Positions 1 to 64,000 of a stretch of 64,000 bases of DNA are shown piece by piece. This stretch comes from Candidatus Gottesmanbacteria bacterium RIFCSPLOWO2_01_FULL_42_22 (GTDB lineage Bacteria; Patescibacteriota; Microgenomatia; 2-02-FULL-39-11). Every line of letters begins with the position of its first letter. Position 1 is the stretch's first letter. The notes beneath the pieces were generated by a model. The model searched no databases. It was not told the origin of the DNA and saw only the letters and a list, made by a program, of their open reading frames with translations. The stretch is taken from positions 747 to 64,746 of the forward strand of contig MFJU01000042.1 of NCBI GenBank assembly GCA_001779315.1, given 5' to 3'. The position numbers and the translations under genes were made by a program.

Positions 1-202
1 ATTCATGTTAATATATTATAAAACTTACCAAGCTATTGATCCACACAAAGAATGGATGTTCATAACATAAAAAATGTTGAAATTAGAATAGAATAGTCCG
101 AAAATCGTCTTTTTAGTCCTCGTAGCTTTAGCGAAGTGGACCATCAGGGATGCCGAGTTTTTTTAGAGCTTCATAACTGTCTAAATAGTTAACTTCTCCA
201 TT

Positions 203-211
203 TGTTATAAT
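203..211 (+). promoter_or_regulatory. extended -10 promoter element TGTTATAAT upstream of 218-703
   Basis: TGnTATAAT 7 nt before the ATG; same 9-mer as in repeat right modules D and F. Confidence 0.45.
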
Positions 212-217
212 AATTTC

Positions 218-703
218 ATGAATAAAAAACAACCTATCGCTTATGTTATTTGCGGATTTATCGGAGCAGGTAAGACGACTTTTGCCAGAAAACTGGAAAA
301 GGAAACAAAAGCAATAAGAATTACTAAAGACGAATGGATAATAAAAATTTTCGGAAATAAAATAACGTCAGACAAAAACTTTGAAGTGTATGACAAAAAT
401 ATAACTGAGTTGGCAACGAATATTGCTTTCAAAATTCTGAAAGCCGGTAAAGATGTGATTTTAGATGAAGGTTTTTGGGTTAAATCCCAAAGAGATGATA
501 TAAAGAAGAAAATACTTCAAGTAGGAGCAAAGCCAATTTTTTATTATGTCGAAACCTCGGTAGAGAAAATGAAAGAAAGGGTTATTAACCGAAGCAATAA
601 TCCCACAAAAGATTCATTTGAAATAAATGAAGAAATGTTTGATAAATATTTAAAATATTGGGAACCACCAAAGAAAGAAGAAGGTATTCTTTTAGCTGCT
701 TAA
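218..703 (+). CDS. P-loop NTPase / predicted kinase (AAA_33-like)
   Basis: Walker A GFIGAGKTT near the N-terminus; 161 aa; TGTTATAAT extended -10 at 203-211 just upstream. Confidence 0.6.
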   Translation: MNKKQPIAYVICGFIGAGKTTFARKLEKETKAIRITKDEWIIKIFGNKITSDKNFEVYDKNITELATNIAFKILKAGKDVILDEGFWVKSQRDDIKKKILQVGAKPIFYYVETSVEKMKERVINRSNNPTKDSFEINEEMFDKYLKYWEPPKKEEGILLAA

Positions 704-784
704 CGAATTAAAGTTCGGATTGCTTCAGCTAGGGGAAGCGAGAATTAAGTATAGATTGTCACAACGATCTAGTATATTAGAAAG

Positions 785-1660
785 TCAATCTTTAGAAGCA
801 ATAAAATCTCGCAGTTTTTCCGCAGTATTAAAATCAGGATTGACCGACAATGCTGCTGCAACCCTTGCTGTCATTAATGCCTTATCCATGGGATTTAAAA
901 CATCAGGAAAGTCCATTCTTGATGCTTCTTCTTGCATTTCTGATCCAGGAAATCCATTCAGAAATGCTGCGATTTGATCATGTACAAGTTCAACATTACA
1001 TACAACATCCCTTCTTATTTTTGCAGTAGGTGAACTTAACAAGCTGTTATTTTCTTCAGATGCAGGAGATATAAACCGTCCGGTTTCCAGCTGAATTTTA
1101 TCAAGTTGATCCAAAGTTAATCGTGATTTGGTTCTCGGTTGCTCAGTTGGTACATTTTCCGCAATTTTAAAATCACCTTTAAGCACTCCGGCATCTTTTA
1201 ATTGATCAATTACCTGCTGAACTTTTTGTCGAGCAAGAGGAGAATTATTTAGTAATTCTATAAGTGTTCTTGGGTGAACTTGAAAATAGGTCGCCATTCC
1301 CAAATTAAATTTAAAATCACAACTTCTCAGTATGATATGTTCCGGATCGGACTTACTTGTCTCAACAAGGAGAGCATCTGGTATTTTTAAGGATCCTGCT
1401 TGTTTTTTAACTGCCTGATCTACATCCAACGAAATTATATGGCTTATTTCATGATCACCTTCTAATCTAAGAGCAAATCGAGCAAGCTCTGGTTGTGACC
1501 GAAATTCTTCCAGTCGAGGAAGGCACACTCTTTCTTCCCATGCCTTACCTATCCAGTTGCTGAATCCATTTCCTTTTGCATCAGCAGCTTCTCTTAACGC
1601 TTTTAATCCTTGTTGTCCAAAATGGACTTCTACTTTTCCTTCTGGTGATGAACTTAACAT
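785..1660 (-). CDS. hypothetical protein with HExxH motif (possible metallopeptidase-like)
   Basis: 291-aa ORF; GDHEISH (HExxH) motif; no other recognisable family signature. Confidence 0.35.
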   Translation of the reverse strand: MLSSSPEGKVEVHFGQQGLKALREAADAKGNGFSNWIGKAWEERVCLPRLEEFRSQPELARFALRLEGDHEISHIISLDVDQAVKKQAGSLKIPDALLVETSKSDPEHIILRSCDFKFNLGMATYFQVHPRTLIELLNNSPLARQKVQQVIDQLKDAGVLKGDFKIAENVPTEQPRTKSRLTLDQLDKIQLETGRFISPASEENNSLLSSPTAKIRRDVVCNVELVHDQIAAFLNGFPGSEMQEEASRMDFPDVLNPMDKALMTARVAAALSVNPDFNTAEKLRDFIASKD

Positions 1661-1814
1661 ATTTCAAAATTATTACTTAATCTATTTATAATTCAAAACT
1701 CACAATATGACAATAATTACCAGGATTCAAAAGTGGTTCGAAAATCGTCAAAGAATCAAGTTCTTTGTAAACCCATCCCGGAAGCTAAACCTGAGTATAA
1801 AAAATTCAAACATC

Positions 1815-1868
1815 GTCCATCCCTCGGAGCAATTTCAACGGTTTTCTATGGAATTCTTCGGATTTTAT
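1815..1868 (+). repeat. intergenic repeat copy A (right module only, degenerate)
   Basis: CGGAGCAATTTCAACGGTTTTCTATGGAATTCTTCGGATTTT. Confidence 0.6.
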
Positions 1869-1913
1869 TTTTTACCACATTTTCATCCGTGAATAATTTG
1901 TTAAAATAACAAT

Positions 1914-2525
1914 ATGAACAAAATAAAAGTTACCTCTGGGATGGCAATGTCCCTTGATGGGTTCACTGCTGGCCTAAATCAAAGTTTCGAAAAACCATTT
2001 GGAGACAATTTCGATTTAGACTTACTGGAGCGTTGGATGTTTGCTGAGCCGGAAAAGCATAAACATAAAAAAGAAATCGACGCTATTTTGGATGCAGGTG
2101 CGTTCATAATGGGTAATAATATGTTTGGCCCTAAAGACAGAAGAGACAATCCAGAATGGAAAGGGTGGTGGGGTGATAATCCCCCGTATCACGCTCCCGT
2201 TTTTGTGCTCTCCCACAAGGAGCGAGAACCGATAGAAATGGAAGGCGGAACGACATTCTTTTTTGTGACTGACGGTATTGAATCTGCTCTTTTACAAGCG
2301 AAAGAAGCAGCAGGTAATCGGAATGTAAAGATTAATGGAGGAGCAAATACCGTCAATCAATATTTAAAAGCTGGCTTTATCGATGAGCTATGGTTACATA
2401 TAGTTCCCGTAACCATTGGCGCAGGCACTCGACTTTTTGAGGAAGTGCCTCCTCTCAATCTCGAACCGATTGAAGTGAGTGGGACCAGTATGGTGACACA
2501 CATTAGATACAAAGTTTTAAAATAG
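1914..2525 (+). CDS. RibD C-terminal domain / dihydrofolate-reductase-like protein (YwjB family)
   Basis: 203 aa; N-terminal VTSGMAMSLDGF and C-terminal NGGANTVNQYLKAGFIDELWLHIVPV are typical of RibD_C reductases. Confidence 0.6.
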   Translation: MNKIKVTSGMAMSLDGFTAGLNQSFEKPFGDNFDLDLLERWMFAEPEKHKHKKEIDAILDAGAFIMGNNMFGPKDRRDNPEWKGWWGDNPPYHAPVFVLSHKEREPIEMEGGTTFFFVTDGIESALLQAKEAAGNRNVKINGGANTVNQYLKAGFIDELWLHIVPVTIGAGTRLFEEVPPLNLEPIEVSGTSMVTHIRYKVLK

Positions 2526-2548
2526 GGATTTCCACTGTATTAGCTTTT

Positions 2549-2665
2549 AGCTTCTTTATTTCATTCCATCTTTGTCTGAGTTCTCCAATATATCGTAAGT
2601 CCTGAAAAGCATGGATAATTGAGGCGTAATCAATAGTTATATTAATCCTAGGGATGGGGAGCAAG
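2549..2665 (+). repeat. intergenic repeat copy B (left module)
   Basis: ...TTCCATC...GTCCTGAAAAG...TATTAATCCTAGGGATGGGGAGCA. Confidence 0.8.
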
Positions 2666-2739
2666 TTAGACCCATAAAATTCCTTGTTGTAACTTTTTAT
2701 TAATAAAAGTATAAAATCCTGATATAATACATAATAATT

Positions 2740-3051
2740 ATGTATACCCTAGATCAGTTATTCACCTTTGGAAATTGGTTTGTGAAACTAGGCAAGGAAG
2801 AAGATTTTAAGAAGGAATGGAAAGAGTTTGCGGACTGGAGTATACGAAATAAACTAGGATCTAATACTCCATATCTCCTCCAAGATATTACCAATGTAAG
2901 ACACTTCATTTCTTTTGGTCCTTGGCCTGATGTACAAACAATCAAAAAATGGCGGCAAACGGAAGAGTTTCAACTTTTTGTAGAAAAAGCAAAAGAACTT
3001 TGCGAGAGATTTGAACCCAACACCCTAAAACTTGTAGCTCTGGGAGAGTAG
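2740..3051 (+). CDS. small hypothetical protein (possible ABM/Dabb-like ferredoxin-fold protein)
   Basis: 103-aa ORF bounded by repeats B and C; TGATATAAT promoter at 2720-2728. Confidence 0.35.
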   Translation: MYTLDQLFTFGNWFVKLGKEEDFKKEWKEFADWSIRNKLGSNTPYLLQDITNVRHFISFGPWPDVQTIKKWRQTEEFQLFVEKAKELCERFEPNTLKLVALGE

Positions 3052-3096
3052 ACTTCATAACTAACATTTTCAGAAATAAAAATCGTTATTTTGTAA

Positions 3097-3228
3097 CTTC
3101 TTTATCTCCTCCCACCTCTGCCTCAATTCACCAACCTGCCTGCCGGCAGGCAGGTATACCTTATGTCCTGAAAAACCCGGATAATTGAACTGAAATCTCG
3201 GGTTTATTAATCCTAGGGATGGGGAGTA
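3097..3228 (+). repeat. intergenic repeat copy C (left module with 20-bp palindrome)
   Basis: CTCCTCCCACCTCTG...CCTGCCTGCCGGCAGGCAGG (3135-3154)...AAAACCCGGATAATTGAACTGAAATCTCGGGTTTATTAATCCTAGGGATGGGGAG. Confidence 0.85.
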
Positions 3229-3256
3229 AAACAAATAATAATTAATAACCTCAATA

Positions 3257-3286
3257 TTGACATTCTGACAAATTCATCTGTATAAT
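3257..3286 (+). promoter_or_regulatory. sigma70-like promoter TTGACA-N18-TATAAT upstream of brnT
   Basis: TTGACA 3257-3262 and TGTATAAT ending at 3286; ATG at 3298. Confidence 0.5.
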
Positions 3287-3297
3287 GCAGTATATAC

Positions 3298-3594
3298 ATG
3301 AGGATTCTTAAAGAGCCATTGGAATTTCAGTGGGACAAAGGAAACGTAGGAAAAAGTTATAAGAAACATAAAGTAAAAGACAAAGAAGCGGAAGAGCCAT
3401 TTTTTGATAAAAGACATAAAATCTTCAAGGACAAGCTGCATTCTAAGGGTGAAGAAAGAAACAGAATTGCAGGTAAAACAAAAAAAGGGAGACTTTTATT
3501 TATAGTATTTACCATAAGAGAAAACAGAATAAGGATAATATCTGCTCGTGATATAAATAAAAAGGAGGTGTATCTATATGAAGAAAAGGCTTAA
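3298..3594 (+). CDS. brnT: BrnT-like toxin (DUF497) of type II TA system
   Basis: 98 aa; EFQWDKGN...KHKV...EAEE...RIISARDINKKE matches the BrnT signature; overlaps the downstream antitoxin by 17 nt. Confidence 0.75.
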   Translation: MRILKEPLEFQWDKGNVGKSYKKHKVKDKEAEEPFFDKRHKIFKDKLHSKGEERNRIAGKTKKGRLLFIVFTIRENRIRIISARDINKKEVYLYEEKA

Positions 3595-3844
3595 ACTGCC
3601 CGTCTTTAAAAACGAAGACGAAGAAAGAAAATTCTGGGCGAAAGTTGATTTGTCTGAATATTATGATGCTAATGATCTAGAGTTAGTCAGTTTTCCTAAT
3701 TTAAAACCGACAACTAAACCTGTATCAATCAGAATTCCTGAATATTTACTCAACAGAGTTAAAGAGGAGGCAAATGAACTTAATATTCCTTATCAGACAT
3801 TAATTAAACAGTATATTCAAAAAGGTGTTTTTTCTTCTCAATAA
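3578..3844 (+). CDS. brnA: BrnA-like antitoxin
   Basis: 88 aa; N-terminal KLPVFKNEDEERKFW and C-terminal RHH-like region; paralog of 7278-7559. Confidence 0.75.
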   Translation: MKKRLKLPVFKNEDEERKFWAKVDLSEYYDANDLELVSFPNLKPTTKPVSIRIPEYLLNRVKEEANELNIPYQTLIKQYIQKGVFSSQ

Positions 3845-3878
3845 ATCCGAATTAGGTTAAGAAGGGTTCATTTCTTAA

Positions 3879-4000
3879 AAGTTCGGATAATATCCCACAG
3901 GGGGAGCAATTTCTACGGATTTCTTCGGATTTTTTATTTTTATATACTCCATTCGGTTTTCACAGGGTTCAAACTTGGGTATTGTTATAATACTTGATAA
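3879..4000 (+). repeat. intergenic repeat copy D (truncated left module plus full right module with promoter)
   Basis: GGGGGAGCAATTTCTACGGATTTCTTCGGATTTT...TGTTATAAT (3983-3991). Confidence 0.8.
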
Positions 4001-4699
4001 ATGCTTCTTAATGCTAAACCTCTAATCTCTTGCGTTATTCCTTTTTGGAATGAAGGCTCTCGTCTCTATGCAGTACTAGATGAGGTAAGTAAAACTAAAA
4101 ATATTTTTGAAGTAATTTGTGTTGATGATGCTTCATATGAAAATAATTCAGATGAAATACGAAAACACTATCCTAATTTTAAACTTCTTCGGCTAAAAAA
4201 GAACTATGGAAAGTCCGGTGCTATCCTTGAAGGATTAAAGATAGTAAAGGGTAATTTAATTTTACTTCTCGATGCCGACATTCGTAACCTTAATCATAAT
4301 GAAATTGAAAAAGCAATAAAAATTGTCCAACAAAATCCAGACGTAGACATGCTTATCTTAAGAAGAATTAAAGCACCATTATTTGTAAAACTTACTCGAG
4401 GTGATGTTTTGGCATCAGGAGAAAGAATTGTTAAATTAAATTACTTGATGAATGTTTTAAAAAATTCAACGAAAGGATGGGAGCTTGAATCAAAAATAAA
4501 TCTGTTTATGTTTAATAATAATAAGAAAGTTTACTGGTTTCCACATTCTGGGATTAATACTCATTGGAAATGGGGCATAAAAGCGGATTTTAAATATCAT
4601 AAGAAAAAGATAGCTGATATTTACTCAATCGGTTTTACTAATCTACTTAAATTATTCTTATTTTTTGGAAAAGAAGAAGTAAAATACCAAAAAATCTAA
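4001..4699 (+). CDS. family 2 glycosyltransferase (GT-A fold)
   Basis: ISCVIPFWNE...VICVDDAS...LLLDADI motifs; paralog of 29604-30284. Confidence 0.7.
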   Translation: MLLNAKPLISCVIPFWNEGSRLYAVLDEVSKTKNIFEVICVDDASYENNSDEIRKHYPNFKLLRLKKNYGKSGAILEGLKIVKGNLILLLDADIRNLNHNEIEKAIKIVQQNPDVDMLILRRIKAPLFVKLTRGDVLASGERIVKLNYLMNVLKNSTKGWELESKINLFMFNNNKKVYWFPHSGINTHWKWGIKADFKYHKKKIADIYSIGFTNLLKLFLFFGKEEVKYQKI

Positions 4700-4763
4700 G
4701 AATATAAAAAATTGAAAGTTAGACTGTTTTGGAAAAGATAATCTCGCAAGTAGTTTTCAGTTC

Positions 4764-4826
4764 TGATAATGACCGATTGGGGGAGTAATTTCTACGGATT
4801 TCTCCGTTTTTCTTCGGATTTTATAA
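4764..4826 (+). repeat. intergenic repeat copy E (junction plus right module)
   Basis: GGGGGAGTAATTTCTACGGATTTCTCCGTTTTTCTTCGGATTTT. Confidence 0.75.
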
Positions 4827-4868
4827 ATTAATATACAATTATATACTTATCACCTATAATAACCCTTA

Positions 4869-6032
4869 ATGTTAAGAAAAGTATTCCCATTGATATTATT
4901 TTTACTTATTACAACTCCTGTTCAGGCTGTTAGTTGGCCGCCTGAGGTCAAACCGGAACAGGGAAGAGCATCCGGTACGCTAGGAATCGGGGATGATGAC
5001 AAGCTAAACGTCACCATCGACTTTTGGAATGTGGGGGTGGTGGGCGGCGGTGATTACGGGAAAGTCATAGTTGACCTCGGATGTACGCAAAAAACTATTG
5101 GTGATGGGTGGCAATGTGTAGCAGATGATGAGCCTCCTGAAATTGGAACTTTTAGCGGTGGGCCTAATGGGGAAATTACCATAAACGGAGAAACAAGCAT
5201 CCAACTGGTTAATGGAACTTATTTTAAATCTAATCTTGATAAAACATTCCAGGCAACTGTAGAGAATCCTGAAATATTTTCAAAATACAGATGGAGTATG
5301 GATGAATCGGTTCCGATCCCCGAAATTAAGGAAGGGAAATATGAGGTAGAAACCGCCGGTGCTGCAGTATTTAATGATCTTTATGGGCAGGTGGAAGTTA
5401 ATATTCCTCGTCCGGACGGAACCTATGATGAAGAGGAATGGAATCTAGCTAAAATAGACATGAAGTTGCCACCCGGCACGCGCATTAAAGTGAGTGAAAA
5501 AAGCGGTTTGATGCTTGCATTCACCGATAATCAAACAAATATTACCGTAGGACCGGAAACAGAAATCGTGCTGGTTGCAGTGGAACCGCAAGATACCGTG
5601 ATTAAACTGCTGTGGGGGAATCTGAAGGCCAATGTCAAAAAGATGATGAAGGACGGATCAATGGAAGTAGAAATGAGCCAGGCAGTTGCGGGAATTAAAG
5701 GAACCCAATTTATCTTAAATGAGACAAAGACAGAGTCTTCAATTTGGGTTACCGAAGGAACTGTTAAATTCACCAGCAAGAGTACAGGCAAATCGGTGGA
5801 TGTATCCAGAGGAGAAGCAGTAATTGCATCTGCCAAAGGTCTGTCAGAAAAAACAATCTTTGATCCGGTTGAAGAAGAAAAGAAATGGCAGGAGTTTGCA
5901 GATAATTTTAAGAAAACAAATACTTCTATTGCCGGTAATAACAATAGTATGTATATAGTAGTGGGAATTGTTTTTGCTGCTGCAATAATTGGTTTCCTTA
6001 TATTAAAAGTTAGGAAAACTAAGCGAGCTTGA
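4869..6032 (+). CDS. secreted protein with C-terminal TM anchor; C-terminal domain shared with paralogs
   Basis: N-terminal signal peptide; C-terminal hydrophobic anchor MYIVVGIVFAAAIIGFLIL; the last ~130 aa are homologous to 6324-6680 and to a relic at ~18296. Confidence 0.45.
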   Translation: MLRKVFPLILFLLITTPVQAVSWPPEVKPEQGRASGTLGIGDDDKLNVTIDFWNVGVVGGGDYGKVIVDLGCTQKTIGDGWQCVADDEPPEIGTFSGGPNGEITINGETSIQLVNGTYFKSNLDKTFQATVENPEIFSKYRWSMDESVPIPEIKEGKYEVETAGAAVFNDLYGQVEVNIPRPDGTYDEEEWNLAKIDMKLPPGTRIKVSEKSGLMLAFTDNQTNITVGPETEIVLVAVEPQDTVIKLLWGNLKANVKKMMKDGSMEVEMSQAVAGIKGTQFILNETKTESSIWVTEGTVKFTSKSTGKSVDVSRGEAVIASAKGLSEKTIFDPVEEEKKWQEFADNFKKTNTSIAGNNNSMYIVVGIVFAAAIIGFLILKVRKTKRA

Positions 6033-6049
6033 GAGAGGAGGCGCGCAAT

Positions 6050-6256
6050 AATTTCCTTATTTCCACCCATCCCTGTCTTAATTCCCCAATATATCTTAAA
6101 TCCTGAAATACCCGGGTAATTGAACTGTAATCTGCGCTTATATTAATCCTAGGGACGGGGAGCACTTTCTACCGATTTCTGCGGATTTTTTATTTTCATA
6201 AACTCCATTCGGTTTTCACAGGGTTCAAACTTGGGTATTGTTATAATACTTGATAA
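6050..6256 (+). repeat. intergenic repeat copy F (full left and right modules)
   Basis: CCACCCATCCCTG...TATTAATCCTAGGGACGGGGAGCACTTTCTACCGATTTCTGCGGATTTT...TGTTATAAT (6239-6247); right part about 96% identical to copy D. Confidence 0.85.
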
Positions 6257-6323
6257 ATGCTTCTTAATGCTAGGGACTAAGGATCCAAAATCTGGATTTA
6301 ATAAAGAGTACGACAGTTTTGAA

Positions 6324-6680
6324 ATGCAGATGGCCAAGCTCAGTGCAAAATTGAAAGGCACGACAGTAGTCGTAAAAGAAGATGGAGAAACCAGCAGCAT
6401 AAAAGTGATCGAAGGTGTGGCAGAAGTCACGGACATACAAACTGGCAAAACAGTTGAGATAAGCGAGGGTAAGATGATTGCCGCGACGGATACAGGCATC
6501 GGCGAGGTACAGGCTTTTGATGTCAACGCTGAAAACGAAAAGTGGCAGGATTTTACAGACGAAATAGGTAAAACAGGTACCAATCAAAAAAACTATCTGT
6601 ATATCTTAGTAATTCCGATAATACTGTTAGCTACTATAATCGCTGTTGTATTAGCATTAAAAAAGAAAAAAAGCGCTTAA
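6324..6680 (+). CDS. truncated paralog of the 4869-6032 C-terminal domain with TM anchor
   Basis: EKWQDFTDEIGKT vs EEKKWQEFADNFKKT plus a C-terminal TM helix. The track ORF at 6231 starts inside the repeat, so start at internal Met 6324 is preferred. Confidence 0.4.
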   Translation: MQMAKLSAKLKGTTVVVKEDGETSSIKVIEGVAEVTDIQTGKTVEISEGKMIAATDTGIGEVQAFDVNAENEKWQDFTDEIGKTGTNQKNYLYILVIPIILLATIIAVVLALKKKKSA

Positions 6681-6714
6681 AGAATTTCACTATTTAAAGA
6701 GTGCCTTCAGGTTG

Positions 6715-6860
6715 AAGTTTTTTAATCTCCTCCCACCTCTGTCTCTGCACTCCAATAAACCGAAAATCCTGAAAAACCCGGATAATTAAACTGAATGAAA
6801 TCGCGGGTTTATTAATCCTAGGGACGGGGAGCAATTTCTACGAATTTACTATGGAGATTG
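6715..6860 (+). repeat. intergenic repeat copy G
   Basis: CTCCTCCCACCTCTG...AAAACCCGGATAATTAAACTGAATGAAATCGCGGGTTTATTAATCCTAGGGACGGGGAGCAATTTCTACGAATTT. Confidence 0.85.
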
Positions 6861-6879
6861 CTTCTAATTTTTAACTTCC

Positions 6880-6888
6880 TGATATAAT
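6880..6888 (+). promoter_or_regulatory. extended -10 TGATATAAT upstream of the YciI-like gene
   Basis: Same 9-mer at 2720-2728 (before 2740) and 20061-20069 (before 20076). Confidence 0.4.
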
Positions 6889-6914
6889 CACCTTATTATT
6901 AACTTCAAAAACTT

Positions 6915-7256
6915 ATGCAATTTCTTGTAATCGGAAAAGACGGCAAAGATGAAAAGGCGCTGGAGCGAAGACTGGTAGCTCGAGAAGCTCATATTAAGTT
7001 GGGTGATGAGATGGAGAAATCAGGTGATCGATGGTATGGAGCGGTTCTTTTGGACGATAACAATAAAATGATAGGGTCTTTGGCAGTGATGGATTTTCCT
7101 TCTGAAAAAGAGTTATATGAATGGCTGAAGCGTGAGCCTTATATAACTGGTAAAGTCTGGGAAACAGTGGAAGTTTATAAATGCAATGTTAAAAATCCCT
7201 GGAAGTTTAGCCGTCCGGAATCTTTCTTTAAGGAAAGAGAAAAACTGAATAAGTAA
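6915..7256 (+). CDS. YciI-like protein
   Basis: 113 aa; MQFLVIGKDGKDEKALERRLVAREAHIK...LLDD pattern typical of YCII-related domain. Confidence 0.55.
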   Translation: MQFLVIGKDGKDEKALERRLVAREAHIKLGDEMEKSGDRWYGAVLLDDNNKMIGSLAVMDFPSEKELYEWLKREPYITGKVWETVEVYKCNVKNPWKFSRPESFFKEREKLNK

Positions 7257-7277
7257 ATTTTCAACTGATGCAATATT

Positions 7278-7559
7278 TTACTGATTCAGGCCAAGTTCCT
7301 GTTTTACCTTCTCACTTAATATAATTTTCACCAGAGATTGATAGGGAACGTCTCTTTTGTTAGCCAGAGTTTTAAGAGCCGCAATAAGCGACTCGGGTAA
7401 TCTGATGGAAACCGTTCTGGTTGACGGTTTAAGATTTTGTAAGACCGGATTAATAATAGCCTGACTCATATCAAAATAATCAGTTAAATCATGGCGTGCA
7501 AAGAAATCTCTTTCCTCATCCTCATTTTTAAATTTAGGTAATTTTTTAATTTGTTTCAT
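7278..7559 (-). CDS. brnA: BrnA-like antitoxin (second copy)
   Basis: KLPKFKNEDEERDFF N-terminus; overlaps BrnT start by 4 nt. Confidence 0.75.
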   Translation of the reverse strand: MKQIKKLPKFKNEDEERDFFARHDLTDYFDMSQAIINPVLQNLKPSTRTVSIRLPESLIAALKTLANKRDVPYQSLVKIILSEKVKQELGLNQ

Positions 7560-7906
7560 TTTGATTTATCACCTCTTTTCTTAATTTGTTTATTGTTTAA
7601 ACTTTCAGCTAATTTATAAGCCAGTTTGTCTTTTTTACCCTGATCCCTTGCCGAAATAATTCTGATTTTGTCTTTTCGAATTGTAAAATATACAGCTAGT
7701 TGTCTGCCTTTGTTAGTTTTACCCAATGCACCCCACCTGTTTTCAGTCTGTGAATGTTGTTTGTTTTCAATGAAAACAAGTGGGTTATTACTGAAAATTT
7801 CTTCACATTCCCGATACTCAACATTATGTTTTGCTTGATTTTTTTTAATATTAGCTTCATCCCAATCAAAACCATGCAACTTATTTAAATCAAAACTTTT
7901 ACTCAT
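7556..7906 (-). CDS. brnT: BrnT-like toxin (second copy)
   Basis: FDWDEANIKKNQAKHNV...RIISARDQGKKD; DUF497 signature. Confidence 0.75.
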   Translation of the reverse strand: MSKSFDLNKLHGFDWDEANIKKNQAKHNVEYRECEEIFSNNPLVFIENKQHSQTENRWGALGKTNKGRQLAVYFTIRKDKIRIISARDQGKKDKLAYKLAESLNNKQIKKRGDKSK

Positions 7907-7950
7907 AGGCTATTTATGTATACAATGGTACAATACATTTAGCCTCATGT

Positions 7951-8050
7951 CAAGGTATGGATAATAGATGTGTAGTCGATGGTTATATTAATCCTAGGGA
8001 CGGGGAGCAAATTCTATGGATTTCTTTGGGTTTCTTCGGATTTATTCGAA
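7951..8050 (+). repeat. intergenic repeat copy H (5'-truncated)
   Basis: TATTAATCCTAGGGACGGGGAGCAAATTCTATGGATTTCTTTGGGTTTCTTCGGATTT. Confidence 0.8.
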
Positions 8051-8054
8051 TTTT

Positions 8055-8393
8055 TCAACCGCTTTTTAATTCACTTTTATAGTACTTCTCAGCAAATTTC
8101 GCGATCTCATTAATAATGGGGAGTATGCCACGCCCTTTTTTAGTTAGTTCATAAACAACTGAAATTTTATCAAGAGTTTCTTCTTTTCTAATGACTATTT
8201 GCTCTTTTTCAAGTTTTTTTAATCTGTCTGCCAGAGTTGTGGGGTTTATGCCAGATATCGACCGTTGAATTTCATTAAACCGCATTGAGCTATTACCTAA
8301 ATTGCTTATTATGCATAAAATCCACGCATCACCAATCATATTGATTGCGTTGTTTAATTCTTCCGGAATATGGCGATTATTACTTGTTGACAT
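8055..8393 (-). CDS. HxlR-family transcriptional regulator
   Basis: 112-aa wHTH; divergent from the quinone oxidoreductase. Confidence 0.7.
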   Translation of the reverse strand: MSTSNNRHIPEELNNAINMIGDAWILCIISNLGNSSMRFNEIQRSISGINPTTLADRLKKLEKEQIVIRKEETLDKISVVYELTKKGRGILPIINEIAKFAEKYYKSELKSG

Positions 8394-8469
8394 ACTATAA
8401 ATAGTGTAGTACTCTATTTTTTAGACTGCTATAAATTATATACTAAATTTTAGGAATAGTCTAACTCTT

Positions 8470-9408
8470 ATGAAAGCTATACAGATTAATAGATACGGCG
8501 GAAACGATGTTTTGGAACTTAACAATAATGCTCCAAAGCCCACCATAAAACAGGGGCAAATATTACTGGAAAATTACGCAGCCAGCGTAAATCCAATTGA
8601 TTGGAAGTTCCGGGCAGGATATTTGCAGAAAATGGCACCGGTTCCTTTGCCGGTTACTCTTGGAGGGGATTTTGCAGGCAAAATCTCAGAAGTAGGAACA
8701 GGTGTTTCTGAATTTAAGGTAGGTGACGAGGTATACGGGCAAGCAATTATTTTAAATGGTGGTTCCGGATCATTTGCTGAACAAGTTTCAGCAAATGCCG
8801 AAAATACCGCTCTTAAACCAAAAACAGCGAGTTTCGAGGAAGCAGGAGCTTTGCCACTTGTTGGAGTCAGCGCTTTGCAAGCTTTAGGAGAGCATATCAA
8901 ATTGAAAAGTGGGCAAAAAATCCTTGTCCATGGTGGAGCAGGAGGTATTGGACACATGGCGGTCCAATTGGCAAAAGTGTTTGGTGCATATGTTGCAACA
9001 ACCATAAAGACAGATGATGTGGAGTTTGTAAAAAATCTTGGTGCGGATCAAGCGATTGATTACAAAACTCAAAAATTTGAAAATATTCTTAAAGACTTTG
9101 ATGCGGTTTTTGATACAGTAGGTAGTGAAACAACAGATAAATCATTTGGAGTTCTCAAAAAAGGAGGAGTAATTGTATCTATGTTTGGAGAGCCGAATCA
9201 AGAGTTGGCACAAAAATATGGAGTTACTGCTATTGGGCAAGGAACACGAACTGATACTGTTCATTTAGCTCGCATCGCAGAAATTGTTGATAGTGGAAAA
9301 ATAAAAGTGCATCTTGATAAAGTTTTTTCGTTCGAAAACGCGAAAGAAGCATTTATATATCAGGAAGAAGTTCATCCTCGAGGTAAAGTTGTCATAAAAA
9401 TCAAATAA
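8470..9408 (+). CDS. NADPH:quinone oxidoreductase (MDR / zinc-ADH superfamily)
   Basis: MKAIQINRYGG...GGAGGIGHMAVQLAK Rossmann motif; 312 aa. Confidence 0.75.
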   Translation: MKAIQINRYGGNDVLELNNNAPKPTIKQGQILLENYAASVNPIDWKFRAGYLQKMAPVPLPVTLGGDFAGKISEVGTGVSEFKVGDEVYGQAIILNGGSGSFAEQVSANAENTALKPKTASFEEAGALPLVGVSALQALGEHIKLKSGQKILVHGGAGGIGHMAVQLAKVFGAYVATTIKTDDVEFVKNLGADQAIDYKTQKFENILKDFDAVFDTVGSETTDKSFGVLKKGGVIVSMFGEPNQELAQKYGVTAIGQGTRTDTVHLARIAEIVDSGKIKVHLDKVFSFENAKEAFIYQEEVHPRGKVVIKIK

Positions 9409-9429
9409 ATACCGGTCTTTTTGTCTTTT

Positions 9430-9468
9430 TAACCCCATCCCTTCTCAGTCTCAATTCTCCTATATACC
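9430..9468 (+). repeat. intergenic repeat copy I (left-end fragment only)
   Basis: AACCCCATCCCTTCTCAGTCTCAATTCTCC resembles the 5' end of copies B and F. Confidence 0.45.
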
Positions 9469-9514
9469 TTGTTGACATCATAGTGGACATACTATATGAT
9501 ATTTACATATAGAT

Positions 9515-9889
9515 ATGCCAAAAGTAACAATTTCAAAACCAAGATCATTTGGTAATGTTGAAAAGTTTATTGAGCCTTGTATTCTTCTTCTTTTATCTAA
9601 AGATTCCTCTCACGGGTATGGTCTCATGGATGGTTTGGGGAAACATTGCGGTCACAATGTTGATATCGGCAATCTTTACCGCACGCTACGTAAGATGGAG
9701 AAAAATAAATGGATAGTTTCCGACTGGCAAAAGAATAAGATAGGACCTGATAAACGGACATACAAAATTTCTCCAAACGGAGTGACGATATTACACGAAG
9801 CGGCTTCATCGCTTAAAACCGCACAGCGTCTTCTCTCCCGGTTTCGAAATGGTTATAACAGGATTTATGATAATGGAGTAACTGTATGA
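9515..9889 (+). CDS. PadR-family transcriptional regulator
   Basis: LLLLSKDSSHGYGLMDGL...YRTLRKMEKNKWI pattern. Confidence 0.6.
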   Translation: MPKVTISKPRSFGNVEKFIEPCILLLLSKDSSHGYGLMDGLGKHCGHNVDIGNLYRTLRKMEKNKWIVSDWQKNKIGPDKRTYKISPNGVTILHEAASSLKTAQRLLSRFRNGYNRIYDNGVTV

Positions 9890-10209
9890 AGCTTACAATT
9901 GTGCTTTCCACAACTCATACAGAAACCAACTGGAATGCTTTAAGACTAGCCAATCTGGCTTTGAAAAAGGGAGATGAGGTGAGTTTATTTCTTTTAGGTG
10001 AAGCAGTTGAGTATGAAAATGCCAGTAGTGATAGGTTTAATATAAAGCAGCAAATTGATACTTTTCTAAAATCAGATAAAGCAAAAATTGTCGCCTGCGG
10101 AACCTGTATGAATTTAAGAAACCAGGAAAGCACGCAAACCTGTCCTAGGGGAGGATTGGAGGATTTTTATTCTCTTATATCAACAAGTGACAAAGTATTA
10201 ACATTTTAA
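9886..10209 (+). CDS. DsrE/DsrF-like protein
   Basis: 107 aa; KIVACGTCMNLR; overlaps the PadR stop. Confidence 0.55.
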   Translation: MKLTIVLSTTHTETNWNALRLANLALKKGDEVSLFLLGEAVEYENASSDRFNIKQQIDTFLKSDKAKIVACGTCMNLRNQESTQTCPRGGLEDFYSLISTSDKVLTF

Positions 10210-10217
10210 ATTACAGA

Positions 10218-10832
10218 ATGAAAAAGTTAATCGTACTCGTTTTGCTTGCTGCATTTCTTATTAATCCTTCTGCAATTTTTGCCCAACCAATGACAGGTAA
10301 GCAATTTCAATCTGCTACTGATGATCATACAGCCGGTGAAGAAGCGGAGGGAAAAGAAATATGGGAAAGATTACAGTCGAAGCAAATAATTTGCAATGAA
10401 CTTTCATATGGAAACTTCGGTTCTTTAGGAGAATACTATATGGGTCAAATGGTAGGAGATACCGGCAGGCATGCAGTGATGAATCAAATGATGACGGCAA
10501 TGTTAGGAGAGACAAGCGAAGAAAAGATGCATGTAGTAATGGGGAAAAGAATGAGCGGTTGTTATACCGGGACGAAGGGAGGTGGTAATCCGATGATGGG
10601 TTATGGTTGGAATAACATGATGGGCGGTTGGGGAGGTTTTGGTTTAGGCTGGGTATTTATGATTTTATTCTGGGCGCTGATTATTTTGGGCGTAGTTGGA
10701 CTTATTCGTTATTTAAGCGGGCAACACAATGCGGATAAGGGTAAAACCCCTCTGGATATTCTTAGAGAACGCTATGCAAAAGGCGAGGTAGACAAAAAGG
10801 AATTTGAAGAAATGAAGAAGGATTTAAGATAA
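10218..10832 (+). CDS. secreted/membrane Gly/Met-rich protein with C-terminal SHOCT domain
   Basis: Signal peptide; TM helix; C-terminal LRERYAKGEVDKKEFEEMKKDL. Confidence 0.5.
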   Translation: MKKLIVLVLLAAFLINPSAIFAQPMTGKQFQSATDDHTAGEEAEGKEIWERLQSKQIICNELSYGNFGSLGEYYMGQMVGDTGRHAVMNQMMTAMLGETSEEKMHVVMGKRMSGCYTGTKGGGNPMMGYGWNNMMGGWGGFGLGWVFMILFWALIILGVVGLIRYLSGQHNADKGKTPLDILRERYAKGEVDKKEFEEMKKDLR

Positions 10833-10876
10833 AATTTTTAAGAAAATCAGACCGGGTTTGCAGTCTCTTTATCTCT

Positions 10877-11242
10877 TCATAACCTTTTATTGGCCATTGC
10901 ATCAGCGCGTTTTTTACCCCAGTCACAGGCAAGTTTTAGAATAGGTGTTAAAGTTTGTCCTGCAGGTGTTAATGAATATTCAACTTTTGGAGGAATTTGT
11001 CTATATATTTTTCTTGAAACGATATTATCTCCTTCGAGTTCCCGTAGCTGGCGAGTCAGCATCCTTTGACTGCAATCTGGTATAAGTTTTCGCAATTCTC
11101 CAAATCGCTTTTTGCCATCAACTAGGTTCCAAAGAATTAGTGTTTTCCACTTGCCTCCAATTAACTCAAGTGTAAATGCAATGTAGCAGAAGTAATTTTT
11201 ATCCCCGACAGTGAAGTTTGCCATTGGTATACAAAATGTCAC
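10877..11242 (-). CDS. HxlR-family transcriptional regulator
   Basis: LELIGGKWKTLILWNL...RMLTRQLRELEGDNIVSRK. Confidence 0.7.
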   Translation of the reverse strand: MTFCIPMANFTVGDKNYFCYIAFTLELIGGKWKTLILWNLVDGKKRFGELRKLIPDCSQRMLTRQLRELEGDNIVSRKIYRQIPPKVEYSLTPAGQTLTPILKLACDWGKKRADAMANKRL

Positions 11243-11320
11243 TATACAACAATTTTGTGCGTACTTGCAAGAATAAAATTAGGGTTTAACATAAATAAAA
11301 GATAAGGAGGTGAATATAAA

Positions 11321-11683
11321 ATGGATAAGAAAATGGAAGTAAAAAATTTTACCTCTCCGGATGAAGTGAGGACATTCGAAAAGGGAAAGGTAGAACTGGT
11401 TAAAATCGGAGGCGCAATGGTTGGCAAAGCAACTTTTGAACCGGGATGGAAATGGTCTTTACATGTAAAATCACTGGCTAAAACTGAATGGTGCGAAGCT
11501 CCCCATTTCCAATACCTTATTTCGGGAACATTACACGTAGTAATGGCTGACGGTACTGAAACAGACTTAAAACCCGGCAGTGTATCCCTGCTGCCATCAG
11601 GCCATGATGCTTGGGTGGTTGGAAACGAACCGGTAGTTGGGGTAGATTTTCAGGGAATGGTTGACTACGCAAAAAAAGCTTAA
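11321..11683 (+). CDS. cupin domain protein
   Basis: 120-aa cupin_2-like; divergent from HxlR; Shine-Dalgarno AAGGAGG upstream. Confidence 0.6.
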   Translation: MDKKMEVKNFTSPDEVRTFEKGKVELVKIGGAMVGKATFEPGWKWSLHVKSLAKTEWCEAPHFQYLISGTLHVVMADGTETDLKPGSVSLLPSGHDAWVVGNEPVVGVDFQGMVDYAKKA

Positions 11684-11785
11684 AGACCAAATTATTAGAA
11701 TACACAACGTATATGATTGCAAGTAGCCCATCGGAAAAATTCGAAGGGTTGCTTTATGAAAAATTAACTATTGTCCGGATTGCAG

Positions 11786-11900
11786 TTTCCTAATCTTCTC
11801 CCACTGTTGTCGTAATTCCCCAATAATCTTCAAGTCCTGAAAAACCCGGATTATTGAGGTAAAATCGCGGGTTTATTAATCCTCAGGTACGGGGAGCATT
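11786..11900 (+). repeat. intergenic repeat copy J (left module)
   Basis: CTTCTCCCACTGTTGTCGTAATTCCCCAATAATCTTCAAGTCCTGAAAAACCCGGATTATTGAGGTAAAATCGCGGGTTTATTAATCCTCAGGTACGGGGAGCA. Confidence 0.85.
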
Positions 11901-12006
11901 TGATATCCCTCTGTTTGGAGTCAGGATGGTGTGAGCTCCCGAATGAGGGATTATTTAAGGAGAAAATAGAAAAAGAAAATGACTAAATTTGAAGCTAAAA
12001 GAGAAC

Positions 12007-12034
12007 CGTCCCCTATACTACGTCCCCTATACTA
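12007..12034. repeat. tandem 14-bp direct duplication CGTCCCCTATACTA x2
   Basis: Seen directly, immediately left of the GC-richer 12.1-14.9 kb segment. Confidence 0.7.
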
Positions 12035-12107
12035 TAATTACAGTTAACCTGATATTTCGTAATAGGAAGCCGAAATAGGCAGTCTCTCACTGCTGGGCTC
12101 AGCTGTC

Positions 12108-12695
12108 TTACCAGTCTTTCGGATCTGACCAGTGGGTTCTAGCCATCACCGCTACTTCGAAATTCGGATCATCTTTGGCTTGTAATCCAACCTTTGCTAC
12201 CGGATTGTTTCCGCCTCCGAAATTTCTGGTGACCACTTTAGCACCAAGGCTGTCCGCTGCAGAATTTGCACTCTCCAGCAATTTATCCAGCAAGCCCTGC
12301 GGGTCATCAGTGACGAAATCCAGATGCATCCCTCTCACGCCATTGCCTTCTTTTCCGGCTCTATGGAATTCAACGAATATATCTTGGCCGCCCTCAACCG
12401 GAATCCTCAGGTATCTTCTGAAATGGGTGACGCCGCCGGCAACCAGGTTATTGGCGATAAGCTTGTCACCGAATTGGCCTGTTGCTTCTTCAAATGATTT
12501 ATTATCGGGATAAGTTATGCCGATGTGATGGTAAAAAGTAGGGTGACCGGCTGCCCATTCGCTGACAGGAGTCAGCAGGGCATTGAGAAAATCAGGTCTT
12601 TCGATAATTTTTTCCGCAGGGCTCATTCCCTCCCTGATGGTTTCGTCTCTTAACCCGGTAATGGAGCTGACTGTATTTAAAATATTTTCATTCAT
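12108..12695 (-). CDS. hypothetical protein
   Basis: 195-aa ORF in a locally GC-richer segment; no family recognised. Confidence 0.3.
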   Translation of the reverse strand: MNENILNTVSSITGLRDETIREGMSPAEKIIERPDFLNALLTPVSEWAAGHPTFYHHIGITYPDNKSFEEATGQFGDKLIANNLVAGGVTHFRRYLRIPVEGGQDIFVEFHRAGKEGNGVRGMHLDFVTDDPQGLLDKLLESANSAADSLGAKVVTRNFGGGNNPVAKVGLQAKDDPNFEVAVMARTHWSDPKDW

Positions 12696-12721
12696 AGAGT
12701 TTTATATAATATTGATAATGA

Positions 12722-13723
12722 TTACCGGACGACCCTTACCTCCAGGGGCAGCTCGATATTATGTTCTTTTAATACTACTTCCTGGATTAAGTCCGCGACT
12801 CTTAGATAACCCTCTGCCGAGCCGCTGCCTGTATTCCCGATAATATTGGCCGTAGATTTTGCATGGACCATTCCGCCGATCATGATAGTCTCCGGAAGTC
12901 TTCCGGTCATGCCGATAAGCTGCGTGGCCGATATTCCGTTGTATCCGGGATGGTTAAGCACGAATGTATAACCCAATGTTGCGCCGACCGACCACGGGTT
13001 TTTTTCCTTGTTCTTTTTCCTCATTTCCTGACGGCCTAAATTGATGACCGTTCTGGCTTTGGCGATTTTTTCCGGATCTCCTTCTGCCAGCTGGAACATC
13101 ACGTTAAGGACTATTTTTGTATTATCCGGTTGCGAAAAAACACTTTGGCGGTCATGCATTTCCAGCTGTGACGTGTCCATCCGCACGACATCACCGTTTT
13201 CATCGACAACCTCGACCCAACTCAAAACCTGTCTTATAGATTCAGGCAGTTCGGTATCAGTGATCCCAAACGCTTCGAAGATTTTCGTATAGTTATGAAT
13301 CGGATGCCAGGCATCCGTCACTACCGCCCCGGCTGTGCTGCCGGGAATATCCCTGGCAAATTCCAGTCCGGTTAGATTACCACTTGCCGATTCTCTGGAA
13401 ACTGCCGAAATTTTAGTTCCGCCCCCCGCGCAGATTTGTGCGGTTCCTATATTCAGATGGATACCGTTCATCTTACGGCTGTCAATTACGACAGTTTTCA
13501 TGGGATCCAGTTCGGTACCCATTAAAAGCGTATTGCTGCCACCGCCGTGAACATGAAAGGTCTGCTGGTGATCATTAAGCAGCCGGTGTAATGTGGAAGC
13601 CTGTTCTGTATTGGGATAGACAACCAGCTGCGCCCGGCTTTTGAGCAGGGTTGAGCTTACTTCCGCATTATTGACAAAATCAATACCCAATGATTGCAGG
13701 CCTGTCTCCAGTCTTGAAAGCAT
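12722..13723 (-). CDS. murB: MurB-like FAD-binding oxidoreductase (UDP-N-acetylenolpyruvoylglucosamine reductase family)
   Basis: HVHGGGSNTLL and LTGLEFARDIPGSTAGAV motifs match the MurB FAD-binding domain; C-terminal MurB_C-like region. Confidence 0.6.
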   Translation of the reverse strand: MLSRLETGLQSLGIDFVNNAEVSSTLLKSRAQLVVYPNTEQASTLHRLLNDHQQTFHVHGGGSNTLLMGTELDPMKTVVIDSRKMNGIHLNIGTAQICAGGGTKISAVSRESASGNLTGLEFARDIPGSTAGAVVTDAWHPIHNYTKIFEAFGITDTELPESIRQVLSWVEVVDENGDVVRMDTSQLEMHDRQSVFSQPDNTKIVLNVMFQLAEGDPEKIAKARTVINLGRQEMRKKNKEKNPWSVGATLGYTFVLNHPGYNGISATQLIGMTGRLPETIMIGGMVHAKSTANIIGNTGSGSAEGYLRVADLIQEVVLKEHNIELPLEVRVVR

Positions 13724-13930
13724 AGACCTATAATATACACATATATATATTATAAGTCAAACTATAAATGATTACCCGAAATTACTTTAATATCTGGAAA
13801 TAAGCATTATTAGTTGACCTTTATGAAAATATATGATAAAATCAACGAACCTTATAATAGAATTTATAAGGTTATTTAATATAATAATGTATCCCTCAGT
13901 AAGTCGGGGGATTTTTTTAATAAACGAAAT

Positions 13931-14887
13931 ATGTTCAAAGGCGAATTACAACCGGACGGAGTCTCCCTGATAGCGGGACCCTGTTCCATAGACCCGGAAA
14001 ATGTCCATCAGATTTACCAGATGGCCGATATCCGGATCAGGAACAAGAAAGGTGACTGGGTGCCCGCCCTGGCCGGAGCCAGGATTGTCGGCCTTAAATC
14101 AAGGACGGAATTCAATGCCACAGGTGATGGAATGGGTATCGATTTTCAGATCCTTGACGGTTTTATAACCAACAAAAATATCGGTGAGACCCCTCCCAGT
14201 GTCCTGATGGCTAAAGAATTCATAAAGGAAACCGGCATGGGCACTGCTGCGGAAGTCATGATCCCTGAAGCTCAAATGTACTATTATGAACAGAATCTTT
14301 CCAAAGGCAAGTTTTTTCCCTGGACTCCTGCCGTAAGCGCACTCGGTTGGCCGGCCAGGCAGATAGGCATCACCGCAGCCAGAAATGACTGGACTGTCGG
14401 GCTGAAGAATCCTAAGTGGCTTGGCCAGAGCCTGGATGACATCGAAAAAGGCAAATGCCAGACAATGAGTTCCATGGAAAAAACCTGGCGTGGCCTGGCT
14501 AATTTTGCCTCTTCTGCGGGTGCGGAAATCGCTTTCGTACACAGGGGTGTCGACATAGATGGCAAAGGAAAAATGAGGAATGCGCTGGTTCATGAAATAG
14601 TCCGGAGTCTAGCCAGGACTGCCCCTCAGACCGGCCGGTATTTTGACCCCAGCCACAGTTATGGACCTGACATGCAGGACTGCATAGTCGCCGAAACAAT
14701 CAGGACAATGAAGATGAGGGTAAACGGTGACAACGGACCGTATCTTTATACCGGCATATTGGTCGAAGTGGGTGATTCCACGACCGATACCAAACAGCAT
14801 ATCTCAGTCAGCGATTTGCAGAACTTAGCCAGGGAAATTTCTCAATTTAGGCCTTTTATTGTCCCCAAATCACATTACCTAATGTAA
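13931..14887 (+). CDS. DAHP synthase / KDO8P synthase family PEP-aldolase
   Basis: LIAGPCSID, VGLKNPKW and DPSHSYG motifs characteristic of class I-beta DAHPS/KdsA family. Confidence 0.55.
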   Translation: MFKGELQPDGVSLIAGPCSIDPENVHQIYQMADIRIRNKKGDWVPALAGARIVGLKSRTEFNATGDGMGIDFQILDGFITNKNIGETPPSVLMAKEFIKETGMGTAAEVMIPEAQMYYYEQNLSKGKFFPWTPAVSALGWPARQIGITAARNDWTVGLKNPKWLGQSLDDIEKGKCQTMSSMEKTWRGLANFASSAGAEIAFVHRGVDIDGKGKMRNALVHEIVRSLARTAPQTGRYFDPSHSYGPDMQDCIVAETIRTMKMRVNGDNGPYLYTGILVEVGDSTTDTKQHISVSDLQNLAREISQFRPFIVPKSHYLM

Positions 14888-15044
14888 GTCTGCAGTCAGT
14901 TCGGGGTAGCAATTCTAAATTTCAGCACGATTGTTTCCAAAAGGGATTCTCATAACTTCATTATTGTTCTCCGGTGTCAGTACATCCTTATTATTATGCT
15001 TATCTGTTTGTGGGGGATATCATTAGCAAATCCATTATTTCAAT

Positions 15045-15263
15045 GTGTCCGTTGTATGGAGGAGATTTAATATCAGCGACAGAATGATTCAGAAAATCAT
15101 CGGGGAAGAGGCAACAGAGACGGTTATTGCGGCTAAAAATAATAAGAAGAAAAGAATTATTGAAGAAACTGCTGATTTATTCTTCCACTTGCTTGTACTT
15201 CTTTCTCAATTTGATATAAAACCGGATGAAATGGAAATGGAATTACAAAAGCGGAAAAAATAG
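15045..15263 (+). CDS. HisE/MazG-like NTP pyrophosphohydrolase fragment
   Basis: GEEATETVIAAKNNKKKRIIEETADLFFHLLVLL resembles phosphoribosyl-ATP pyrophosphatase. GTG start; too short for full HisE, so possibly truncated. Confidence 0.4.
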   Translation: MSVVWRRFNISDRMIQKIIGEEATETVIAAKNNKKKRIIEETADLFFHLLVLLSQFDIKPDEMEMELQKRKK

Positions 15264-15289
15264 CTTTTAAAATTTAATATGTAGGTAGT

Positions 15290-15483
15290 AGCTTCCTAAT
15301 CTCCTCCCACTGTTGTCGTAATTCCCCAACCTGCCTGCCGGCAGGCAGGTATACTTCAAGTCCTGAAACACCCGGATAATTAAGGTGAAATCGCGGGTTT
15401 TTTAATCCCAGGGACGGGGAGCACATTCACTTCGTTCAGTATAAACAATTTCTACGGATTTCTTTGGGTTTCATCGGAATTTC
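15290..15483 (+). repeat. intergenic repeat copy K (full, with palindrome 15330-15349 and 24-bp insertion at junction)
   Basis: CTCCTCCCACTGTTGTCGTAATTCCCCAACCTGCCTGCCGGCAGGCAGG...CGCGGGTTTTTTAATCCCAGGGACGGGGAGCA...ATTTCTACGGATTTCTTTGGGTTTCATCGGAATTT. Confidence 0.85.
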
Positions 15484-15916
15484 ATTTGACGTCTTTTTGG
15501 AGTACATCTTTAAGAAAATTCCTTGCTTTCATAATTTTAATTCCCTCATAATCTCCAATATCAAGTAAATCTCTGTCTCCTGAAATTATATATGAAGCAG
15601 ATCCTTCTATTGCTGCTGCGATAAATTTATTATCATCGGGATCATCCTTGACGATGTCAACTTCTAAAGCTCCGGAAGTAATTATTGTTTGAGTTGATAG
15701 TGCTTGAATCATATCTTGAATGTCCTCAGGTTTAAGAAAGAAATGAGATTGTATTTCTTTCCGATCCAGGACTTCTTTTATTTCTGAAAGAATTGGAATT
15801 GAAGTGATTAATAAAAATTCTTTCTTACGCCATCCCTCAAGTAAACGATGGGGTATAGTATTTGATTTAGCGGTACCGGAAATAACCAGATTTGTATCAA
15901 TAACCACTCTTAGCAT
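15482..15916 (-). CDS. PIN-domain toxin (VapC-like)
   Basis: VVIDTNLVISG N-terminus, conserved acidic residues; overlaps the upstream antitoxin. Confidence 0.7.
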   Translation of the reverse strand: MLRVVIDTNLVISGTAKSNTIPHRLLEGWRKKEFLLITSIPILSEIKEVLDRKEIQSHFFLKPEDIQDMIQALSTQTIITSGALEVDIVKDDPDDNKFIAAAIEGSASYIISGDRDLLDIGDYEGIKIMKARNFLKDVLQKDVK

Positions 15917-16211
15917 GTTTTGTTCTTCTGACAGCTTTTACAGCCTCATTTACAATCCGTTCCACTTCTTTAGCAGGGATGCCTTTTGTCCTGGCACGAA
16001 TTCTATCAAAAACTTTAAATCCTTTTTTCCATTCCTCATTGGTGAATCTTTTAGTGGGATCTGTTAAAAATTCATACTCTTTGTAATCTATAAGAACAGC
16101 CTGGGGTTTATTAAAGCGGGTGATAATCACTTTTGTTTTCCCATAGACAGCAGTATTCAGTATCTCTGAGAACTTGTTTCTGGCATCCTGAGCGCTTACT
16201 GTTTGTGTCAT
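15897..16211 (-). CDS. Phd/YefM-type antitoxin
   Basis: SAQDARNKFSEILN...VIITRFNKPQAVLI. Confidence 0.65.
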   Translation of the reverse strand: MTQTVSAQDARNKFSEILNTAVYGKTKVIITRFNKPQAVLIDYKEYEFLTDPTKRFTNEEWKKGFKVFDRIRARTKGIPAKEVERIVNEAVKAVRRTKHAKSGY

Positions 16212-16320
16212 AAAATCCTCCTGTAGGCTACATACTAGTACAAAATGTAAGTATTGTCAAGAAGTTACAAAATAGACAGAGAATTGCTACCAAAAGCTCA
16301 TTTAGAATTTAGAATATTTC

Positions 16321-16458
16321 AGCTTCTTTATTTCCTCCCATCTTAGCCTAAACTCTCCAACCTGCCTGCCGGCAGGCAGGTATACTTCAAATTCTAAAAA
16401 GCCCGGATAAGTGAAGTGAAATCGCGGGTTTATTAATCCTCAGGAGGGGAGCAGGTTG
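16321..16458 (+). repeat. intergenic repeat copy L (left module with palindrome 16361-16380)
   Basis: ...CCAACCTGCCTGCCGGCAGGCAGGTATACTTCAAATTCTAAAAAGCCCGGATAAGTGAAGTGAAATCGCGGGTTTATTAATCCTCAGGAGGGGAGCA. Confidence 0.8.
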
Positions 16459-16551
16459 GTTCTTGCGCAAAGGGATTGCGCCTGAGGCAGAATACATAAA
16501 TTGACTTTCATGCCTAGTTTTGCCAAACTATTTATAAAGGAGGTGATTTAA

Positions 16552-16743
16552 ATGAATATGAATGCAATGTTTAAAGAATGTGTGAAACCGCACGCACTTG
16601 TACATTCACTTACGGGAGCTGCTGTTGCTTTTTTACTTTTATATTTTGTCCCGGGCTTAATTGATAAGCTATTAGTGCTCGGCATAATATTATTTGTTGC
16701 AGCCTTTATTTTGGAGTTTTTTGTTAACCCAGCACGAAAATAA
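16552..16743 (+). CDS. small membrane protein
   Basis: 63 aa with two hydrophobic helices; Shine-Dalgarno AAGGAGG upstream. Confidence 0.3.
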   Translation: MNMNAMFKECVKPHALVHSLTGAAVAFLLLYFVPGLIDKLLVLGIILFVAAFILEFFVNPARK

Positions 16744-16875
16744 TAATTTAAGAAGCGATTAAAAATGTTCCCCTTGCAGCGTTTTTCCATCCAAAGTCAT
16801 TAAATTATCTCCGATCATATTCGGAACATGTGCTGCAAGTCCTATTCCTGCGATTGGGCTAAACGCATCCTTAAC

Positions 16876-18087
16876 TTATAGCTCGCACTGAGTTTCGGCT
16901 TCGGCGCTGCAGGTATCTGTCGCTGCGCCGCCGTTCGCATAGTCGCTGCCCTGTTGACCGTCAAGCATATCGTTGCCTGTCTCGCCTTTGAGAGAATCAG
17001 ACCCGATGCCTCCCCAAAGATCATCATTGCCCGCATTGCCGTTAAGCGCGTCATTCCCATCTTCTCCGTATAAGTCATCCTGACCGGCGTTTCCGCTAAG
17101 ACTGTCGCCGTCAGTTCCTCCCAGGATGACATCGTTACCTGCGCCTCCTTTTAAATCATCGCCTCCGGTTCCCCCGACAATACAATCATTACCGCCATTG
17201 CCATTGACGATATCACTGCTGCCTTTGGCTAATATCAAATCAGGTCCACCCGTACCGTTGAGTATTTCGCTTCCGTTTGTACCTTCGATTAAATTATAGG
17301 CAACAGATTGGTTGCACTCTAAAGGTACCGGGAATGGGTTAATCGGATCCGCTGTAACTTTAATATGGTAAGGATTTATCGCATCATTGCTCCAGGCGGA
17401 TTCGTCAGGAGAAGAGTTTTTTGCCTTCACCCGGAGGTAATAATCACCGGGTGGCGTCCCCGGTGTCGGAATTTCAGAAGCAGATAACCAACCGCTTAGA
17501 TATACGGAACTTGTGTAAATGGCATCGGAAAAAGCTTCATATTGATACTCAAAAGGCGGGTTAAAGCCTGTAGAATCCGTCCAATCAACTTTTATTAAAG
17601 CAGATTGTGTAACAGTTACTCCGTTTCCGGGAGTGTGTATTAAAGGAACGGAAACTCCTTTTGTAATACTCCAAGTGCCCGTTCTGGTGCCGCCGAAATC
17701 ATCCGTCCAAGTACCGGAAACTGTTCCATCAGGAGCTACAGTACCTGTCATACTCATTATTGTTCCCGCTGCGCCCAAATCATAAGCAACGGTAAGACTA
17801 AGTGTATCTGCTGTTTGCGTACCGGAGGTGACATTCCAATGGAAAGTATCTCCGCCGCTTGCCGGAAATCCTCCGTCCCCGGTAACAGTTGTTGAGCTCT
17901 GGGCTAGTGTCGCATGATGAACGTAAGGTGTAGCCGATAGATCTCCATCCAGAAAAAAGGTGATTTCGTAATTGCCCGTCACATTCCAGGGTGCTACAGC
18001 AGTAGCTGATATGGCAAAATTAACAAGAAGCAAAACTGAAGCTATAAAAACGGTAAAAAAAAGTTTTATTTTATTCATATTTATCAC
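16876..18087 (-). CDS. secreted calcium-binding protein with RTX-like GGxGxD repeats
   Basis: N-terminal signal peptide; C-terminal tandem GNGGNDCIVGGTGGDDLKGGAGNDVILGGTDGD repeats. Confidence 0.6.
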   Translation of the reverse strand: MINMNKIKLFFTVFIASVLLLVNFAISATAVAPWNVTGNYEITFFLDGDLSATPYVHHATLAQSSTTVTGDGGFPASGGDTFHWNVTSGTQTADTLSLTVAYDLGAAGTIMSMTGTVAPDGTVSGTWTDDFGGTRTGTWSITKGVSVPLIHTPGNGVTVTQSALIKVDWTDSTGFNPPFEYQYEAFSDAIYTSSVYLSGWLSASEIPTPGTPPGDYYLRVKAKNSSPDESAWSNDAINPYHIKVTADPINPFPVPLECNQSVAYNLIEGTNGSEILNGTGGPDLILAKGSSDIVNGNGGNDCIVGGTGGDDLKGGAGNDVILGGTDGDSLSGNAGQDDLYGEDGNDALNGNAGNDDLWGGIGSDSLKGETGNDMLDGQQGSDYANGGAATDTCSAEAETQCEL

Positions 18088-18121
18088 CTCCTTTCAACAG
18101 AAATTATTGAGTGTCATTGCC

Positions 18122-18156
18122 AAAAAAAAAGACAACCGGAGGTTGTCTAAAGATAC
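18122..18156 (-). terminator. rho-independent terminator-like hairpin on the minus strand
   Basis: Minus-strand GACAACCTCCGGTTGTC followed by T9 (plus strand A9 at 18122-18130, hairpin at 18131-18147). Confidence 0.45.
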
Positions 18157-18295
18157 GAGCAGTAAAGCAATTTCATAGGCAGGCCTGATATATTATACGA
18201 TTGCCTTCTTTATCACTGTCAATCCCGTCAATCGATATATTTTTGTATATTACAAATATCTTACCCCATAATTCCTCGATGCGGAACATTTTGCA

Positions 18296-18360
18296 GAAGA
18301 AAATAAATGGCAGGTACTTTCAGATAATTTTAAGAAAACAAAGACTAACGCAACAGTTCC
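18296..18360 (+). pseudogene. relic of the C-terminal domain of the 4869-6032 paralog family
   Basis: Nucleotide similarity of 18296-18350 to 5873-5930; encodes AEENKWQVLSDNFKKTKTN vs EEEKKWQEFADNFKKTNTS; no intact ORF. Confidence 0.4.
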
Positions 18361-18899
18361 CGGAGTGTATTTTGGTTTTCAGGTGTAATAAGTTCCATAA
18401 GTCTGTTCAAATCCCGGTCATTTAGATTAATTGCCTGATTAAAAAACAATTGGAGTGTCAAGGCGCTTACCGCTATTGAAACATCAGTCAGGACAAGGCA
18501 AATGATTGCCGCATTTCTGTCATTAAAACTTCGTTCTCCGAAGAAGAAATACTTAATAAAATAGAAAAGTCCAAAAGGAGGAAAAATACACTCACCATAT
18601 ATGCTTTTAAATGGTTTGTTTTACTTTTTAACTTTTGCTGCTGATTGTTAAGTTCCAGAATGGCTGCCAAATCGTCAGGACCGAGCGCTTCCTTATTTAT
18701 GACGGTTGTATTCTCCGGCATTGTTTTTTTAAATCAGTTTAATAGTATACCCTTAAAAATTCTATCAGTTGACTTTATCTTTAGCCAGTATCTTATGAAT
18801 ATGGAAAAAAATAAATAAAAAAAGCATAGGGAGAAGTAAAACGGTGATATTTCAGCATATTTTCAGGAAGTAACTGATAAAAATAATTAAGACTACCAT

Positions 18900-19964
18900 A
18901 TGGACAGGCGTTTAGTAATTATTTATCTTATGGCTATTGGAATACTTGCCGGTATTACGGCTTATAATCGTTTTTTCAAATACGCTTCTAAGTCTAGTAT
19001 AGCTTTGGACCAAAATGCCCAACCGGCAGAACCCGGTGGGCTAATAAATGAACCCAACCCGCTTTCAATTGAATACATGCGGGGGCAGGCATATCCGGGG
19101 AGCGGCATTGACATAGAACAAACACTGCCATCCGGGACAAATTACAATAAGTATATTGCTTCTTACAATTCAGACGGTTTGAAGATTTACGCATTGCTTA
19201 CGGTGCCGCAAGGGGAAAAGCCCAAAACCGGCTGGCCGGTCATTATTTTCAATCACGGCTATATCCAGCCGGAGCAGTACCGGACAACCGAGAAATATCT
19301 TGTTTACACCGATGCTTTTTCCCGAAATGGATATATTCTGTTTAAACCTGATTACCGAGGACATGGAAATTCAGAAGGAAAACCGGAGGGAGCGTATTAT
19401 TCTTCGGCATATACAGTTGATGTATTAAATGCTGTTTCTTCGGTGAAAAAATATAAAGATGCTGACCCGGAAAGAATCGGCATGTGGGGACATTCAATGG
19501 GTGGAATGCTGACTTTAAGGTCGATGGTCGTCACCAAAGATATTAAAGCCGGTGAAATCTGGGCCGGAGTTGTCGCTTCGTATCAAGATTTAACCAATAA
19601 TTGGCATCACCCGGATCTTAATCCTCGACCTTTTGTTCCTTCCCAGAGAGAACAGGCGGCCAGAGGGCCGGGAAGACAGGTTCTCGTTGACAAATACGGC
19701 AGCTTTGAAGCAAATCCCCAGTTTTGGCAGTCCATCTCGCCCATAGCGTTTGTCAAAGATATTTCCGGCCCCGTCCAGCTCCAGCATGGGACTATCGACG
19801 ACGAAGTTCCGCTTCTTTTCAGCCATAAATTAGATGAAGCGTTAAGAAGGGTCGGCAAGCCTGTAGAACTATATACTTATGAGGGAGACGACCATAATCT
19901 TTCCAATAGTTTAAGTACCGCCTTAAAAAGGTCAGTTGATTTCTTTGATAAATACCTCAAATAA
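18900..19964 (+). CDS. alpha/beta hydrolase (S9 peptidase / esterase-like)
   Basis: GHSMGG nucleophile elbow and DDHN near the C-terminus; N-terminal TM or signal. Confidence 0.65.
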   Translation: MDRRLVIIYLMAIGILAGITAYNRFFKYASKSSIALDQNAQPAEPGGLINEPNPLSIEYMRGQAYPGSGIDIEQTLPSGTNYNKYIASYNSDGLKIYALLTVPQGEKPKTGWPVIIFNHGYIQPEQYRTTEKYLVYTDAFSRNGYILFKPDYRGHGNSEGKPEGAYYSSAYTVDVLNAVSSVKKYKDADPERIGMWGHSMGGMLTLRSMVVTKDIKAGEIWAGVVASYQDLTNNWHHPDLNPRPFVPSQREQAARGPGRQVLVDKYGSFEANPQFWQSISPIAFVKDISGPVQLQHGTIDDEVPLLFSHKLDEALRRVGKPVELYTYEGDDHNLSNSLSTALKRSVDFFDKYLK

Positions 19965-20075
19965 AACGATATATGAAAACAATGCAAGTACTTTTTTACT
20001 CTTTCATCTAGCGGTTTAATCTTCAAAAAATACAGGCAATCACTCTAGGGTTGGGACCTCTGATATAATTTCCTC

Positions 20076-20498
20076 ATGAATGCAAAATCCCCAAAAGCTG
20101 GTCTAAACATACTTATCCTAAAAAATAAGCAAGTATTATTGGGTTTATTAACCAAAAAATGGCTATATCATGGTAAACAGGTATTTGGAGTTCCGGGCAG
20201 AGATTTGCATTTTAAGGAAACAATCGGAAATGGTGTCAAGAGAAATATTAAAGACGAATTAGGTGTAGCAGTGACAACTTATGAAATAATCAGCGTCAAT
20301 GCCAACTATGAATATGGAAATCACTATATCGGTATTGGAGTCGTTGCGAAGATTAAAGGCGAAATTAAACATCTAAAAAAAGAAGACTGGGAAAAATGGC
20401 AGTGGTTTGATATAAATCAGATCCCGGATAATTTATTTCCGGATGCCAAAAACCTGATAAAATGCTATTTGGAAAATAAAGTTTGCGTGGCTTACTAA
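20076..20498 (+). CDS. NUDIX hydrolase
   Basis: Nudix box G..DLHFKETIGNGVKRNIKDELGV. Confidence 0.55.
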   Translation: MNAKSPKAGLNILILKNKQVLLGLLTKKWLYHGKQVFGVPGRDLHFKETIGNGVKRNIKDELGVAVTTYEIISVNANYEYGNHYIGIGVVAKIKGEIKHLKKEDWEKWQWFDINQIPDNLFPDAKNLIKCYLENKVCVAY

Positions 20499-20561
20499 CA
20501 ACAGATTTTCCATTCCGGATACAGGAAAATCATCGTGAAAAAGTGATGACTGAATAAAAAT

Positions 20562-21272
20562 ATGATATCTGTAGTTATTCCTGCCTATAATGAAGAAAAA
20601 TATATTTCAAATTGTCTGGATTCAATAGTTCGTCAGGAATCTGCTCAAAACCTGGAAGTAATTGTTGTGGATAATAATTCCACAGATAATACTCTTAAGG
20701 TTATACAAAAATTCAGAGACAGATTAAATCTTAAAATAGTTATTGAAAAGAAAAAAGGCCGAGGTGCTGCCAGAAGCCGGGGATTTCAGACAGCAAAAGG
20801 AGATATAATTCTTGGTACAGAAGCTGATACTATAGTCCCACCTGATTGGATAGAAGAATTATCCAGCAAATTAATTGATAAAAATGTCGTAGCTGTTACC
20901 GGACCGTGTAAATTTGAAGATTGTTCTTTATTAATAAAAATTATTATGAACCAGTTTCAACCGTTTGGAATGGTTTTATACAGAGTTTTATTCGGCTATT
21001 ATTGGTTGAGTGGATTTAACTTTGCCATAAAAAAATCAGCCTATTTAAAATCTGGAGGATTTAATCCGGAATTAAATACTTTTGATGATATAGAGTTAGG
21101 TGAAAAAATAAAAAGATTCGGTAAAGTTGTATTCATCAGAAATACACCGGTAATAGTATCAGGAAGAAGATTTAAAAAGGGATTATTTGAAGGATTATCT
21201 TCATATTTTAAACCGTTTATTGAGTATTCCTTATTCCATAAAAAATCAGTCTCTTTGGATGATCCTAGATAA
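20562..21272 (+). CDS. family 2 glycosyltransferase
   Basis: ISVVIPAYNEEKYI...VIVVDNNSTD. Confidence 0.7.
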   Translation: MISVVIPAYNEEKYISNCLDSIVRQESAQNLEVIVVDNNSTDNTLKVIQKFRDRLNLKIVIEKKKGRGAARSRGFQTAKGDIILGTEADTIVPPDWIEELSSKLIDKNVVAVTGPCKFEDCSLLIKIIMNQFQPFGMVLYRVLFGYYWLSGFNFAIKKSAYLKSGGFNPELNTFDDIELGEKIKRFGKVVFIRNTPVIVSGRRFKKGLFEGLSSYFKPFIEYSLFHKKSVSLDDPR

Positions 21273-21328
21273 AAGTGATTAGCTTAAGTAACCCAGTGAC
21301 GATCTCAATATGATAAACTGGAATTGGG

Positions 21329-21793
21329 ATGAGGAGTTTATTTATATTTCTTTTTATACTGACGTTTCCTCTCTTTTTTAAACCTCCGGCAATTCAGGCT
21401 CAAATTTATACTACGGAAAAGCTGATTACCGTTGATTTGGGATCACAGACTCTGACTGCCTGGGAAGGAGGCAAAATCCAGCATCAAACCAGAGTCTCAA
21501 CAGGCATGAAATTGACTCCGACAGTCAAAGGCAGTTTTAAGATTTATTTGAAATACCCCGTCAAAGATATGAAAGGGCCATCCCCTTATAAGAAAATTTA
21601 TCCCAGCGGCAAATATCATCTGAAAAATGTCCCTAACATCATGTATTTTTACCAAGGGTATGCCATTCACGGAGCATACTGGCATAATAATTTCGGAAGG
21701 GTAGCCAGCCACGGCTGTGTCAATGTGCCCCTGTCTTCAGCCCAGTGGCTCTTTAATTTTGCTTCCAATGGTACCAGAGTCGAAATCTTCTAA
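21329..21793 (+). CDS. L,D-transpeptidase (YkuD domain)
   Basis: Signal peptide; HGAYW...ASHGCVNV catalytic motif. Confidence 0.75.
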   Translation: MRSLFIFLFILTFPLFFKPPAIQAQIYTTEKLITVDLGSQTLTAWEGGKIQHQTRVSTGMKLTPTVKGSFKIYLKYPVKDMKGPSPYKKIYPSGKYHLKNVPNIMYFYQGYAIHGAYWHNNFGRVASHGCVNVPLSSAQWLFNFASNGTRVEIF

Positions 21794-22018
21794 AGGAAAT
21801 AATATATCCTATAGTCTTATTGACTTCCGGGAGCGGCTAAGGTATACTTGACTTAATTAACAAACAGATTTAAAGTAATTAATCTGTTTAAATTGGAATT
21901 GGTTTAACGAATCCTAAGATAAAGATATCCTATTTTTTCCTTCTTTATATCTTTCTTCTTTTTTTAAAGCAACTTCACGATTTAGGCAGATTTATTAGTT
22001 TAAATTTTTCAATATATT

Positions 22019-23218
22019 ATGTTTAACAGACCATTCTCCCGGGGAAAATTCCGGAAATACCAAAAATTCCATTCAAACAGGCGTCTGTCAAACGGACACA
22101 ATCAGCGCTCTAAAAAAACGGTCAACCCGTCGCTTTATATCAGTAAAGCCGATATCGCTCCGGCAGAAGAAATGGCTGCAGTTAAAAATAAATTCACTGA
22201 TTTCCGGATAGATCAAAGGCTGAAACAGAATATTTTCAACCGGGGCTATTCAATTCCCACACCGATTCAGGACCAGGCGATACCGCATATACTTTCCGGC
22301 CGCGATGTTATCGGCATTGCCAATACCGGAACGGGCAAAACAGCCGCTTTTTTGGTGCCGCTTCTTAATAAAATGATACAGCGAAATAATGAAAAAGCGC
22401 TGGTTGTGGTGCCGACCAGGGAGCTGGCCGTGCAGATAAATAGCGAACTGAAGTTTTTTTCCAAATCACTGAATATATTTTCCGTACTGGTTATCGGTGG
22501 AGCCAGCATAAACCGTCAGTTGTCGGAACTGCGGAGAAACCCCCATTTTATTATCAGCACCCCCGGCAGACTGAAAGATTTGGTCAACAGGCAATTTATT
22601 GATCTGGGTTCATTTCAAAATATAGTTCTTGATGAAGTCGACAGAATGGTCGATATCGGTTTTATCAATGAAATTAAATTTATAATTTCCCGATTGCCCA
22701 AAGTCAGACAGTCTCTGTTTTTCTCAGCTACAGTTCCGATTGAGGTGTCCAATATTATTCACTCCTTTCTGCGTAATCCCGTGACGGTTTCTGTAAAAGT
22801 GACGGAAACAGTCAGGAGTATAGATCAGGATATAATCCGCTTTAAAAACAAGGAAGATAAGATTGAAAAACTGCAGGAATTGTTGCGCCGGGAGGAATAT
22901 AAAAAGGTTTTGGTTTTCGGCAGGACAAAATGGGGCGTGGAAAGATTGTCCAGACACCTTTCCGAAAACGGTTTTTCAGTGGCCTCCATTCACGGCAATA
23001 AAACTCAAAACCAAAGATTGAAAGCGCTCAACCTTTTCCGCTTAAACCAGCTGCAGGTACTGGTGGCGACCGATGTCGTGGCCAGAGGCATGGATATAGA
23101 AGATGTTTCCCATGTGGTCAATTATGACGAGCCGGAATCCTACACGGATTATGTCCACCGCATAGGCAGAACCGGCCGGGCCAATAAATCCGGCAAAGCC
23201 CTGACCTTTGTCGGATGA
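22019..23218 (+). CDS. DEAD-box ATP-dependent RNA helicase
   Basis: Q-motif PTPIQ, Walker A ANTGTGKT, DEVD, SAT, ARGMDI and HRIGRTGRA motifs. Confidence 0.85.
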   Translation: MFNRPFSRGKFRKYQKFHSNRRLSNGHNQRSKKTVNPSLYISKADIAPAEEMAAVKNKFTDFRIDQRLKQNIFNRGYSIPTPIQDQAIPHILSGRDVIGIANTGTGKTAAFLVPLLNKMIQRNNEKALVVVPTRELAVQINSELKFFSKSLNIFSVLVIGGASINRQLSELRRNPHFIISTPGRLKDLVNRQFIDLGSFQNIVLDEVDRMVDIGFINEIKFIISRLPKVRQSLFFSATVPIEVSNIIHSFLRNPVTVSVKVTETVRSIDQDIIRFKNKEDKIEKLQELLRREEYKKVLVFGRTKWGVERLSRHLSENGFSVASIHGNKTQNQRLKALNLFRLNQLQVLVATDVVARGMDIEDVSHVVNYDEPESYTDYVHRIGRTGRANKSGKALTFVG

Positions 23219-23236
23219 CAGCTCATCATCTGTAAA

Positions 23237-24412
23237 TTACTTATTTCCTTTTTTCCAATGGTTGATTTCTATATGGGATTTAATTCCTGTTGAATTATTA
23301 AGAATTTGTTCCCGCCAGTCTTGAGCATTTTTAATCGACTCAATTCTTGAATCCAGAAGTAAATCCAATTCTTTTCCCTGTTGGTTTCTATTAATTATAC
23401 AAACATACTCATTATCCCAAATACCAAAATCTTCTTCCGTAGATAAAGTTTTAAAAACATCATATTTTATAAACCTGACTTTGATACAGGCCTTAAGATC
23501 CAATTCTATCTGTTTTTGTAAAACTTTCCTGTTCAGATCATTAATACTCTTGATAATAAAAACCCGGGTAAAATCCACTCCGCGCATTCGAGCTTTTCTG
23601 CCGCTGGTAAAATAATCACTTTCCGGATTCCACTCTTCAGAGTTGGAAACAAAAGTGGCAAAACCTGATTTACTGATATTCATAAAGTGAAACCTGCCTT
23701 CAGCCTGGCCTTCCTCCGGGGTGATGGTCATATATTTTCTGCTGGAATTAATTATATTTTCCACGAGGGAGTGTTTACTTCTCCCTAGAATATAGCGTTG
23801 GTACAAATCCAAATCCAGTCTGGTAACACAAAGGTCAAATACCAATGGGAATTCATTTAAATTTGCTTCGGAATTCAAATGTCCGGCCCGTCTTACAAAA
23901 ATTGGTGAACTTTCCATTACTTTGGCAAAGTGTAAAGCCCGCCGCGATTCAATGTACGGATCATTATCCGAATATAGAACATATGAAGTCGAAACAAGAT
24001 TAACCAATTCTTCAAAATCAAAATCAGTTTTATAAAAAGTCGAATTTACTAAATCATATTGCCAGGGTATCAAATTTAATTTATCTAAACAGGGAGAAAC
24101 AAAAATAGCGCAGTCCAATTTTATTTTATGTTTCGCTAAAACATGCAAAATAAAAAGATTTCCCAAAGAATGGCCGATAAAACAGATTTTTCCAGTCTTT
24201 GATAATTGAGGCAAAACTACTTTTTCGAAAGTTTTCATCCATGAATTCAGGTTTTGTTTACTTTTTGATTTTTTTGTGATTTCACTGAAGTTGTCGACCG
24301 GATATTGGGGGCAAATCACCTGCTGTCCCATATCGGATAATTTTTTTTTAAGATCCGGAAACCAGTTACCTTCTTTTGAACCTAATGAACCGTGAAATAT
24401 AACAAATTGCAT
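23237..24412 (-). CDS. serine hydrolase (RBBP9/YdeN-like) fused to a C-terminal domain of unknown function
   Basis: N-terminal FIGHSLGN nucleophile motif; about 200-aa unrecognised C-terminal extension. Confidence 0.5.
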   Translation of the reverse strand: MQFVIFHGSLGSKEGNWFPDLKKKLSDMGQQVICPQYPVDNFSEITKKSKSKQNLNSWMKTFEKVVLPQLSKTGKICFIGHSLGNLFILHVLAKHKIKLDCAIFVSPCLDKLNLIPWQYDLVNSTFYKTDFDFEELVNLVSTSYVLYSDNDPYIESRRALHFAKVMESSPIFVRRAGHLNSEANLNEFPLVFDLCVTRLDLDLYQRYILGRSKHSLVENIINSSRKYMTITPEEGQAEGRFHFMNISKSGFATFVSNSEEWNPESDYFTSGRKARMRGVDFTRVFIIKSINDLNRKVLQKQIELDLKACIKVRFIKYDVFKTLSTEEDFGIWDNEYVCIINRNQQGKELDLLLDSRIESIKNAQDWREQILNNSTGIKSHIEINHWKKGNK

Positions 24413-24555
24413 ATAATTTATAAGCGGTATTTAGCATATTATACAAAAACTGACATCAGTACACATAATCCCGGAGTGAATTCCCAATTTCTTAAACTTT
24501 TCTAACATTTTATTAAGTCTTGACTGAATTAAGCGGAATATATTAATATCCATCT

Positions 24556-24723
24556 ATGGATTTATTTGCCGCTTTGGCTGATCCCACCAGACGTCACATT
24601 ATTGAAATACTGGCCGGCAAAGACCAACTGTCCGCCACGGAAATCTCAGACAGATTTAATATGTCACCGCCGGCTGTCTCCCAGCATTTGAAAGTCTTTA
24701 GGGAAACCGGATGAAAGGAGCTG
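24556..24723 (+). pseudogene. truncated ArsR/SmtB-family HTH regulator (55 codons)
   Basis: MDLFAALADPTRRHIIEILAGKDQLSATEISDRFNMSPPAVSQHLKVFRETG then stop; roughly half the normal length. Below the track's 60-aa cutoff. Confidence 0.5.
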
Positions 24724-24730
24724 ATTACCC

Positions 24731-25240
24731 ATGACGGAAACGAACGGAATTGTTATTGAACGGATTTTTAACGCACCCCGCGAATTGGTTTGGAAAGCCT
24801 GGACGGATCCGGAAACGGCCAAAAAATGGTGGGGTCCGAAGGATTTTACCGCACCAAGCATCAAAATAGATTTGCGGGAAGGCGGAAAATATGTTTTTGC
24901 CATGCACGGACCGAAAGGCAGTGAGTGGGATAAGGACATATACAGCGCCGGTGTCTATAAGAGAATCATCCCAAATGAAAAACTGGTGGTAACCGACTAT
25001 TTTTCGGATGAGAACGGCAATATGATCTCACCCGCGGATTCGGGATTGGAAGACCCCGATTTCCCCACGGAATCTACAGTCACAGTCTTATTTGAAGATA
25101 TCGGAGGCGGCAAAACCATGTTGTCGATAATTTACCCGAAACCGGAATCGGAAAAAGAGTTCCAGGCTATGCTGAAAAGCGGCATGAAGGATGGCTGGAA
25201 TTCATCCCTGGACAAACTGGTCGCTATTTTGGAAAGTTAA
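24731..25240 (+). CDS. SRPBCC-superfamily protein (AHSA1/Aha1-like)
   Basis: IVIERIFNAPRELVWKAWTDPE; classic ArsR-SRPBCC pairing. Confidence 0.65.
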   Translation: MTETNGIVIERIFNAPRELVWKAWTDPETAKKWWGPKDFTAPSIKIDLREGGKYVFAMHGPKGSEWDKDIYSAGVYKRIIPNEKLVVTDYFSDENGNMISPADSGLEDPDFPTESTVTVLFEDIGGGKTMLSIIYPKPESEKEFQAMLKSGMKDGWNSSLDKLVAILES

Positions 25241-25312
25241 AAAAATTATAAGAGAAAATTGTATGTAAAAAATTGTTCCCCATAGATGAAATTGATAAGG
25301 AGGTGAACGGAT

Positions 25313-25747
25313 TTGATAAAGCTGAATACTTATCTGAACTTTGCCGGCAATACGGAGGAAGCCATGAAATTTTACCAGTCGGTTTTAGGGGGAGATCTGA
25401 CCCAGATAGTCCGCTTCAAGGATATGCCGATTGAGGGGGTGAAAATTCCCAAGACAGATGGAAATAAAGTGATGCATATGGGATTAGCTTTCGGAAACAA
25501 CCAGATGCTGATGGCAACAGACACTCTCGAGTCTCTGGGACAAAAACTTATTCCGGGCAACAATTTCTATATTTCAATCCATCCGGAGAGTAAAAAAGAG
25601 GCGGATCGGATTTTTAAGGCACTCTCTAAAGGAGGCAAAGTGGAAATGGCTCTGTCCGATCAGCTGTGGGGTGACTACTACGGTAGTTTTAAAGACAAAT
25701 TCGCTGTGCAGTGGATGGTGAATTACTCATATCCGAAAGAGAAATGA
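25313..25747 (+). CDS. VOC/glyoxalase-family protein (PhnB-like)
   Basis: MIKLNTYLNFAGNTEEAMKFYQSVLGG N-terminus typical of the PhnB-like VOC fold; Shine-Dalgarno AAGGAGG upstream. Confidence 0.6.
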   Translation: MIKLNTYLNFAGNTEEAMKFYQSVLGGDLTQIVRFKDMPIEGVKIPKTDGNKVMHMGLAFGNNQMLMATDTLESLGQKLIPGNNFYISIHPESKKEADRIFKALSKGGKVEMALSDQLWGDYYGSFKDKFAVQWMVNYSYPKEK

Positions 25748-25788
25748 CCAAGAGCTAAGTTGACAAGCCTGGCTGATAATTTTAAGCT

Positions 25789-26727
25789 TTGTCTATAATG
25801 AAAAAAAGAAAAAAAAGATCCAGTCCAAGATTTGTCTTTTCCAAAACATTTTATTATTTGGGAGGCGGGGCACTTTTATTGATTCTTATCTCTATTTTTA
25901 CCAATAAAGCAAAACCTGCCTATCTAACCCGGCAGGATTTCCTATCTTCCGGTCAAAATGTCCTGGGTGAGGAAGAAAAGAAGGATGAGGAGGAAAATGA
26001 AGATAAAGAGGATGAAAAGCTGAAAGCCGGCGGCTCTTCAGGTAAGAACGGCACTCTGGAGTTGAAGACTCAGGATACCGGCAACGGTAGGGAGACAGAA
26101 ATTGAAACGGAAGACGGGCAGAAAATCAAAACCAAGGTCGAAGATGACGGCAGTTCAAAAATCGAAATCGAACACAATGATTATAAGATTAAATATGAAT
26201 TACAGAACGGCCAAGTCGTTACTAAAACCGAAGACGGAAAGGGAGAGGAAGTAGAGCTGGAAAATGAGGAAATGGAAGATCTGGAAGATGAAGTTGAGAA
26301 CGAATTGGAGGATGACGGTATTAAAATTGCCACTGAGGGATCCGGCAGGCTTACTTTTGAAGACAGCCGGATTTCCGCATCCACCAACTTTCCACTCTCA
26401 ATTGATGTGGGTACAAAACAGCTCGTTGTTAATACTCCTGCCGGTCAAAAAATAGTAACTGTTTTACCTGATGAGGCTGTTAACAATTTATTAATGAGCG
26501 GTATTATCAGCAAGTTAAATAACCGTATAAAAACAAAGGCTAATCTTGAGTTTAAAATCAGAAATAACGAACCGGTTTATGAAATAGACGGGTTAAAAAC
26601 ATACCGCCTTTTTGCCCTTATTCCTGTTTCAAGACCATTGTTGGTGGTCGTATCATCTGAGACAGGAGAAGTCATAACTACCGAAAAATCATTCCTGACC
26701 AACGCCGTAGACTTCCTGTCCCCTTGA
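25789..26727 (+). CDS. secreted acidic (Glu/Asp/Lys-rich) protein
   Basis: N-terminal TM or signal; long low-complexity acidic region. Confidence 0.4.
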   Translation: MSIMKKRKKRSSPRFVFSKTFYYLGGGALLLILISIFTNKAKPAYLTRQDFLSSGQNVLGEEEKKDEEENEDKEDEKLKAGGSSGKNGTLELKTQDTGNGRETEIETEDGQKIKTKVEDDGSSKIEIEHNDYKIKYELQNGQVVTKTEDGKGEEVELENEEMEDLEDEVENELEDDGIKIATEGSGRLTFEDSRISASTNFPLSIDVGTKQLVVNTPAGQKIVTVLPDEAVNNLLMSGIISKLNNRIKTKANLEFKIRNNEPVYEIDGLKTYRLFALIPVSRPLLVVVSSETGEVITTEKSFLTNAVDFLSP

Positions 26728-27413
26728 TGAAATTCATTTATTTGGAGATTTTGTTCCTTTCAGGTGTAATTATCCACGGTTTATATTTTTTCGGACCGCC
26801 GATTTTATCCCTTTTATGTTTTACTTATATTTTCTCGACCGTTGCCGAACTTATAAGTCTTAAAACTCCAATATCTTGTTTCGGAGTTAAATACAGATAT
26901 AACCTGGTTCACCCCCTCTTTGCTTCAAAGATTTTTCTTTTGGGAGTCTATCCGCTGGAGGTTTCATTCGCCTGGGTAATCCTAAAATATATTTCATTTT
27001 GCCTGGGCATATTAATTGTTTCAGCTTTCTCTTTACCTATAATTGCGGAAATAGTGTTGGTACCGCTTATTTTGGTTTCCATGGATTTTATTCTCGATCC
27101 GGTTGCCGTAAATTATGATAAGCTCTGGCATTGGGAAAAAGGCAGCTTTTATTTCGGAATTCCACTGAGGAATTTTCTCGGCTGGTATCTGGTCGGTTTA
27201 TTATCAACTCTGCTTTTTGTTTTCACCGTTAAAAGCCGGCCGTTATCCTTCAATATATTTTATTTGCTGCCGATTATTGCTTATGCTTTCATTTTAGATA
27301 ACGTCCCAAAACTCTACAGAAGGAACAAATTCCTGACCGTAATCGGAGTGTCCCCGGCTGTTGCATGGATCATCTTGAGCACAGTCGGTTTAATTATTAT
27401 GGTATATTATTAA
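26724..27413 (+). CDS. polytopic membrane protein (DUF422/carotenoid-biosynthesis-membrane-protein-like?)
   Basis: 6-7 predicted TM helices; start overlaps the upstream stop. Confidence 0.4.
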   Translation: MMKFIYLEILFLSGVIIHGLYFFGPPILSLLCFTYIFSTVAELISLKTPISCFGVKYRYNLVHPLFASKIFLLGVYPLEVSFAWVILKYISFCLGILIVSAFSLPIIAEIVLVPLILVSMDFILDPVAVNYDKLWHWEKGSFYFGIPLRNFLGWYLVGLLSTLLFVFTVKSRPLSFNIFYLLPIIAYAFILDNVPKLYRRNKFLTVIGVSPAVAWIILSTVGLIIMVYY

Positions 27414-27416
27414 AGT

Positions 27417-27587
27417 ATGAAGCATTATATTTGTACCGGAGGATGCCGGGGTGTGGCTGAGATACCCGGAACTTGCCAGACAGAAGGGTGCCCCAAGCAT
27501 AAACAACCTTTGATGGTTTGCGATTGCCGGGACGATAAACATCAGGAAGTATACACACGGGAAAAATCGGTAGAGGATCATGAATGA
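27417..27587 (+). CDS. small Cys/His-rich protein (putative metal-binding)
   Basis: 56 codons, MKHYICTGGCRGVAEIPGTCQTEGCPKHKQPLMVCDCRDDKHQ, with 7 Cys and 4 His; stop overlaps the cupin start. Below the track's 60-aa cutoff. Confidence 0.35.
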   Translation: MKHYICTGGCRGVAEIPGTCQTEGCPKHKQPLMVCDCRDDKHQEVYTREKSVEDHE

Positions 27588-27894
27588 TCTTATCACTCCT
27601 TCGCTAATCTCGGATTTGGTGAAATACCAGGAAGGTTCTGTGGTCAGCCGGGAAGTAATCAAAAAACCGGGAGGGACATTCACTCTTTTCGCTTTTGACC
27701 AGGGACAGGGTTTAAGCGAGCACAGGACTCCATATGACGCCCTTGTCATTCTTTTGGCTGGGGAAGCAGAGATTACTGTTTCAGGTAAAGCCAATTTGGT
27801 TAAAGAAGGCCAAATTCTGATGATGCCTGCTAATCATCCCCACAGCCTGAAAGCAGTAAAAAAATTTAAAATGGGTTTGATGATGATAAAGTAG
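27580..27894 (+). CDS. cupin domain protein
   Basis: Cupin-like GQGLSEH...ANHPHSL metal-binding-type motifs. Confidence 0.55.
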   Translation: MNDLITPSLISDLVKYQEGSVVSREVIKKPGGTFTLFAFDQGQGLSEHRTPYDALVILLAGEAEITVSGKANLVKEGQILMMPANHPHSLKAVKKFKMGLMMIK

Positions 27895-27910
27895 GAGGAG
27901 GTGAGAGTAA

Positions 27911-28336
27911 ATGAATTTAATGATTAAAAGGGCATTATTGGCAGGCACTGCTAATTTAATCCTGGGTTTTGTCCTCAATTGGATTTTCGCTATAATTTTT
28001 CCTTCAATCACCCGGGAATATATGACCGGCAGTTTATTCCGTCCATGGACAGACCCGTTAATGACTGTTTATTTTTTATATCCGTATATTTTGGGTTTCT
28101 CAATGGCATATTTTTGGCCGATAATCGAGAAAAATTTAAAAGGCAAAGACGTACTTTCCAAAGCAGGAGAGTTTGCCAAACTGTATTTTATCATAGCTAC
28201 AGTTCCGGGCATGTTCATTACTTATACCAGCTTTAACATTTCTCTTTTGATGGTTTGCGTATGGGCATTAACCGGTTTTCTGCAGGCATTTCTGTACGGT
28301 CTCGTTTTTTTCAAAGTGAATAAAAAAATCCGATAA
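27911..28336 (+). CDS. membrane protein
   Basis: 141 aa, 4 predicted TM helices; Shine-Dalgarno GGAGGAGG upstream. Confidence 0.4.
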   Translation: MNLMIKRALLAGTANLILGFVLNWIFAIIFPSITREYMTGSLFRPWTDPLMTVYFLYPYILGFSMAYFWPIIEKNLKGKDVLSKAGEFAKLYFIIATVPGMFITYTSFNISLLMVCVWALTGFLQAFLYGLVFFKVNKKIR

Positions 28337-29197
28337 ATGCGGCAGAATAAAAAATTATTTTTCATCATATCAGTACTTTTACTGCTGATTGCAGCGGTCG
28401 TTCTTGTTAAAGCAGAAGTGTTTTTCAAGAGGAACCTGTCAGAAAAACCGCATGTTTTAGGATTTTTGAATCAATATCTTTCTCCGACTCCAGAACCGAC
28501 CTCTACTCCGGTTCCTTTTTCAATAAGTTTGATAAACGGGCCGAAAGAAATTTTTGAAGACGAAACAGCCACCTTCACCTGGGCTGTAAACGGGTTGCCG
28601 GCAACCATAAAGACGACATCAGTTTATTTCGGTCCCAAGAGCATCCCCGATTTATTAGTCACAGGTATATCACCTGATAATACTGAATACAGCGATTATG
28701 TAAAAGAATTTATTGACGGGCAATATAAAATACCCTTAACTTTTGTCGGTAATGCCGCCAATTTCCTGCCCGGTTTCTATTTTTACCGTTCATATGCTAA
28801 TATCAACGGCAGGCATTTTTGGAGTGAAGAAAAAACTTTTACGGTTAAAAGGGTATTGGAGAATGAAATTAAGGTGGTTGATTTTCCCGAAAAAGTCCGC
28901 CTTCATGAAAACGCCGCTTTTACCTGGGAGATAAGCGGACCCAAAAACAAGACTTCGTACACTGTTATAGCAGGAGGCAAGGAATCAAAGGGAGGCAGGT
29001 TGGCATCAGCCATTGATATACAGGCCACTCCTTATAAGGTTTTGGTATCGGAATTTATCCATATTGAAAATGACGTTCCTTTAAGGTTTATCGGCAATAC
29101 CGCTTTTTCCCAGGCAGGCATCTTTTATTTCCGGGCGCTGGCTGTTATCAATAACAAAAATATCTGGTCGGATGAATATTCCCTGACTGTCGAATAA
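28337..29197 (+). CDS. secreted protein with internal tandem ~95-aa duplication
   Basis: Signal/TM N-terminus; two repeats FTW..NG...Y.VL...FI......PL.F.GN.A....G.FYFR. Confidence 0.4.
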   Translation: MRQNKKLFFIISVLLLLIAAVVLVKAEVFFKRNLSEKPHVLGFLNQYLSPTPEPTSTPVPFSISLINGPKEIFEDETATFTWAVNGLPATIKTTSVYFGPKSIPDLLVTGISPDNTEYSDYVKEFIDGQYKIPLTFVGNAANFLPGFYFYRSYANINGRHFWSEEKTFTVKRVLENEIKVVDFPEKVRLHENAAFTWEISGPKNKTSYTVIAGGKESKGGRLASAIDIQATPYKVLVSEFIHIENDVPLRFIGNTAFSQAGIFYFRALAVINNKNIWSDEYSLTVE

Positions 29198-29202
29198 TTT
29201 AG

Positions 29203-29607
29203 ATGGAAAAAATAAATATTATTATTCTTTCAATTACCTGTTTTTTCTTCAGCCTGTTAGTCATCAGCGCTTTAATAATCGGCCGGGCGGTGAAGAATCA
29301 ATGTCATGAGGCAATAAAGTTAAACAGCGGCGATTGCGTCAGCGCTTTAATAAAGGTTTTAAATGATGACAGCAACAGCTTCAGGGAAAGAAATTCAGCT
29401 GTCTGGGCTATGGGTCAGTTGGGAGACAGGAAAGCTCTGTCTTATTTACGGCAATATTACAGCGGAAATATTCCCAAGAGGGAATCTTTGGATAAAGGAT
29501 TAAGCCAATATGAGTTGAAAAAAGCCATCAATCTTGCCTCAGGGGGCATCAATATCACCTCCATATTCTGGAGAAACTCATTTTTTCTTAAAACCACTGA
29601 AAGATGA
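29203..29607 (+). CDS. HEAT/PBS-lyase-like repeat protein with N-terminal TM
   Basis: ALIKVLNDDSNSFRERNSAVWAMGQLGD repeat. Confidence 0.45.
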   Translation: MEKINIIILSITCFFFSLLVISALIIGRAVKNQCHEAIKLNSGDCVSALIKVLNDDSNSFRERNSAVWAMGQLGDRKALSYLRQYYSGNIPKRESLDKGLSQYELKKAINLASGGINITSIFWRNSFFLKTTER

Positions 29608-30284
29608 AAAAAATCAGTTGTATCATCCCTTTTTATAACGAATCATACAAACCTATTCATGTGGTGGAATCGGTGATGAAACTTAAACCCATGCCTCAAA
29701 TCATTGCCGTGGATGACGGCTCTGAGAATCAGTTTACTTACAAAAAACTTCTGCAGAAATTTCCGGATATTATTATCAGGAGAATTTCCGAAAATAAAGG
29801 AAAAGCTTATGCTGTAAGGTTTGGTTCGACTTTCGCAAAACGTGACTATGTTCTTTTACTCGACGGGGATTTAATCGATATTAAAGTTCGGGATCTGACT
29901 AAAGCTATAAGAAAGATCATGAAAAATCCGGATATCGACATGATTATTCTGCGCAGGGTAGCGGATAAAACAGCTGCTATTATTCCATGGCTGAGGGACG
30001 ATATTGTTCTTTCCGGCCAAAGAATATTAAAAACCGAAGATTTAAGAGAAGTTTTTGACAGGAAAATCGACGGCTATAAACTGGAATCTTATATTAACAG
30101 ATATATGATGGAAAAAAAGAAAAAAGTCTTCTGGATGCCCTTTTCCGTGCAAAATATCCATAAACAGCATAAATGGGGTTATTGGGAAGGAATGAAAATC
30201 GGCATTCCCGGATTTATCCAATATATGTTTTCTTTCACTATGGTCCGGCAGATTTTGTATTTCTGCAAGGAGGAAGCCGTTTAA
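29604..30284 (+). CDS. family 2 glycosyltransferase (paralog of 4001-4699)
   Basis: ISCIIPFYNE...IIAVDDGS...LLLDGDL; same architecture and length as the cassette-region GT2. Confidence 0.65.
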   Translation: MKKISCIIPFYNESYKPIHVVESVMKLKPMPQIIAVDDGSENQFTYKKLLQKFPDIIIRRISENKGKAYAVRFGSTFAKRDYVLLLDGDLIDIKVRDLTKAIRKIMKNPDIDMIILRRVADKTAAIIPWLRDDIVLSGQRILKTEDLREVFDRKIDGYKLESYINRYMMEKKKKVFWMPFSVQNIHKQHKWGYWEGMKIGIPGFIQYMFSFTMVRQILYFCKEEAV

Positions 30285-30448
30285 TTAGCAACCATGATTG
30301 ATGAAAGATTTATTATTGTCGGAGTTTTTTTAAGCCTGGTCGGGGGCTTGAATTTCCAGCATTATGCTTTTCCTGTTTATATACTGCTGCTTTGCCTTGT
30401 ATTGTATATTCTGGTCAGATTCAAAATCGGCAAAAGAAATCAGCGCTA

Positions 30449-32413
30449 ATGAATAGGCTTCATCCCCCGCCACGATTAAGTGTTTTGGATGGTTTGAAAG
30501 GCATTGCCATTTTGGCTGTGATGTTGACCCACATGCCTTTGGCTGTTTGGTATCAATCCACCCCTGATTTTTTTCACCGTTTTTTGAGGGTGGCAATCGG
30601 CGGAGGCGGAGTCGGGGTGACGATTTTTTTTATCATCAGCGGCTTTCTGATGGGATTGAGATATCCCGGGCAAGTTTCTGTTTTTGGATTTATATCCCGC
30701 AGATACAACAGACTTTTTCCGCCGTTTTTAGTGATAGTTTTGAGTTTTACTTTACTTCGTTTCAGCGGTTATCGCTATCCGTATTTACCAATACTGACCG
30801 TCTTTTTTTCAGCCTTTATTGTAAACAGAATTTTGGCGGGAATTGATAGGAAGCGAAACGGGTGCCACCTGTTTACAAAAATAATATTAGTATTGCAGAC
30901 AGCTGCAGCTTTAAGTTATGTATTTTTTCTAACAAAAATTCCCTCCGCGGTTTATTATGAAATTTGGCCAAAATATCTTCAAACCCTGATCAGTTTTCTG
31001 GTGAATGCTACTCTGACATTGCCCTTCGGCCAATATATCGGACAGCTCGACGGGATATATTGGGCTTTAGCTTTGGAAGTTTTATTCTATCTGCTTTATC
31101 CGGTTTTAATAATCCCGTTATATCCATCGCTCGGAAAAGCCTCAAAAATCCTTAAAGTGGTTTTACTTTTGAGTTTATTCCCTTTTTTCATCGGCCTTAA
31201 TCTTGCTACTGAGAGGATTTTGGGATTCGGCATGCTCCGGCTGCATTTGTTTATTTATTTCATCGCAGGTTTGCTTATCAGCCGGAATTTCAACCAGATA
31301 AGGAAAAAAACCGCGGGAATCAGAAATTTATTGATCAATCCCGCGGTGTTCGGCATGGCTTTAATATTATTGTTCAGTCCCGTCATCTTCCAGGACTTTA
31401 TTCCGGAATCTGTCAGCGTACAGGTCCAAACAATGATGGTAATACCTGCTGCTTTAGTCTTGATCTTGGCCATAGAGGGGGGAAATAAGATATTGAAAGC
31501 TCCCGCCCTGACTTTTTTGGGAAAATACAGCTATGTCCTTTTTTTGGTCCACTCACTGGTTATTCAGACTGTCTTGCGTTTTATCACGCCGGATAATCCT
31601 GTATCGGCTGCCAAAATATTACTGTTATCCCTGGGAGGGTCCGTTTTGCTTGCCTATTGCCTGCATATACTGACCGAACGGAGGTATTTTATAGGAACTG
31701 CTGTTTCTGCTCCATTGACAGTCGGAGGAAAAAAGATCTATTCAGCTAAAGTTACCACCGCGATATTTTCGGTAAGCGTTTTGCTACTGTTATACCTTGC
31801 CTTCAAACCGCCGGTTTCTTTATTTACTTTTGTGATACGTCACTCACAACAATCTATTTTACCCGCCACAAGAGATATCTCCGTAATTCTGACAGACCGG
31901 CCGCTTGAAATGAATTTTCTTTCCGGAGAAAGTAATATGGGTATGATTCTGACCCATTTGAAAAATGAAAAAATTCCTGGAATAACCGGAGGATTCGTTC
32001 CCTTCAGATTGAAAATGAAGTTGTTAAATGAAGATCATCAGCTGATATCCGAGAGCATCTTTAATGCATATGAAATTATTGACAGCCGCTATCATCCTTT
32101 TGGATTTCCCATACAATTTGATTCCGAAGGCAAAACATATGCTGTTCAATTTCAATTGACTGAAAATAGTCCTTCTCAGCGTATCAGACTTATTTCCGAT
32201 GAAGCTGATTTGCTCTCCATATATTTTGCCGACCGGAAAATTCTTTTTCATTATCCTCTTCTTCTGGCGACTTGGTTTATGCATAAATTGAGAGAGCCGA
32301 TGACTAATATAAAATTCTGGTTTACCCTGATACATCTACTGCCTTTTTTAACTGTTTTAATTTACCGGAACTTATTATCCATTTCTTACAAAAGCCGGTT
32401 GAGAGGTTTTTGA
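30449..32413 (+). CDS. acyltransferase family 3 (OatA-like) membrane protein with ~290-aa C-terminal domain of unknown function
   Basis: About 10 TM helices and LDGLKGIAILAVML N-terminus. Start at Met 30449 preferred over the track's 30392. Confidence 0.6.
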   Translation: MNRLHPPPRLSVLDGLKGIAILAVMLTHMPLAVWYQSTPDFFHRFLRVAIGGGGVGVTIFFIISGFLMGLRYPGQVSVFGFISRRYNRLFPPFLVIVLSFTLLRFSGYRYPYLPILTVFFSAFIVNRILAGIDRKRNGCHLFTKIILVLQTAAALSYVFFLTKIPSAVYYEIWPKYLQTLISFLVNATLTLPFGQYIGQLDGIYWALALEVLFYLLYPVLIIPLYPSLGKASKILKVVLLLSLFPFFIGLNLATERILGFGMLRLHLFIYFIAGLLISRNFNQIRKKTAGIRNLLINPAVFGMALILLFSPVIFQDFIPESVSVQVQTMMVIPAALVLILAIEGGNKILKAPALTFLGKYSYVLFLVHSLVIQTVLRFITPDNPVSAAKILLLSLGGSVLLAYCLHILTERRYFIGTAVSAPLTVGGKKIYSAKVTTAIFSVSVLLLLYLAFKPPVSLFTFVIRHSQQSILPATRDISVILTDRPLEMNFLSGESNMGMILTHLKNEKIPGITGGFVPFRLKMKLLNEDHQLISESIFNAYEIIDSRYHPFGFPIQFDSEGKTYAVQFQLTENSPSQRIRLISDEADLLSIYFADRKILFHYPLLLATWFMHKLREPMTNIKFWFTLIHLLPFLTVLIYRNLLSISYKSRLRGF

Positions 32414-33600
32414 AACCGGAAATTACGGATAGCCCAATAGGCCATAAAGATCCACAATAAGACTGAACTTGTATCTTTCAGCCAAAGAGGCAGGGCCGGC
32501 GGCTGGTAGTGAAAATTAAAAATATAAGCGGAATTAAGGATAGTAAAAAGTCCTACGGCAAGGAAAAATTCCTTTTTAAGGACAGTTTTATTGATCAATA
32601 TTAACGGCAGTATCCAGACAAAATAATGGATGGAGAGCCCGAATGAAAAAAGATAAAGGGCCAAGATAAGCCATTGGGTAGTCAGGAAGATATTTTTATT
32701 TTTAAAGCGGCTGAAGATAAAAAAAAGAATTCCCAGGGTGAAAATTTTGGAAAAAAAAGCCGGTACAGTCAGTATTTTCCGATGATAAGTGATTTGAGCC
32801 AGATGAAAAAAAATAACCGAAGGCCCCCACCAGCCGATTGAACTTTCATAAAGTATAATCGCCAAAACCATCGTTGCGAGATTTGAAGCGGGAATCAGCA
32901 GTTTATAAAAAAGGGAAACAGCCAGCGGTACCGTCAATGCCAGTACCAATAATTTTTCACCTTCCCGCCGATTGGGGGCTTTAAAAAGAATTAATGGTGT
33001 GAAAATAAGCGGCCAGGGTTTAAATGCAACGCCGATGCCAAGCAGTAAAGCGCTGAATGGGAGTGAGTTTTGATTTGCCAGATATAAAGATGACATAGTA
33101 AAGAACAGGGGGATGGCATCAAATTGTCCGGATATTGAGGAGATTACGCTTATCGGGGAAAGGGCATAGAGGAGACCCCCCTTGAGATTGCGGCTGACTT
33201 TGGCGATGATAAGGGGAATAAGCGAATCAAAAACAGAAGCTGACAATTTGAAGAAAACGACAGGATCCAAGCGGCTTAATTTTAAAAAAAGGGCGGTTAT
33301 CATACCGAATGTCGGCAAGAAAGCATAATATTCCCTTACATTGAGACTCCAATAGATGTCCTGTCCGTTTTTAATTTTTTCTGCCGCCCATAGAAAAGCT
33401 TTCACATCATAGCCGACGGCAAACGGAAATACGGCTATTATCAGAAATCTTACGAATATACTTATAGTGGATAACAGAATCAGATTTCGTCCGGAAGTTT
33501 TGATATCGGGTAAAAAAATAAAACTCAGATAATTTACCAAAAGCAAAATCAAACACCAGCCTAAAAAAATATAGAAATTTGCATTGGTCGGATTCAGCAT
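32386..33600 (-). CDS. polytopic membrane protein, putative GT-C-fold glycosyltransferase (DUF2029-like)
   Basis: About 11 TM helices; convergent with and overlapping the acyltransferase gene. Confidence 0.4.
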   Translation of the reverse strand: MLNPTNANFYIFLGWCLILLLVNYLSFIFLPDIKTSGRNLILLSTISIFVRFLIIAVFPFAVGYDVKAFLWAAEKIKNGQDIYWSLNVREYYAFLPTFGMITALFLKLSRLDPVVFFKLSASVFDSLIPLIIAKVSRNLKGGLLYALSPISVISSISGQFDAIPLFFTMSSLYLANQNSLPFSALLLGIGVAFKPWPLIFTPLILFKAPNRREGEKLLVLALTVPLAVSLFYKLLIPASNLATMVLAIILYESSIGWWGPSVIFFHLAQITYHRKILTVPAFFSKIFTLGILFFIFSRFKNKNIFLTTQWLILALYLFSFGLSIHYFVWILPLILINKTVLKKEFFLAVGLFTILNSAYIFNFHYQPPALPLWLKDTSSVLLWIFMAYWAIRNFRFQKPLNRLL

Positions 33601-33964
33601 CTATTTATATTATCCCGCCACGATTACCCCGAAAGCAACCTCATTTTGAAGATAGCTCTGAGGGGAATGCGAGTTAATAGACTGACGGACGGTGGGCAAC
33701 GGAAATAATAATAATTTTTTTGCCTTTGATCTCATAAACATTTCTGTAAGGCCATGAACGCAGAGATCTTAATCCTTCAAGTTCTCCTTTAAGCGGTTTT
33801 CCGATCATGGGATTCTCGGGGAGAAAGCGGTATAGGTTTTCATGTTGAAAATTATACTCATCCTAAACTAGGCGTACGATAATACGTACGAGTTGTCAAT
33901 GGTCGGCATTACGAAAGATAAACACAGATGGAAAAGACGAGCTAAAAGGAGTAACACTTTACTG

Positions 33965-34471
33965 TTATTGGGAACAGTTTGGCCAGGCAGCACGGCCATT
34001 TAAAGCCAGTTTGTACGCCGCGGTCTTTATGGCTTCCTCGGCATTGAAACGCAATGCCGGATTCGTATCAAGGTTCATTATTCTTCTTAAAGATTGCCAG
34101 GAATTTTCCGAAAATTGGAACAAGCCGCCGTAAATTCCGTTTCTGGCTGCCGGGTTAAAGCCTGATTCGCAAACGGCAATTTTTTTCAATAAATCCCGGT
34201 CGACACTTTCCTTTTCGGCATATTTGCTGAAAAAGGCTTCCAAATCTCCGGCGGAAATTCTGTTAGGAGTCGGAGTCACGGTTGCGCTCGGGCGGGGAGT
34301 TGCCGAAGGAACAGGAGTTTCAGTTATAACCGTATATTCGATAACAGACGGAACAGTAGAAATCCGGGTGGGAATGGGAGGGAGAGTTTGACGTTTTAAA
34401 CTTTGTATATTAAGAATCAGTAAACCTAGAGTTAACAGACAAAGTAAAACAAAAATATAAAGTTTAGTCAT
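33965..34471 (-). CDS. Rpf-like transglycosylase (lysozyme-like domain) with N-terminal TM and Pro/Thr linker
   Basis: IAVCESGFNPAARNGIYGGLFQFSENSW motif. Confidence 0.55.
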   Translation of the reverse strand: MTKLYIFVLLCLLTLGLLILNIQSLKRQTLPPIPTRISTVPSVIEYTVITETPVPSATPRPSATVTPTPNRISAGDLEAFFSKYAEKESVDRDLLKKIAVCESGFNPAARNGIYGGLFQFSENSWQSLRRIMNLDTNPALRFNAEEAIKTAAYKLALNGRAAWPNCSQ

Positions 34472-34586
34472 CTTATAATTTAGGAAATATTATACAGGAA
34501 GTCTAATTTCCGTTTTCTCTCTCCCCCAGATGGGTTGATTCCTGCCGGGATAGATTTTTCTGATAACAGACACTAAGATATGAGAT

Positions 34587-35234
34587 ATGGAAAAGAGGCA
34601 GCGGGTGGTAATTTTTGCTGCAGGGCAACTGTATGCGGAATACCTTAAGACCCTAAAAAAGAATGATATCGTTATTGGTGTTGACAGAGCTACACTTTGG
34701 TTAATAAAACACGGGCTGATGCCTAATTACGGTATAGGGGACTTTGATTCAGTAACCTCTACCGAATTAAAAGAAATAAAATTAAAAGTTAAAAATCTCC
34801 TGGAATATCCGCGGGAGAAAGATGCCACAGATTTGGAACTTGCCCTGGACTTTGTTCTAAAAATCAATCCCCAAGATGTTTTAATATACGGGGCAATCGG
34901 CGACCGCTTAGATCAATCGATCGGTTCTGTCTTTCTTCTGGAAAAATTGTTAAAGCATGGAATCAAGGCAGAGATTGCCGACAGAAACAACTCTCTTAGG
35001 CTGATTAAAGAAAGAACTTCTATTAAGCGAAAATATAAGTTTAAATATCTCTCCGTGCTTCCCTTTTCATCAACTGCAGTAGTGAGCGTTTCCGGCTGCC
35101 GCTATAATCTTTTGAGAAAAAAGCTAAATAGAAGAGCGTCTTTAGGGATAAGCAACGAAATAGTAGGAAAAACCGCGGAAGTTGCCGTCCATCAGGGTTT
35201 AGTCCTTCTGATACAAAGCCGGGATTTATCTTAA
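34587..35234 (+). CDS. thiamine pyrophosphokinase
   Basis: GVDRAT...GIGDFDS...DATDLELAL...GAIGDRLDQ motifs. Confidence 0.65.
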   Translation: MEKRQRVVIFAAGQLYAEYLKTLKKNDIVIGVDRATLWLIKHGLMPNYGIGDFDSVTSTELKEIKLKVKNLLEYPREKDATDLELALDFVLKINPQDVLIYGAIGDRLDQSIGSVFLLEKLLKHGIKAEIADRNNSLRLIKERTSIKRKYKFKYLSVLPFSSTAVVSVSGCRYNLLRKKLNRRASLGISNEIVGKTAEVAVHQGLVLLIQSRDLS

Positions 35235-36038
35235 AAACAGCAGAAAAAAGTAGGCGGCTAAAATTATCCTATAGAACCCGAAAACCATAAAAGAATGCCG
35301 GTGCAGAAAATAGAGGAAAAAACGGATGACTGCCAAAGCTACCAGGAAAGAAACTGAAAATCCGGTCAGCAATAATAAAAATTCATTTGCCGTAAAAGTC
35401 CGGCCGTTTTTCATAATATCCAGTCCTGAAGCTGCTGCCATCGTCGGCACTGCCAATATAAATGAAAATTCGGCTGCTGTTTTCCTGTCCAGTCCTAAAA
35501 ACCGTCCGCCGATTATGGTGGCTGCCGCCCGGGAAACTCCCGGCACCATAGAGATTGTTTGAAACAAACCGATAGCCGCCGCCTTTTTTAAGGTTATCGC
35601 CGATAAATTATTAAGAGGCTTTTTCAGATTTCTATCCATCATCTCAATCATTATCATCACCAGACCACCGGCAAACAGCATAACGATTAAAAGCGGTCGA
35701 TTGTCAAAGAAGCTTCTGATATAAGGATAAAGTAGCAGGCCGGTAACAGCGCTGGGTAAAAAACCGATGAGTGACAGCATAAGTATTTTCCTGTCCGTAA
35801 ATTTTCTGAGATATACCGCAACCACAGCTAAAATTGCTCCCAGCTGAATAATAATTTCAAAACTTTTGACAAAAAAGGATTGGCTGATACCCAGAATATA
35901 AGCAGTTAAAATCATATGGGCAGTTGAAGAAACCGGCAGAAATTCTGTTACACCTTCCACAACTGCCAAAACGACGGAATCAAGGAAAGTCATAGATTCA
36001 ATAATAACATCTGAAATTGGGAACAGAAAATAGTACAA
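35226..36038 (-). CDS. uppP: undecaprenyl-diphosphatase
   Basis: EGVTEFLPVSSTAHM signature; 270 aa, polytopic. Confidence 0.8.
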   Translation of the reverse strand: MYYFLFPISDVIIESMTFLDSVVLAVVEGVTEFLPVSSTAHMILTAYILGISQSFFVKSFEIIIQLGAILAVVAVYLRKFTDRKILMLSLIGFLPSAVTGLLLYPYIRSFFDNRPLLIVMLFAGGLVMIMIEMMDRNLKKPLNNLSAITLKKAAAIGLFQTISMVPGVSRAAATIIGGRFLGLDRKTAAEFSFILAVPTMAAASGLDIMKNGRTFTANEFLLLLTGFSVSFLVALAVIRFFLYFLHRHSFMVFGFYRIILAAYFFLLFLR

Positions 36039-36047
36039 TAATTACCG

Positions 36048-36362
36048 ATGCTACTTATTCTGCTGACTGTTATTATTCTTCTTTGGCTGGTTGGTTTTAT
36101 TTCCATACCCACGACCTCATTCTTAACATCTCCTTTTTTTTATCTTAACGGACGCCCGATAGGTCTTTGGGATTTAATAGTTTTTTCCGTTTTAATCTGG
36201 GTGGTCAGTATTTTGCCCCAACCGGTTAAAGGCGGAGTGATACTCCTATTGTTGTTATGGATATTATCCCTGTTGGGAATTCTAGTTTTTAGCGGAATGG
36301 GGAGCGTTCTCCTTTTATTATTGATTGTTGCAGTAATCCTTCACATCTTAGGATTAGTTTGA
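36048..36362 (+). CDS. small membrane protein
   Basis: 104 aa, 3 hydrophobic helices. Confidence 0.3.
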   Translation: MLLILLTVIILLWLVGFISIPTTSFLTSPFFYLNGRPIGLWDLIVFSVLIWVVSILPQPVKGGVILLLLLWILSLLGILVFSGMGSVLLLLLIVAVILHILGLV

Positions 36363-36749
36363 TCGTTTAACCAGATAGACTGCTGTGGTCAGAAAAATTC
36401 CCAAAATGACTGCTATCAAATAAGAAGATATGCCAAAACCCGTCATTGAAGAAAATCTGCCCGTCAGCCAGACACCCGCCGTGTTTACCCCCGCCATCAA
36501 TAATAAGTTAAGCGCTTCTGACTTGTACTTTCTGACTTGAGTTGTCTTTGTGATTAGCAGGCTAAGATATTGGAACATAAGGAATAAAGCTGCTGCTATT
36601 AAAAGTCCGAAATAAAACCTGGTACTATCGTTGCCGACTACAATTTGGTTCGGATAGAGAATTTGACCGAAAAAGATGATAAAAAGATCGGCAACGGCAA
36701 GTAGAAAATACTGCCGGGATGATAAAGAATATTTCTTCAGATTAATCAC
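36354..36749 (-). CDS. membrane protein
   Basis: 131 aa, 4 TM helices; Shine-Dalgarno GGAGG upstream. Confidence 0.3.
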   Translation of the reverse strand: MINLKKYSLSSRQYFLLAVADLFIIFFGQILYPNQIVVGNDSTRFYFGLLIAAALFLMFQYLSLLITKTTQVRKYKSEALNLLLMAGVNTAGVWLTGRFSSMTGFGISSYLIAVILGIFLTTAVYLVKRSN

Positions 36750-36854
36750 CTCCTTTCTATTAATACTTTATCTTCAGTTTATTAAATTTATTTGTATTTT
36801 GGCAACCGGCACATGAAATTGCCTTCAAAAGTTTTTTTCTCTATACTATAGTCC

Positions 36855-37406
36855 ATGAACCCTGAGACAGTAACCGCTATTTTAGCAGTTCTGACTGTTA
36901 TGGGATTGGCAGCTGGGGTTTTTCTGGCTGCAATTTATCTGGCAATTAAACAGTCAAGGCACTGGCAAAAAGTCCTGAAAGGGGTAAATAAAATTTTATT
37001 GAAATATTCCTTCCATCTGGCTTTGATAGTGTCCCTGACGGCAACATTAGGCAGTTTGTATTATTCGGAAATTGCAGGATATGAACCCTGCAAATTGTGC
37101 TGGTATCAGAGAATATTAATGTACCCTCAAGTATTGCTGTTGTCAGTCTCTATTCTGAGACGGGAATTTTTCATCAAATGGCATCTGACGGGTTTGTCAA
37201 TCTTGGGAGCGGTAATTGCTGCATACCATTATTACCTTCAATGGGGCGGTAATCCGTTGGTACCCTGCTCGACTGTCGGTTATTCAGTTGACTGTGCCAA
37301 GACTTTTATTTTGGAATTCGGTTTTATCTCGATACCTTTTATGGCTTTGACAGCCTTTTTATTGATTACACTTTTAATGCTGTTTTCTCCTGATCAGTCC
37401 AGCTAA
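36855..37406 (+). CDS. disulfide bond formation protein B family (DsbB/BdbC-like)
   Basis: YEPCKLCWYQRILMYP with 4 TM helices and a second Cys pair C..C. Confidence 0.6.
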   Translation: MNPETVTAILAVLTVMGLAAGVFLAAIYLAIKQSRHWQKVLKGVNKILLKYSFHLALIVSLTATLGSLYYSEIAGYEPCKLCWYQRILMYPQVLLLSVSILRREFFIKWHLTGLSILGAVIAAYHYYLQWGGNPLVPCSTVGYSVDCAKTFILEFGFISIPFMALTAFLLITLLMLFSPDQSS

Positions 37407-37435
37407 AATATTTCCTGCCAGTTGACAAAGTACGG

Positions 37436-37993
37436 TTATTGGGGATTTTCGGCCGCAGGTGTTGTTGCCGGTTGAGAAGAAGATGATTGAGAAACAGGCT
37501 GCTGATAGGGTGGTTGAACTACGGGAACTGAAGGTGTTGCTGCAGCAACCGGGATAGAGGCCGGGGCTGGAACTGCTGTTTCTGCCGACGGTACTGCAGG
37601 TTGGTTTTGCATTTCTTTCATTTGCTGAAAAAAAGCATCCACTTCCCTGACTATATCCAGAGGCGTGAATTGGGCTTTAATGAGATAGCCGTCCGCGCCT
37701 ATTTTAAAGGCTTCTTTGATAATATCTTCCTGGCCTAAATTGGTTATCAGAATAATCGGTGTATCTTTGGTAGGCGAAGTCGGAGCTCTCATCGCCCTTA
37801 AAACATCAATGCCGGTAACTTTGGGCAGCATAATATCCAGAAGAATAAGATCATAAATATGGCTGCCCAGTTTAACCAGGGCTTCCTGCCCGTCTGAAGC
37901 GGTTTCCACAGTATAATTGCCGGTTTTAATAAAAGTGGTGCGGTAGATTTCCTGGATATGGAAATCGTCTTCAACTAAAAGTATTGTTTTCAT
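37436..37993 (-). CDS. response regulator (receiver domain plus Pro/Ala/Gln-rich tail)
   Basis: ILLVEDD...DLILLDIMLPK..G; no DNA-binding domain. Confidence 0.7.
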   Translation of the reverse strand: MKTILLVEDDFHIQEIYRTTFIKTGNYTVETASDGQEALVKLGSHIYDLILLDIMLPKVTGIDVLRAMRAPTSPTKDTPIILITNLGQEDIIKEAFKIGADGYLIKAQFTPLDIVREVDAFFQQMKEMQNQPAVPSAETAVPAPASIPVAAATPSVPVVQPPYQQPVSQSSSSQPATTPAAENPQ

Positions 37994-38000
37994 ATTAATC

Positions 38001-39524
38001 TTAATTTGAACTGAACCTGCCGGCCATCCTCTGGGATAATCTCTCCGGATTAATCATAATCCCTTTTCCTGTTTTAGTTAATCCTCCAAATTGAGCCGCG
38101 CTTTGCGCCGTCTGGGCACTCGTGGCTACAGGCAGGGTAAAACTGAATGTTGATCCTTTGCCTACCTCGCTTTCAACGTTGATTTCTCCGCCGTGCATGG
38201 CAATGATGGATTTGGATATAAACAGACCTAAACCGGTTCCTTTTGATCCCTGTTCCAGAACGCTGGAAACACGGAAGAACTTGGTAAAGAGCTTCGATAA
38301 AGCTTCCTTGGGGATACCGATGCCGGTATCCTGTACAGAAACTGAGACTAAAGAACCTTGGGGGGTTACTGACACTTTTATTGATTCTCCGACCGGAGTA
38401 TAGGTTATGGCATTGGTTATCAGATTGGAAATAACCTGGTTAATGCGTGATGAATCAGCCATAACCATAGGTATTTTTTCAGCAGATTCGACAAAAGATA
38501 AATTTTGCCCTTTACTGTTTGCCTGATCAAGCAAATCAGTAACCGCATTTTTAACCAATGAAACCAAATCTAAAGATTGAGGTTCAATTTTATAAGAACC
38601 CCGCTCAATTCTGGAGACGTTAAGGAGATTATCAATTAAAGTTCCTAAATTGGCGGCATTAAATTCCAGGCGATGGAGGTGCTCCTGATGCTCCGGGGAT
38701 AATTTATCACCAAGCTCGGAATTTAACAATTCCGCGTATCCTCTAATAACCGTCAGCGGAGTTCTCAACTCATGGGCAGCCATGGAGACGAAATCCAATT
38801 TCATTTCTTCGAGAGCTTTTTGGTTGGTTTCATCGTAGAAAGTTAAAATAAAACCGTGATTTTCTTCATCGGTGAAGACAACGGACGTTACCGAGACGGC
38901 GATATGAAAAATTTTACCGTCCTGTGATCTTATCTGGAGGCCTCTTTCGCGGTGAATGGTAGCCAGTTCATCGGGTTTGGCGAGATAGTTGGATATAATA
39001 ATTTTTTCATCCCCGCCGTAAATATGGAGGATTTCGTCGATATGTTTGCCGACTACCATTTGGGCGGTAAAACCGGTAAATTTTTCGGAGGTCTTATTGA
39101 AAATAAGCACTTTACCGCCCTGGTCCAAGGCGATAACCGCCTCGGATAAAGCCTGCAGAAGAGTTTCCATTTTTTTCTCCTGTTTATTGAAATTTCCTTC
39201 CCTCTGCTGGATTTGTTCCGTGATCAGGGAAAAAGTATTTGTCAGATGTTCCAAATCATGGTCAGCCACACCGATGCCGGAATTAAACTGGTCTTTTTCC
39301 AGTTTTTCCAGGATGGCAGCCATTTTTTTGGCCCCTTGGGTGTAAAAGTAGGATATCAAATAAGTTGAAATCAGAATAAAAAGGCTTCCCACACCCCCGA
39401 CCAACAAGATAGTCGTGTCGGCACCGGCCGAAAGATATATTATCAGGGAAATTATGCCTAACAGAATAACCAGAATTAAGGATAAAAGAAAACTTTTGGC
39501 ACGGATAGCTAATTTCATAAACAA
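38001..39524 (-). CDS. sensor histidine kinase (TM, PAS, HisKA, HATPase)
   Basis: H-box HELRTPLTVIRGY; G-boxes; overlaps/abuts the response regulator gene. Confidence 0.8.
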   Translation of the reverse strand: MFMKLAIRAKSFLLSLILVILLGIISLIIYLSAGADTTILLVGGVGSLFILISTYLISYFYTQGAKKMAAILEKLEKDQFNSGIGVADHDLEHLTNTFSLITEQIQQREGNFNKQEKKMETLLQALSEAVIALDQGGKVLIFNKTSEKFTGFTAQMVVGKHIDEILHIYGGDEKIIISNYLAKPDELATIHRERGLQIRSQDGKIFHIAVSVTSVVFTDEENHGFILTFYDETNQKALEEMKLDFVSMAAHELRTPLTVIRGYAELLNSELGDKLSPEHQEHLHRLEFNAANLGTLIDNLLNVSRIERGSYKIEPQSLDLVSLVKNAVTDLLDQANSKGQNLSFVESAEKIPMVMADSSRINQVISNLITNAITYTPVGESIKVSVTPQGSLVSVSVQDTGIGIPKEALSKLFTKFFRVSSVLEQGSKGTGLGLFISKSIIAMHGGEINVESEVGKGSTFSFTLPVATSAQTAQSAAQFGGLTKTGKGIMINPERLSQRMAGRFSSN

Positions 39525-39612
39525 TCCCCCCGGAATATAGACGGTTCATAAATTAGCATAAGTCAAAACAGCATAATTTGTAAACATCCAATCCATCTGC
39601 TATCTTCTTCTT

Positions 39613-40092
39613 ATGAAGAAATTAAGGATAGGCTGGTTTTCCTTTTCCTGCTGTGAAGATTCGACCATTATTTTTACTGAACTTTTAAATGAGCATTTTG
39701 CCCAATGGCGCAAGCTCCTCGATATTAGAGCCATGCTGGTTTTACAGAAAAAAGAAGATATGACTTCACTGGATGTCGCCTTTGTCGAAGGGGCGGTAAC
39801 CTCCCGTGACCAGTCGGATAAATTGAAATTGATCAGAAACAGAGCCAAAAAACTGGTAGCCATCGGATCATGCGCCTGTATCGGCATGCCCTCAGCTCAG
39901 AGAAACCTTTTTAATGCGGAAACTAAAGCCGAGATTGAGGCTATATTGACCCGCTTTAAGTATTCGGAAAAAGTGCTGAAATTATCGGAAGTTGTCCCAA
40001 TCGATGACCAGGTGCCCGGCTGTCCCATGAATGAGAAAATTTTTCTGAATATTCTGGATAAATATTTAAAGGAATTTAAAATAGATGCATAA
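39613..40092 (+). CDS. [NiFe]-hydrogenase small subunit-like (NuoB-fold, proximal-cluster-only)
   Basis: SCCEDS, GSCACIG and PGCP cysteine motifs like NuoB/hydrogenase small subunits; 159 aa. Confidence 0.55.
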   Translation: MKKLRIGWFSFSCCEDSTIIFTELLNEHFAQWRKLLDIRAMLVLQKKEDMTSLDVAFVEGAVTSRDQSDKLKLIRNRAKKLVAIGSCACIGMPSAQRNLFNAETKAEIEAILTRFKYSEKVLKLSEVVPIDDQVPGCPMNEKIFLNILDKYLKEFKIDA

Positions 40093-41374
40093 TCTTGATT
40101 TGTCACTCTCCGATATCTCAAAGATTGAAGGCAAAGCCAGTTGTGATATCAAAATCCGCCATGGCAAAGTCGAGGACGTAAAATTTTCAATTAGCGAATT
40201 TAAACGTTTTTATACCCGGGCCATCAAAGGGAAGGACATAGTAGCGCTTCCCCAGCTGACCTGCCGGATCTGCGGTACCTGCTCCAATGCCCATTTGCTG
40301 TGTGCAATCAAAGCCTGCGAAAAAATTTTAGATATTCATGTTTCCGAGCAAACTGTGAAACTGCGGCGGCTTCTCAATTTCGGGCTTTTAATAAGAGACC
40401 ACGCTTTGCATTTATATATTTTTGTCATGCCGGATTTTTTCGGCCATGATTCGATTTTGGAATTTAAGGAAGATGACAGCCTGGAGCATAAATTTCTGCA
40501 CGATGCTTTCCAGGTAAAGGCGGTCGGCAATCATCTGAGCATTGCCGTTGGCGGCAGAAGTGTACACGCGCCTTATGCGGTGGTTGGCGGTTTCACCAGG
40601 TTACCAAACGGGGAAGAATTGAAAAAATGCAGCGATGAGCTGTCGGGTTTGAGAAACACGGTCATTGATCTGATCAAACTTTTTAAAGAAAAAGATAAAA
40701 CTTTAATTAGGCCCGATCTTCAATTTGCCGCGCTTTTGGATAGCGAATATTCATTTTTAGACGGAGAGATTTACCACTCAAAGGGCCGGGAAAGGGCTGG
40801 AAAATACGGGGATAATCTGGAATATGTTTCCATTCCTTATTCCCACGCTTCCGGCTTCAGGTTTAAAGGAAAAACCTATATGACAGGTGCTTTGGCCCGG
40901 CTGAATTTAGGCAAAGACAAGCTCCACCCCAAAACCCGCCAAAGCCTGAATTCAATTTTGGACCTCTTTCCCTCAAATAATATCTACCATAATAATTTGG
41001 CCCAAGCCATAGAGATTCTTCATTGTCTTGATTCGGCGGCTGATATTATTAAAAATTTTGTTATCAAAGAGGAGAAACCGCTACCCATAAACAGAAAGGC
41101 CGGGACAGGCGCGGGCGTCATCGAAGCACCGCGGGGTATTCTTTATTACCGTTTGTCAGTTGATGGTGGGGGAAAGGTTATAAAGGGTGAAATTGTCGTA
41201 CCAACCGGCCAAAATCAGATAGGCATAGAAGAATCAATCAGGCTTTACCTGGAAAACAATTTAACGAAATTTAAAGAAAAAGAAGATTTGGAAAAAGAAA
41301 TTGAATCAATTGTCCGCGCTTACGACCCCTGCATGAGCTGCGCTTCGCACTTTCTCAAAACCCGCTACAGCTGA
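40085..41374 (+). CDS. [NiFe]-hydrogenase large subunit
   Basis: N-terminal RICGTCSNAH (RxCGxCxxxH) and C-terminal DPCMSCASH (DPCxxCxxH) Ni-Fe ligating motifs. Confidence 0.75.
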   Translation: MHNLDLSLSDISKIEGKASCDIKIRHGKVEDVKFSISEFKRFYTRAIKGKDIVALPQLTCRICGTCSNAHLLCAIKACEKILDIHVSEQTVKLRRLLNFGLLIRDHALHLYIFVMPDFFGHDSILEFKEDDSLEHKFLHDAFQVKAVGNHLSIAVGGRSVHAPYAVVGGFTRLPNGEELKKCSDELSGLRNTVIDLIKLFKEKDKTLIRPDLQFAALLDSEYSFLDGEIYHSKGRERAGKYGDNLEYVSIPYSHASGFRFKGKTYMTGALARLNLGKDKLHPKTRQSLNSILDLFPSNNIYHNNLAQAIEILHCLDSAADIIKNFVIKEEKPLPINRKAGTGAGVIEAPRGILYYRLSVDGGGKVIKGEIVVPTGQNQIGIEESIRLYLENNLTKFKEKEDLEKEIESIVRAYDPCMSCASHFLKTRYS

Positions 41375-41742
41375 TTTTCCAGAATTTTACATATATAGGC
41401 CACCGCTTTTTTTTTAGATGTACGGACCGGCACTCCGATGATGAGAAAATCGTCCAGCTGTTTTAATTTTTTCCTCAAAGATAAATCCAGATAAAGGTCA
41501 TAATCATGAACAGATATTAAGGGAGAGGCGGCAAAAGCAGACAGAGAGTTAAAAACCGTGATTTTTTTAATCCCGAGAACCGTATCGATAAAAATCAATT
41601 TGCCTTTTGGGGAATTAAGTTCTTCCGCCGGATCGTATTTTTGAAAATTTAAATCAGGTAGTTTTTTCTTTAAAAGAGGCATGATTTCAGACGGAAGAGA
41701 GTCTTTTTTATCGGCCTCATTTCCCAGACAGAAGATAATCAT
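41365..41742 (-). CDS. putative hydrogenase maturation protease (HycI/HoxW-like)
   Basis: 125 aa; N-terminal IIFCLGNE and internal LIFIDTV resemble the endopeptidase family; context next to the large subunit. Confidence 0.4.
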   Translation of the reverse strand: MIIFCLGNEADKKDSLPSEIMPLLKKKLPDLNFQKYDPAEELNSPKGKLIFIDTVLGIKKITVFNSLSAFAASPLISVHDYDLYLDLSLRKKLKQLDDFLIIGVPVRTSKKKAVAYICKILENQL

Positions 41743-42494
41743 GTGTTTATCACATTCAAGGAATAGCGGGTATAATATTTCAGATCATTCAATTGCCTGA
41801 GTGAAAGTTTTTGGCAAAAATATCCCCAGTGGCAGGAAATATAATCTCCCTTTTTTAGATTATTCCTGAGAATGTCATCTTTGCCCTGGAAGATTACGGA
41901 TCTGATTATTTTTTTCTTGAAGCACATCTTTCCCTTACAAAATTCCAGTTTTTGGGATTCGATTTTAATCGATTGATTTCCGTCAAAACCCAGTATTTTC
42001 CCCCAATTAATTAGACAGGCATCCATTGTTTCCAGAGTGTGGGGAATATCAAGATGGCCGGTCCTGCGCCAGACAGCTAAGACGTGGAAGGAATGGTGGG
42101 GTAGGGGAATTTGCGGAAAAAAATTAAAAATACGTTTCAGCTGCCGAGGTTTCATTTTTTTCAGCATAAGCTTATCTTTTAAAAGATCAGCGAAATTGCG
42201 GGTTTTGACTTTTTCCAATAAGGCATTACCCAGCCAGTAGGCTTCAATAACCTGCCGGTCAAGCGGATTGCGGATATTGTTTTGATAGGCAATCAGGCAA
42301 AGATAAGGATAAAGGGTGGAAAAATTCTGCAGAATTTCCCCTGTACCTTTGTCAATGAGGGCAGTGGCAGAGTAATATGACAGCTCTTCATGTCTATCAG
42401 GCCCGCACAAAGAAAGGGAGTTCGGCGGATAAGCATAACGGCTGCAAAGAAAGACCCCGTCAGCGGTTAAGACTCGGTTGGTGGCGGAAAACAT
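41739..42494 (-). CDS. hypothetical protein
   Basis: 251-aa ORF, Cys-containing C-terminus; no family recognised. Confidence 0.3.
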   Translation of the reverse strand: MFSATNRVLTADGVFLCSRYAYPPNSLSLCGPDRHEELSYYSATALIDKGTGEILQNFSTLYPYLCLIAYQNNIRNPLDRQVIEAYWLGNALLEKVKTRNFADLLKDKLMLKKMKPRQLKRIFNFFPQIPLPHHSFHVLAVWRRTGHLDIPHTLETMDACLINWGKILGFDGNQSIKIESQKLEFCKGKMCFKKKIIRSVIFQGKDDILRNNLKKGDYISCHWGYFCQKLSLRQLNDLKYYTRYSLNVINT

Positions 42495-43341
42495 AGACCA
42501 AAAAAATACCGGAGAGTGAAAACAGCAGATTGTATATTTGGACCGTAGGGATAATTGATCCCGACCAAACCGTTTGAAGTAAATTGGTTACCGGTGTAGC
42601 CAAAATAAGGATGGCCGTTACCTGTATTGCCGGAGCGTATTTTAGCGCTGAAAAAAGAGAAAAGACATAGAGTGACAGCAGAATAATCGAGGGAAAAAGC
42701 GCTATTAAGACCGCCGGATCCAGGGAAAAAAGCAGTGCTAATTTTGTTTGCCAGGCGGCTATCCCAATCAGAAGAAGAGTGCCCATAAACATCCGGCTCC
42801 AGGCAACAGTCAGGCTGCCGGTTTTTTTCAATACTTTTTTGGCGATGATATACTCGCCTGACCAAAAAAGGGTAGCCAGAAGAATCAGTGCTTCGCCGCG
42901 GTTAAAATCGAATCCGGCAAAACCCAAAATGAAATTGGAAAGAGCGATCAGGACAAATCCGGCAACCTGGTAAAATCCGACTTTTTCTTTCAGAATGGGC
43001 ATGGCCATGAGGGTCACCCAAATAAACAGCGATTTATGGATTAAATTAGCATTGACGGCAGAGGCAGACTGTAAACCGCTAAAGTAAAGAATAAACGGCA
43101 GGCTGCCTCCAATGACTGCCAAAACCAATAGTTCTTTCCAGGATTTTTTAAAATCCGCCAAAGTCCGCGCCAGACCGCCGCCTTTAAAAATAAAGAGCGA
43201 TAAAATCATTGCTGTCCCTGCGTTTTTAACAATGTTGAGAATTAACGGATCAATACCCTTTATCAAAAGCTGTTTGTTGTAGAAAATGGAAACACCGGAG
43301 ATAAATGCAGTCAGAATAGCCAATTTTATGCCTTTGTTCAT
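42460..43341 (-). CDS. EamA/DMT-family transporter
   Basis: 10 predicted TM helices in two repeats. Confidence 0.55.
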   Translation of the reverse strand: MNKGIKLAILTAFISGVSIFYNKQLLIKGIDPLILNIVKNAGTAMILSLFIFKGGGLARTLADFKKSWKELLVLAVIGGSLPFILYFSGLQSASAVNANLIHKSLFIWVTLMAMPILKEKVGFYQVAGFVLIALSNFILGFAGFDFNRGEALILLATLFWSGEYIIAKKVLKKTGSLTVAWSRMFMGTLLLIGIAAWQTKLALLFSLDPAVLIALFPSIILLSLYVFSLFSALKYAPAIQVTAILILATPVTNLLQTVWSGSIIPTVQIYNLLFSLSGIFLVYVFRHQPSLNR

Positions 43342-43344
43342 ATT

Positions 43345-43545
43345 TTATGAAAGAGATTTTATTAATAAGCGGACTTTCAAGCCTTCCTGCCTGTTTAGCC
43401 TGGCGACCGCCGCGTCACCAATCACTTGAAGATATTCCCCTTTTTTTACGGATATATCACCGGTCAGGACAACCGTCTTTCCCCCTTCGATGACGGCCTT
43501 TTTGCCGGCTACTTTCAATACTTTAACGGGAATGGTAAAACACAT
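43345..43545 (-). CDS. hypC: hydrogenase assembly chaperone HypC/HupF
   Basis: MCFTIPVKV N-terminus (MC[LI]xxP motif); 66 aa. Confidence 0.65.
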   Translation of the reverse strand: MCFTIPVKVLKVAGKKAVIEGGKTVVLTGDISVKKGEYLQVIGDAAVARLNRQEGLKVRLLIKSLS

Positions 43546-43596
43546 ATTTGAATTGCAGTACTCCTAAATATATAATATCTCAATCTATAAATAAAT

Positions 43597-44028
43597 ATGG
43601 CACGTACAGCAAAAACAGTAGTTTATAACCGGATTGTCTTTGTATTCTCCCTGATAGGGTTAGTTATCGCCGCTTATGTCACGCAAAGTTTTTTGCGGCA
43701 AACCTCGATTGTCTGTCTGAATTCCGGCTGCGAGATTGTCCGCAAAAGCCCCATGAGTTACCCATTGGGTATTCCGGTTCCGGCAGTGGGTTTGGCCGGT
43801 TATGCTTTTCTGTCTGTTCTGGCTTTTTTAAGAACAACGTCATCTAAACGAAATTTAATTCCGCTGATTTTGGGCATGTCGGCCTTTGGCGTGGTTTTTG
43901 TCAGTTGGTTTACTTATACGGAACTCTTTGTGATAAAAGCTATCTGTACCTGGTGTGCTGTTTCAGCCGTCAATATGCTGGTAATCTTTACAATTTCATT
44001 ATTAATGTACAAGGAGGCTAAAAAATGA
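43597..44028 (+). CDS. vitamin K epoxide reductase (VKOR) family protein
   Basis: CxxC (CLNSGC) and CTWC active-site pairs in a 4-TM scaffold. Confidence 0.65.
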   Translation: MARTAKTVVYNRIVFVFSLIGLVIAAYVTQSFLRQTSIVCLNSGCEIVRKSPMSYPLGIPVPAVGLAGYAFLSVLAFLRTTSSKRNLIPLILGMSAFGVVFVSWFTYTELFVIKAICTWCAVSAVNMLVIFTISLLMYKEAKK

Positions 44029-44648
44029 ACTTAACAGGGGAAAGCAAATTTTTTATCGGAATTATTCTTGCGACAGTTGCCATAATTATCGGCGGCGTCT
44101 TTTTCATGTCCAAACCGGAAAAGCTTTTGGAAAAAAGCGAGTTAATCCCTGCCGGCAGCCAAATTAAAGGAAATTCAGAAGCCTCAGATTATCTGGTCGA
44201 GTTTTCAGATTTCCAGTGTCCGGCCTGCGGTGCTTTTTATCCCCAGGTAAAATCTTTAGTTAATGCCAATAAGGATAAATTATCCTTAAGTTACCGGCAT
44301 TTCCCTCTTGATCAGCACAAAATGGCCGTCCCTGCCGCCCTGGCAGCCGAAGCGGCCGCCGAACAGGGCAAGTTTTGGGAAATGCATGACTATATTTTCG
44401 AAAACCAGGCCGGACTTTCCGAGGAAATGCTTCTTTCAGCCGGCGAAAAACTGGGCCTGGACAAAGCCAAATACGAGGAGGCTTACAAAAATAAAAAGTA
44501 TCAGGAAAAAGTTTCCAAGGACCTGGCCGACGGTAAGCGTTTCAGCGTCAATGCCACCCCGACCTTTTTCCTGAACGGCAAAAAACTGAATCCGGTCAAC
44601 TTTGACGACCTCAAACGCTCTGTCGAAGAGGAATTGAAGAAGAATTAA
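44025..44648 (+). CDS. DsbA-like thioredoxin-fold oxidoreductase
   Basis: FSDFQCPACGAFYP CxxC motif; N-terminal TM; translationally coupled to VKOR. Confidence 0.65.
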   Translation: MNLTGESKFFIGIILATVAIIIGGVFFMSKPEKLLEKSELIPAGSQIKGNSEASDYLVEFSDFQCPACGAFYPQVKSLVNANKDKLSLSYRHFPLDQHKMAVPAALAAEAAAEQGKFWEMHDYIFENQAGLSEEMLLSAGEKLGLDKAKYEEAYKNKKYQEKVSKDLADGKRFSVNATPTFFLNGKKLNPVNFDDLKRSVEEELKKN

Positions 44649-44650
44649 CT

Positions 44651-47434
44651 CTAATTTTTCTTTTTAATGGCTTTAATGACCAGCATCTCGGGGTAATTTT
44701 TATCCGGATGCATTCGCAATGACGGGTCTTGACCTTCTTGAAACCGGGCAAGGATAAAACTATCTGTGAAGTACTGTGATAAATATTCCCCCAATGTGTG
44801 CTGAGGTTCAGGTATTGTCAATTTTTCACCTAGCTTAGTATTTACTTTACGCCTGCCAAAATAGTCATGAGGGTTATCGCTGAAAGCCATTTGGCTCATT
44901 GGATGATGAGCAAAAAATATCAAAGTTCCATCAGGCTTCAAACATCTAATAATTTCCCGAAAGATGGTATCGATATTTTCATTTTCATTAATGACATATT
45001 TACTGATTATTATGTCAAAGGTTTCGTCATCAAATGGCAATATAGACACATCGTTTTCCCGGAAACGATCAGCTAATTCCGGATATTTTTCTATTGTCTG
45101 GCTAATCATTTTCGAAGATCCATCTATCCCATATACATCAGCTCCATTATTATTCAGAAGATGCACTTCATTACCAGATCCGCAACCGTCATCTAATACT
45201 TTTTTACCGTTAAGTTCGGTTCCTAGCCATTCCAATAAGATTTCCTGTTCAATCGAACCGACTTCCTTCAATAAAGCATCCATTTGTTGAGTGTATATAT
45301 CGGCAGTTTCAGCATCATAACCGCCGACAGATTTTTCACCCGATATATATTTTTGTACTAAAGCATCAGGCAAATTTCTGTCACCCAGCTGATACCAAAG
45401 AAAATTGAATAATTCTTCTTCCATTTCCGGCATACCGATAATAATTTCATCCGGGGGAGGATTTAATCCTTGGACTAAACTATCGCTTGAAAGAATATTT
45501 ATTGAGCCGATAGAGGAAGCAGAAGGAATACCACAGAAAATCCTTGCTAATTGAAAATGCCTGATATATAAGGCAGTGGCCGGGTCGGGTTCCCTGAGAG
45601 TGTATAAGGTATAGCCGGCCATTTTCTGATTAGCAGTATCAACGTACAACTCGTAAAGAGCAATTTTAGCAGCACGCTCATCGAATCTCTTTATAAAATG
45701 CTTATTTACTCTGTCATGAGCATAAGATGATTTTGCTCCGGCTTTCACTAAAAAGGCAGCTGATGCTTCTTCTCGATTAAGGACGGCAAAGGCAGCCAGC
45801 CCTTTGCATAGTTTCATATAATAAATATCTGATTGACTACTCTCTTTTGCCGGCCGGAAATCCCGGCTTGCGGAAATATCGGGTAACAAATCAATCAGCC
45901 TTGTCCAATACCCAATATCAGATTCAGATGATTGCCTTTTATATCTACTCTCTTCAGGTAAAGAAGCATCAACTGCCCGGCAGAATGCTTCCTTTCCGTC
46001 TGATGACTGCCTATAAAAAGACAACAGTAAATTTTCAAAATTTTGATAATCCTGAATGCCTTTTAAGGCAGGAAAGACATCCTTTAAACCTATTGCCACC
46101 ATGAATTTCCATAAATTGTGCGGGTTTTTCTCAACTGCTTTGGTTAATTGAAGTATAAAATTACCTAAATCTTTCCAGGTATTTTGATCTCTCCATAAAC
46201 TTTCGTATAAAAGAAATTCAATCGGTGAATATATATTAAATACAGATGTGTTAATGTATTTTTCGTTTCCGTACGCCTTGTCCAAAATATGAAATTGGTA
46301 TTCAATATCTCCTCGAGTTTCTTCTGATAATACAGACAGTTCAGGTTCCTCTGGAATTTCATACGTTGCCTCTTCAGGTAATTTTCCTTCTTTTTCAACT
46401 GCTAAGTTTGCCAGTTCTGCGGATAAGTTCAAAAGTTTTAAATAGTAAATTGGCCTATAATATCTGAACATTTCTTCTCTTTTTATAAAATCGGTTGTAT
46501 ATGGAATATGACGTTCTAGCATCCTCCCTGATACGCTATAAATGGAAATCGGTGAATTTAATATTTTGATGGTATCCTCGGATATATGACCATATGATTC
46601 TGCTTCGCCAAAAATCCAGTTTACTCTAGCCCGCGGACTTAAGGCAGGATTATGACAGGAATGATAATAATCTGAAAACATTAAATCCTCCGTAGCTTCG
46701 CCGACAAGGTCTTTTAATTTAATGGTGAATAGAGTTCTTAATTTTGAATATTCCTGAACTGCTCCAGTTTCTGTATCCGTTTCAACTGCAATCCTTAATT
46801 CAATACGATCTGAATCAGTTATAGATGCGGTTTTCTCCAAAATTAAAATTGGCGAAATCTTTTTCGATTCGGAGCTCATGCTAAGCGGTTTCACACTTAA
46901 CAAGTTTTCATCTCCGGCTAATCTATATAAAACCGCGGCAGGATTTAATCCGTATTTTTCCGGCTCAAGCTGGCTGGCGGCAAAACGCTTCTCCAGGCTT
47001 TCCTGGATTGCTTCTTTTGTATGTGTAAGATTATTAAAATGGTTATGCCCGTTTTTATATCCTATATAGAAGGTTAAAGGGGATCCCTGTAATAATTTCA
47101 TTTGCAGATTAAATGCCTGACTTTGAGGATCAGCAGCAAATAAATTGATCCTGTTTGCATTTTCACCTGATGAAACGGATTGCTTTCTAATAAAGGGAAG
47201 AATATTTGAAGCAGACAAATAATAAGTCACGTCTGCGCTGGAAAGCAGTTCATTGCATAAGTGAAGTAATTTATTCATTTCATCCTTTTGGACAGGTGAA
47301 CCGTCAGGGAAAAATGAATCAACCAGTTGAGTCAGGGTAAGATCGAATCCGTCCCGAATCTCAAGTTCTTGGGAAATTCCGGTTTTCAAATTTAATTGTT
47401 CAAGCGCAACTGCCATAGATTTAGCCGAAAACAA
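44651..47434 (-). CDS. large protein with ~680-aa N-terminal region of unknown function and C-terminal class I SAM-dependent methyltransferase
   Basis: VLDDGCGSGNEVHLL (motif I), VYGIDGS, Methyltransf_11-like; no DNA-MTase NPPY motif. Confidence 0.6.
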   Translation of the reverse strand: MFSAKSMAVALEQLNLKTGISQELEIRDGFDLTLTQLVDSFFPDGSPVQKDEMNKLLHLCNELLSSADVTYYLSASNILPFIRKQSVSSGENANRINLFAADPQSQAFNLQMKLLQGSPLTFYIGYKNGHNHFNNLTHTKEAIQESLEKRFAASQLEPEKYGLNPAAVLYRLAGDENLLSVKPLSMSSESKKISPILILEKTASITDSDRIELRIAVETDTETGAVQEYSKLRTLFTIKLKDLVGEATEDLMFSDYYHSCHNPALSPRARVNWIFGEAESYGHISEDTIKILNSPISIYSVSGRMLERHIPYTTDFIKREEMFRYYRPIYYLKLLNLSAELANLAVEKEGKLPEEATYEIPEEPELSVLSEETRGDIEYQFHILDKAYGNEKYINTSVFNIYSPIEFLLYESLWRDQNTWKDLGNFILQLTKAVEKNPHNLWKFMVAIGLKDVFPALKGIQDYQNFENLLLSFYRQSSDGKEAFCRAVDASLPEESRYKRQSSESDIGYWTRLIDLLPDISASRDFRPAKESSQSDIYYMKLCKGLAAFAVLNREEASAAFLVKAGAKSSYAHDRVNKHFIKRFDERAAKIALYELYVDTANQKMAGYTLYTLREPDPATALYIRHFQLARIFCGIPSASSIGSINILSSDSLVQGLNPPPDEIIIGMPEMEEELFNFLWYQLGDRNLPDALVQKYISGEKSVGGYDAETADIYTQQMDALLKEVGSIEQEILLEWLGTELNGKKVLDDGCGSGNEVHLLNNNGADVYGIDGSSKMISQTIEKYPELADRFRENDVSILPFDDETFDIIISKYVINENENIDTIFREIIRCLKPDGTLIFFAHHPMSQMAFSDNPHDYFGRRKVNTKLGEKLTIPEPQHTLGEYLSQYFTDSFILARFQEGQDPSLRMHPDKNYPEMLVIKAIKKKN

Positions 47435-48755
47435 AGCCTTTCTTTTTTACGGTTTTCAATAAGTTTTCATCGATTCCGACAGCATTTAGTTTTTTCCTCA
47501 CCCGGTGGGCAAGAACATCTATCGCCCAATCGGAATATTTTTCCTCCCAACAGTCACCCCAAATAGTTTGGGCGATCACTTCACGGGATATGATTTTCTT
47601 TTTGGAATTAAGGAGAAGAAGCATCAGTAATTTTTCTTTATTGGTCAGTGTGTTAGTCAGATTATTTTTTCCGAGCATGATTTGGTCATGCTTGACGTGA
47701 ATAATATCCAGCTTCATTTCCTTTTCAATGATCTTTGAAAGAAGGGGCAGTCCGAGTTCAATACGATCCGATTTTTCTATAATGACCCTAATACTTTTTA
47801 AATATTCATATTCATGAGTCAGAGAATCGGTCTGTTCAATATTGCCCAGATATATCTTTCTGATGATATTTTTTTCTTCAGCTGTAAATTTGCCCCAAAT
47901 TACTTCCAGTTTGTTCAAAAGCAAAATATCCGTGCAGGCTTCATATACTGATAGTTGGAAATCATCCCTCAGGTTTCTGATGGCCTGATGGACAAGCCAG
48001 TGGTATCCGCCGCATATCCGATAAATTTCTTTGGCTGTTTTTTCCGGCAAAGTAACATTCCAGAGGTCACAGTAGAAATTGATAAATTGCAGCACATCCG
48101 GTTCATCGTACAAAGGGTATTTAATGATGTGATCAAAGAGGAATGAACACTTATCGGCTAAAACTTTATATTTATCATCGGTAATATCCAGTTCTGAAAA
48201 AACGATGACAGACAGATTTTTACTGGTCTGGACAAGCAGTTCCAAATCGATTAAAGGCTGATAATTTTTATAATTCAAGACCGGAACAATATGGGCTAAG
48301 AATAAACCGACTTCATAACCGCTTCCGGCAATCAAGTTCAATAACTCAATATTTGATAAGCTATTTAATGATTTTTTGTGACCAATCTTTCTTGAAAGAT
48401 AAAGTTCAACTAATGATTCATTGATCGTTTTGAGGAGATCCTTTTGGTCGATGGGGATGTATTTTAAGAGGTATTTTCGGTAATATGGACCAAAGTATTT
48501 TCTTAAGAGGTGCTTATTGTTAATTACCTCTGTCACACTGTATTCGCAGTCGTCCTGTAGTTGGATAATTGTTCCCGATTCAGTATAACGGATAATATTC
48601 AGCCACTTCTTAGCATTCGCCTCGATTGTTTTAACCGTTAAATCAGTTAAACACTTATTTGGATCTTTATAGCCGGCAGTCGAAAAAATACTCCACCACT
48701 GCCTGGCATTCTCCGATCCAATGTTAGTCTGTTTCTTTTGAGCGGTTCTATTCAT
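47421..48755 (-). CDS. protein with C-terminal OmpR/PhoB-type winged-helix DNA-binding domain, no receiver
   Basis: C-terminal EVIAQTIWGDCWEEKYSDWAIDVLAHRVRKKL...KTVKKKGFVF; N-terminal 350 aa unrecognised; 14-nt overlap with the downstream MTase gene. Confidence 0.5.
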   Translation of the reverse strand: MNRTAQKKQTNIGSENARQWWSIFSTAGYKDPNKCLTDLTVKTIEANAKKWLNIIRYTESGTIIQLQDDCEYSVTEVINNKHLLRKYFGPYYRKYLLKYIPIDQKDLLKTINESLVELYLSRKIGHKKSLNSLSNIELLNLIAGSGYEVGLFLAHIVPVLNYKNYQPLIDLELLVQTSKNLSVIVFSELDITDDKYKVLADKCSFLFDHIIKYPLYDEPDVLQFINFYCDLWNVTLPEKTAKEIYRICGGYHWLVHQAIRNLRDDFQLSVYEACTDILLLNKLEVIWGKFTAEEKNIIRKIYLGNIEQTDSLTHEYEYLKSIRVIIEKSDRIELGLPLLSKIIEKEMKLDIIHVKHDQIMLGKNNLTNTLTNKEKLLMLLLLNSKKKIISREVIAQTIWGDCWEEKYSDWAIDVLAHRVRKKLNAVGIDENLLKTVKKKGFVFG

Positions 48756-49014
48756 TTTAGACGGTCATAACAACCCAAACGTAAAAATGTAAGGATTTTG
48801 GCGGATTATACCCTTTTTTGTAAGGAAGTCAAATTTTCCTGACAAATTATGACAAGCAAAATATAACCTCTTCCTATACTCTATGGGCTGAATTTCTTTC
48901 TTTACGGGGTGGACCCGAAAAAAAAGGACGAAGTTCAGCTCTTTGACAGGAAGGAACCAATCAAGCCAGGATGCGCCCTGACTTGAAAATCTAAGTTTCC
49001 AACGGAGGAAAAAA

Positions 49015-49842
49015 ATGAACACCAGTAAGCTTTACATCCTATTGATTGTGTTGGTCACTCTGACTTCGTGCGCTTCGCCAGGCTCAACCCAAGTACCCCC
49101 TGCTTCTGTAAAAGCAGAATATGAACAGGAGACCTTCGAGCTGGGAAGTTTCGGAATGGTGGCTGTCCAAGCAGGGATTCTTGAGGCCGGAAACTACTAC
49201 TTCGTGCCCAGTGCAACCGCAGTCAGCGGCGGCATCTCCGTTTACTCCCTGACCCAGGGAACCGTGATCGGATTCCTAATCGAGAGGTTGGTTGAGGTCG
49301 GCCCCGGAATAATTCAGGATATGGTAGAGGGTCCGAGAACCTTCTACTGGGACGGCCAGATAACAACCATCAACCGGGCAACCGGAGAAATTCGGGTTTA
49401 CGCCCTCGAAGATGCCGATACTGCCGAGGCCGAAAATGCTAAAACTGATGAGGAGGCTCAGGCGAAAGCCGGAGAGGAGGAAAAAGTGAGCCAATATCAG
49501 AGTGATCCGATTATCCATGTCGATGATGATCCGACGTGGATAAGAATTGGAGCAGAAATCATAGGACCTACAATGGTCTTTAACGATTGCGAGTCTTTAA
49601 TCTCAGCGTTACAGGCTAATCCTGCTTTACATGGCCGTGCCTATATTGTTGACAACGATTTGGGTCCAGGAAAAATGAAAGGTCCTCAATGCGTGCAGCA
49701 GATTTTGGCCTTAAGGCCAGGGTCGGTCATCATTGGCCTCTCGGGAGGTTTCAATGATCCGGGGTTTGTAAACTCAGGTGCGAAAACCTGGGTGAGCAAA
49801 ACTAAAGTTGACTTCAAAACTTTCCGAGATCTACTGCCGTAA
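49015..49842 (+). CDS. putative lipoprotein with C-terminal receiver-like (CheY-fold) domain
   Basis: Lipobox LTSC after a signal peptide; IIHVDDDP...YIVDNDL...IIGLSGG resembles a receiver; locally GC-richer. Confidence 0.4.
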   Translation: MNTSKLYILLIVLVTLTSCASPGSTQVPPASVKAEYEQETFELGSFGMVAVQAGILEAGNYYFVPSATAVSGGISVYSLTQGTVIGFLIERLVEVGPGIIQDMVEGPRTFYWDGQITTINRATGEIRVYALEDADTAEAENAKTDEEAQAKAGEEEKVSQYQSDPIIHVDDDPTWIRIGAEIIGPTMVFNDCESLISALQANPALHGRAYIVDNDLGPGKMKGPQCVQQILALRPGSVIIGLSGGFNDPGFVNSGAKTWVSKTKVDFKTFRDLLP

Positions 49843-49951
49843 GTTAAACGTCTTTCCTGTCGTCTGACAGGGATCGGTGGCCATCAGAGGCGCTTCTCAT
49901 TCCATCGATTCCTGTCAATTTTTTTAAGTGATGAGATCGGGGAAGCGGGGA

Positions 49952-50383
49952 TTAAAACTCATTGATACTTCTTAGATACTGAAGGAAATTTCCCGGTTTG
50001 ATTATTAAAATCCCCAAATCATTTTCGATTTTGTTTGCTTTGTAATGCCGGCTGTTATGGGACAGTAAGAATTTAGACTTTGATAGGTAAGCTCCGGCAA
50101 CCACATGTGAATCTTCTTCATCAATGACATAATCCCCATAATTTTTGATTAAATCTTTTTTGGTTATATCAAAAGCGATTGTTCTGAGATTGTTGAGGAT
50201 TTTTACGGTGCTCCCAGCTTCAATATTAAGTCTTTTTCCCACTTCTTTTACCTCTTCTGCAACGGTATTGGTAATTATTTTTTCAATTTTGGGAATTTTG
50301 ATGACGTTAAAGGAAGCGCCGGTTTTTGAAAGCAGGGAGGAGATAATGACATCAGTGTCTAAAAAGACCCGGATTTTTGCCAT
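49952..50383 (-). CDS. PIN-domain protein (toxin-like)
   Basis: IRVFLDTDVIISSL N-terminus. Confidence 0.6.
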   Translation of the reverse strand: MAKIRVFLDTDVIISSLLSKTGASFNVIKIPKIEKIITNTVAEEVKEVGKRLNIEAGSTVKILNNLRTIAFDITKKDLIKNYGDYVIDEEDSHVVAGAYLSKSKFLLSHNSRHYKANKIENDLGILIIKPGNFLQYLRSINEF

Positions 50384-50634
50384 AGCTTTTGACGGACATT
50401 TCTGATAGTTTCATTCACTTTTTCCAATCCAGCTTCATCCGTCTTCTGGGCTTTTAATATATCCTCATCCATCCCGGTGAAGACAAAGGAAATTGAACTT
50501 GCGGGAATTCGATACACCTTTCCGATTTTTTTGGCAATAATTTCTCCTCTGCCGATCAGCTCATAAATGGTGTTTTTGCTCAACTGGAGTATTTCTGCGA
50601 CTTGTTCCGGTGTGTACGTTCTTGGATGTAACAT
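50359..50634 (-). CDS. HTH (excisionase/MerR-like HTH_17) putative antitoxin
   Basis: YTPEQVAEILQLSKNTIYELIGRGEI; overlaps the PIN gene. Confidence 0.5.
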   Translation of the reverse strand: MLHPRTYTPEQVAEILQLSKNTIYELIGRGEIIAKKIGKVYRIPASSISFVFTGMDEDILKAQKTDEAGLEKVNETIRNVRQKLWQKSGSF

Positions 50635-50708
50635 GACTATTTTATATCAAACATGACTAAAAATGTCAATATAGTATAAACTCACTGTAAAGGTATGATT
50701 CCCCGAAA

Positions 50709-51080
50709 TTGTTAAATTTCGAGGATTATAAGTCCCCAAAATATGCCGAATTTAAGGAGCCGGTGGTAAACAAAGCGTTTTTACAAGACCATTATTTAGG
50801 TCTTGACATAAGACCTATATATAGGTTAAACTATTGGTATATGATTTCAACATCTATTTCTCAACTTAAAGCAAACCCATCCGCTGTGATTGAACAAGCA
50901 GCCGATTATCCGGTAGCAGTCGAAAGCCGGAATGATGTCAAAGCCTATCTCATCGGTAAAAATCTTTTTGAAAAAATGATTGCATTTATTGAAAATTATG
51001 CAGATGCCGAAGCTGTTAAAAAGGCAGACTTCAAAAGCGGAAAAGACTTAGAAGAAGTAGCCAAAGAACTTGGGATATGA
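50709..51080 (+). CDS. Phd/YefM-type antitoxin
   Basis: ISQLKANPSAVIEQAADYPVAVESRNDVKAYLI; the true start may be the internal Met near 50844. Confidence 0.5.
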   Translation: MLNFEDYKSPKYAEFKEPVVNKAFLQDHYLGLDIRPIYRLNYWYMISTSISQLKANPSAVIEQAADYPVAVESRNDVKAYLIGKNLFEKMIAFIENYADAEAVKKADFKSGKDLEEVAKELGI

Positions 51081-51340
51081 AGATTGTTTTATCTCCTAGG
51101 ACGGAAAAACAGCTCAGAAATCTACCGAAATTTGACCAGATAGCTATAGCAGAGAAAATCCGCAATTTGCCTCAAAGTCAACAGTCAGGGGAAGAAAAAC
51201 TGTCCGGTTTCCCCGGCATCTACAGGGTAAGGGTAGGAAATTACCGAATTGTTTATAAAAAGCTGGCTGATTCTTTCTATATTGTTATAATTCGTCATCG
51301 ACGGGATGTCTACCGCTTAGTCAAAGATTTATTGGGCTAG
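51077..51340 (+). CDS. RelE/ParE-family toxin
   Basis: 87 aa; IYRVRVGNYRIVYKKLADSFYIVIIRHRRDVY; overlaps the antitoxin stop. Confidence 0.7.
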   Translation: MKIVLSPRTEKQLRNLPKFDQIAIAEKIRNLPQSQQSGEEKLSGFPGIYRVRVGNYRIVYKKLADSFYIVIIRHRRDVYRLVKDLLG

Positions 51341-52598
51341 CATACAGATCTTCCAGTTCCTTGACCCCGCCGAAGGCGATGCGGTCAAGAACAAGATCAT
51401 CCATGCCGAGCATTAAAGCAGGGGTAATGACAAATTCGCCGAAACGGTTATTGATTTTGTCGGCGGCATCGGTGACGTCCCTGTTTTTGCTTTTTTCTGT
51501 CCGGAAAAGCTCCTCCTGGACAAATTTTTTCTCGAAGAGTTTAAAACAGCTGACGGCCAGTTTAGCCACTTTTTTCGAAGGATGCGTTTGGTTGTTAAAG
51601 ACCAGCATGACCTTTTTGAACAGTTCTCCCGTGGTATACATTTCGGTCGCAAAAGTTTCCCCCCGGTGCCAATGGGTGTAGTCGGTATAGATAACGGCAA
51701 CATGGATGCCCAAAGCTGTATAACCGTGGCGGCGCAATCTTCGGCCCATTTTTTCCGTCAGTTTCATTAACAACCGGGCCAGCTCTCTTTTATCAGAGGT
51801 GAATTTGCCCAAGGCATAGGACTGTCCGAAGCTTTTGCGCTCAAACTCAATCGCATCAATCTCCCAGCCGCGCAATCTCAAATACCAGTAATGGCCGACA
51901 ATGCTCTGGAAAACCTCTTTGATAAGAAGTTCGCGTGAAGCTTTCAAAAAATCCAAAGGAGTAAAAATGTCCCGGGCGTTGAGTCTGGCCTGAAAGCGCG
52001 TATTGATGCCGCAAAGATCAATCAAAGTTACCCTGTCATAAACTTCCTCCAGGTTTTGCCAGTTGATCGTCTGAAGCCCGTCCGGCTTTTTTAAAGAAGC
52101 CGCCAGTTTGGCCAGAAAGCGGTTGGTGGAGATGCCGACTGAAACGCTAATCCACTCGCCGATTTCCCGTTTAATCCGTTTTTTTATTTCACTGCCGACA
52201 TCCTCAAGGCTTTTATTTTTTATTTGGCAGCCGCTAAAATCCAGGACTGCCTCGTCAATAGATTTGGGAAAAACGTCGGGTGAATATTCCTTGAAGATCC
52301 GGCTGAATTTCAAATGAACATCCCTGTATTTGGGAGGATCAGGCGGCCGCACGATTATTTGAGGACAAAGAAGTCGGGCTTCCCGCACCGTCATGCCGAC
52401 CCTAACCCCGTACCTTTTAGCTTCAATTGAGGGAGCGATGACACAGCCGTTGCCGGTGGTGTAGGCAGCTACAGCTACCGGTTTGCCGCGCAGCAGTGGA
52501 TTGGCCTGCTGTTCGGCGGTGGCAAAACAGGAGTTCATGTCAATATGCATGACCAGGGGCAAGTTGCGGTTAAGAGGCAAGTCCATCGCTGACCTCAT
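51321..52598 (-). CDS. Y-family DNA polymerase (DinB/UmuC-like)
   Basis: MHIDMNSCFATAEQQANPLLRGKPVAV N-terminal catalytic motif. Start placed at Met 52598 or 52586; the track's 52724 start overlaps the upstream ORF. Confidence 0.8.
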   Translation of the reverse strand: MRSAMDLPLNRNLPLVMHIDMNSCFATAEQQANPLLRGKPVAVAAYTTGNGCVIAPSIEAKRYGVRVGMTVREARLLCPQIIVRPPDPPKYRDVHLKFSRIFKEYSPDVFPKSIDEAVLDFSGCQIKNKSLEDVGSEIKKRIKREIGEWISVSVGISTNRFLAKLAASLKKPDGLQTINWQNLEEVYDRVTLIDLCGINTRFQARLNARDIFTPLDFLKASRELLIKEVFQSIVGHYWYLRLRGWEIDAIEFERKSFGQSYALGKFTSDKRELARLLMKLTEKMGRRLRRHGYTALGIHVAVIYTDYTHWHRGETFATEMYTTGELFKKVMLVFNNQTHPSKKVAKLAVSCFKLFEKKFVQEELFRTEKSKNRDVTDAADKINNRFGEFVITPALMLGMDDLVLDRIAFGGVKELEDLYASPINL

Positions 52599-52842
52599 CA
52601 AGTCTCCAAAAAAGAGTTTCCGTATCCAGTTCAAGCCGGAAAGCCAGCGAATTGTTGGAGACTGAGAAAATATGGAGAAGTTTTTTGCCCTGTTTGACTT
52701 TGTGGTGGTAGCCGATCTTGTCAATTATGTAGATGCGGCCCTGCCATTTGATTTTTTGGGGCATGACCGTCCTTTTTTCCCGGTCAAAAACCGTCACCAC
52801 GCTGATTTTTTCGTTGATTTTTTCGTTCATAAAATCGCTCAA
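52570..52842 (-). CDS. small protein between lexA and the Y-family polymerase (possible polymerase accessory, YolD-like?)
   Basis: 90-aa ORF in operon position; no confident family. Confidence 0.3.
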   Translation of the reverse strand: MSDFMNEKINEKISVVTVFDREKRTVMPQKIKWQGRIYIIDKIGYHHKVKQGKKLLHIFSVSNNSLAFRLELDTETLFWRLDEVSDGLAS

Positions 52843-52860
52843 AATGACACGTAACTCTTT

Positions 52861-53433
52861 TCAGTGATATTTCCGGATGACCGAGATGACAATGCCGAAA
52901 ATGATGAGATTTTCTTTCGGATACAGGGGTTTGTATTTGCTGTTGCCTGCTGAGAGAAAAACGAGATTATCTTTTTTGCGGAAATACTTGAGAGTGAATT
53001 CATCATCAATTGCCGCCACCACGATATCGCCCTCTTTAGGTTGGCGGCCCTTTTCCACAATCACCATATCGCCTTCGTGGATGCCGGCCTCAATCATCGA
53101 ATCCCCTGAAACCCTAAGAAGATATGATCTTTCGGGGCGGGCAATCAGATAGTCATCAAAGGAAACGGCAGACAGAAGCTGCTCTTCGGCGGCTGTCGGA
53201 CTGCCGGCGCGGATAATACCTAAAACAGGCAGGGAGGGAAAAAGCTGTTTCGGCATAAGTTTGCCGGTAGAGTCCTTCCCCAATATGCCGGCTTCGATGA
53301 GTTTGGCCGCCAATTTAAAACTGGCTCCCTTGGAAGAGAAACCGAAAAGACGGCACATTTCCTGATAAGAGGGGAGACGCTTGTTTTTGCGGAAAAAGCG
53401 GCGGATTTTCTGTACAGCAGACTCAAGATTCAT
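52861..53433 (-). CDS. lexA: LexA repressor
   Basis: N-terminal wHTH; S24 peptidase motifs VSGDSM and GDIVVAAIDDEFTLK; perfect GAAC-N4-GTTC box upstream. Confidence 0.8.
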   Translation of the reverse strand: MNLESAVQKIRRFFRKNKRLPSYQEMCRLFGFSSKGASFKLAAKLIEAGILGKDSTGKLMPKQLFPSLPVLGIIRAGSPTAAEEQLLSAVSFDDYLIARPERSYLLRVSGDSMIEAGIHEGDMVIVEKGRQPKEGDIVVAAIDDEFTLKYFRKKDNLVFLSAGNSKYKPLYPKENLIIFGIVISVIRKYH

Positions 53434-53452
53434 AGCTTACAAGATTATCATA

Positions 53453-53468
53453 GTGAACGATCGTTCAC
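53453..53468. promoter_or_regulatory. LexA box (Cheo-type GAAC-N4-GTTC), perfect 16-bp palindrome GTGAACGATCGTTCAC
   Basis: Lies 20 bp upstream of the lexA start codon, in the divergent lexA/flavodoxin intergenic region. Confidence 0.7.
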
Positions 53469-53515
53469 CTGTCAAGGGGAAGAAGCGCTTGTCAGAAAAA
53501 GTCAGGTATAGTAGT

Positions 53516-53992
53516 ATGGAGAATATGAAAATTCTGATTGTTTATGCTACCAATTCCGGCGGGACACAACTGGCCGCCCAGATAGTCCAGGAAACCCTGG
53601 TCAAACACAGTCTGACGGCAGAACTTAAAGAAGTCAGGGATACTTCGGCTGATGAATTTGCGGGATATGATTTAGTGATTCTTTCTTCTCCGAGTTGGGA
53701 TGATGAAGGAGCTGAAGGACAGCCTCATCCTGACTGGCGGCCGTTTATGGAGAAAGCAAAAGGCAAGGATATGTCGGGCAAAAAATTTGCCGTCATAGGA
53801 CTGGGAGATTCCTCTTATACTTATTTTTGCGGTGCGGTAAAAATTTTGGAAGATTTCATCAAATCCCTCAAAGGCGAACTGCTGACGGAATCCCTTAAAA
53901 TTGACGGATTCTATCTAGACCAGCAGAAAAGTTCCCTTCAACTGACAGATTGGACAGACAATTTGGCATCACGGCTTCAAGGGGCATCCTAA
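53516..53992 (+). CDS. flavodoxin
   Basis: KILIVYATNSGGTQ...LVILSSPSWDDEG. Start at Met 53516 preferred over the track's 53381. Confidence 0.7.
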   Translation: MENMKILIVYATNSGGTQLAAQIVQETLVKHSLTAELKEVRDTSADEFAGYDLVILSSPSWDDEGAEGQPHPDWRPFMEKAKGKDMSGKKFAVIGLGDSSYTYFCGAVKILEDFIKSLKGELLTESLKIDGFYLDQQKSSLQLTDWTDNLASRLQGAS

Positions 53993-54000
53993 AATAAGCT

Positions 54001-54564
54001 ATGGGAAAAACACCCGCCAAGCTTGCCCACAGAATTATCACCATCTCCGGTAGGGTAGCCAGCGGCGCCACAACTCTCTCCAGGCATCTTGCTCATAAAC
54101 TTAATTGGACCCTTTGGAACGGCGGGGAAATATACCGCAAATATTCCAAAGATGCTGATATTCCTTTGGAGAGGACTGATCTGTCAGCGGATGATTACCA
54201 TTTAAAACTGGATAATTATATTAAGGAAAAACTTAAAACGGAAAAAAATTTAATCATGGAATCATGGTTGTCAGGATTTAATGCCCAAGGCATCGCAGGA
54301 ATTTTTAAAATATTCGTCATCTGTTCGGTCGATTCCGTCAGAGTGGACAGGTTGGTCAACAGGGAAAATATTACCATCGATGCGGCTAAAGAGCATCTTA
54401 AAAGGCGGGAAGAAGAGAATTTTAAAAAATGGCAAAGGTTATATAAAACGGCTAATTTCTGGAACCGGCGGTTTTATGATCTTGTTATTGATACCTACAC
54501 CAACGGACCCACCCAAACCCTGGAAATTGCCCTCCGGGCAATCAGCTATTACCCCCCAAACTAA
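54001..54564 (+). CDS. cytidylate-kinase-like family protein with degenerate P-loop
   Basis: ITISGRVASGATTLS at the Walker A position, Lys replaced. Confidence 0.5.
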   Translation: MGKTPAKLAHRIITISGRVASGATTLSRHLAHKLNWTLWNGGEIYRKYSKDADIPLERTDLSADDYHLKLDNYIKEKLKTEKNLIMESWLSGFNAQGIAGIFKIFVICSVDSVRVDRLVNRENITIDAAKEHLKRREEENFKKWQRLYKTANFWNRRFYDLVIDTYTNGPTQTLEIALRAISYYPPN

Positions 54565-54573
54565 ATAACCGGA

Positions 54574-54606
54574 GGTGTCTAGCAAGTGCACCCGGGGGGT
54601 GAACAG
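54574..54606. repeat. imperfect direct repeat of the 55057-55091 element (GGTGTCTAGCAAGTGCACCCGGGGGGTGAACAG)
   Basis: Shares GGTGT(GT)CTAGC(A/T)AG...CAC...GGTG(TG)AACAG with the copy on the other side of dtd. Confidence 0.45.
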
Positions 54607-55037
54607 ATCATTAGAGTTACCGGACCGTCGTTAACCAGTTCAATTTGCATAAAAGCTCCGAAACGGCCACTAGCCACTTTTTTCACTCCCTGTTTTTTAA
54701 GACATTCGATAAAATACTCATATAATTTTTCCGCTTTGGCCGGTTCCGCGCTATTGATAAATGACGGCCGCCGGCCGGCAGAAGTATCGGCATAGAGAGT
54801 AAACTGGCTGACCGCTAATATTTCACCGGTAACATCCAAAACAGACAGATTCATCTTATTTTCTTTATCCGACATAATTCGAAGATTGACCGTCTTTACA
54901 GCTAAATTTTCAGCGTCTTTTTCATTATCATCTTTGGCAACACCCACCAGAACCAAAAGGCCTTTAGCAATTTCGCCTAAAAGAGTTCCTTCTGCCGATA
55001 CTTTTGCCCGGCTGACTCTCTGGATCAGAATTCTCAT
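54579..55037 (-). CDS. dtd: D-aminoacyl-tRNA deacylase
   Basis: MRILIQRV...SQFTL...NDGPVT motifs; C-terminus runs into a flanking repeat. Confidence 0.8.
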   Translation of the reverse strand: MRILIQRVSRAKVSAEGTLLGEIAKGLLVLVGVAKDDNEKDAENLAVKTVNLRIMSDKENKMNLSVLDVTGEILAVSQFTLYADTSAGRRPSFINSAEPAKAEKLYEYFIECLKKQGVKKVASGRFGAFMQIELVNDGPVTLMICSPPGCTC

Positions 55038-55047
55038 AACATACTAA

Positions 55048-55091
55048 GACACACCAGGTGTGTCTAGCTAGCACACACCTGGTGTGAACAG
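55048..55091. promoter_or_regulatory. pair of CACACC-N-GGTGTG palindromes upstream of dtd / downstream of the pilin gene
   Basis: GACACACCAGGTGTGTC (55048-55064) and CACACCTGGTGTG (55074-55086). A related 33-bp direct repeat lies at 54574-54606. Confidence 0.45.
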
Positions 55092-55112
55092 TTTGCTTAA
55101 AAAATTAATTCC

Positions 55113-55577
55113 TTATCTGGTTACAGAAATATCAACGGCTGGTATTTCGGTAAAAGGCGCCGAGACTGTTACCCTATTATCTGCTGTTTGCACAACCTGA
55201 TATCCGGTGTTATAGGCTGATCCTACCGTACAGTCTGTAATATTGTTTCCTCCAAGAGATGGATCTGGATCTTGTGGAAGAGCAGCAATATAGCGGGTGA
55301 TCAGATCCGTGCAAATATTGGCACCGGCTTCACTGATATTTTGGGCAGTGCCTGTAATACCAACTGGTAGAGCTCCCTTGTTATCTGCTGCATACTGATG
55401 GATGGCGTTTAAAATAGTATTAACATCACTGGCTCTTTTTGTGTCATTCGCCTGGGAGAATTGCCTGGCCGGATTAATGGCGATTAAGGTGATAGCCAAA
55501 AGCGTGGCCAGAATTCCGATAACAACCAGGAGTTCGATTAAGGTAAAACCCCGGTTGCGGGCAGAGAATTTTTTCAA
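55113..55577 (-). CDS. type IV pilin (PilA-like)
   Basis: Prepilin leader and GFTLIELLVVIGI N-terminal helix. Confidence 0.7.
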   Translation of the reverse strand: MKKFSARNRGFTLIELLVVIGILATLLAITLIAINPARQFSQANDTKRASDVNTILNAIHQYAADNKGALPVGITGTAQNISEAGANICTDLITRYIAALPQDPDPSLGGNNITDCTVGSAYNTGYQVVQTADNRVTVSAPFTEIPAVDISVTR

Positions 55578-55675
55578 AATTAATCACCCCCCTTCGCCCC
55601 GATTTAATCGGGGCAAATCCTTCTATTTCCAGGCTACTATGGATTTGAGCTTGTTGTCAAGATGAATTAGCAATT

Positions 55676-56359
55676 TTATCCGGCTGACTGACGGTAGAGC
55701 ATAAAAAGCAGAAAGGAAAAAAGCAGGACAAAGACACCCAGAAGGAGGTAAACCCGGTTTAAACCCATGACCTTTTTTTCCGGTTCTTTCGGTTTGTGTG
55801 CTTCCTCTGCCAAACCGGCGATCATAGTCTGCTCTTTGAGGTAATCAGTTTTGGCCAATAAAAAACCGACGGACGGTGCATCTAAAGTCGTAAGATTCAT
55901 GCCGGTTACAGAAGACGGAATGACTGTAAAAACGGTAAAACCGCGATTTTTGAAAGTTTCCATAAATACCTGCAGAAAATCAATATTGGCGGCCGATAGC
56001 AAAAACCCTTTTTCCAGTTTGTAAATCTTATGAACATTATTTTCGAAAGGCAGATGATAAAGGAAATCTTCGATGATATTTTTCTGAAGATCCTCTTTCT
56101 CTTCGCTGAAATTTTTTTCAAAGGTAATCTGGGGGGATAAAATAAAGATGAGCCTGGCCGGAGGCAGTTTGTGGTAATTGATAAAAAGCTTCAATTGCAT
56201 TTCCAGCTCTTTACTGTTGACAATTTCCATAAACCTAACCAGTTTGTCCGGGTAATTATAGACGGCTATTTGGTTGTTTACCGAGTTAAAATAAACGAGT
56301 TTGTCTCTGTCCAAAAAAACAACGGCTAAATTTTGAAGGCTTTTCATATCAGGGAACAT
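55676..56359 (-). CDS. hypothetical pilus-associated protein with C-terminal TM anchor
   Basis: Position in the pilus operon; one TM helix. Confidence 0.3.
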   Translation of the reverse strand: MFPDMKSLQNLAVVFLDRDKLVYFNSVNNQIAVYNYPDKLVRFMEIVNSKELEMQLKLFINYHKLPPARLIFILSPQITFEKNFSEEKEDLQKNIIEDFLYHLPFENNVHKIYKLEKGFLLSAANIDFLQVFMETFKNRGFTVFTVIPSSVTGMNLTTLDAPSVGFLLAKTDYLKEQTMIAGLAEEAHKPKEPEKKVMGLNRVYLLLGVFVLLFSFLLFMLYRQSAG

Positions 56360-56729
56360 CCTTCCAAGAGATTAGGCTGATTATATTATTATTCAAATTA
56401 AGATTTACCTCCACCCTTTTTTTCTTATTGCCGTAGTTGGCTTGGGCTGAAACAGTCTTGTCGGTTAATCCTGTAACGGTGATTTGGCAGTTTCCCTCAT
56501 TGATATCCAGTGATTCTCCCGAATAGGCAGGATTGCGGATAAGGCGGATAATGGCATTTTCAATACAGGAATCGGCAATGGATTTGGCACTGTCACCTGA
56601 AATTAATAAAGTCGATGAGGCAGAACCCAGAATCATTAAAGATACGGCCGCCGTGATAACGGTGACAGCCAAAACCATCAGAAACATTAATATTACCAGA
56701 GCGAATCCGCCCGAATTATTTTTTTTCAT
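56349..56729 (-). CDS. pseudopilin-like protein
   Basis: N-terminal hydrophobic helix GFALVILMFLMVLAV. Confidence 0.4.
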   Translation of the reverse strand: MKKNNSGGFALVILMFLMVLAVTVITAAVSLMILGSASSTLLISGDSAKSIADSCIENAIIRLIRNPAYSGESLDINEGNCQITVTGLTDKTVSAQANYGNKKKRVEVNLNLNNNIISLISWKDVP

Positions 56730-57211
56730 CTTAAAGATGCGGTTAAAGCGTAATTTGCAGTTCTCGCCTCTCCCGCTTCCAAAATCAGACTTTGCAATTC
56801 AAATTCTATTTTGACAGCCGGTTTTCCCGTAATATTGCCGATTCTTCTGACTGTAAAACTGTTTAAAGCCGTACCATAGCCGTTTAATTTTCCGCTGACA
56901 ATACCATTATTATAGAAAAGATTGGATCCTGAAAGGAAAAAATCGTGTGTCTGGCCTGCCTGTTCGAGAGAAATATCGGATGCGACATCTCCGGGATTAG
57001 CCGGAACTTGGATATTATCGGCCTGATATATTTCATTGGTCAGTTTTTTAATAATAAACATGGCGTCCTGGGAGCTTAAAGAGGTGGAAGCCGATTCTTT
57101 TTGCAGATCAAGAACTGAGGCGATCAGCTGAGCGACAATAATCAGAAAGGAAAAAAGCAGAAAACCATAGAGAATTGTTTCGATTAAGGTTGAGCCTTTA
57201 TTGAATTTCAT
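56726..57211 (-). CDS. minor pilin/pseudopilin
   Basis: STLIETILYGFLLFSFLII prepilin-like N-terminus. Confidence 0.5.
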   Translation of the reverse strand: MKFNKGSTLIETILYGFLLFSFLIIVAQLIASVLDLQKESASTSLSSQDAMFIIKKLTNEIYQADNIQVPANPGDVASDISLEQAGQTHDFFLSGSNLFYNNGIVSGKLNGYGTALNSFTVRRIGNITGKPAVKIEFELQSLILEAGEARTANYALTASLR

Positions 57212-59133
57212 GGTGAATAATTGACGGAAACATCATATAACACCGGACTGAAAGATGAATCCGCTGATGTCAGTTCGGCCTTGTAGCGAAAACACCTGCC
57301 GGGATTAACATATGGTAGATTTATAATCAATGGTATGGGACCGGCCGCGCTAAAATAAGTATCAGCCGCTCCGTCTGGTCCGACGTATGAATATTGCGCT
57401 TCCGAACAGTTATTATTGACAGCTTCTGAAGAAGCTACCTGGAGAGCGAGACTGGTTTGGGTAGGCCGGTCAAAATTAAAGTCAAAGCGGTTGAAAGCAA
57501 CGGTTTGGCCGGCATCAAACGGCGCAGATTCAAAAGTTCCCTGTGAGGAATACTCACCGCCGGGTCCGCCGGCAATTATTTTAAGTTCGGAAGTTGAATC
57601 ACCGGTGATGATATAAGAATAGGCATCCCCGTCCGTTTCCAGAACGGAGAAGACTCCGTTGATACCTGAATCAATATTTAAACCGCCGCATCTGGACAGA
57701 GGAGGATTAACCGATTCACTCGAAATATTAATAACCTGATATTCTTCGCCTCCGGTTCCGACCAAGATAGCCCTGTTTCCGGGAACAACGGTAATACCCT
57801 GCGGATTCATACCGTTGGCTTCATAAACTGCCACAACCTGCCTTTGCCCGCTTTTATTTTCAATATCAAGAACAAACAACTCAAACTTGTTAGATGATGC
57901 TTCCGTAGCCAAATATGCCCGGGTGGCTGAAGAATTGACAAAAATGTCTTTGCCGTCGTCAGCATTCAAATTTGCCCAACCGACGATGTTTAAAGTTTGG
58001 CCCCCGTTTGTAACCTCAATAATTTGCATCTGGGTTGTCTCGGATTCCACGGCCACATAAGCATAATTACCCAAAACGATAACCTGTTCACCTTTTCCGG
58101 CTAAAGCAACAGAGCCTAATTTCAGTCTGGAGCCTGTTTTTAAGTCTAAATTAAACGTATACAGGGTGTTGCCGGCAGTGGCAAAACCGATATTGCCCGA
58201 TGTAAAAACACTTTCTCCGTCTGTAATCCCCGGAGCATCAAAAAAACCGACCTCGGCAAATTTTCCGTTAACCTGGTTATTTAAATCCATAATGACAATT
58301 TCTTTACTGTTGGTGTCTGTAGCTATGTAAGCATAATTTTCTTCACCAAAGACATCATTGGTTTTATAGCCGTCAAATGTCCCGTTAATCGTGCCCGAAG
58401 GCGATGAGGGTGGAGGCGGATTGCTGATATCAACCCGGGCAAAAGACACCCCCGAAGCATTATTGCCGGTACCGGCCACGACCTGACCTTCGATGGCGGA
58501 CACGGCGTTGGCGACACCGTTTTTGGGTAAATCGACAGCTTCGATAGAAAGATTGGGATCACACCAGCTGGATATACCGCCTGAACCGAGCATAATTTCT
58601 CCTCCTAAATCAGCAGAAATAACCGTACCCGTCAGGCTGCCTTTCTCAAAATCAGCCACCGAAGTTTCCGTATGTGATCCGTTATTAAGGAATCTTGTTA
58701 AATACCATGTTTGGGAAATATTGCCCGAGTGAGGCAAAGACCAGCTGACGTCAACCGTTATTTTTTTCGTCGAAGGATCGCTAGTGCCGCTTGCAGATAA
58801 TACGCCTGCGCTATCCCTGAGAGCGTCTTCAATGGTAAGTGCCCTGGTAAAGCCGTTGATTGTTTCGGGACCGCTGTTTAAAACAAAGCTGTTAGCGGAG
58901 ACGGCCGGATGATAGCTGCCGTTTACTTCGATTTCATGCCAATTGCGCTCCCTTATCATTCTGACTGCTTCTTCCGCTTCCCGAGTCAGGGAAAAAGCAT
59001 TTAACCTTTGGGCGAGCATGCTTCGGCCGTCTCTTCCGGCTATAATCCCGGAAAAAAGGGCGGGAAAGAGAATAGCCATTAAAGTCACAGCTACTAAAAG
59101 TTCAATAATCGACTGGCCTTGGGTTTTCAGCAT
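57208..59133 (-). CDS. large minor pilin / pilus tip adhesin-like protein (641 aa)
   Basis: Prepilin-like QSIIELLVAVTLMAIL N-terminus followed by a large repeat-rich domain. Confidence 0.5.
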   Translation of the reverse strand: MLKTQGQSIIELLVAVTLMAILFPALFSGIIAGRDGRSMLAQRLNAFSLTREAEEAVRMIRERNWHEIEVNGSYHPAVSANSFVLNSGPETINGFTRALTIEDALRDSAGVLSASGTSDPSTKKITVDVSWSLPHSGNISQTWYLTRFLNNGSHTETSVADFEKGSLTGTVISADLGGEIMLGSGGISSWCDPNLSIEAVDLPKNGVANAVSAIEGQVVAGTGNNASGVSFARVDISNPPPPSSPSGTINGTFDGYKTNDVFGEENYAYIATDTNSKEIVIMDLNNQVNGKFAEVGFFDAPGITDGESVFTSGNIGFATAGNTLYTFNLDLKTGSRLKLGSVALAGKGEQVIVLGNYAYVAVESETTQMQIIEVTNGGQTLNIVGWANLNADDGKDIFVNSSATRAYLATEASSNKFELFVLDIENKSGQRQVVAVYEANGMNPQGITVVPGNRAILVGTGGEEYQVINISSESVNPPLSRCGGLNIDSGINGVFSVLETDGDAYSYIITGDSTSELKIIAGGPGGEYSSQGTFESAPFDAGQTVAFNRFDFNFDRPTQTSLALQVASSEAVNNNCSEAQYSYVGPDGAADTYFSAAGPIPLIINLPYVNPGRCFRYKAELTSADSSFSPVLYDVSVNYSP

Positions 59134-59134
59134 C

Positions 59135-59629
59135 TTAATTTACGGATATAACCGCCCCCCAGGCATTCAATGTCAGAGTTTGTCTGTCATTGGTAATGCT
59201 GTTTGATAAAGAAAGCGTATTTTGTCCGGAATCATAAGCGGTCACTTCACCTGTCAGGGCAGAAAAAACTACGGACTGTTGGGGCAGATTTACATTATCG
59301 AACGTCAAATTATCATTTAAATTAACCGTAATGTTTGAAGGTGATGCGTCAGAATAAGACGTCCCTGAAAAAAGGGTATAAGAATTCGGGGAAAAATAAA
59401 TTCCATATGCGGAAGATATACCTTCGCTTGTTTGCCCTGCCAATGCTTTTAGCTGCTGATTTTTGATATCCGAAACCAGTGTCGTCATTTGGGTTGTCAG
59501 AGATGAATGTTCCGGGGTTTGGGAAATATTGACGGACAAAATTGCATATAAAACCAGGAGAATTGCCATGACGATAACCAGCTCTATGAGGGTAAATCCT
59601 TTTTGATGCGGGAAAGGTTTTTTTTTCAT
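59135..59629 (-). CDS. pilin/pseudopilin
   Basis: KGFTLIELVIVMAILLVL prepilin N-terminus. Confidence 0.55.
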   Translation of the reverse strand: MKKKPFPHQKGFTLIELVIVMAILLVLYAILSVNISQTPEHSSLTTQMTTLVSDIKNQQLKALAGQTSEGISSAYGIYFSPNSYTLFSGTSYSDASPSNITVNLNDNLTFDNVNLPQQSVVFSALTGEVTAYDSGQNTLSLSNSITNDRQTLTLNAWGAVISVN

Positions 59630-59634
59630 TAAAA

Positions 59635-60687
59635 TTATCTGACGCCTACCTGGCCGATAAGACCGTAAATAGGAGCAATAATGGCCATCATCATACCTCC
59701 GACCAGAACGCCGACAACCAAAAGCATGACAGGTTCGAGAAGTGCGGTGAACATTCTCAATGAATTGGAGACCTGGTAGTCCATATATTCGGAGATATCC
59801 TGCATGGATTTTTCCAAAGCTCCGCTTTTTTCACCAACCTCCATCAGTTTAACCATGATTGAAGGAATAACCCCTTTTGATTCTTTAAAACCTTCCGATA
59901 ATTTTTGTCCGGAAGCCACCATTTCTGCCGAATTACTGATGACTTTGTAAGTATCCCGGCTGATGACCACATCCTTTGACAGATCAAGAGCGTTAATGAT
60001 CGGTACACCGGCATGAAGAAGCAGGGAAAAACTTCTGGAAAATCTGGTCAGGTCGATTTCCCTGACCAGATTGGAGATGATGGGAAGATGATAGAGAGGA
60101 GAGAGGATTGTTTGGCGGTGTTTTTTGAAAAGATAAATGACGATAACAGCCAGCCCCGTCAAAACAGCTAACAGTGCCAAGGTATTATTAACTACCAAAT
60201 CAGAGAGTCTAATCAATATTTTGGTCGGCAAAGGCAAATCCATGCGTAATCTTAAAAAAACGGAAGAGATTTTGGGCACGACGACAACCAGCATCAAAAG
60301 AAGCACTCCGGCAAAAACCAGGCCGATTAAAAAAGGATAAATCATGGCAGATTTCACTTTATCTGAAAATTCCATCTCTTTCTGGATATTTTTTTTCAGA
60401 TCATGAAGAGTAGTTTCCAGCGTTCCGGCTTCCTCAGAAGCTTTAAGCAAATTAACGGTCACTTTGTCAAAAACCAGCGGAAACCTGGTAAATGACTGGT
60501 AAAGATGGTTTCCCTGGATGATGTCTTCCCTGACAATTTCCAGAAATTTTTTATGCTTGCCACGGGCATCCTCCAAAAGAGCGTCAATTGCTTCCAGAAT
60601 GGATATGCCGGCAGTGAGCATGGTAGACAGATTTTGGATAAAGGAAATCTTCTCACCGTTTGACAAGCTGATAGAAGATGATTTCAT
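59635..60687 (-). CDS. pilC: type IV pilus assembly platform protein PilC (GspF family)
   Basis: Two T2SSF repeats, 3-4 TM helices. Confidence 0.8.
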   Translation of the reverse strand: MKSSSISLSNGEKISFIQNLSTMLTAGISILEAIDALLEDARGKHKKFLEIVREDIIQGNHLYQSFTRFPLVFDKVTVNLLKASEEAGTLETTLHDLKKNIQKEMEFSDKVKSAMIYPFLIGLVFAGVLLLMLVVVVPKISSVFLRLRMDLPLPTKILIRLSDLVVNNTLALLAVLTGLAVIVIYLFKKHRQTILSPLYHLPIISNLVREIDLTRFSRSFSLLLHAGVPIINALDLSKDVVISRDTYKVISNSAEMVASGQKLSEGFKESKGVIPSIMVKLMEVGEKSGALEKSMQDISEYMDYQVSNSLRMFTALLEPVMLLVVGVLVGGMMMAIIAPIYGLIGQVGVR

Positions 60688-62369
60688 ACGGATTCCACTT
60701 TGGTTGCCCTAAGCACTTCTTCGATGGTGGTAATGCCCTGGGCGGCTTTATTAAGACCGTCTGCCAGCATGGTTTTCATGCCTTCTTTGATGGCTAGCCT
60801 GTTGATTTGATCAGCATCACAGCGTGTAGTTATCAATTTGCGGATTTCCGGTGAAATTTCCAAAGCTTCAAAAACACCGATTCTTCCTTCATAGCCGGTG
60901 TTATGGCAGATTTTGCAGCCGCGGCCTTTGTAAACCATCAGACTGTTTTGGTTGGGGAAAATTTGCAGAAGCATGTCCGACGGTATCTGCATTGCCAGTT
61001 CATTCATTGTCAAAGTAACTGGCATCCGGCACATGTCGCAAATTTTTCTGACCAGTCTTTGGGCGATGATGAGATTGACGGTGGAGGCTACCAGGAAAGG
61101 CTCAACGTTCATATCGATCAGTCTGGGGATGGAAGTCGCTGCATCATTGGTATGCAATGTCGAAAAAACTAAATGTCCGGTGAGAGCGGCATTAACGGCA
61201 ATACCGGCTGTTTCATTATCACGGATTTCACCGACAAAAATAACATTGGGATCCTGTCTTAATATGGATCGAAGACCATTGGCAAAGGTTAGATTAGTTT
61301 TGGTATTAACCTGTATCTGATTGGCTCCGGGAATACGGTATTCAATAGGATCTTCAATTGTCGTAATATTTCTTTCCCTGACATTGATTTGTTTAAGAAG
61401 AGTGTAAATAATGGTTGTTTTGCCTGATCCGGTAGGGCCAGTTGACAGGATCATGCCGTATGATTTGCCCAGCGCTTTGTTGATTTTTTTAAGTTCTGAA
61501 GTCTCAACACCGAGATTGGTCAGGCTGAATTGTTTTTTCTTTGATGAAAGGAGTCTTAAGACTGCTTTCTCTCCGTCGGCAACAGGGATCACCGAAACCC
61601 TGATATCCAAAACTTCATAAGGGGTGGTCAACCTCATTTTGCCGTCCTGGGCGCTCAAATGTTCATCAGTTCTCAATTTGCTCAAAACTTTGATACGGGC
61701 AATTATCCGGCCGTGTAAATTCTTCGGCAATCTCAAAGCATCATGCAGCAGGCCGTCAATGCGGAATCTGACCAGCGAGTCTTTCTCTTCCGGCTCGATA
61801 TGGATATCGGAGGCTTTATCCTCATAAGCATAATCAACTATGAGATCAAAGATTTTGGAGATAGGCGCTTCATCCACAATCAGGGCCTTGGTTTGGTCGA
61901 TTTCCTTATTGATAAGATTCTCACAGGCAGTCTGCAAATCCTTACGGAACAGTCTCAAGGCATTTTGTATATCTTTTTCGGTAGCGTAATAAGGAATTAC
62001 TTTCGAGCCTGTTTTTTTGGAGATCATCTCGATGGTTTTTTCATCCTCCGGATCATTCATGGCTACTTTTAGACCTTCGGCATCCTTGGCAAAGGCGATA
62101 GTTTTGAGTTTCCGCGCGACTTTTTCCGGAGTTACCTGAAACAATTCTTCAGGGATTGCTGTACGGGACAAAATAACAAAAGGAAAACCTAAGAATTGGG
62201 CAATCATCTGGCCGATATTCTCATCTGTCACGATATTTTTATCGAGAATGGCATCATAAAAACTGACATTGGAGCTTTTGGCCATAACAGCGATATCGTC
62301 GAGCTCGCTTTCCTTGGCCAGGGCGTTTTGAATTAAGAGAGTTTTGATTTGTGTATCGGGCAATAACAT
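60684..62369 (-). CDS. pilB: type IV pilus assembly ATPase PilB (GspE family)
   Basis: Walker A GPTGSGKTT, Asp/His boxes, tetracysteine CDMC...CKIC motif. Confidence 0.85.
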   Translation of the reverse strand: MLLPDTQIKTLLIQNALAKESELDDIAVMAKSSNVSFYDAILDKNIVTDENIGQMIAQFLGFPFVILSRTAIPEELFQVTPEKVARKLKTIAFAKDAEGLKVAMNDPEDEKTIEMISKKTGSKVIPYYATEKDIQNALRLFRKDLQTACENLINKEIDQTKALIVDEAPISKIFDLIVDYAYEDKASDIHIEPEEKDSLVRFRIDGLLHDALRLPKNLHGRIIARIKVLSKLRTDEHLSAQDGKMRLTTPYEVLDIRVSVIPVADGEKAVLRLLSSKKKQFSLTNLGVETSELKKINKALGKSYGMILSTGPTGSGKTTIIYTLLKQINVRERNITTIEDPIEYRIPGANQIQVNTKTNLTFANGLRSILRQDPNVIFVGEIRDNETAGIAVNAALTGHLVFSTLHTNDAATSIPRLIDMNVEPFLVASTVNLIIAQRLVRKICDMCRMPVTLTMNELAMQIPSDMLLQIFPNQNSLMVYKGRGCKICHNTGYEGRIGVFEALEISPEIRKLITTRCDADQINRLAIKEGMKTMLADGLNKAAQGITTIEEVLRATKVESV

Positions 62370-62449
62370 AAGGCAATCAAGGAGATGTTCATCTCCCTAC
62401 ATTTATAATAGAACAATTCGGGCAAGGTACGCTATACTGGTTATGTATT

Positions 62450-63655
62450 ATGGAAACACATTTTTTTATTCTGGGACGGTATCCTTCCCTTTCTCTGGCT
62501 GAAATAATAGCTGTTTTAGATCTGAAAAAGCTGCCGTATTCCCTTGATTTTCGATCTGTGGAGGCAGCCGTTTTTTCAGTAGGCTCGGAATTTAATTTAA
62601 AAGAGTTTTGTGCTGATTTAGGCGGTACTGTCAAATCGGGCAGGCTAATCGATAAGGTTTTATATAGCGATCCTGAAGACAGATTCCAAAATTTATTTTC
62701 CTCCACTTTTTTGAAAGACTCGGGCTTTATTGCCGGCAAAGGGAAAATTAAGTTTGCCATCAGTCTCTATGATTTAAATTCCGATCCCCTGTTATTGAAA
62801 AGACTGGAAAAAAGACTGACCGGTTTTCATGCCACCTTAAAAGATAATTTACAGGCACAAAATCTCAAAGTAGGCTTTATCAAGATCAAACACCGTTTCA
62901 CCTCCAGTGTTTCTTTGGTAAAGAACGGCGTTCTAAAAAACGGTTTTGAGATGAGTTTACTCGCCGGAAAGGAACAAATCATAGCCGGCCGGACATTATG
63001 GGTCCAGGATTACGAGAGTTTTACCCGCCGTGATTTTTTCAAACCTGCCAAAGATAAACGGTCAGGCATAATGCCGGTAAAACTGGCCAGGATGATGCTG
63101 AATTTAGCCGGAAAAGAGCGGAACTCGACCATAATGGATCCTTTTTCCGGTTCCGGAACTATTATTTTGGAAGCTTATGAGATGGGTTTTTTCAAAATTT
63201 TGGGAAGTGATATCAGTATCAAGGCCGTCAGCGATACCAAGCAAAATTTAGCCTGGTTGACCGGCTCAAAAATAGAAAATAAAGTCGGACTTTTAGTAAC
63301 TGATGTGGTACAACTCTCAACAAAAATTCCCCCGCAGTCGGTAGATGCCGTGGTGACAGAACCTTTTTTAGGCAAGCCTCTGCACAAAGTGCCCGATGTT
63401 TTTACGGTCAGGCAGATTTTTGCCGATCTTAAGCCGCTTTATATTGCCGCGTTTAAAAATTTTAATGCGGTTTTAAAAAAAGACGGAAGGATAGTTTTCA
63501 TATTCCCGGCTTTTCAGGTTAAAGGCAGCCTGATGTTGTTTGATATTGAACCTTTTTCAAATAACTTCAGATTGCTCTCCTCCCGCAGCACTTTTCTATA
63601 CCGGAGCAAAGATCAGTTTTTAATCCGGGAAATAGCTGTCTTTGCCAGGAAATAA
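62450..63655 (+). CDS. putative RNA (guanine-N2) methyltransferase, UPF0020/Trm11-like
   Basis: DPFSGSGTIILEA SAM motif and TEPFLG (D/NPPY-like) motif. Confidence 0.5.
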   Translation: METHFFILGRYPSLSLAEIIAVLDLKKLPYSLDFRSVEAAVFSVGSEFNLKEFCADLGGTVKSGRLIDKVLYSDPEDRFQNLFSSTFLKDSGFIAGKGKIKFAISLYDLNSDPLLLKRLEKRLTGFHATLKDNLQAQNLKVGFIKIKHRFTSSVSLVKNGVLKNGFEMSLLAGKEQIIAGRTLWVQDYESFTRRDFFKPAKDKRSGIMPVKLARMMLNLAGKERNSTIMDPFSGSGTIILEAYEMGFFKILGSDISIKAVSDTKQNLAWLTGSKIENKVGLLVTDVVQLSTKIPPQSVDAVVTEPFLGKPLHKVPDVFTVRQIFADLKPLYIAAFKNFNAVLKKDGRIVFIFPAFQVKGSLMLFDIEPFSNNFRLLSSRSTFLYRSKDQFLIREIAVFARK

Positions 63656-63703
63656 TATAATGGCTTTACATTTAGCTATTTTGAATTTATACTTTTGACT
63701 CCA

Positions 63704-64000
63704 ATGCTGCTTAACAAATTGAGGGAGGATATGACCGCTGCCCTGAAAAAGGGTGACAAAACTACTCTTTCGGTATTGCGCTATGTTTTATCCGAATTAA
63801 ATTATTCGGCAATTGATAAAAGGGGGGAACTGACTGATGAAGAGATAATTAAGCTTTTATACAAAGAAATTAAAAAAAGGCAAGAAGCCATTCTTTTATA
63901 CCGCCAAGGCAAAAGGGAAGAACTGGCTGAAAAAGAATCAAAGGAAATTGATATCATTAAGCAATATTTACCCGCCCAAATTCCTGACAGGGAGATTATT
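63704..64000 (+). CDS. GatB/YqeY domain protein (partial, runs off window end)
   Basis: Typical YqeY N-terminus LSVLRYVLSELNY...IIKQY. Confidence 0.55.
   Translation, partial: MLLNKLREDMTAALKKGDKTTLSVLRYVLSELNYSAIDKRGELTDEEIIKLLYKEIKKRQEAILLYRQGKREELAEKESKEIDIIKQYLPAQIPDREII

Follow-up and report, generated by a model that had tools for sequence, protein, structure and literature searches.

Can a receiver domain work outside the cytoplasm? Receiver domains are among the most abundant signaling modules of bacteria and are treated as strictly cytoplasmic phospho-acceptors. We know of none that functions outside the cytoplasm, and the literature that was searched offered no relevant precedent for one that is exported, periplasmic or secreted. 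The question is raised by one gene in the 64 kb stretch of DNA analyzed here (the window; Table 1). An open reading frame at 49015-49842 of the forward strand encodes, from an ATG start, a protein of 275 amino acids that joins a lipoprotein-type signal at its amino terminus to a CheY-like receiver domain at its carboxy terminus. A sequence-only reading had remarked on this pairing and had proposed that the topology call is wrong, that the domain call is wrong, or that a pseudo-receiver is used as a structural module. The reading we favor, with a probability of roughly 0.55, is that the protein is an exported, disulfide-braced lipoprotein with a receiver fold, whose gene is paired divergently with a regulator that lacks a receiver and combines an AAA+ module with an OmpR-type winged helix. 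The receiver domain itself is very well known; what is new is the architecture and the predicted location.

At least 23 contigs encode the identical protein, among them contigs of assemblies GCA_000998355.1 and GCA_001779425.1; the lineage is Patescibacteria/Microgenomates (CPR). It is annotated in the databases as a hypothetical protein of Candidatus Gottesmanbacteria, and one ortholog as 'Response regulatory domain-containing'. A word-indexed search of 5.8 billion proteins recovered four relatives, and an exhaustive search of 1.84 billion representative sequences with an HMM gave 154 matches at E<=1e-3, of which 27 reached E<=1e-10. The closest HMM matches fall into two architectures: long forms of about 270-360 amino acids, with a lipobox signal, an S/T/P-rich tether, a variable middle region, a linker and the receiver; and short forms of about 160-200 amino acids, with a hydrophobic N-terminal segment, a short linker and the receiver.

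Table 1. Positions of the features discussed in the text, numbered from the first letter of the window
Feature	Position	Strand	Basis or remark
VKOR	43597-44028		
DsbA	44025-44648		
927-aa gene with C-terminal SAM methyltransferase	44651-47434	-	Pfam Methyltransf_11, 1.9e-19; overlaps the end of the partner gene
Divergent partner, 444 aa, AAA+ module and C-terminal winged helix	47421-48755	-	Trans_reg_C, 8.4e-13
Divergent intergenic region, 259 bp	48756-49014	.	Between the winged-helix regulator gene and the receiver gene
Predicted promoter TTGACT-16-TATAAT	48832-48805	-	Promoter scan; conserved, near-consensus, for the winged-helix gene
Invariant block of ~40-55 nt, hairpin-capable	about 48936-48990		Intergenic region
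CTTTGACA box	48941-48948		Intergenic region
Lipoprotein-type signal peptide (aa 1-18) and lipobox L16-T17-S18-C19	49015-49071	+	PS51257-style match; Cys19 codon 49069-49071
S/T/P/A-rich tether, turning acidic (aa 20-39)	49072-49131	+	Sequence; AF2 without secondary structure, mean pLDDT about 50
Beta-rich middle domain (aa 40-130)	49132-49404	+	AF2 strands, pLDDT 40-65; motif IQDxxEGPxTFYWDG conserved
Acidic low-complexity linker (aa 131-165)	49405-49509	+	pLDDT <50
Receiver (CheY-like) domain (aa 166-275) and stop codon	49510-49842	+	pLDDT 82-98; Foldseek
Probable intrinsic terminator	49865-49925	+	16-bp stem (49865-49880 with 49902-49917), then T7 run
PIN_3+HTH_17 pair	49952-50634	-	Pfam
Phd/ParE pair	50709-51340	+	Pfam

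A receiver fold with its characteristic residues

The motifs from which a receiver had been proposed are all present in the C-terminal domain: DDD at D170-172, IVDNDL at 211-216 and IIGLSGG at 239-245. On its own, the sequence of the window protein yielded no useful match for this domain in Pfam, NCBIfam or the PDB, and Pfam returned no match to PF00072 (Response_reg) even at E<=1. Four of five close family members do match PF00072, with a best E value of 4.8e-6; scores among the relatives run from 21.1 to exactly 30.2 bits, the last being the Pfam gathering threshold. The window protein itself falls below the Pfam threshold, and its membership of the receiver superfamily rests on profile and fold evidence. 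A profile of the family retrieved only receivers from the PDB, with EvgA first and D213 aligned with the EvgA phospho-acceptor D52. The AF2 model has a (beta-alpha)5 flavodoxin-like fold over residues 166-275, and the best 50 Foldseek matches are solved receivers without exception, DrrB, CheY, EvgA, NtrX and Spo0F among them (TM-score to target 0.7-0.78, rmsd 2-2.5 Å). The proposed similarity is thus backed by profile searches with family profiles as well as by AF2 and Foldseek.

The receiver signature of the window protein consists of D170/D171, D213, S243, W259 and K262. Among 47 family members D213 is conserved in 45, D171 in 43, the Ser/Thr in 41 and the Lys in 35. By its residues the domain is a true receiver and not obviously degenerate; the receiver call is genuine, and the doubt raised about it is dispelled by fold and residues alike. 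The suggestion of a pseudo-receiver fares less simply. It has no support at the level of residues, because the acidic pair, the phospho-Asp, the Ser and the Lys are kept throughout the family; it is right in spirit, in that a use outside a phosphorelay is what an extracytoplasmic location would most probably entail.

The same residues also speak for the main alternative to export, in which the protein would be a cytoplasmic receiver tethered to the membrane. The N-terminal hydrophobic segment, with or without a second span in the middle domain, would be merely an anchor, and a membrane histidine kinase would phosphorylate D213; the phosphorylated receiver would then control the receiver-less neighbor, the two proteins forming a 'split' response regulator. 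We consider this alternative unlikely, at well under an even chance. It is favored by the intact and conserved receiver quintet, and the conservation of D213 (45/47), being what a phosphorylated cytoplasmic receiver would show, counts against export. It is disfavored by the lack in this family of the Lys-Pro motif that is common in canonical receivers: Pro is not among the six commonest residues after the Lys, and is the commonest in control receivers (44/103).

The region between the tether and the linker is less familiar. No Pfam or NCBIfam family was matched by the middle domain (aa 40-130), which is common to P0100-P0135 and also to P0115, a protein without a receiver; a match to PilY2 (E = 0.0026) was disregarded as weak and below the cutoff. 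Within the DNA of the acidic linker there is a 24-nt tandem duplication at 49407-49454.

Lipobox, cysteines and the side of the membrane

An SD sequence, GGAGG, lies at 49004-49008, 6 nt 5' of the ATG, and SD and ATG are unchanged at the DNA level across four diverged orthologous loci; the N-terminus of the 275-residue protein is therefore not a start-codon artifact. The signal peptide follows a PROSITE PS51257-style rule that asks for a positive n-region, an uncharged h-region and the pattern [LVI][ASTVI][GAS]C with the Cys at position 15-35. The window protein reads MNTSK-LYILLIVLVTLTS-C19, with K5 as the positive residue, L6-S18 as the uncharged stretch and L-T-S-C19 as the lipobox, and the AF2 model shows residues 4-18 of the signal as a helix. 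Among all open reading frames of at least 80 amino acids in the six frames of the window, it is the sole match to this rule. All 17 of the long-form relatives, which share 22-66% identity with the window protein, have the lipobox, followed in each by an S/T/P/A-rich tether; the suspicion that the topology call was at fault is not borne out by this degree of conservation.

These observations also bear on the possibility that the signal is false or the start wrong, in which case the protein would be soluble and cytoplasmic, a single-domain response regulator with an odd N-terminal extension. Pattern-based lipobox rules do yield false positives, and one ortholog has a longer upstream open reading frame (327 aa). 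Against this stand the GGAGG and ATG kept in the four diverged loci, the hydrophobic N-terminus with its Cys in all 17 long forms, the hydrophobic N-terminus in all the short forms listed, and the lack of a second lipobox match in 64 kb. We regard this explanation as very improbable.

On which side of the membrane the receiver lies was judged from proxies, namely the lipobox, hydrophobicity, flank charge, cysteines and context. By the Kyte-Doolittle scale (19-residue windows, threshold 1.6), the window protein and its relatives P0002, P0003, P0100 and P0101 have no hydrophobic segment past the signal. Roughly half the long forms carry a segment of transmembrane grade before the IQDxxEGP motif, and a few carry two; this middle segment favors a cytoplasmic receiver and counts against export. 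On a biological (Hessa-type) insertion scale, with a threshold of 3.0, an insertion-grade segment after the signal is absent in 16 of 17 long forms, and P0120 has a marginal one. The most hydrophobic internal stretch of the window protein, GTVIGFLIERLVEVGPGII, carries E, R and E, which speaks against a span, as does its value of about +9 kcal/mol on the biological scale (a hand sum); it is unlisted at the threshold of 3.0. AF2 models this stretch as strand and coil, not as a transmembrane helix, within a middle region of pLDDT 40-65. A transmembrane helix hidden in the middle domain was set aside as the main reading because the homologs disagree on the number of segments and the window version is charged; the biological scale (16/17) and the AF2 strands, at low confidence, also disfavor it. 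Since hydrophobic segments number one, two or three among the homologs, they cannot put the receiver on one side consistently, a further point against the cytoplasmic alternative.

Flank charges are divided. In the short forms (n=26) they favor N-in/C-out for 14 and C-in for 7, with 5 ties, and the 7 C-in forms count against export. Many members also have a K/R-rich patch just before the first strand of the receiver, as a cytoplasmic receiver might. Against a cytoplasmic receiver, the positive charge sits in the N-regions of most members, and a plain N-out anchor would give no role to the conserved lipobox Cys and the S/T/P tether.

A more specific proxy comes from the cysteines of the receiver domain. 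C192 stands at the start of helix 2 and C226 in the first turn of helix 3, and both are invariant in a 30-member alignment with a mean column identity of 21%. In the family of 47, C192 is present in 45 members and C226 in 43. Both cysteines occur in 35 of 44 members with an N-terminal anchor, against 17 of 107 without one. Where they are lost, P0114 has lost the two together, and P0120, P0180 and the L009 protein, which have lost one or both, have another pair elsewhere in the receiver. The mature chain has an even number of cysteines in 15 of the 17 long forms and 24 of the 26 short ones (39/43, counted over members that are related and not phylogenetically independent), compared with about 50% of stand-alone receivers. 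In five members the extra cysteines stand close together in pairs; P0111 departs from this, having a single unpaired Cys before the receiver but still an even total. In organisms that have both DsbA and VKOR, a bias toward even cysteine numbers is a hallmark of exported proteins (PMC12421883), and a VKOR/DsbA pair is encoded 4.4-5.4 kb upstream of the receiver gene. In P0120 and P0180 one cysteine pair is found in the linker, immediately ahead of the receiver and beyond the hydrophobic segment; these two proteins have paired cysteines on both sides of the putative span, which argues against a cytoplasmic receiver.

Neither lgt nor lspA was identified among the genes annotated here, a minority of the ORFs in the 64 kb window, which counts against export. 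The surroundings of the relatives add weak support for export. On a related CPR contig, Lgt (PF01790, 4.4e-9) is encoded near P0117, with a tRNA-like sequence between the two, and a PMT_2 glycosyltransferase gene lies directly 3' of the gene for P0120. P0106 gives a match to a Tat signal that is below threshold (13.3 bits, cutoff 16.7) and for that reason lends no more than weak support. Taking the proxies together, we judge it somewhat better than an even chance that the whole mature chain, including the receiver, is exported. The estimate is held down because every test is a proxy and because the prior is low, there being to our knowledge no extracytoplasmic receiver.

The divergent regulator, the intergenic region and local base composition

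The receiver gene is transcribed divergently from a gene for a 444-residue protein that belongs to the Trans_reg_C proteins by its C-terminal domain. The AF2 model of this partner (pLDDT 89) finds PABY2304, SSO1545, Orc1/Cdc6 and CED-4 among its Foldseek matches, and its profile retrieves OmpR-family DNA-binding domains from the PDB. The partner thus resembles, as far as modeling can indicate, an Orc1/Cdc6- or STAND-like AAA+ module fused to an OmpR/PhoB-type winged helix. A receiver domain is lacking, an AAA+-like N-terminus standing in the place of one. Direct reading of its sequence shows no GKT P-loop, so that it may be a pseudo-ATPase. For the receiver protein, in turn, Pfam found no DNA-binding domain.

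The pairing is a recurrent one. In seven of nine loci with enough flanking sequence (the window, L001, the P0003 locus L014, L009, L013, L017 and L018) the receiver gene is divergent from a Trans_reg_C protein of 350-445 amino acids; L019 and L020 lack the pairing. The pairing is seen with short forms (L009, L018) as well as long ones and persists at identities as low as about 25%. The partner family, with about 95 clusters, is far bigger than the receiver family and is found also without a receiver neighbor. A large gene always follows the partner gene; the one in the window has a methyltransferase domain, and relatives have a cytidine/MafB19-type deaminase at the methyltransferase position. 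Synteny suggests that this methyltransferase/deaminase gene may be tied to the lipoprotein. A known defense system was considered and rejected, as PADLOC gave just generic methyltransferase and deaminase domain matches.

Genomic context also bears on the cytoplasmic alternative. The pairing with a receiver-less Trans_reg_C protein in seven of nine loci, in short and long forms alike, is what a split regulator would predict, and a conserved neighbor that is an OmpR-type DNA-binding protein without its own receiver counts against export. In the same vein, no second receiver could be detected in the 64 kb window, whose only kinase, an orphan PAS-HisKA-HATPase protein, is encoded 9.5 kb from the receiver gene (38001-39524). 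This kinase has two transmembrane helices with a loop of about 4 residues between them and a catalytic core that is predicted to be cytoplasmic.

The intergenic region between the two genes is conserved well beyond the genes that it separates, with a mean DNA column identity of 78%, whereas the flanking proteins of the same loci are merely 47-66% identical. A 39-nt pattern within it is exact in 10 loci, and the L009 and L017 regions retain recognizable blocks. The motif TCCTG(T/A)CA occurs in nine copies in the window, against 2.7 expected, and three of these are within 1.1 kb of the receiver gene. The region matched no family in Rfam. RNAalifold on the conserved leader found 3-4 compensatory pairs with a positive (unfavorable) covariation term, and covariation support for an RNA structure in the leader is weak. 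The simplest reading is that the region may be a dense operator/promoter through which the winged-helix protein would control both transcription units. At its other end the receiver gene is followed by a hairpin with a predicted RNA folding energy of -30.3 kcal/mol (z = -3.5; 0 of 200 shuffles equally stable), which a simple terminator scan missed because the loop is 21 nt. The hairpin and its T7 run look like the intrinsic terminator of the receiver gene, which therefore appears to be a self-contained unit.

The sequence-only reading had also placed the gene in a GC-richer patch followed by a toxin-antitoxin island, and both descriptions are accurate. The gene has a GC content of 0.499, compared with 0.404 for the window, a value that few 828-bp windows exceed (99.4th percentile). 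All three codon positions share in the enrichment (94th, 90th and 86th percentiles of window ORFs). Downstream there are two toxin-antitoxin pairs, in a stretch that is also AT-rich (GC 0.35-0.41). Such a patch might hint at a recently acquired foreign gene or at an assembly chimera beside the island, and the GC percentile and the mobile-looking neighbors (the toxin-antitoxin pairs and UmuDC) would be in keeping with that. However, the identical protein recurs in the same context on its 23 or more independent contigs, from several studies; syntenic orthologs at 47-66% identity have the same neighbors; and eight further window ORFs, each 150 amino acids or longer, have a GC3 of at least 0.5. 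In six of six syntenic loci, whose GC ranges from 0.355 to 0.513, the receiver gene exceeds its winged-helix neighbor by 7-14 GC points. This excess holds whatever the GC of the genome; it leaves the hint of a foreign origin without support, and horizontal transfer was rejected as the source of the high GC. The high GC content reflects a protein with many A/G/P/V/T and few K/N/L/F residues and is a lasting feature of the family, not a sign of recent transfer. A foreign gene or chimera is largely refuted, and we regard it as extremely improbable.

Proposed mechanism and relation to known systems

In the reading that we favor, the host is taken to be a single-membrane groundwater CPR bacterium in which the signal peptide would direct the protein into Sec export. 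Cys19 would then be lipidated and the signal cleaved by the Lgt/LspA pathway, leaving the mature chain on the outer face of the cell membrane in the order S/T/P-rich tether, beta-rich middle domain, acidic linker and receiver-fold domain. A disulfide between C192 and C226, made by VKOR/DsbA, would brace the receiver domain. The predicted extracytoplasmic location argues against access of a kinase to the conserved Asp and, as there are no kinases or ATP outside the cell, the receiver is probably not a component of a phosphorelay. The acidic pocket D170/D171/D213/K262 is more likely to bind a divalent cation or a small phosphoryl-type ligand, and the receiver-fold domain may serve as an extracytoplasmic binding or sensing module. 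Expression would most likely be governed by the AAA+/winged-helix regulator through the conserved divergent intergenic region; the pairing in seven of nine loci and the strong conservation of that region favor this part of the reading as well.

A bolder proposal, which we put forward as doubtful, is that the window protein founds a small family, in CPR/Microgenomates, of receivers that are truly extracytoplasmic, braced by a disulfide and anchored by a lipid or a signal segment. In such proteins the Asp/Mg2+ pocket would be used outside the cell, in metal or phosphoryl-ligand sensing or in small-molecule phospho-chemistry, as part of an undescribed module with the receiver-less AAA+/winged-helix regulator and the variable deaminase/methyltransferase gene.

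If the protein is exported, a receiver fold, possibly with an aspartyl-phosphate or metal pocket, would have been reused at the cell surface, and 'response regulator' matches in genome annotation would have to be read differently, especially in the little-understood CPR. If it is cytoplasmic instead, a membrane-tethered receiver and a separate OmpR-type DNA-binding protein would make up an unusual split architecture.

Several known systems share parts of this arrangement. The window protein is like CheY and other single-domain response regulators in its (beta-alpha)5 fold, acidic pair, Asp, Ser/Thr, aromatic switch and Lys. Unlike them, it has an N-terminal lipoprotein signal, a tether and an extra domain, and its family has two nearly invariant cysteines where helices 2 and 3 begin, lacks the Pro after the Lys, has Pfam scores at or below gathering and is predicted to be extracytoplasmic. 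Like the OmpR/PhoB regulators, the locus holds one receiver and one OmpR-type winged helix. In OmpR/PhoB regulators, however, the two are halves of one chain, whereas here they are encoded by two divergent genes, with the winged helix joined to a degenerate AAA+ module and the receiver provided with an export signal.

Lipid-anchored extracytoplasmic accessory proteins that feed signaling pathways are known, as in LpqB-MtrB, QseG-QseE, RcsF and NlpE. The window lipoprotein differs from LpqB, QseG, RcsF and NlpE in that none of these has a receiver fold. A kinase with an external domain was not found near the receiver gene, the inter-transmembrane loop of the sole kinase in the window being about 4 residues long. 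In lipoprotein e(P4), a class C acid phosphatase, a HAD Rossmann-like domain carries out Asp/Mg2+ aspartyl-phosphate chemistry outside the cytoplasm, and the active sites of HAD proteins and CheY are geometrically alike. The window protein showed no HAD motifs, and neither Pfam nor NCBIfam gave a HAD or phosphatase family for it. Like lipoprotein e(P4), the window protein would be a lipoprotein with a Rossmann-like domain and an Asp pocket, a likeness of analogy and not of family-level homology.

The conserved divergent intergenic region

The intergenic region between the receiver-domain lipoprotein gene and its divergent AAA+/winged helix partner (48756-49014) is conserved at the DNA level, with a column identity of 78% that is far above that of the flanking coding sequences in the window and four other loci (L001, L012, L014 and L009). 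A 39-nt pattern taken from this region has an exact match in 10 loci. It may be an array of operators or, alternatively, a 5' leader that folds into a structure; comparison of the region with Rfam gave no match, and RNA covariation across it is weak. In one public assembly (L003), an 85-aa ORF at 48765-49022 (-) is annotated as a gene. Since this ORF lies wholly inside the conserved non-coding region and overlaps the start of the lipoprotein gene, it is probably a spurious call.

Repeats around and within the lipoprotein gene

The motif TCCTG(T/A)CA occurs more often in the window than expected (9 copies versus 2.7), and its copies cluster on either side of the lipoprotein gene. The upstream sequence TTGACAGGAA at 48943-48952 and TTCCTGTCAA at 49909-49918, part of the probable terminator stem 3' of the gene, are perfect reverse complements of each other. 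Within the gene, the acidic linker contains an imperfect 24-nt tandem duplication (49407-49454; 71% identity), which suggests that this low-complexity segment grows by slippage.

Neighboring genes and relatives

The two-gene unit next door (44651-48755, -) is conserved in Microgenomates (the window, L009, L010, L014, L017 and L018). The N-terminal parts of the gene 2 proteins look homologous by eye, and PADLOC matched no system to the unit. The histidine kinase has about four residues between its two TM helices and is of the intramembrane-sensing type; no canonical response regulator was detectable across the whole 64 kb window. The VKOR and DsbA-like pair means that the organism is predicted to be able to form disulfides in exported proteins.

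In locus L019, a tRNA-like sequence separates the lgt gene from P0117, a relative of the lipoprotein. In P0117, as in two further relatives (P0004 and P0109), A/G/V/P-rich hydrophobic segments take the place of the middle region.

Features of the window and of locus L019
Feature	Position	Strand	Description
Histidine kinase	38001-39524	-	PAS-HisKA-HATPase, two TM helices
HypC-like and NiFe-hydrogenase genes	39613-41374		Beside VKOR/DsbA-like pair
VKOR and DsbA-like genes	43597-44648	+	Adjacent pair
Two-gene unit, gene 1			Degenerate AAA+ (Orc1/Cdc6- or STAND-like) and OmpR-type winged helix
Two-gene unit, gene 2			Large protein; C-terminus a SAM methyltransferase or cytidine/MafB19-type deaminase
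TCCTG(T/A)CA motif	48837, 48944, 49855-49875, 49910		Either side of lipoprotein gene
UmuC-like (IMS) and LexA/UmuD-like (S24) pair	51321-53433	-	Directly after toxin-antitoxin genes
Type IV pilus-like cluster	55113-62369	-	N_methyl pilins and T2SSF; beyond UmuC/UmuD-like pair
P0117	L019 4416-5000		Downstream of lgt gene (PF01790)

Follow-up and report, generated by a model that had tools for sequence, protein, structure and literature searches.

Operons in which lexA is followed by a gene for a small ImuB-C protein and by a gene for a Y-family DNA polymerase (lexA–imuB-C–polY) are known from Geobacter, and it was in this operon type that the ImuB-C family was defined (PMC3765255, PMC6511836; see also PMC12926913). 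The Geobacter operon is induced by DNA damage and forms one transcription unit (PMC6511836). Standalone ImuB-C proteins are partnered most commonly by DinB and often by LexA; members of the superfamily have a conserved C-terminal tryptophan and basic residues, without a catalytic pattern (PMC3765255). For the ImuB-C domain, a beta-barrel with a novel fold has been described, which differs in structure from the SH3 core common to UmuD' and YqjX (PMC12926913).

We analysed a 64-kb stretch of DNA (hereafter, the window) of a Candidatus Gottesmanbacteria bacterium, a member of the Patescibacteria with a tiny genome. On its minus strand, the window carries lexA, a small ORF and a Y-family polymerase gene, in that order. 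This is the order of the Geobacter sulfurreducens-type ("GeoPolY-like") operon, which likewise encodes LexA, an all-beta protein of about 85 amino acids (aa) and an active Y-family polymerase. We consider it very probable that the Gottesmanbacteria genes form a LexA-autorepressed SOS operon, lexA–imuB-C–polY. A first-pass annotation of this DNA had proposed a damage-inducible translesion cassette autoregulated by LexA; the motifs of the LexA protein, an operator placed within the promoter and the conservation of the locus all support this, with induction itself being predicted. Since the cassette type has already been described in Geobacter, the locus is not a new system. It extends the cassette to the Patescibacteria, a phylum other than that of Geobacter, and lends support to the view, already published, that the SOS response has translesion synthesis as its conserved core. 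The Patescibacteria SOS network, including its LexA motif and regulon, was reportedly treated by Sanchez-Osuna, Barbe and Erill (Environ Microbiol 2017), and that study is likely to describe the Gottesmanbacteria operon and motif already.

The lexA gene (positions 52861–53433, minus strand) encodes a protein of 190 aa, which scores 122.9 bits against TIGR00498 (cut-off 110.95) in an alignment spanning residues 9–189, and contains a Peptidase_S24 domain (E 7e-28). The motifs RAGS, GDSM and TLKY begin at residues 75, 110 and 147, and give a Ser112/Lys149 dyad and a linker cleavage site between Ala76 and Gly77 (GIIRA76-G77SP), at which (K/R/H)AG is kept in relatives. An identical protein in NCBI carries the name LexA repressor; the accession of the Gottesmanbacteria LexA is KKS47685.1. 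The N-terminal domain is divergent and gave no match to Pfam LexA_DNA_bind even at E<=10, whereas the LexA encoded by a Geobacter plasmid does match this model. The operators differ as well: GAAC-N4-GTTC in the window, as against GGTT-N10-AACC for Geobacter LexA (cited in PMC8565304). Judging from the sequence, the Gottesmanbacteria LexA would bind the operator in its own promoter, and damage would induce the operon.

The first-pass annotation had placed a 90-aa ORF 18 nt after lexA. A small ORF does follow lexA, and mechanical ORF calling indeed gives 90 aa from a TTG at 52842, 18 nt past the lexA stop. A better start is the ATG at 52830, since most homologues among the matches listed are 86 aa long and start at this position. 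The small ORF (52570–52830, minus strand) thus encodes 86 aa, and the gap to lexA is 30 nt. The identical 86-aa protein in NCBI (KKS47686.1) is currently labelled "hypothetical protein". For the polymerase gene (51321–52598, minus strand; 425 aa), ATG 52598 is the most likely start. This agrees with the overlap noted earlier and sets its length at 29 nt; the alternative start, ATG 52586, would reduce the overlap to 17 nt.

The first-pass annotation had left the small ORF unassigned, with YolD/DUF4113-like families as candidates to be searched, and had likened the locus to lexA/yolD/umuC-type operons. A place of the cassette in that family is not supported. The YolD family (PF08863) gave no Pfam match to the small ORF at E<=10 and none in 18 members of its family, and hhalign against a bona fide YolD of the SPbeta type returned a probability of 0.4%. 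DUF4113 appeared only as a weak match (E 0.04) in the polymerase tail of one relative. The small ORF gave no matches in NCBIfam and PADLOC scans, and only noise when plasmids and phages were searched with tblastn. We therefore regard a Pol V-like cassette of the lexA/yolD/umuC type, with the small ORF as a homologue of YolD (the UmuD analogue), as very unlikely, and as a claim of homology it is already largely refuted. It is the gene order that invites this reading, because it mimics yolD-uvrX and yqjX-yqjW of Bacillus (the putative Gram-positive counterpart of Pol V), in which a small gene likewise directly precedes and overlaps a Y-family polymerase gene and a Cheo-type box is present. Moreover, the C-terminus of the Bacillus polymerase has the same layout, a RecA-NT-like motif and then a conserved tail, and the polymerase of the window has a D-x-N-S active-site start, which we take to be UmuC-like. 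The Bacillus small protein, however, is unrelated in sequence to that of the window. The E. coli umuDC operon (Pol V) is similar in having a LexA-repressed error-prone polymerase, a small partner and probable RecA dependence, but its partner, UmuD, is an S24 protein, whereas the only S24 protein of the cassette is LexA; no UmuD-like gene besides lexA is present there. An easy mis-annotation is corrected in this way: the small gene is of the ImuB-C type, and not YolD or UmuD-like.

The relationship to the Geobacter proteins is much clearer. Using hhalign, the small protein aligned over its full length with that of a lexA–small–polY cassette on plasmid pSD of G. anodireducens (97.9% probability for the single sequence) and with the corresponding Geobacter family (98.7%, E 4.5e-16), at only about 26% identity. 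The pSD protein was placed in the GSU0042 family by its operon context and genus, so that the comparison is with the pSD protein and not with GSU0042 itself; a homology search started from the Geobacter small protein recovered unnamed proteins only and did not reach GSU0042. Homologues of the small ORF are numerous (666 representatives at E<=1e-3). The protein is basic (pI 9.5) and all-beta, with seven strands in an AF2 model of high confidence (pLDDT 91). Two tryptophans, W75 and W29, hardly vary among 95 sequences; the second of them lies within a K/R-rich stretch, and there is no catalytic pattern. The model had no convincing match in the PDB, and a PDB sequence-profile search found nothing. 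All of this fits the description of ImuB-C as a mainly beta globular domain of about 80 residues with no relative of known fold, and an all-beta model lacking a PDB relative agrees with the novel-fold barrel reported for ImuB-C (PMC12926913). On these comparisons, the small ORF belongs to the standalone ImuB-C-type proteins, as a homologue of the small proteins of the Geobacter cassettes.

A connection with the ImuA–ImuB–DnaE2 mutasome is also apparent, although all of the matches concerned are weak. DUF6504 is matched by 9 of 18 members of the window family, by the Geobacter family and by the C-terminal part of a bona fide ImuB, in every case below the gathering score. In the ImuB of an Agrobacterium imuA-imuB-dnaE2 cassette, DUF6504 falls at residues 427–481 (E 0.004, sub-threshold), and it is there that the small-protein family profile finds its best local alignment (hhalign, residues 427–444; E 0.046, a sub-threshold and weak link). 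The small protein thus appears to match the C-terminal domain of ImuB. The window cassette differs from this mutasome in lacking imuA and dnaE2, in a polymerase that keeps the catalytic Asp/Glu residues, and in having ImuB-C as a separate protein. For the latter two reasons, the polymerase was rejected as a possible ImuB, the inactive homologue. A plasmid match to a Salipiger "ImpB", considered as a possible ImuB, was dropped because it lies outside any mutasome cassette.

The role of the small protein can be viewed in two ways. According to a proposal first made for ImuB-C by Aravind and colleagues (PMC3765255), it could be a free sensor of DNA damage or DNA structure, which recruits repair factors and is not a polymerase subunit. 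Its basic character and its conserved tryptophan and basic positions, which lack a catalytic pattern as in the published description, are compatible with such a role, and the more distant homologues (101–112 aa) are not adjacent to polymerases, which means that polymerases are not the sole context of the domain. We nevertheless find a free sensor possible but rather doubtful, as linkage to the polymerase is near-obligate within the Patescibacteria, the 29-nt overlap is conserved, and the same domain in ImuB has been modelled as an interface for DnaE2 and ImuA (PMC12926913). A link of the distant homologues with CBASS was also considered and rejected: the cyclase and the 4TM effector already form a complete pair, and the small gene comes only after a gap, which we read as adjacency and not as evidence of function. 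Most likely, the 86-aa protein would act as a non-catalytic accessory subunit of an active Y-family polymerase, together with which it would be made through the overlap of their genes.

The polymerase is predicted to be catalytically active. It contains the IMS (E 1.7e-41) and IMS_C (E 2.6e-11) domains, and its catalytic motifs HIDMNS (aa 18–23) and SIDEA (aa 113–117) have D20 and D115-E116 intact. DinB-type NCBIfam models scored about 200 bits (at best 206.8 against a cut-off of 367, which is below equivalog level), while the UmuC model NF002955 (cut-off 431) gave only 72 bits. By these scores, the enzyme is DinB-like and not UmuC, and is to be placed in a distinct PolY subgroup. Its best plasmid match is the polymerase of G. 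anodireducens pSD (33% identity).

Several features of the C-terminal part of the polymerase may be important for its interactions; all contacts between the cassette products are predictions. The C-terminal extension contains QEELF (51504–51518, minus strand), at a place where most relatives have Q[LM]x[LI]F. The canonical beta-clamp motif is QL[SD]LF, and we call QEELF clamp-like by resemblance. It is followed by KNRDVTDAADKINNRFGEF (51432–51476, minus strand), conserved in relatives and similar to the RecA-NT motif, a C-terminal helix-Gly-strand element homologous to the N-terminus of RecA (defined in PMC6511836). A single local hhalign alignment with E. coli RecA was in register at residues 4–27, and was weak (E 0.04, probability 1.3%); both the clamp-like and the RecA-NT-like motif are short, with matches that lack statistical significance. 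The DRIAFG(G) tail (51366–51386, minus strand) is invariant in all 14 aligned relatives; by analogy with the tails of UmuC and YqjW (PMC6511836), it may be where the small subunit docks.

Taken as a mechanism, a LexA dimer would bind GTGAAC-N4-GTTCAC and, since the stretch separating the −35 and −10 elements is taken up by this palindrome, the bound repressor is proposed to block RNA polymerase. Following DNA damage, RecA filaments would stimulate self-cleavage of LexA at Ala76-Gly77 by means of Ser112 and Lys149, and the operon would be derepressed; no recA gene is present within the window. The polymerase, with its clamp-binding-like motif, RecA-NT-like motif and DRIAFG tail, could then assemble a Pol V-like translesion complex, PolY–ImuB-C–RecA. 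As a tentative extension, one that is possible but that we would not yet favour, little beyond this operon may be left of the SOS regulon in these ultra-small genomes. The 86-aa ImuB-C protein, of a fold absent from solved structures, would then be a non-catalytic subunit on which a minimal Pol V-like mutasome (PolY–ImuB-C–RecA) depends obligately. A protein so small, well folded and highly conserved, together with its polymerase, makes a compact pair for probing the role of standalone ImuB-C, a question which dates from 2013.

The operator itself, GTGAACGATCGTTCAC, lies at 53453–53468, and the window has no second LexA-box-like site. It is a perfect palindrome (half-sites GTGAAC and GTTCAC flanking GATC), found near lexA as had been reported, although the distance to the lexA ATG (53433) is 19 nt and not 20 bp. 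Its core, GAACGATCGTTC (53455–53466), is the sole exact match in the window to GAAC-N4-GTTC, the definition of the Cheo-type LexA box of Firmicutes and Actinobacteria (PMC4951493). A promoter scan showed that the 17-nt spacer filled by the operator belongs to a near-consensus promoter of the sigma-70 type (53447–53475, minus strand; 11 of 12 matches), whose −35 TTGACA (53475–53470) and −10 TATGAT (53452–53447) are situated just upstream of lexA.

On the other side of the operator lies a divergent flavodoxin gene (53516–53992, plus strand; Flavodoxin_1, E 1.2e-22), for which SOS co-regulation had been suggested. The two genes share an 82-bp intergenic region, in which the box lies 47 nt before the flavodoxin ATG, and this arrangement is kept in L001, the closest relative. 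Repression of flavodoxin from this box, which would bring the gene into the SOS regulon, is nonetheless unlikely. The only promoter-like site found on that strand (TTGTCA at 53489, TAGTAT at 53517; 9 of 12 matches) has its −35 element 20 bp beyond the end of the box, which would therefore not occlude it, and in no relative other than L001 is flavodoxin adjacent to lexA.

The palindrome might also be a product of chance, or the operator of another regulator, for instance a TetR-family protein. The bare core is not rare (about 0.8 exact sites are expected per 64 kb from the base composition), near-matches are not enriched (16 sites with one mismatch observed in the window, 20 expected), the window holds five perfect palindromes of 16 nt, and in metagenomes several matches to this box pattern lie ahead of TetR genes. 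With a weight matrix 20 nt wide, built from the boxes of relatives, the site nevertheless scores 29.8 bits, as compared with 9.1 for the runner-up in the window and a maximum of 17.0 over 50 shuffles. This score, the position in the promoter spacer and the conservation in orthologous loci place the box beyond chance. The first-pass annotation had let its reading of the palindrome depend on conservation in relatives, and the box is conserved in Patescibacteria relatives: 12 of the 22 genome loci have the same extended box at the orthologous promoter. In 21 of the 22 loci, the small ORF and the polymerase gene occur as a pair, with the 29-nt overlap conserved, and lexA lies upstream of the pair in 14. 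Where lexA is absent (L004, L005, L014, L015, L017 and L022), the box is shifted to a position directly before the small ORF. The design TTGACA-box-TA(c/t)(a/g)AT recurs in relatives, and metagenomes contain it in at least 120 stretches. When metagenomes were scanned for the combination of promoter and box, the first ORF downstream was lexA (27), the small ORF (15), polY (2) or recA (1) in 45 of 72 cases. In view of this enrichment and of the shift of the box, chance or a foreign regulator appears extremely unlikely. The same is indicated by the fact that the operator type covaries with helix 3 of LexA, which reads SK.ASFK in loci with GAAC-type boxes and SKGS.QYLV in those with GTAC-type boxes. 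Within the tentative reading of a shrunken SOS regulon, sister lineages in which the operator changed from GAAC to GTAC along with helix 3 would form a natural series for studying the evolution of LexA specificity.

The locus at 51321-53475 is a lexA–imuB-C–polY cassette, a kind known from other phyla, and its three genes form a compact unit on the minus strand. The lexA gene (53433 to 52861) encodes a protein of 190 aa, which passes the cut-off of the equivalog model TIGR00498 (122.9 bits against 110.95) and contains a Peptidase_S24 domain. It has the cleavage site, Ala76-Gly77, and both Ser112 (in GDSM) and Lys149 (in TLK), but the N-terminal domain has diverged too far to be matched by Pfam LexA_DNA_bind. 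The small ORF had been described as encoding 90 aa, which holds for the ORF-finder call from TTG 52842, but most of the homologues listed have 86 aa, their start corresponding to ATG 52830; KKS47686.1, a Candidatus Gottesmanbacteria entry labelled as a hypothetical protein, is identical to this 86-aa version. The polymerase gene starts at ATG 52598, which gives a 29-nt overlap with the small ORF, and the coordinates of tblastn matches in relatives fit an overlap of this size. In the closest relative, Gottesmanbacteria GW2011_GWA2_43_14 (L001), an extra ORF of approximately 55 aa (3238-3405), absent from the window, separates the operator/promoter from lexA.

The first-pass annotation compared the cassette to lexA/yolD/umuC-type operons, and neither of the last two labels is correct. 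YolD was rejected as a candidate: no match to Pfam YolD was obtained for the small ORF or for 18 relatives, and hhalign against an SPbeta-type YolD (a reference confirmed as PF08863, E 4e-27) gave a probability of 0.4%. The family of the small ORF comprises 666 representatives (E ≤ 1e-3), and the members listed carry no functional name and no Pfam domain over the small-protein region. The AlphaFold2 model is a confident (pLDDT 91), seven-strand, all-beta fold with no meaningful match in PDB or among viral proteins. The sole recurrent Pfam signal, detected below threshold in 9 of 18 members, is DUF6504. The ImuB-C superfamily, as defined by Aravind and colleagues (PMC3765255), is a beta domain of ~80 residues that occupies the ImuB C-terminus and also occurs standalone; the standalone proteins, with Geobacter GSU0042 as their prototype, are encoded most often with DinB and often with LexA. 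ImuB-C was described by Timinskas and Venclovas as a beta-barrel without relatives in PDB.

The 84-aa Geobacter protein aligned over its full length with the profile of the window family (97.9% probability), and comparison of the two families gave 98.7% (E 4.5e-16). The sub-threshold DUF6504 signal recurs in 13 of 14 Geobacter-type proteins, as well as in C-terminal residues 427-481 of an authentic ImuB from an Agrobacterium imuA–imuB–dnaE2 cassette, and direct profile alignment to this ImuB pointed, weakly (E 0.046), to the same region. Given these alignments, the common DUF6504 signal and the literature definition, the small ORF can be assigned with good confidence to the standalone ImuB-C group, and its relationship to the ImuB domain itself is tentative. 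Distant homologues of 101-112 aa (25-30% identity; L025 4001-4339, L026 2987-3325 and L024 4001-4306) have no adjoining polymerase: one lies behind a CBASS-like pair (oligonucleotide cyclase and 4TM effector), within a defence island that also contains Fic and type I restriction-modification genes, and another behind two uncharacterised 537-aa genes, with ParA and an integrase nearby.

The polymerase contains the IMS and IMS_C domains. Its identification as an inactive ImuB was rejected, because the catalytic HIDMNS and SIDEA motifs are retained. It scored ~200 bits with several DinB-type NCBIfam models, in all cases under the cut-offs, and just 72 bits with the UmuC model. An alignment of 14 orthologues revealed three conserved elements C-terminal to the little-finger domain. 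The first, Q[LM]x[LI]F (QEELF in the window), is a candidate beta-clamp-binding motif by resemblance. The second is K-x-R-K-V-s-D-A-a-D-K-i-N-D-r-Y-G-E-F; aligned to E. coli RecA with hhalign, it gave a single match, which maps to the RecA-NT element (residues 4-27) and is non-significant (E 0.04). The third is an invariant DRIAFG tail.

The best plasmid match of the polymerase (33% identity) is on plasmid pSD of Geobacter anodireducens, where the gene order is lexA, the 84-aa gene and a polymerase. The pSD polymerase gene (L027, 2501-3645) was matched in two pieces and is annotated beneath the match just as a hypothetical protein, which points to a frameshift or to a gap in the annotation. 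Timinskas and Venclovas described the Geobacter lexA–imuB-C–polY operon, reporting earlier work in which it proved inducible by damage and formed a single transcription unit, and proposed PolY–ImuB-C–RecA complexes. The C-terminal layout of the window polymerase is like that described for UmuC and YqjW, in which the tail binds the small subunit (Timinskas and Venclovas), and for this reason a similar PolY–ImuB-C–RecA assembly may be proposed for the window cassette; recA was not found within the window.

The SOS reading of the locus, with a LexA box upstream of lexA, is borne out by the position, score and conservation of the palindrome GTGAACGATCGTTCAC (53453-53468). Its significance derives from this context and not from the bare GAAC-N4-GTTC core, which is statistically unremarkable (~0.8 exact sites estimated per 64 kb from base composition; 16 sites with one mismatch in the window against 20 expected); perfect palindromes of 16 nt occur five times in the window. 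The palindrome fills 16 of the 17 spacer positions of the operon promoter (TTGACA, 17-nt spacer, TATGAT; 53475-53447, minus strand; 11/12 matches). With a 20-nt weight matrix derived from the boxes of relatives, it scored 29.8 bits, against 9.1 for the second-best window site and a mean maximum of 9.4 (highest 17.0) in shuffled sequences; no further candidate box was found within the window. A 2017 comparative study addresses the SOS network of Patescibacteria and probably covers this motif already. In many relatives just 6-7 nt separate the end of the -10 hexamer from the operon's first ATG, a spacing suggestive of leaderless mRNAs; in the window (53434-53452) this distance is 13 nt, with no obvious Shine-Dalgarno sequence.

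A pattern-based scan of species-representative genomes yielded 22 loci, mostly from Microgenomates-group Patescibacteria. The small ORF adjoins the polymerase in 21 of them, lexA lies upstream in 14, and an extended box, G-T-(G/A)-A-A-C-N4-G-T-T-(C/T)-A-C, is placed between TTGAC(A/T) and TA..AT hexamers in 12. In loci without lexA (L004, L005, L014, L015, L017, L022) the box is immediately 5' of the small ORF, and therefore the small-ORF/polymerase pair is itself the regulated target. Upstream of lexA in L006, L009, L011, L013 and L016, two tandem CCGTACGTTCGTACGG-like copies replace the GAAC-N4-GTTC box, while L003 carries GGAAAC-N4-GTTTCC. The predicted LexA recognition helix tracks the operator type ('SK.ASFK' at GAAC-type and 'SKGS.QYLV' at GTAC-type loci), as expected if the palindromes are LexA operators; operator and repressor thus appear to have co-evolved within Patescibacteria.

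An independent metagenome scan with TTGACA-N0-3-GTGAAC-N4-GTTCACTA detected this promoter-plus-box pattern in at least 120 stretches. Among the matches listed, the first downstream ORF (72 scorable) was lexA in 27, the small ORF in 15, polY in 2 and recA in 1, and the architectures included lexA–polY, small–polY and small–polY–lexA. The pattern also precedes other genes (L031, L044, L048, L077, L078, L100; L042, L045, L047, L049, L054, L108; L107), among them a Vsr endonuclease gene and genes for TetR-family regulators and for tyrosine recombinases that carry a SAM-like domain at the N-terminus (one representative per class was scanned with Pfam, the remaining loci being grouped by eye from sequence); the recombinase and TetR genes indicate that the pattern extends beyond LexA targets. 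These recombinases resemble integron integrases, a LexA-controlled class.

Co-regulation of the divergent short-chain flavodoxin gene (53516-53992) by LexA, raised in the first-pass annotation, is possible but unsupported. The sole promoter-like site on its strand (TTGTCA 53489 / TAGTAT 53517, 9/12 matches) begins 20 bp past the box, so LexA bound there would not overlap it, and among the 22 loci the flavodoxin gene is retained beside lexA only in the nearest relative, L001.

The polymerase gene is flanked at its 3' end by two toxin-antitoxin-like pairs (49952-51340): PIN (49952-50383) with HTH_17 (50359-50634), both on the minus strand, and Phd/YefM (50844-51080) with ParE (51077-51340), both on the plus strand; the ParE stop region and the convergent polymerase gene end overlap by 20 nt. 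A GC-rich perfect palindrome, TGCCTGCCGGCAGGCA, occurs in three exact copies (3137-3152, 15332-15347, 16363-16378; none expected by chance) and in a fourth with 2 mismatches (44146-44161), and may represent either a hairpin terminator or an element of the REP type; cctgcctgcc(g/a)gcaggcagg-like sequences are also present in intergenic DNA of the relatives' loci L004 and L010. Finally, a run of small minus-strand genes (55113-57211), whose products have prepilin-like N-termini (e.g. MKKFSARNRGFTLIELLVVIGILA), suggests a type IV pilin or pseudopilin cluster.
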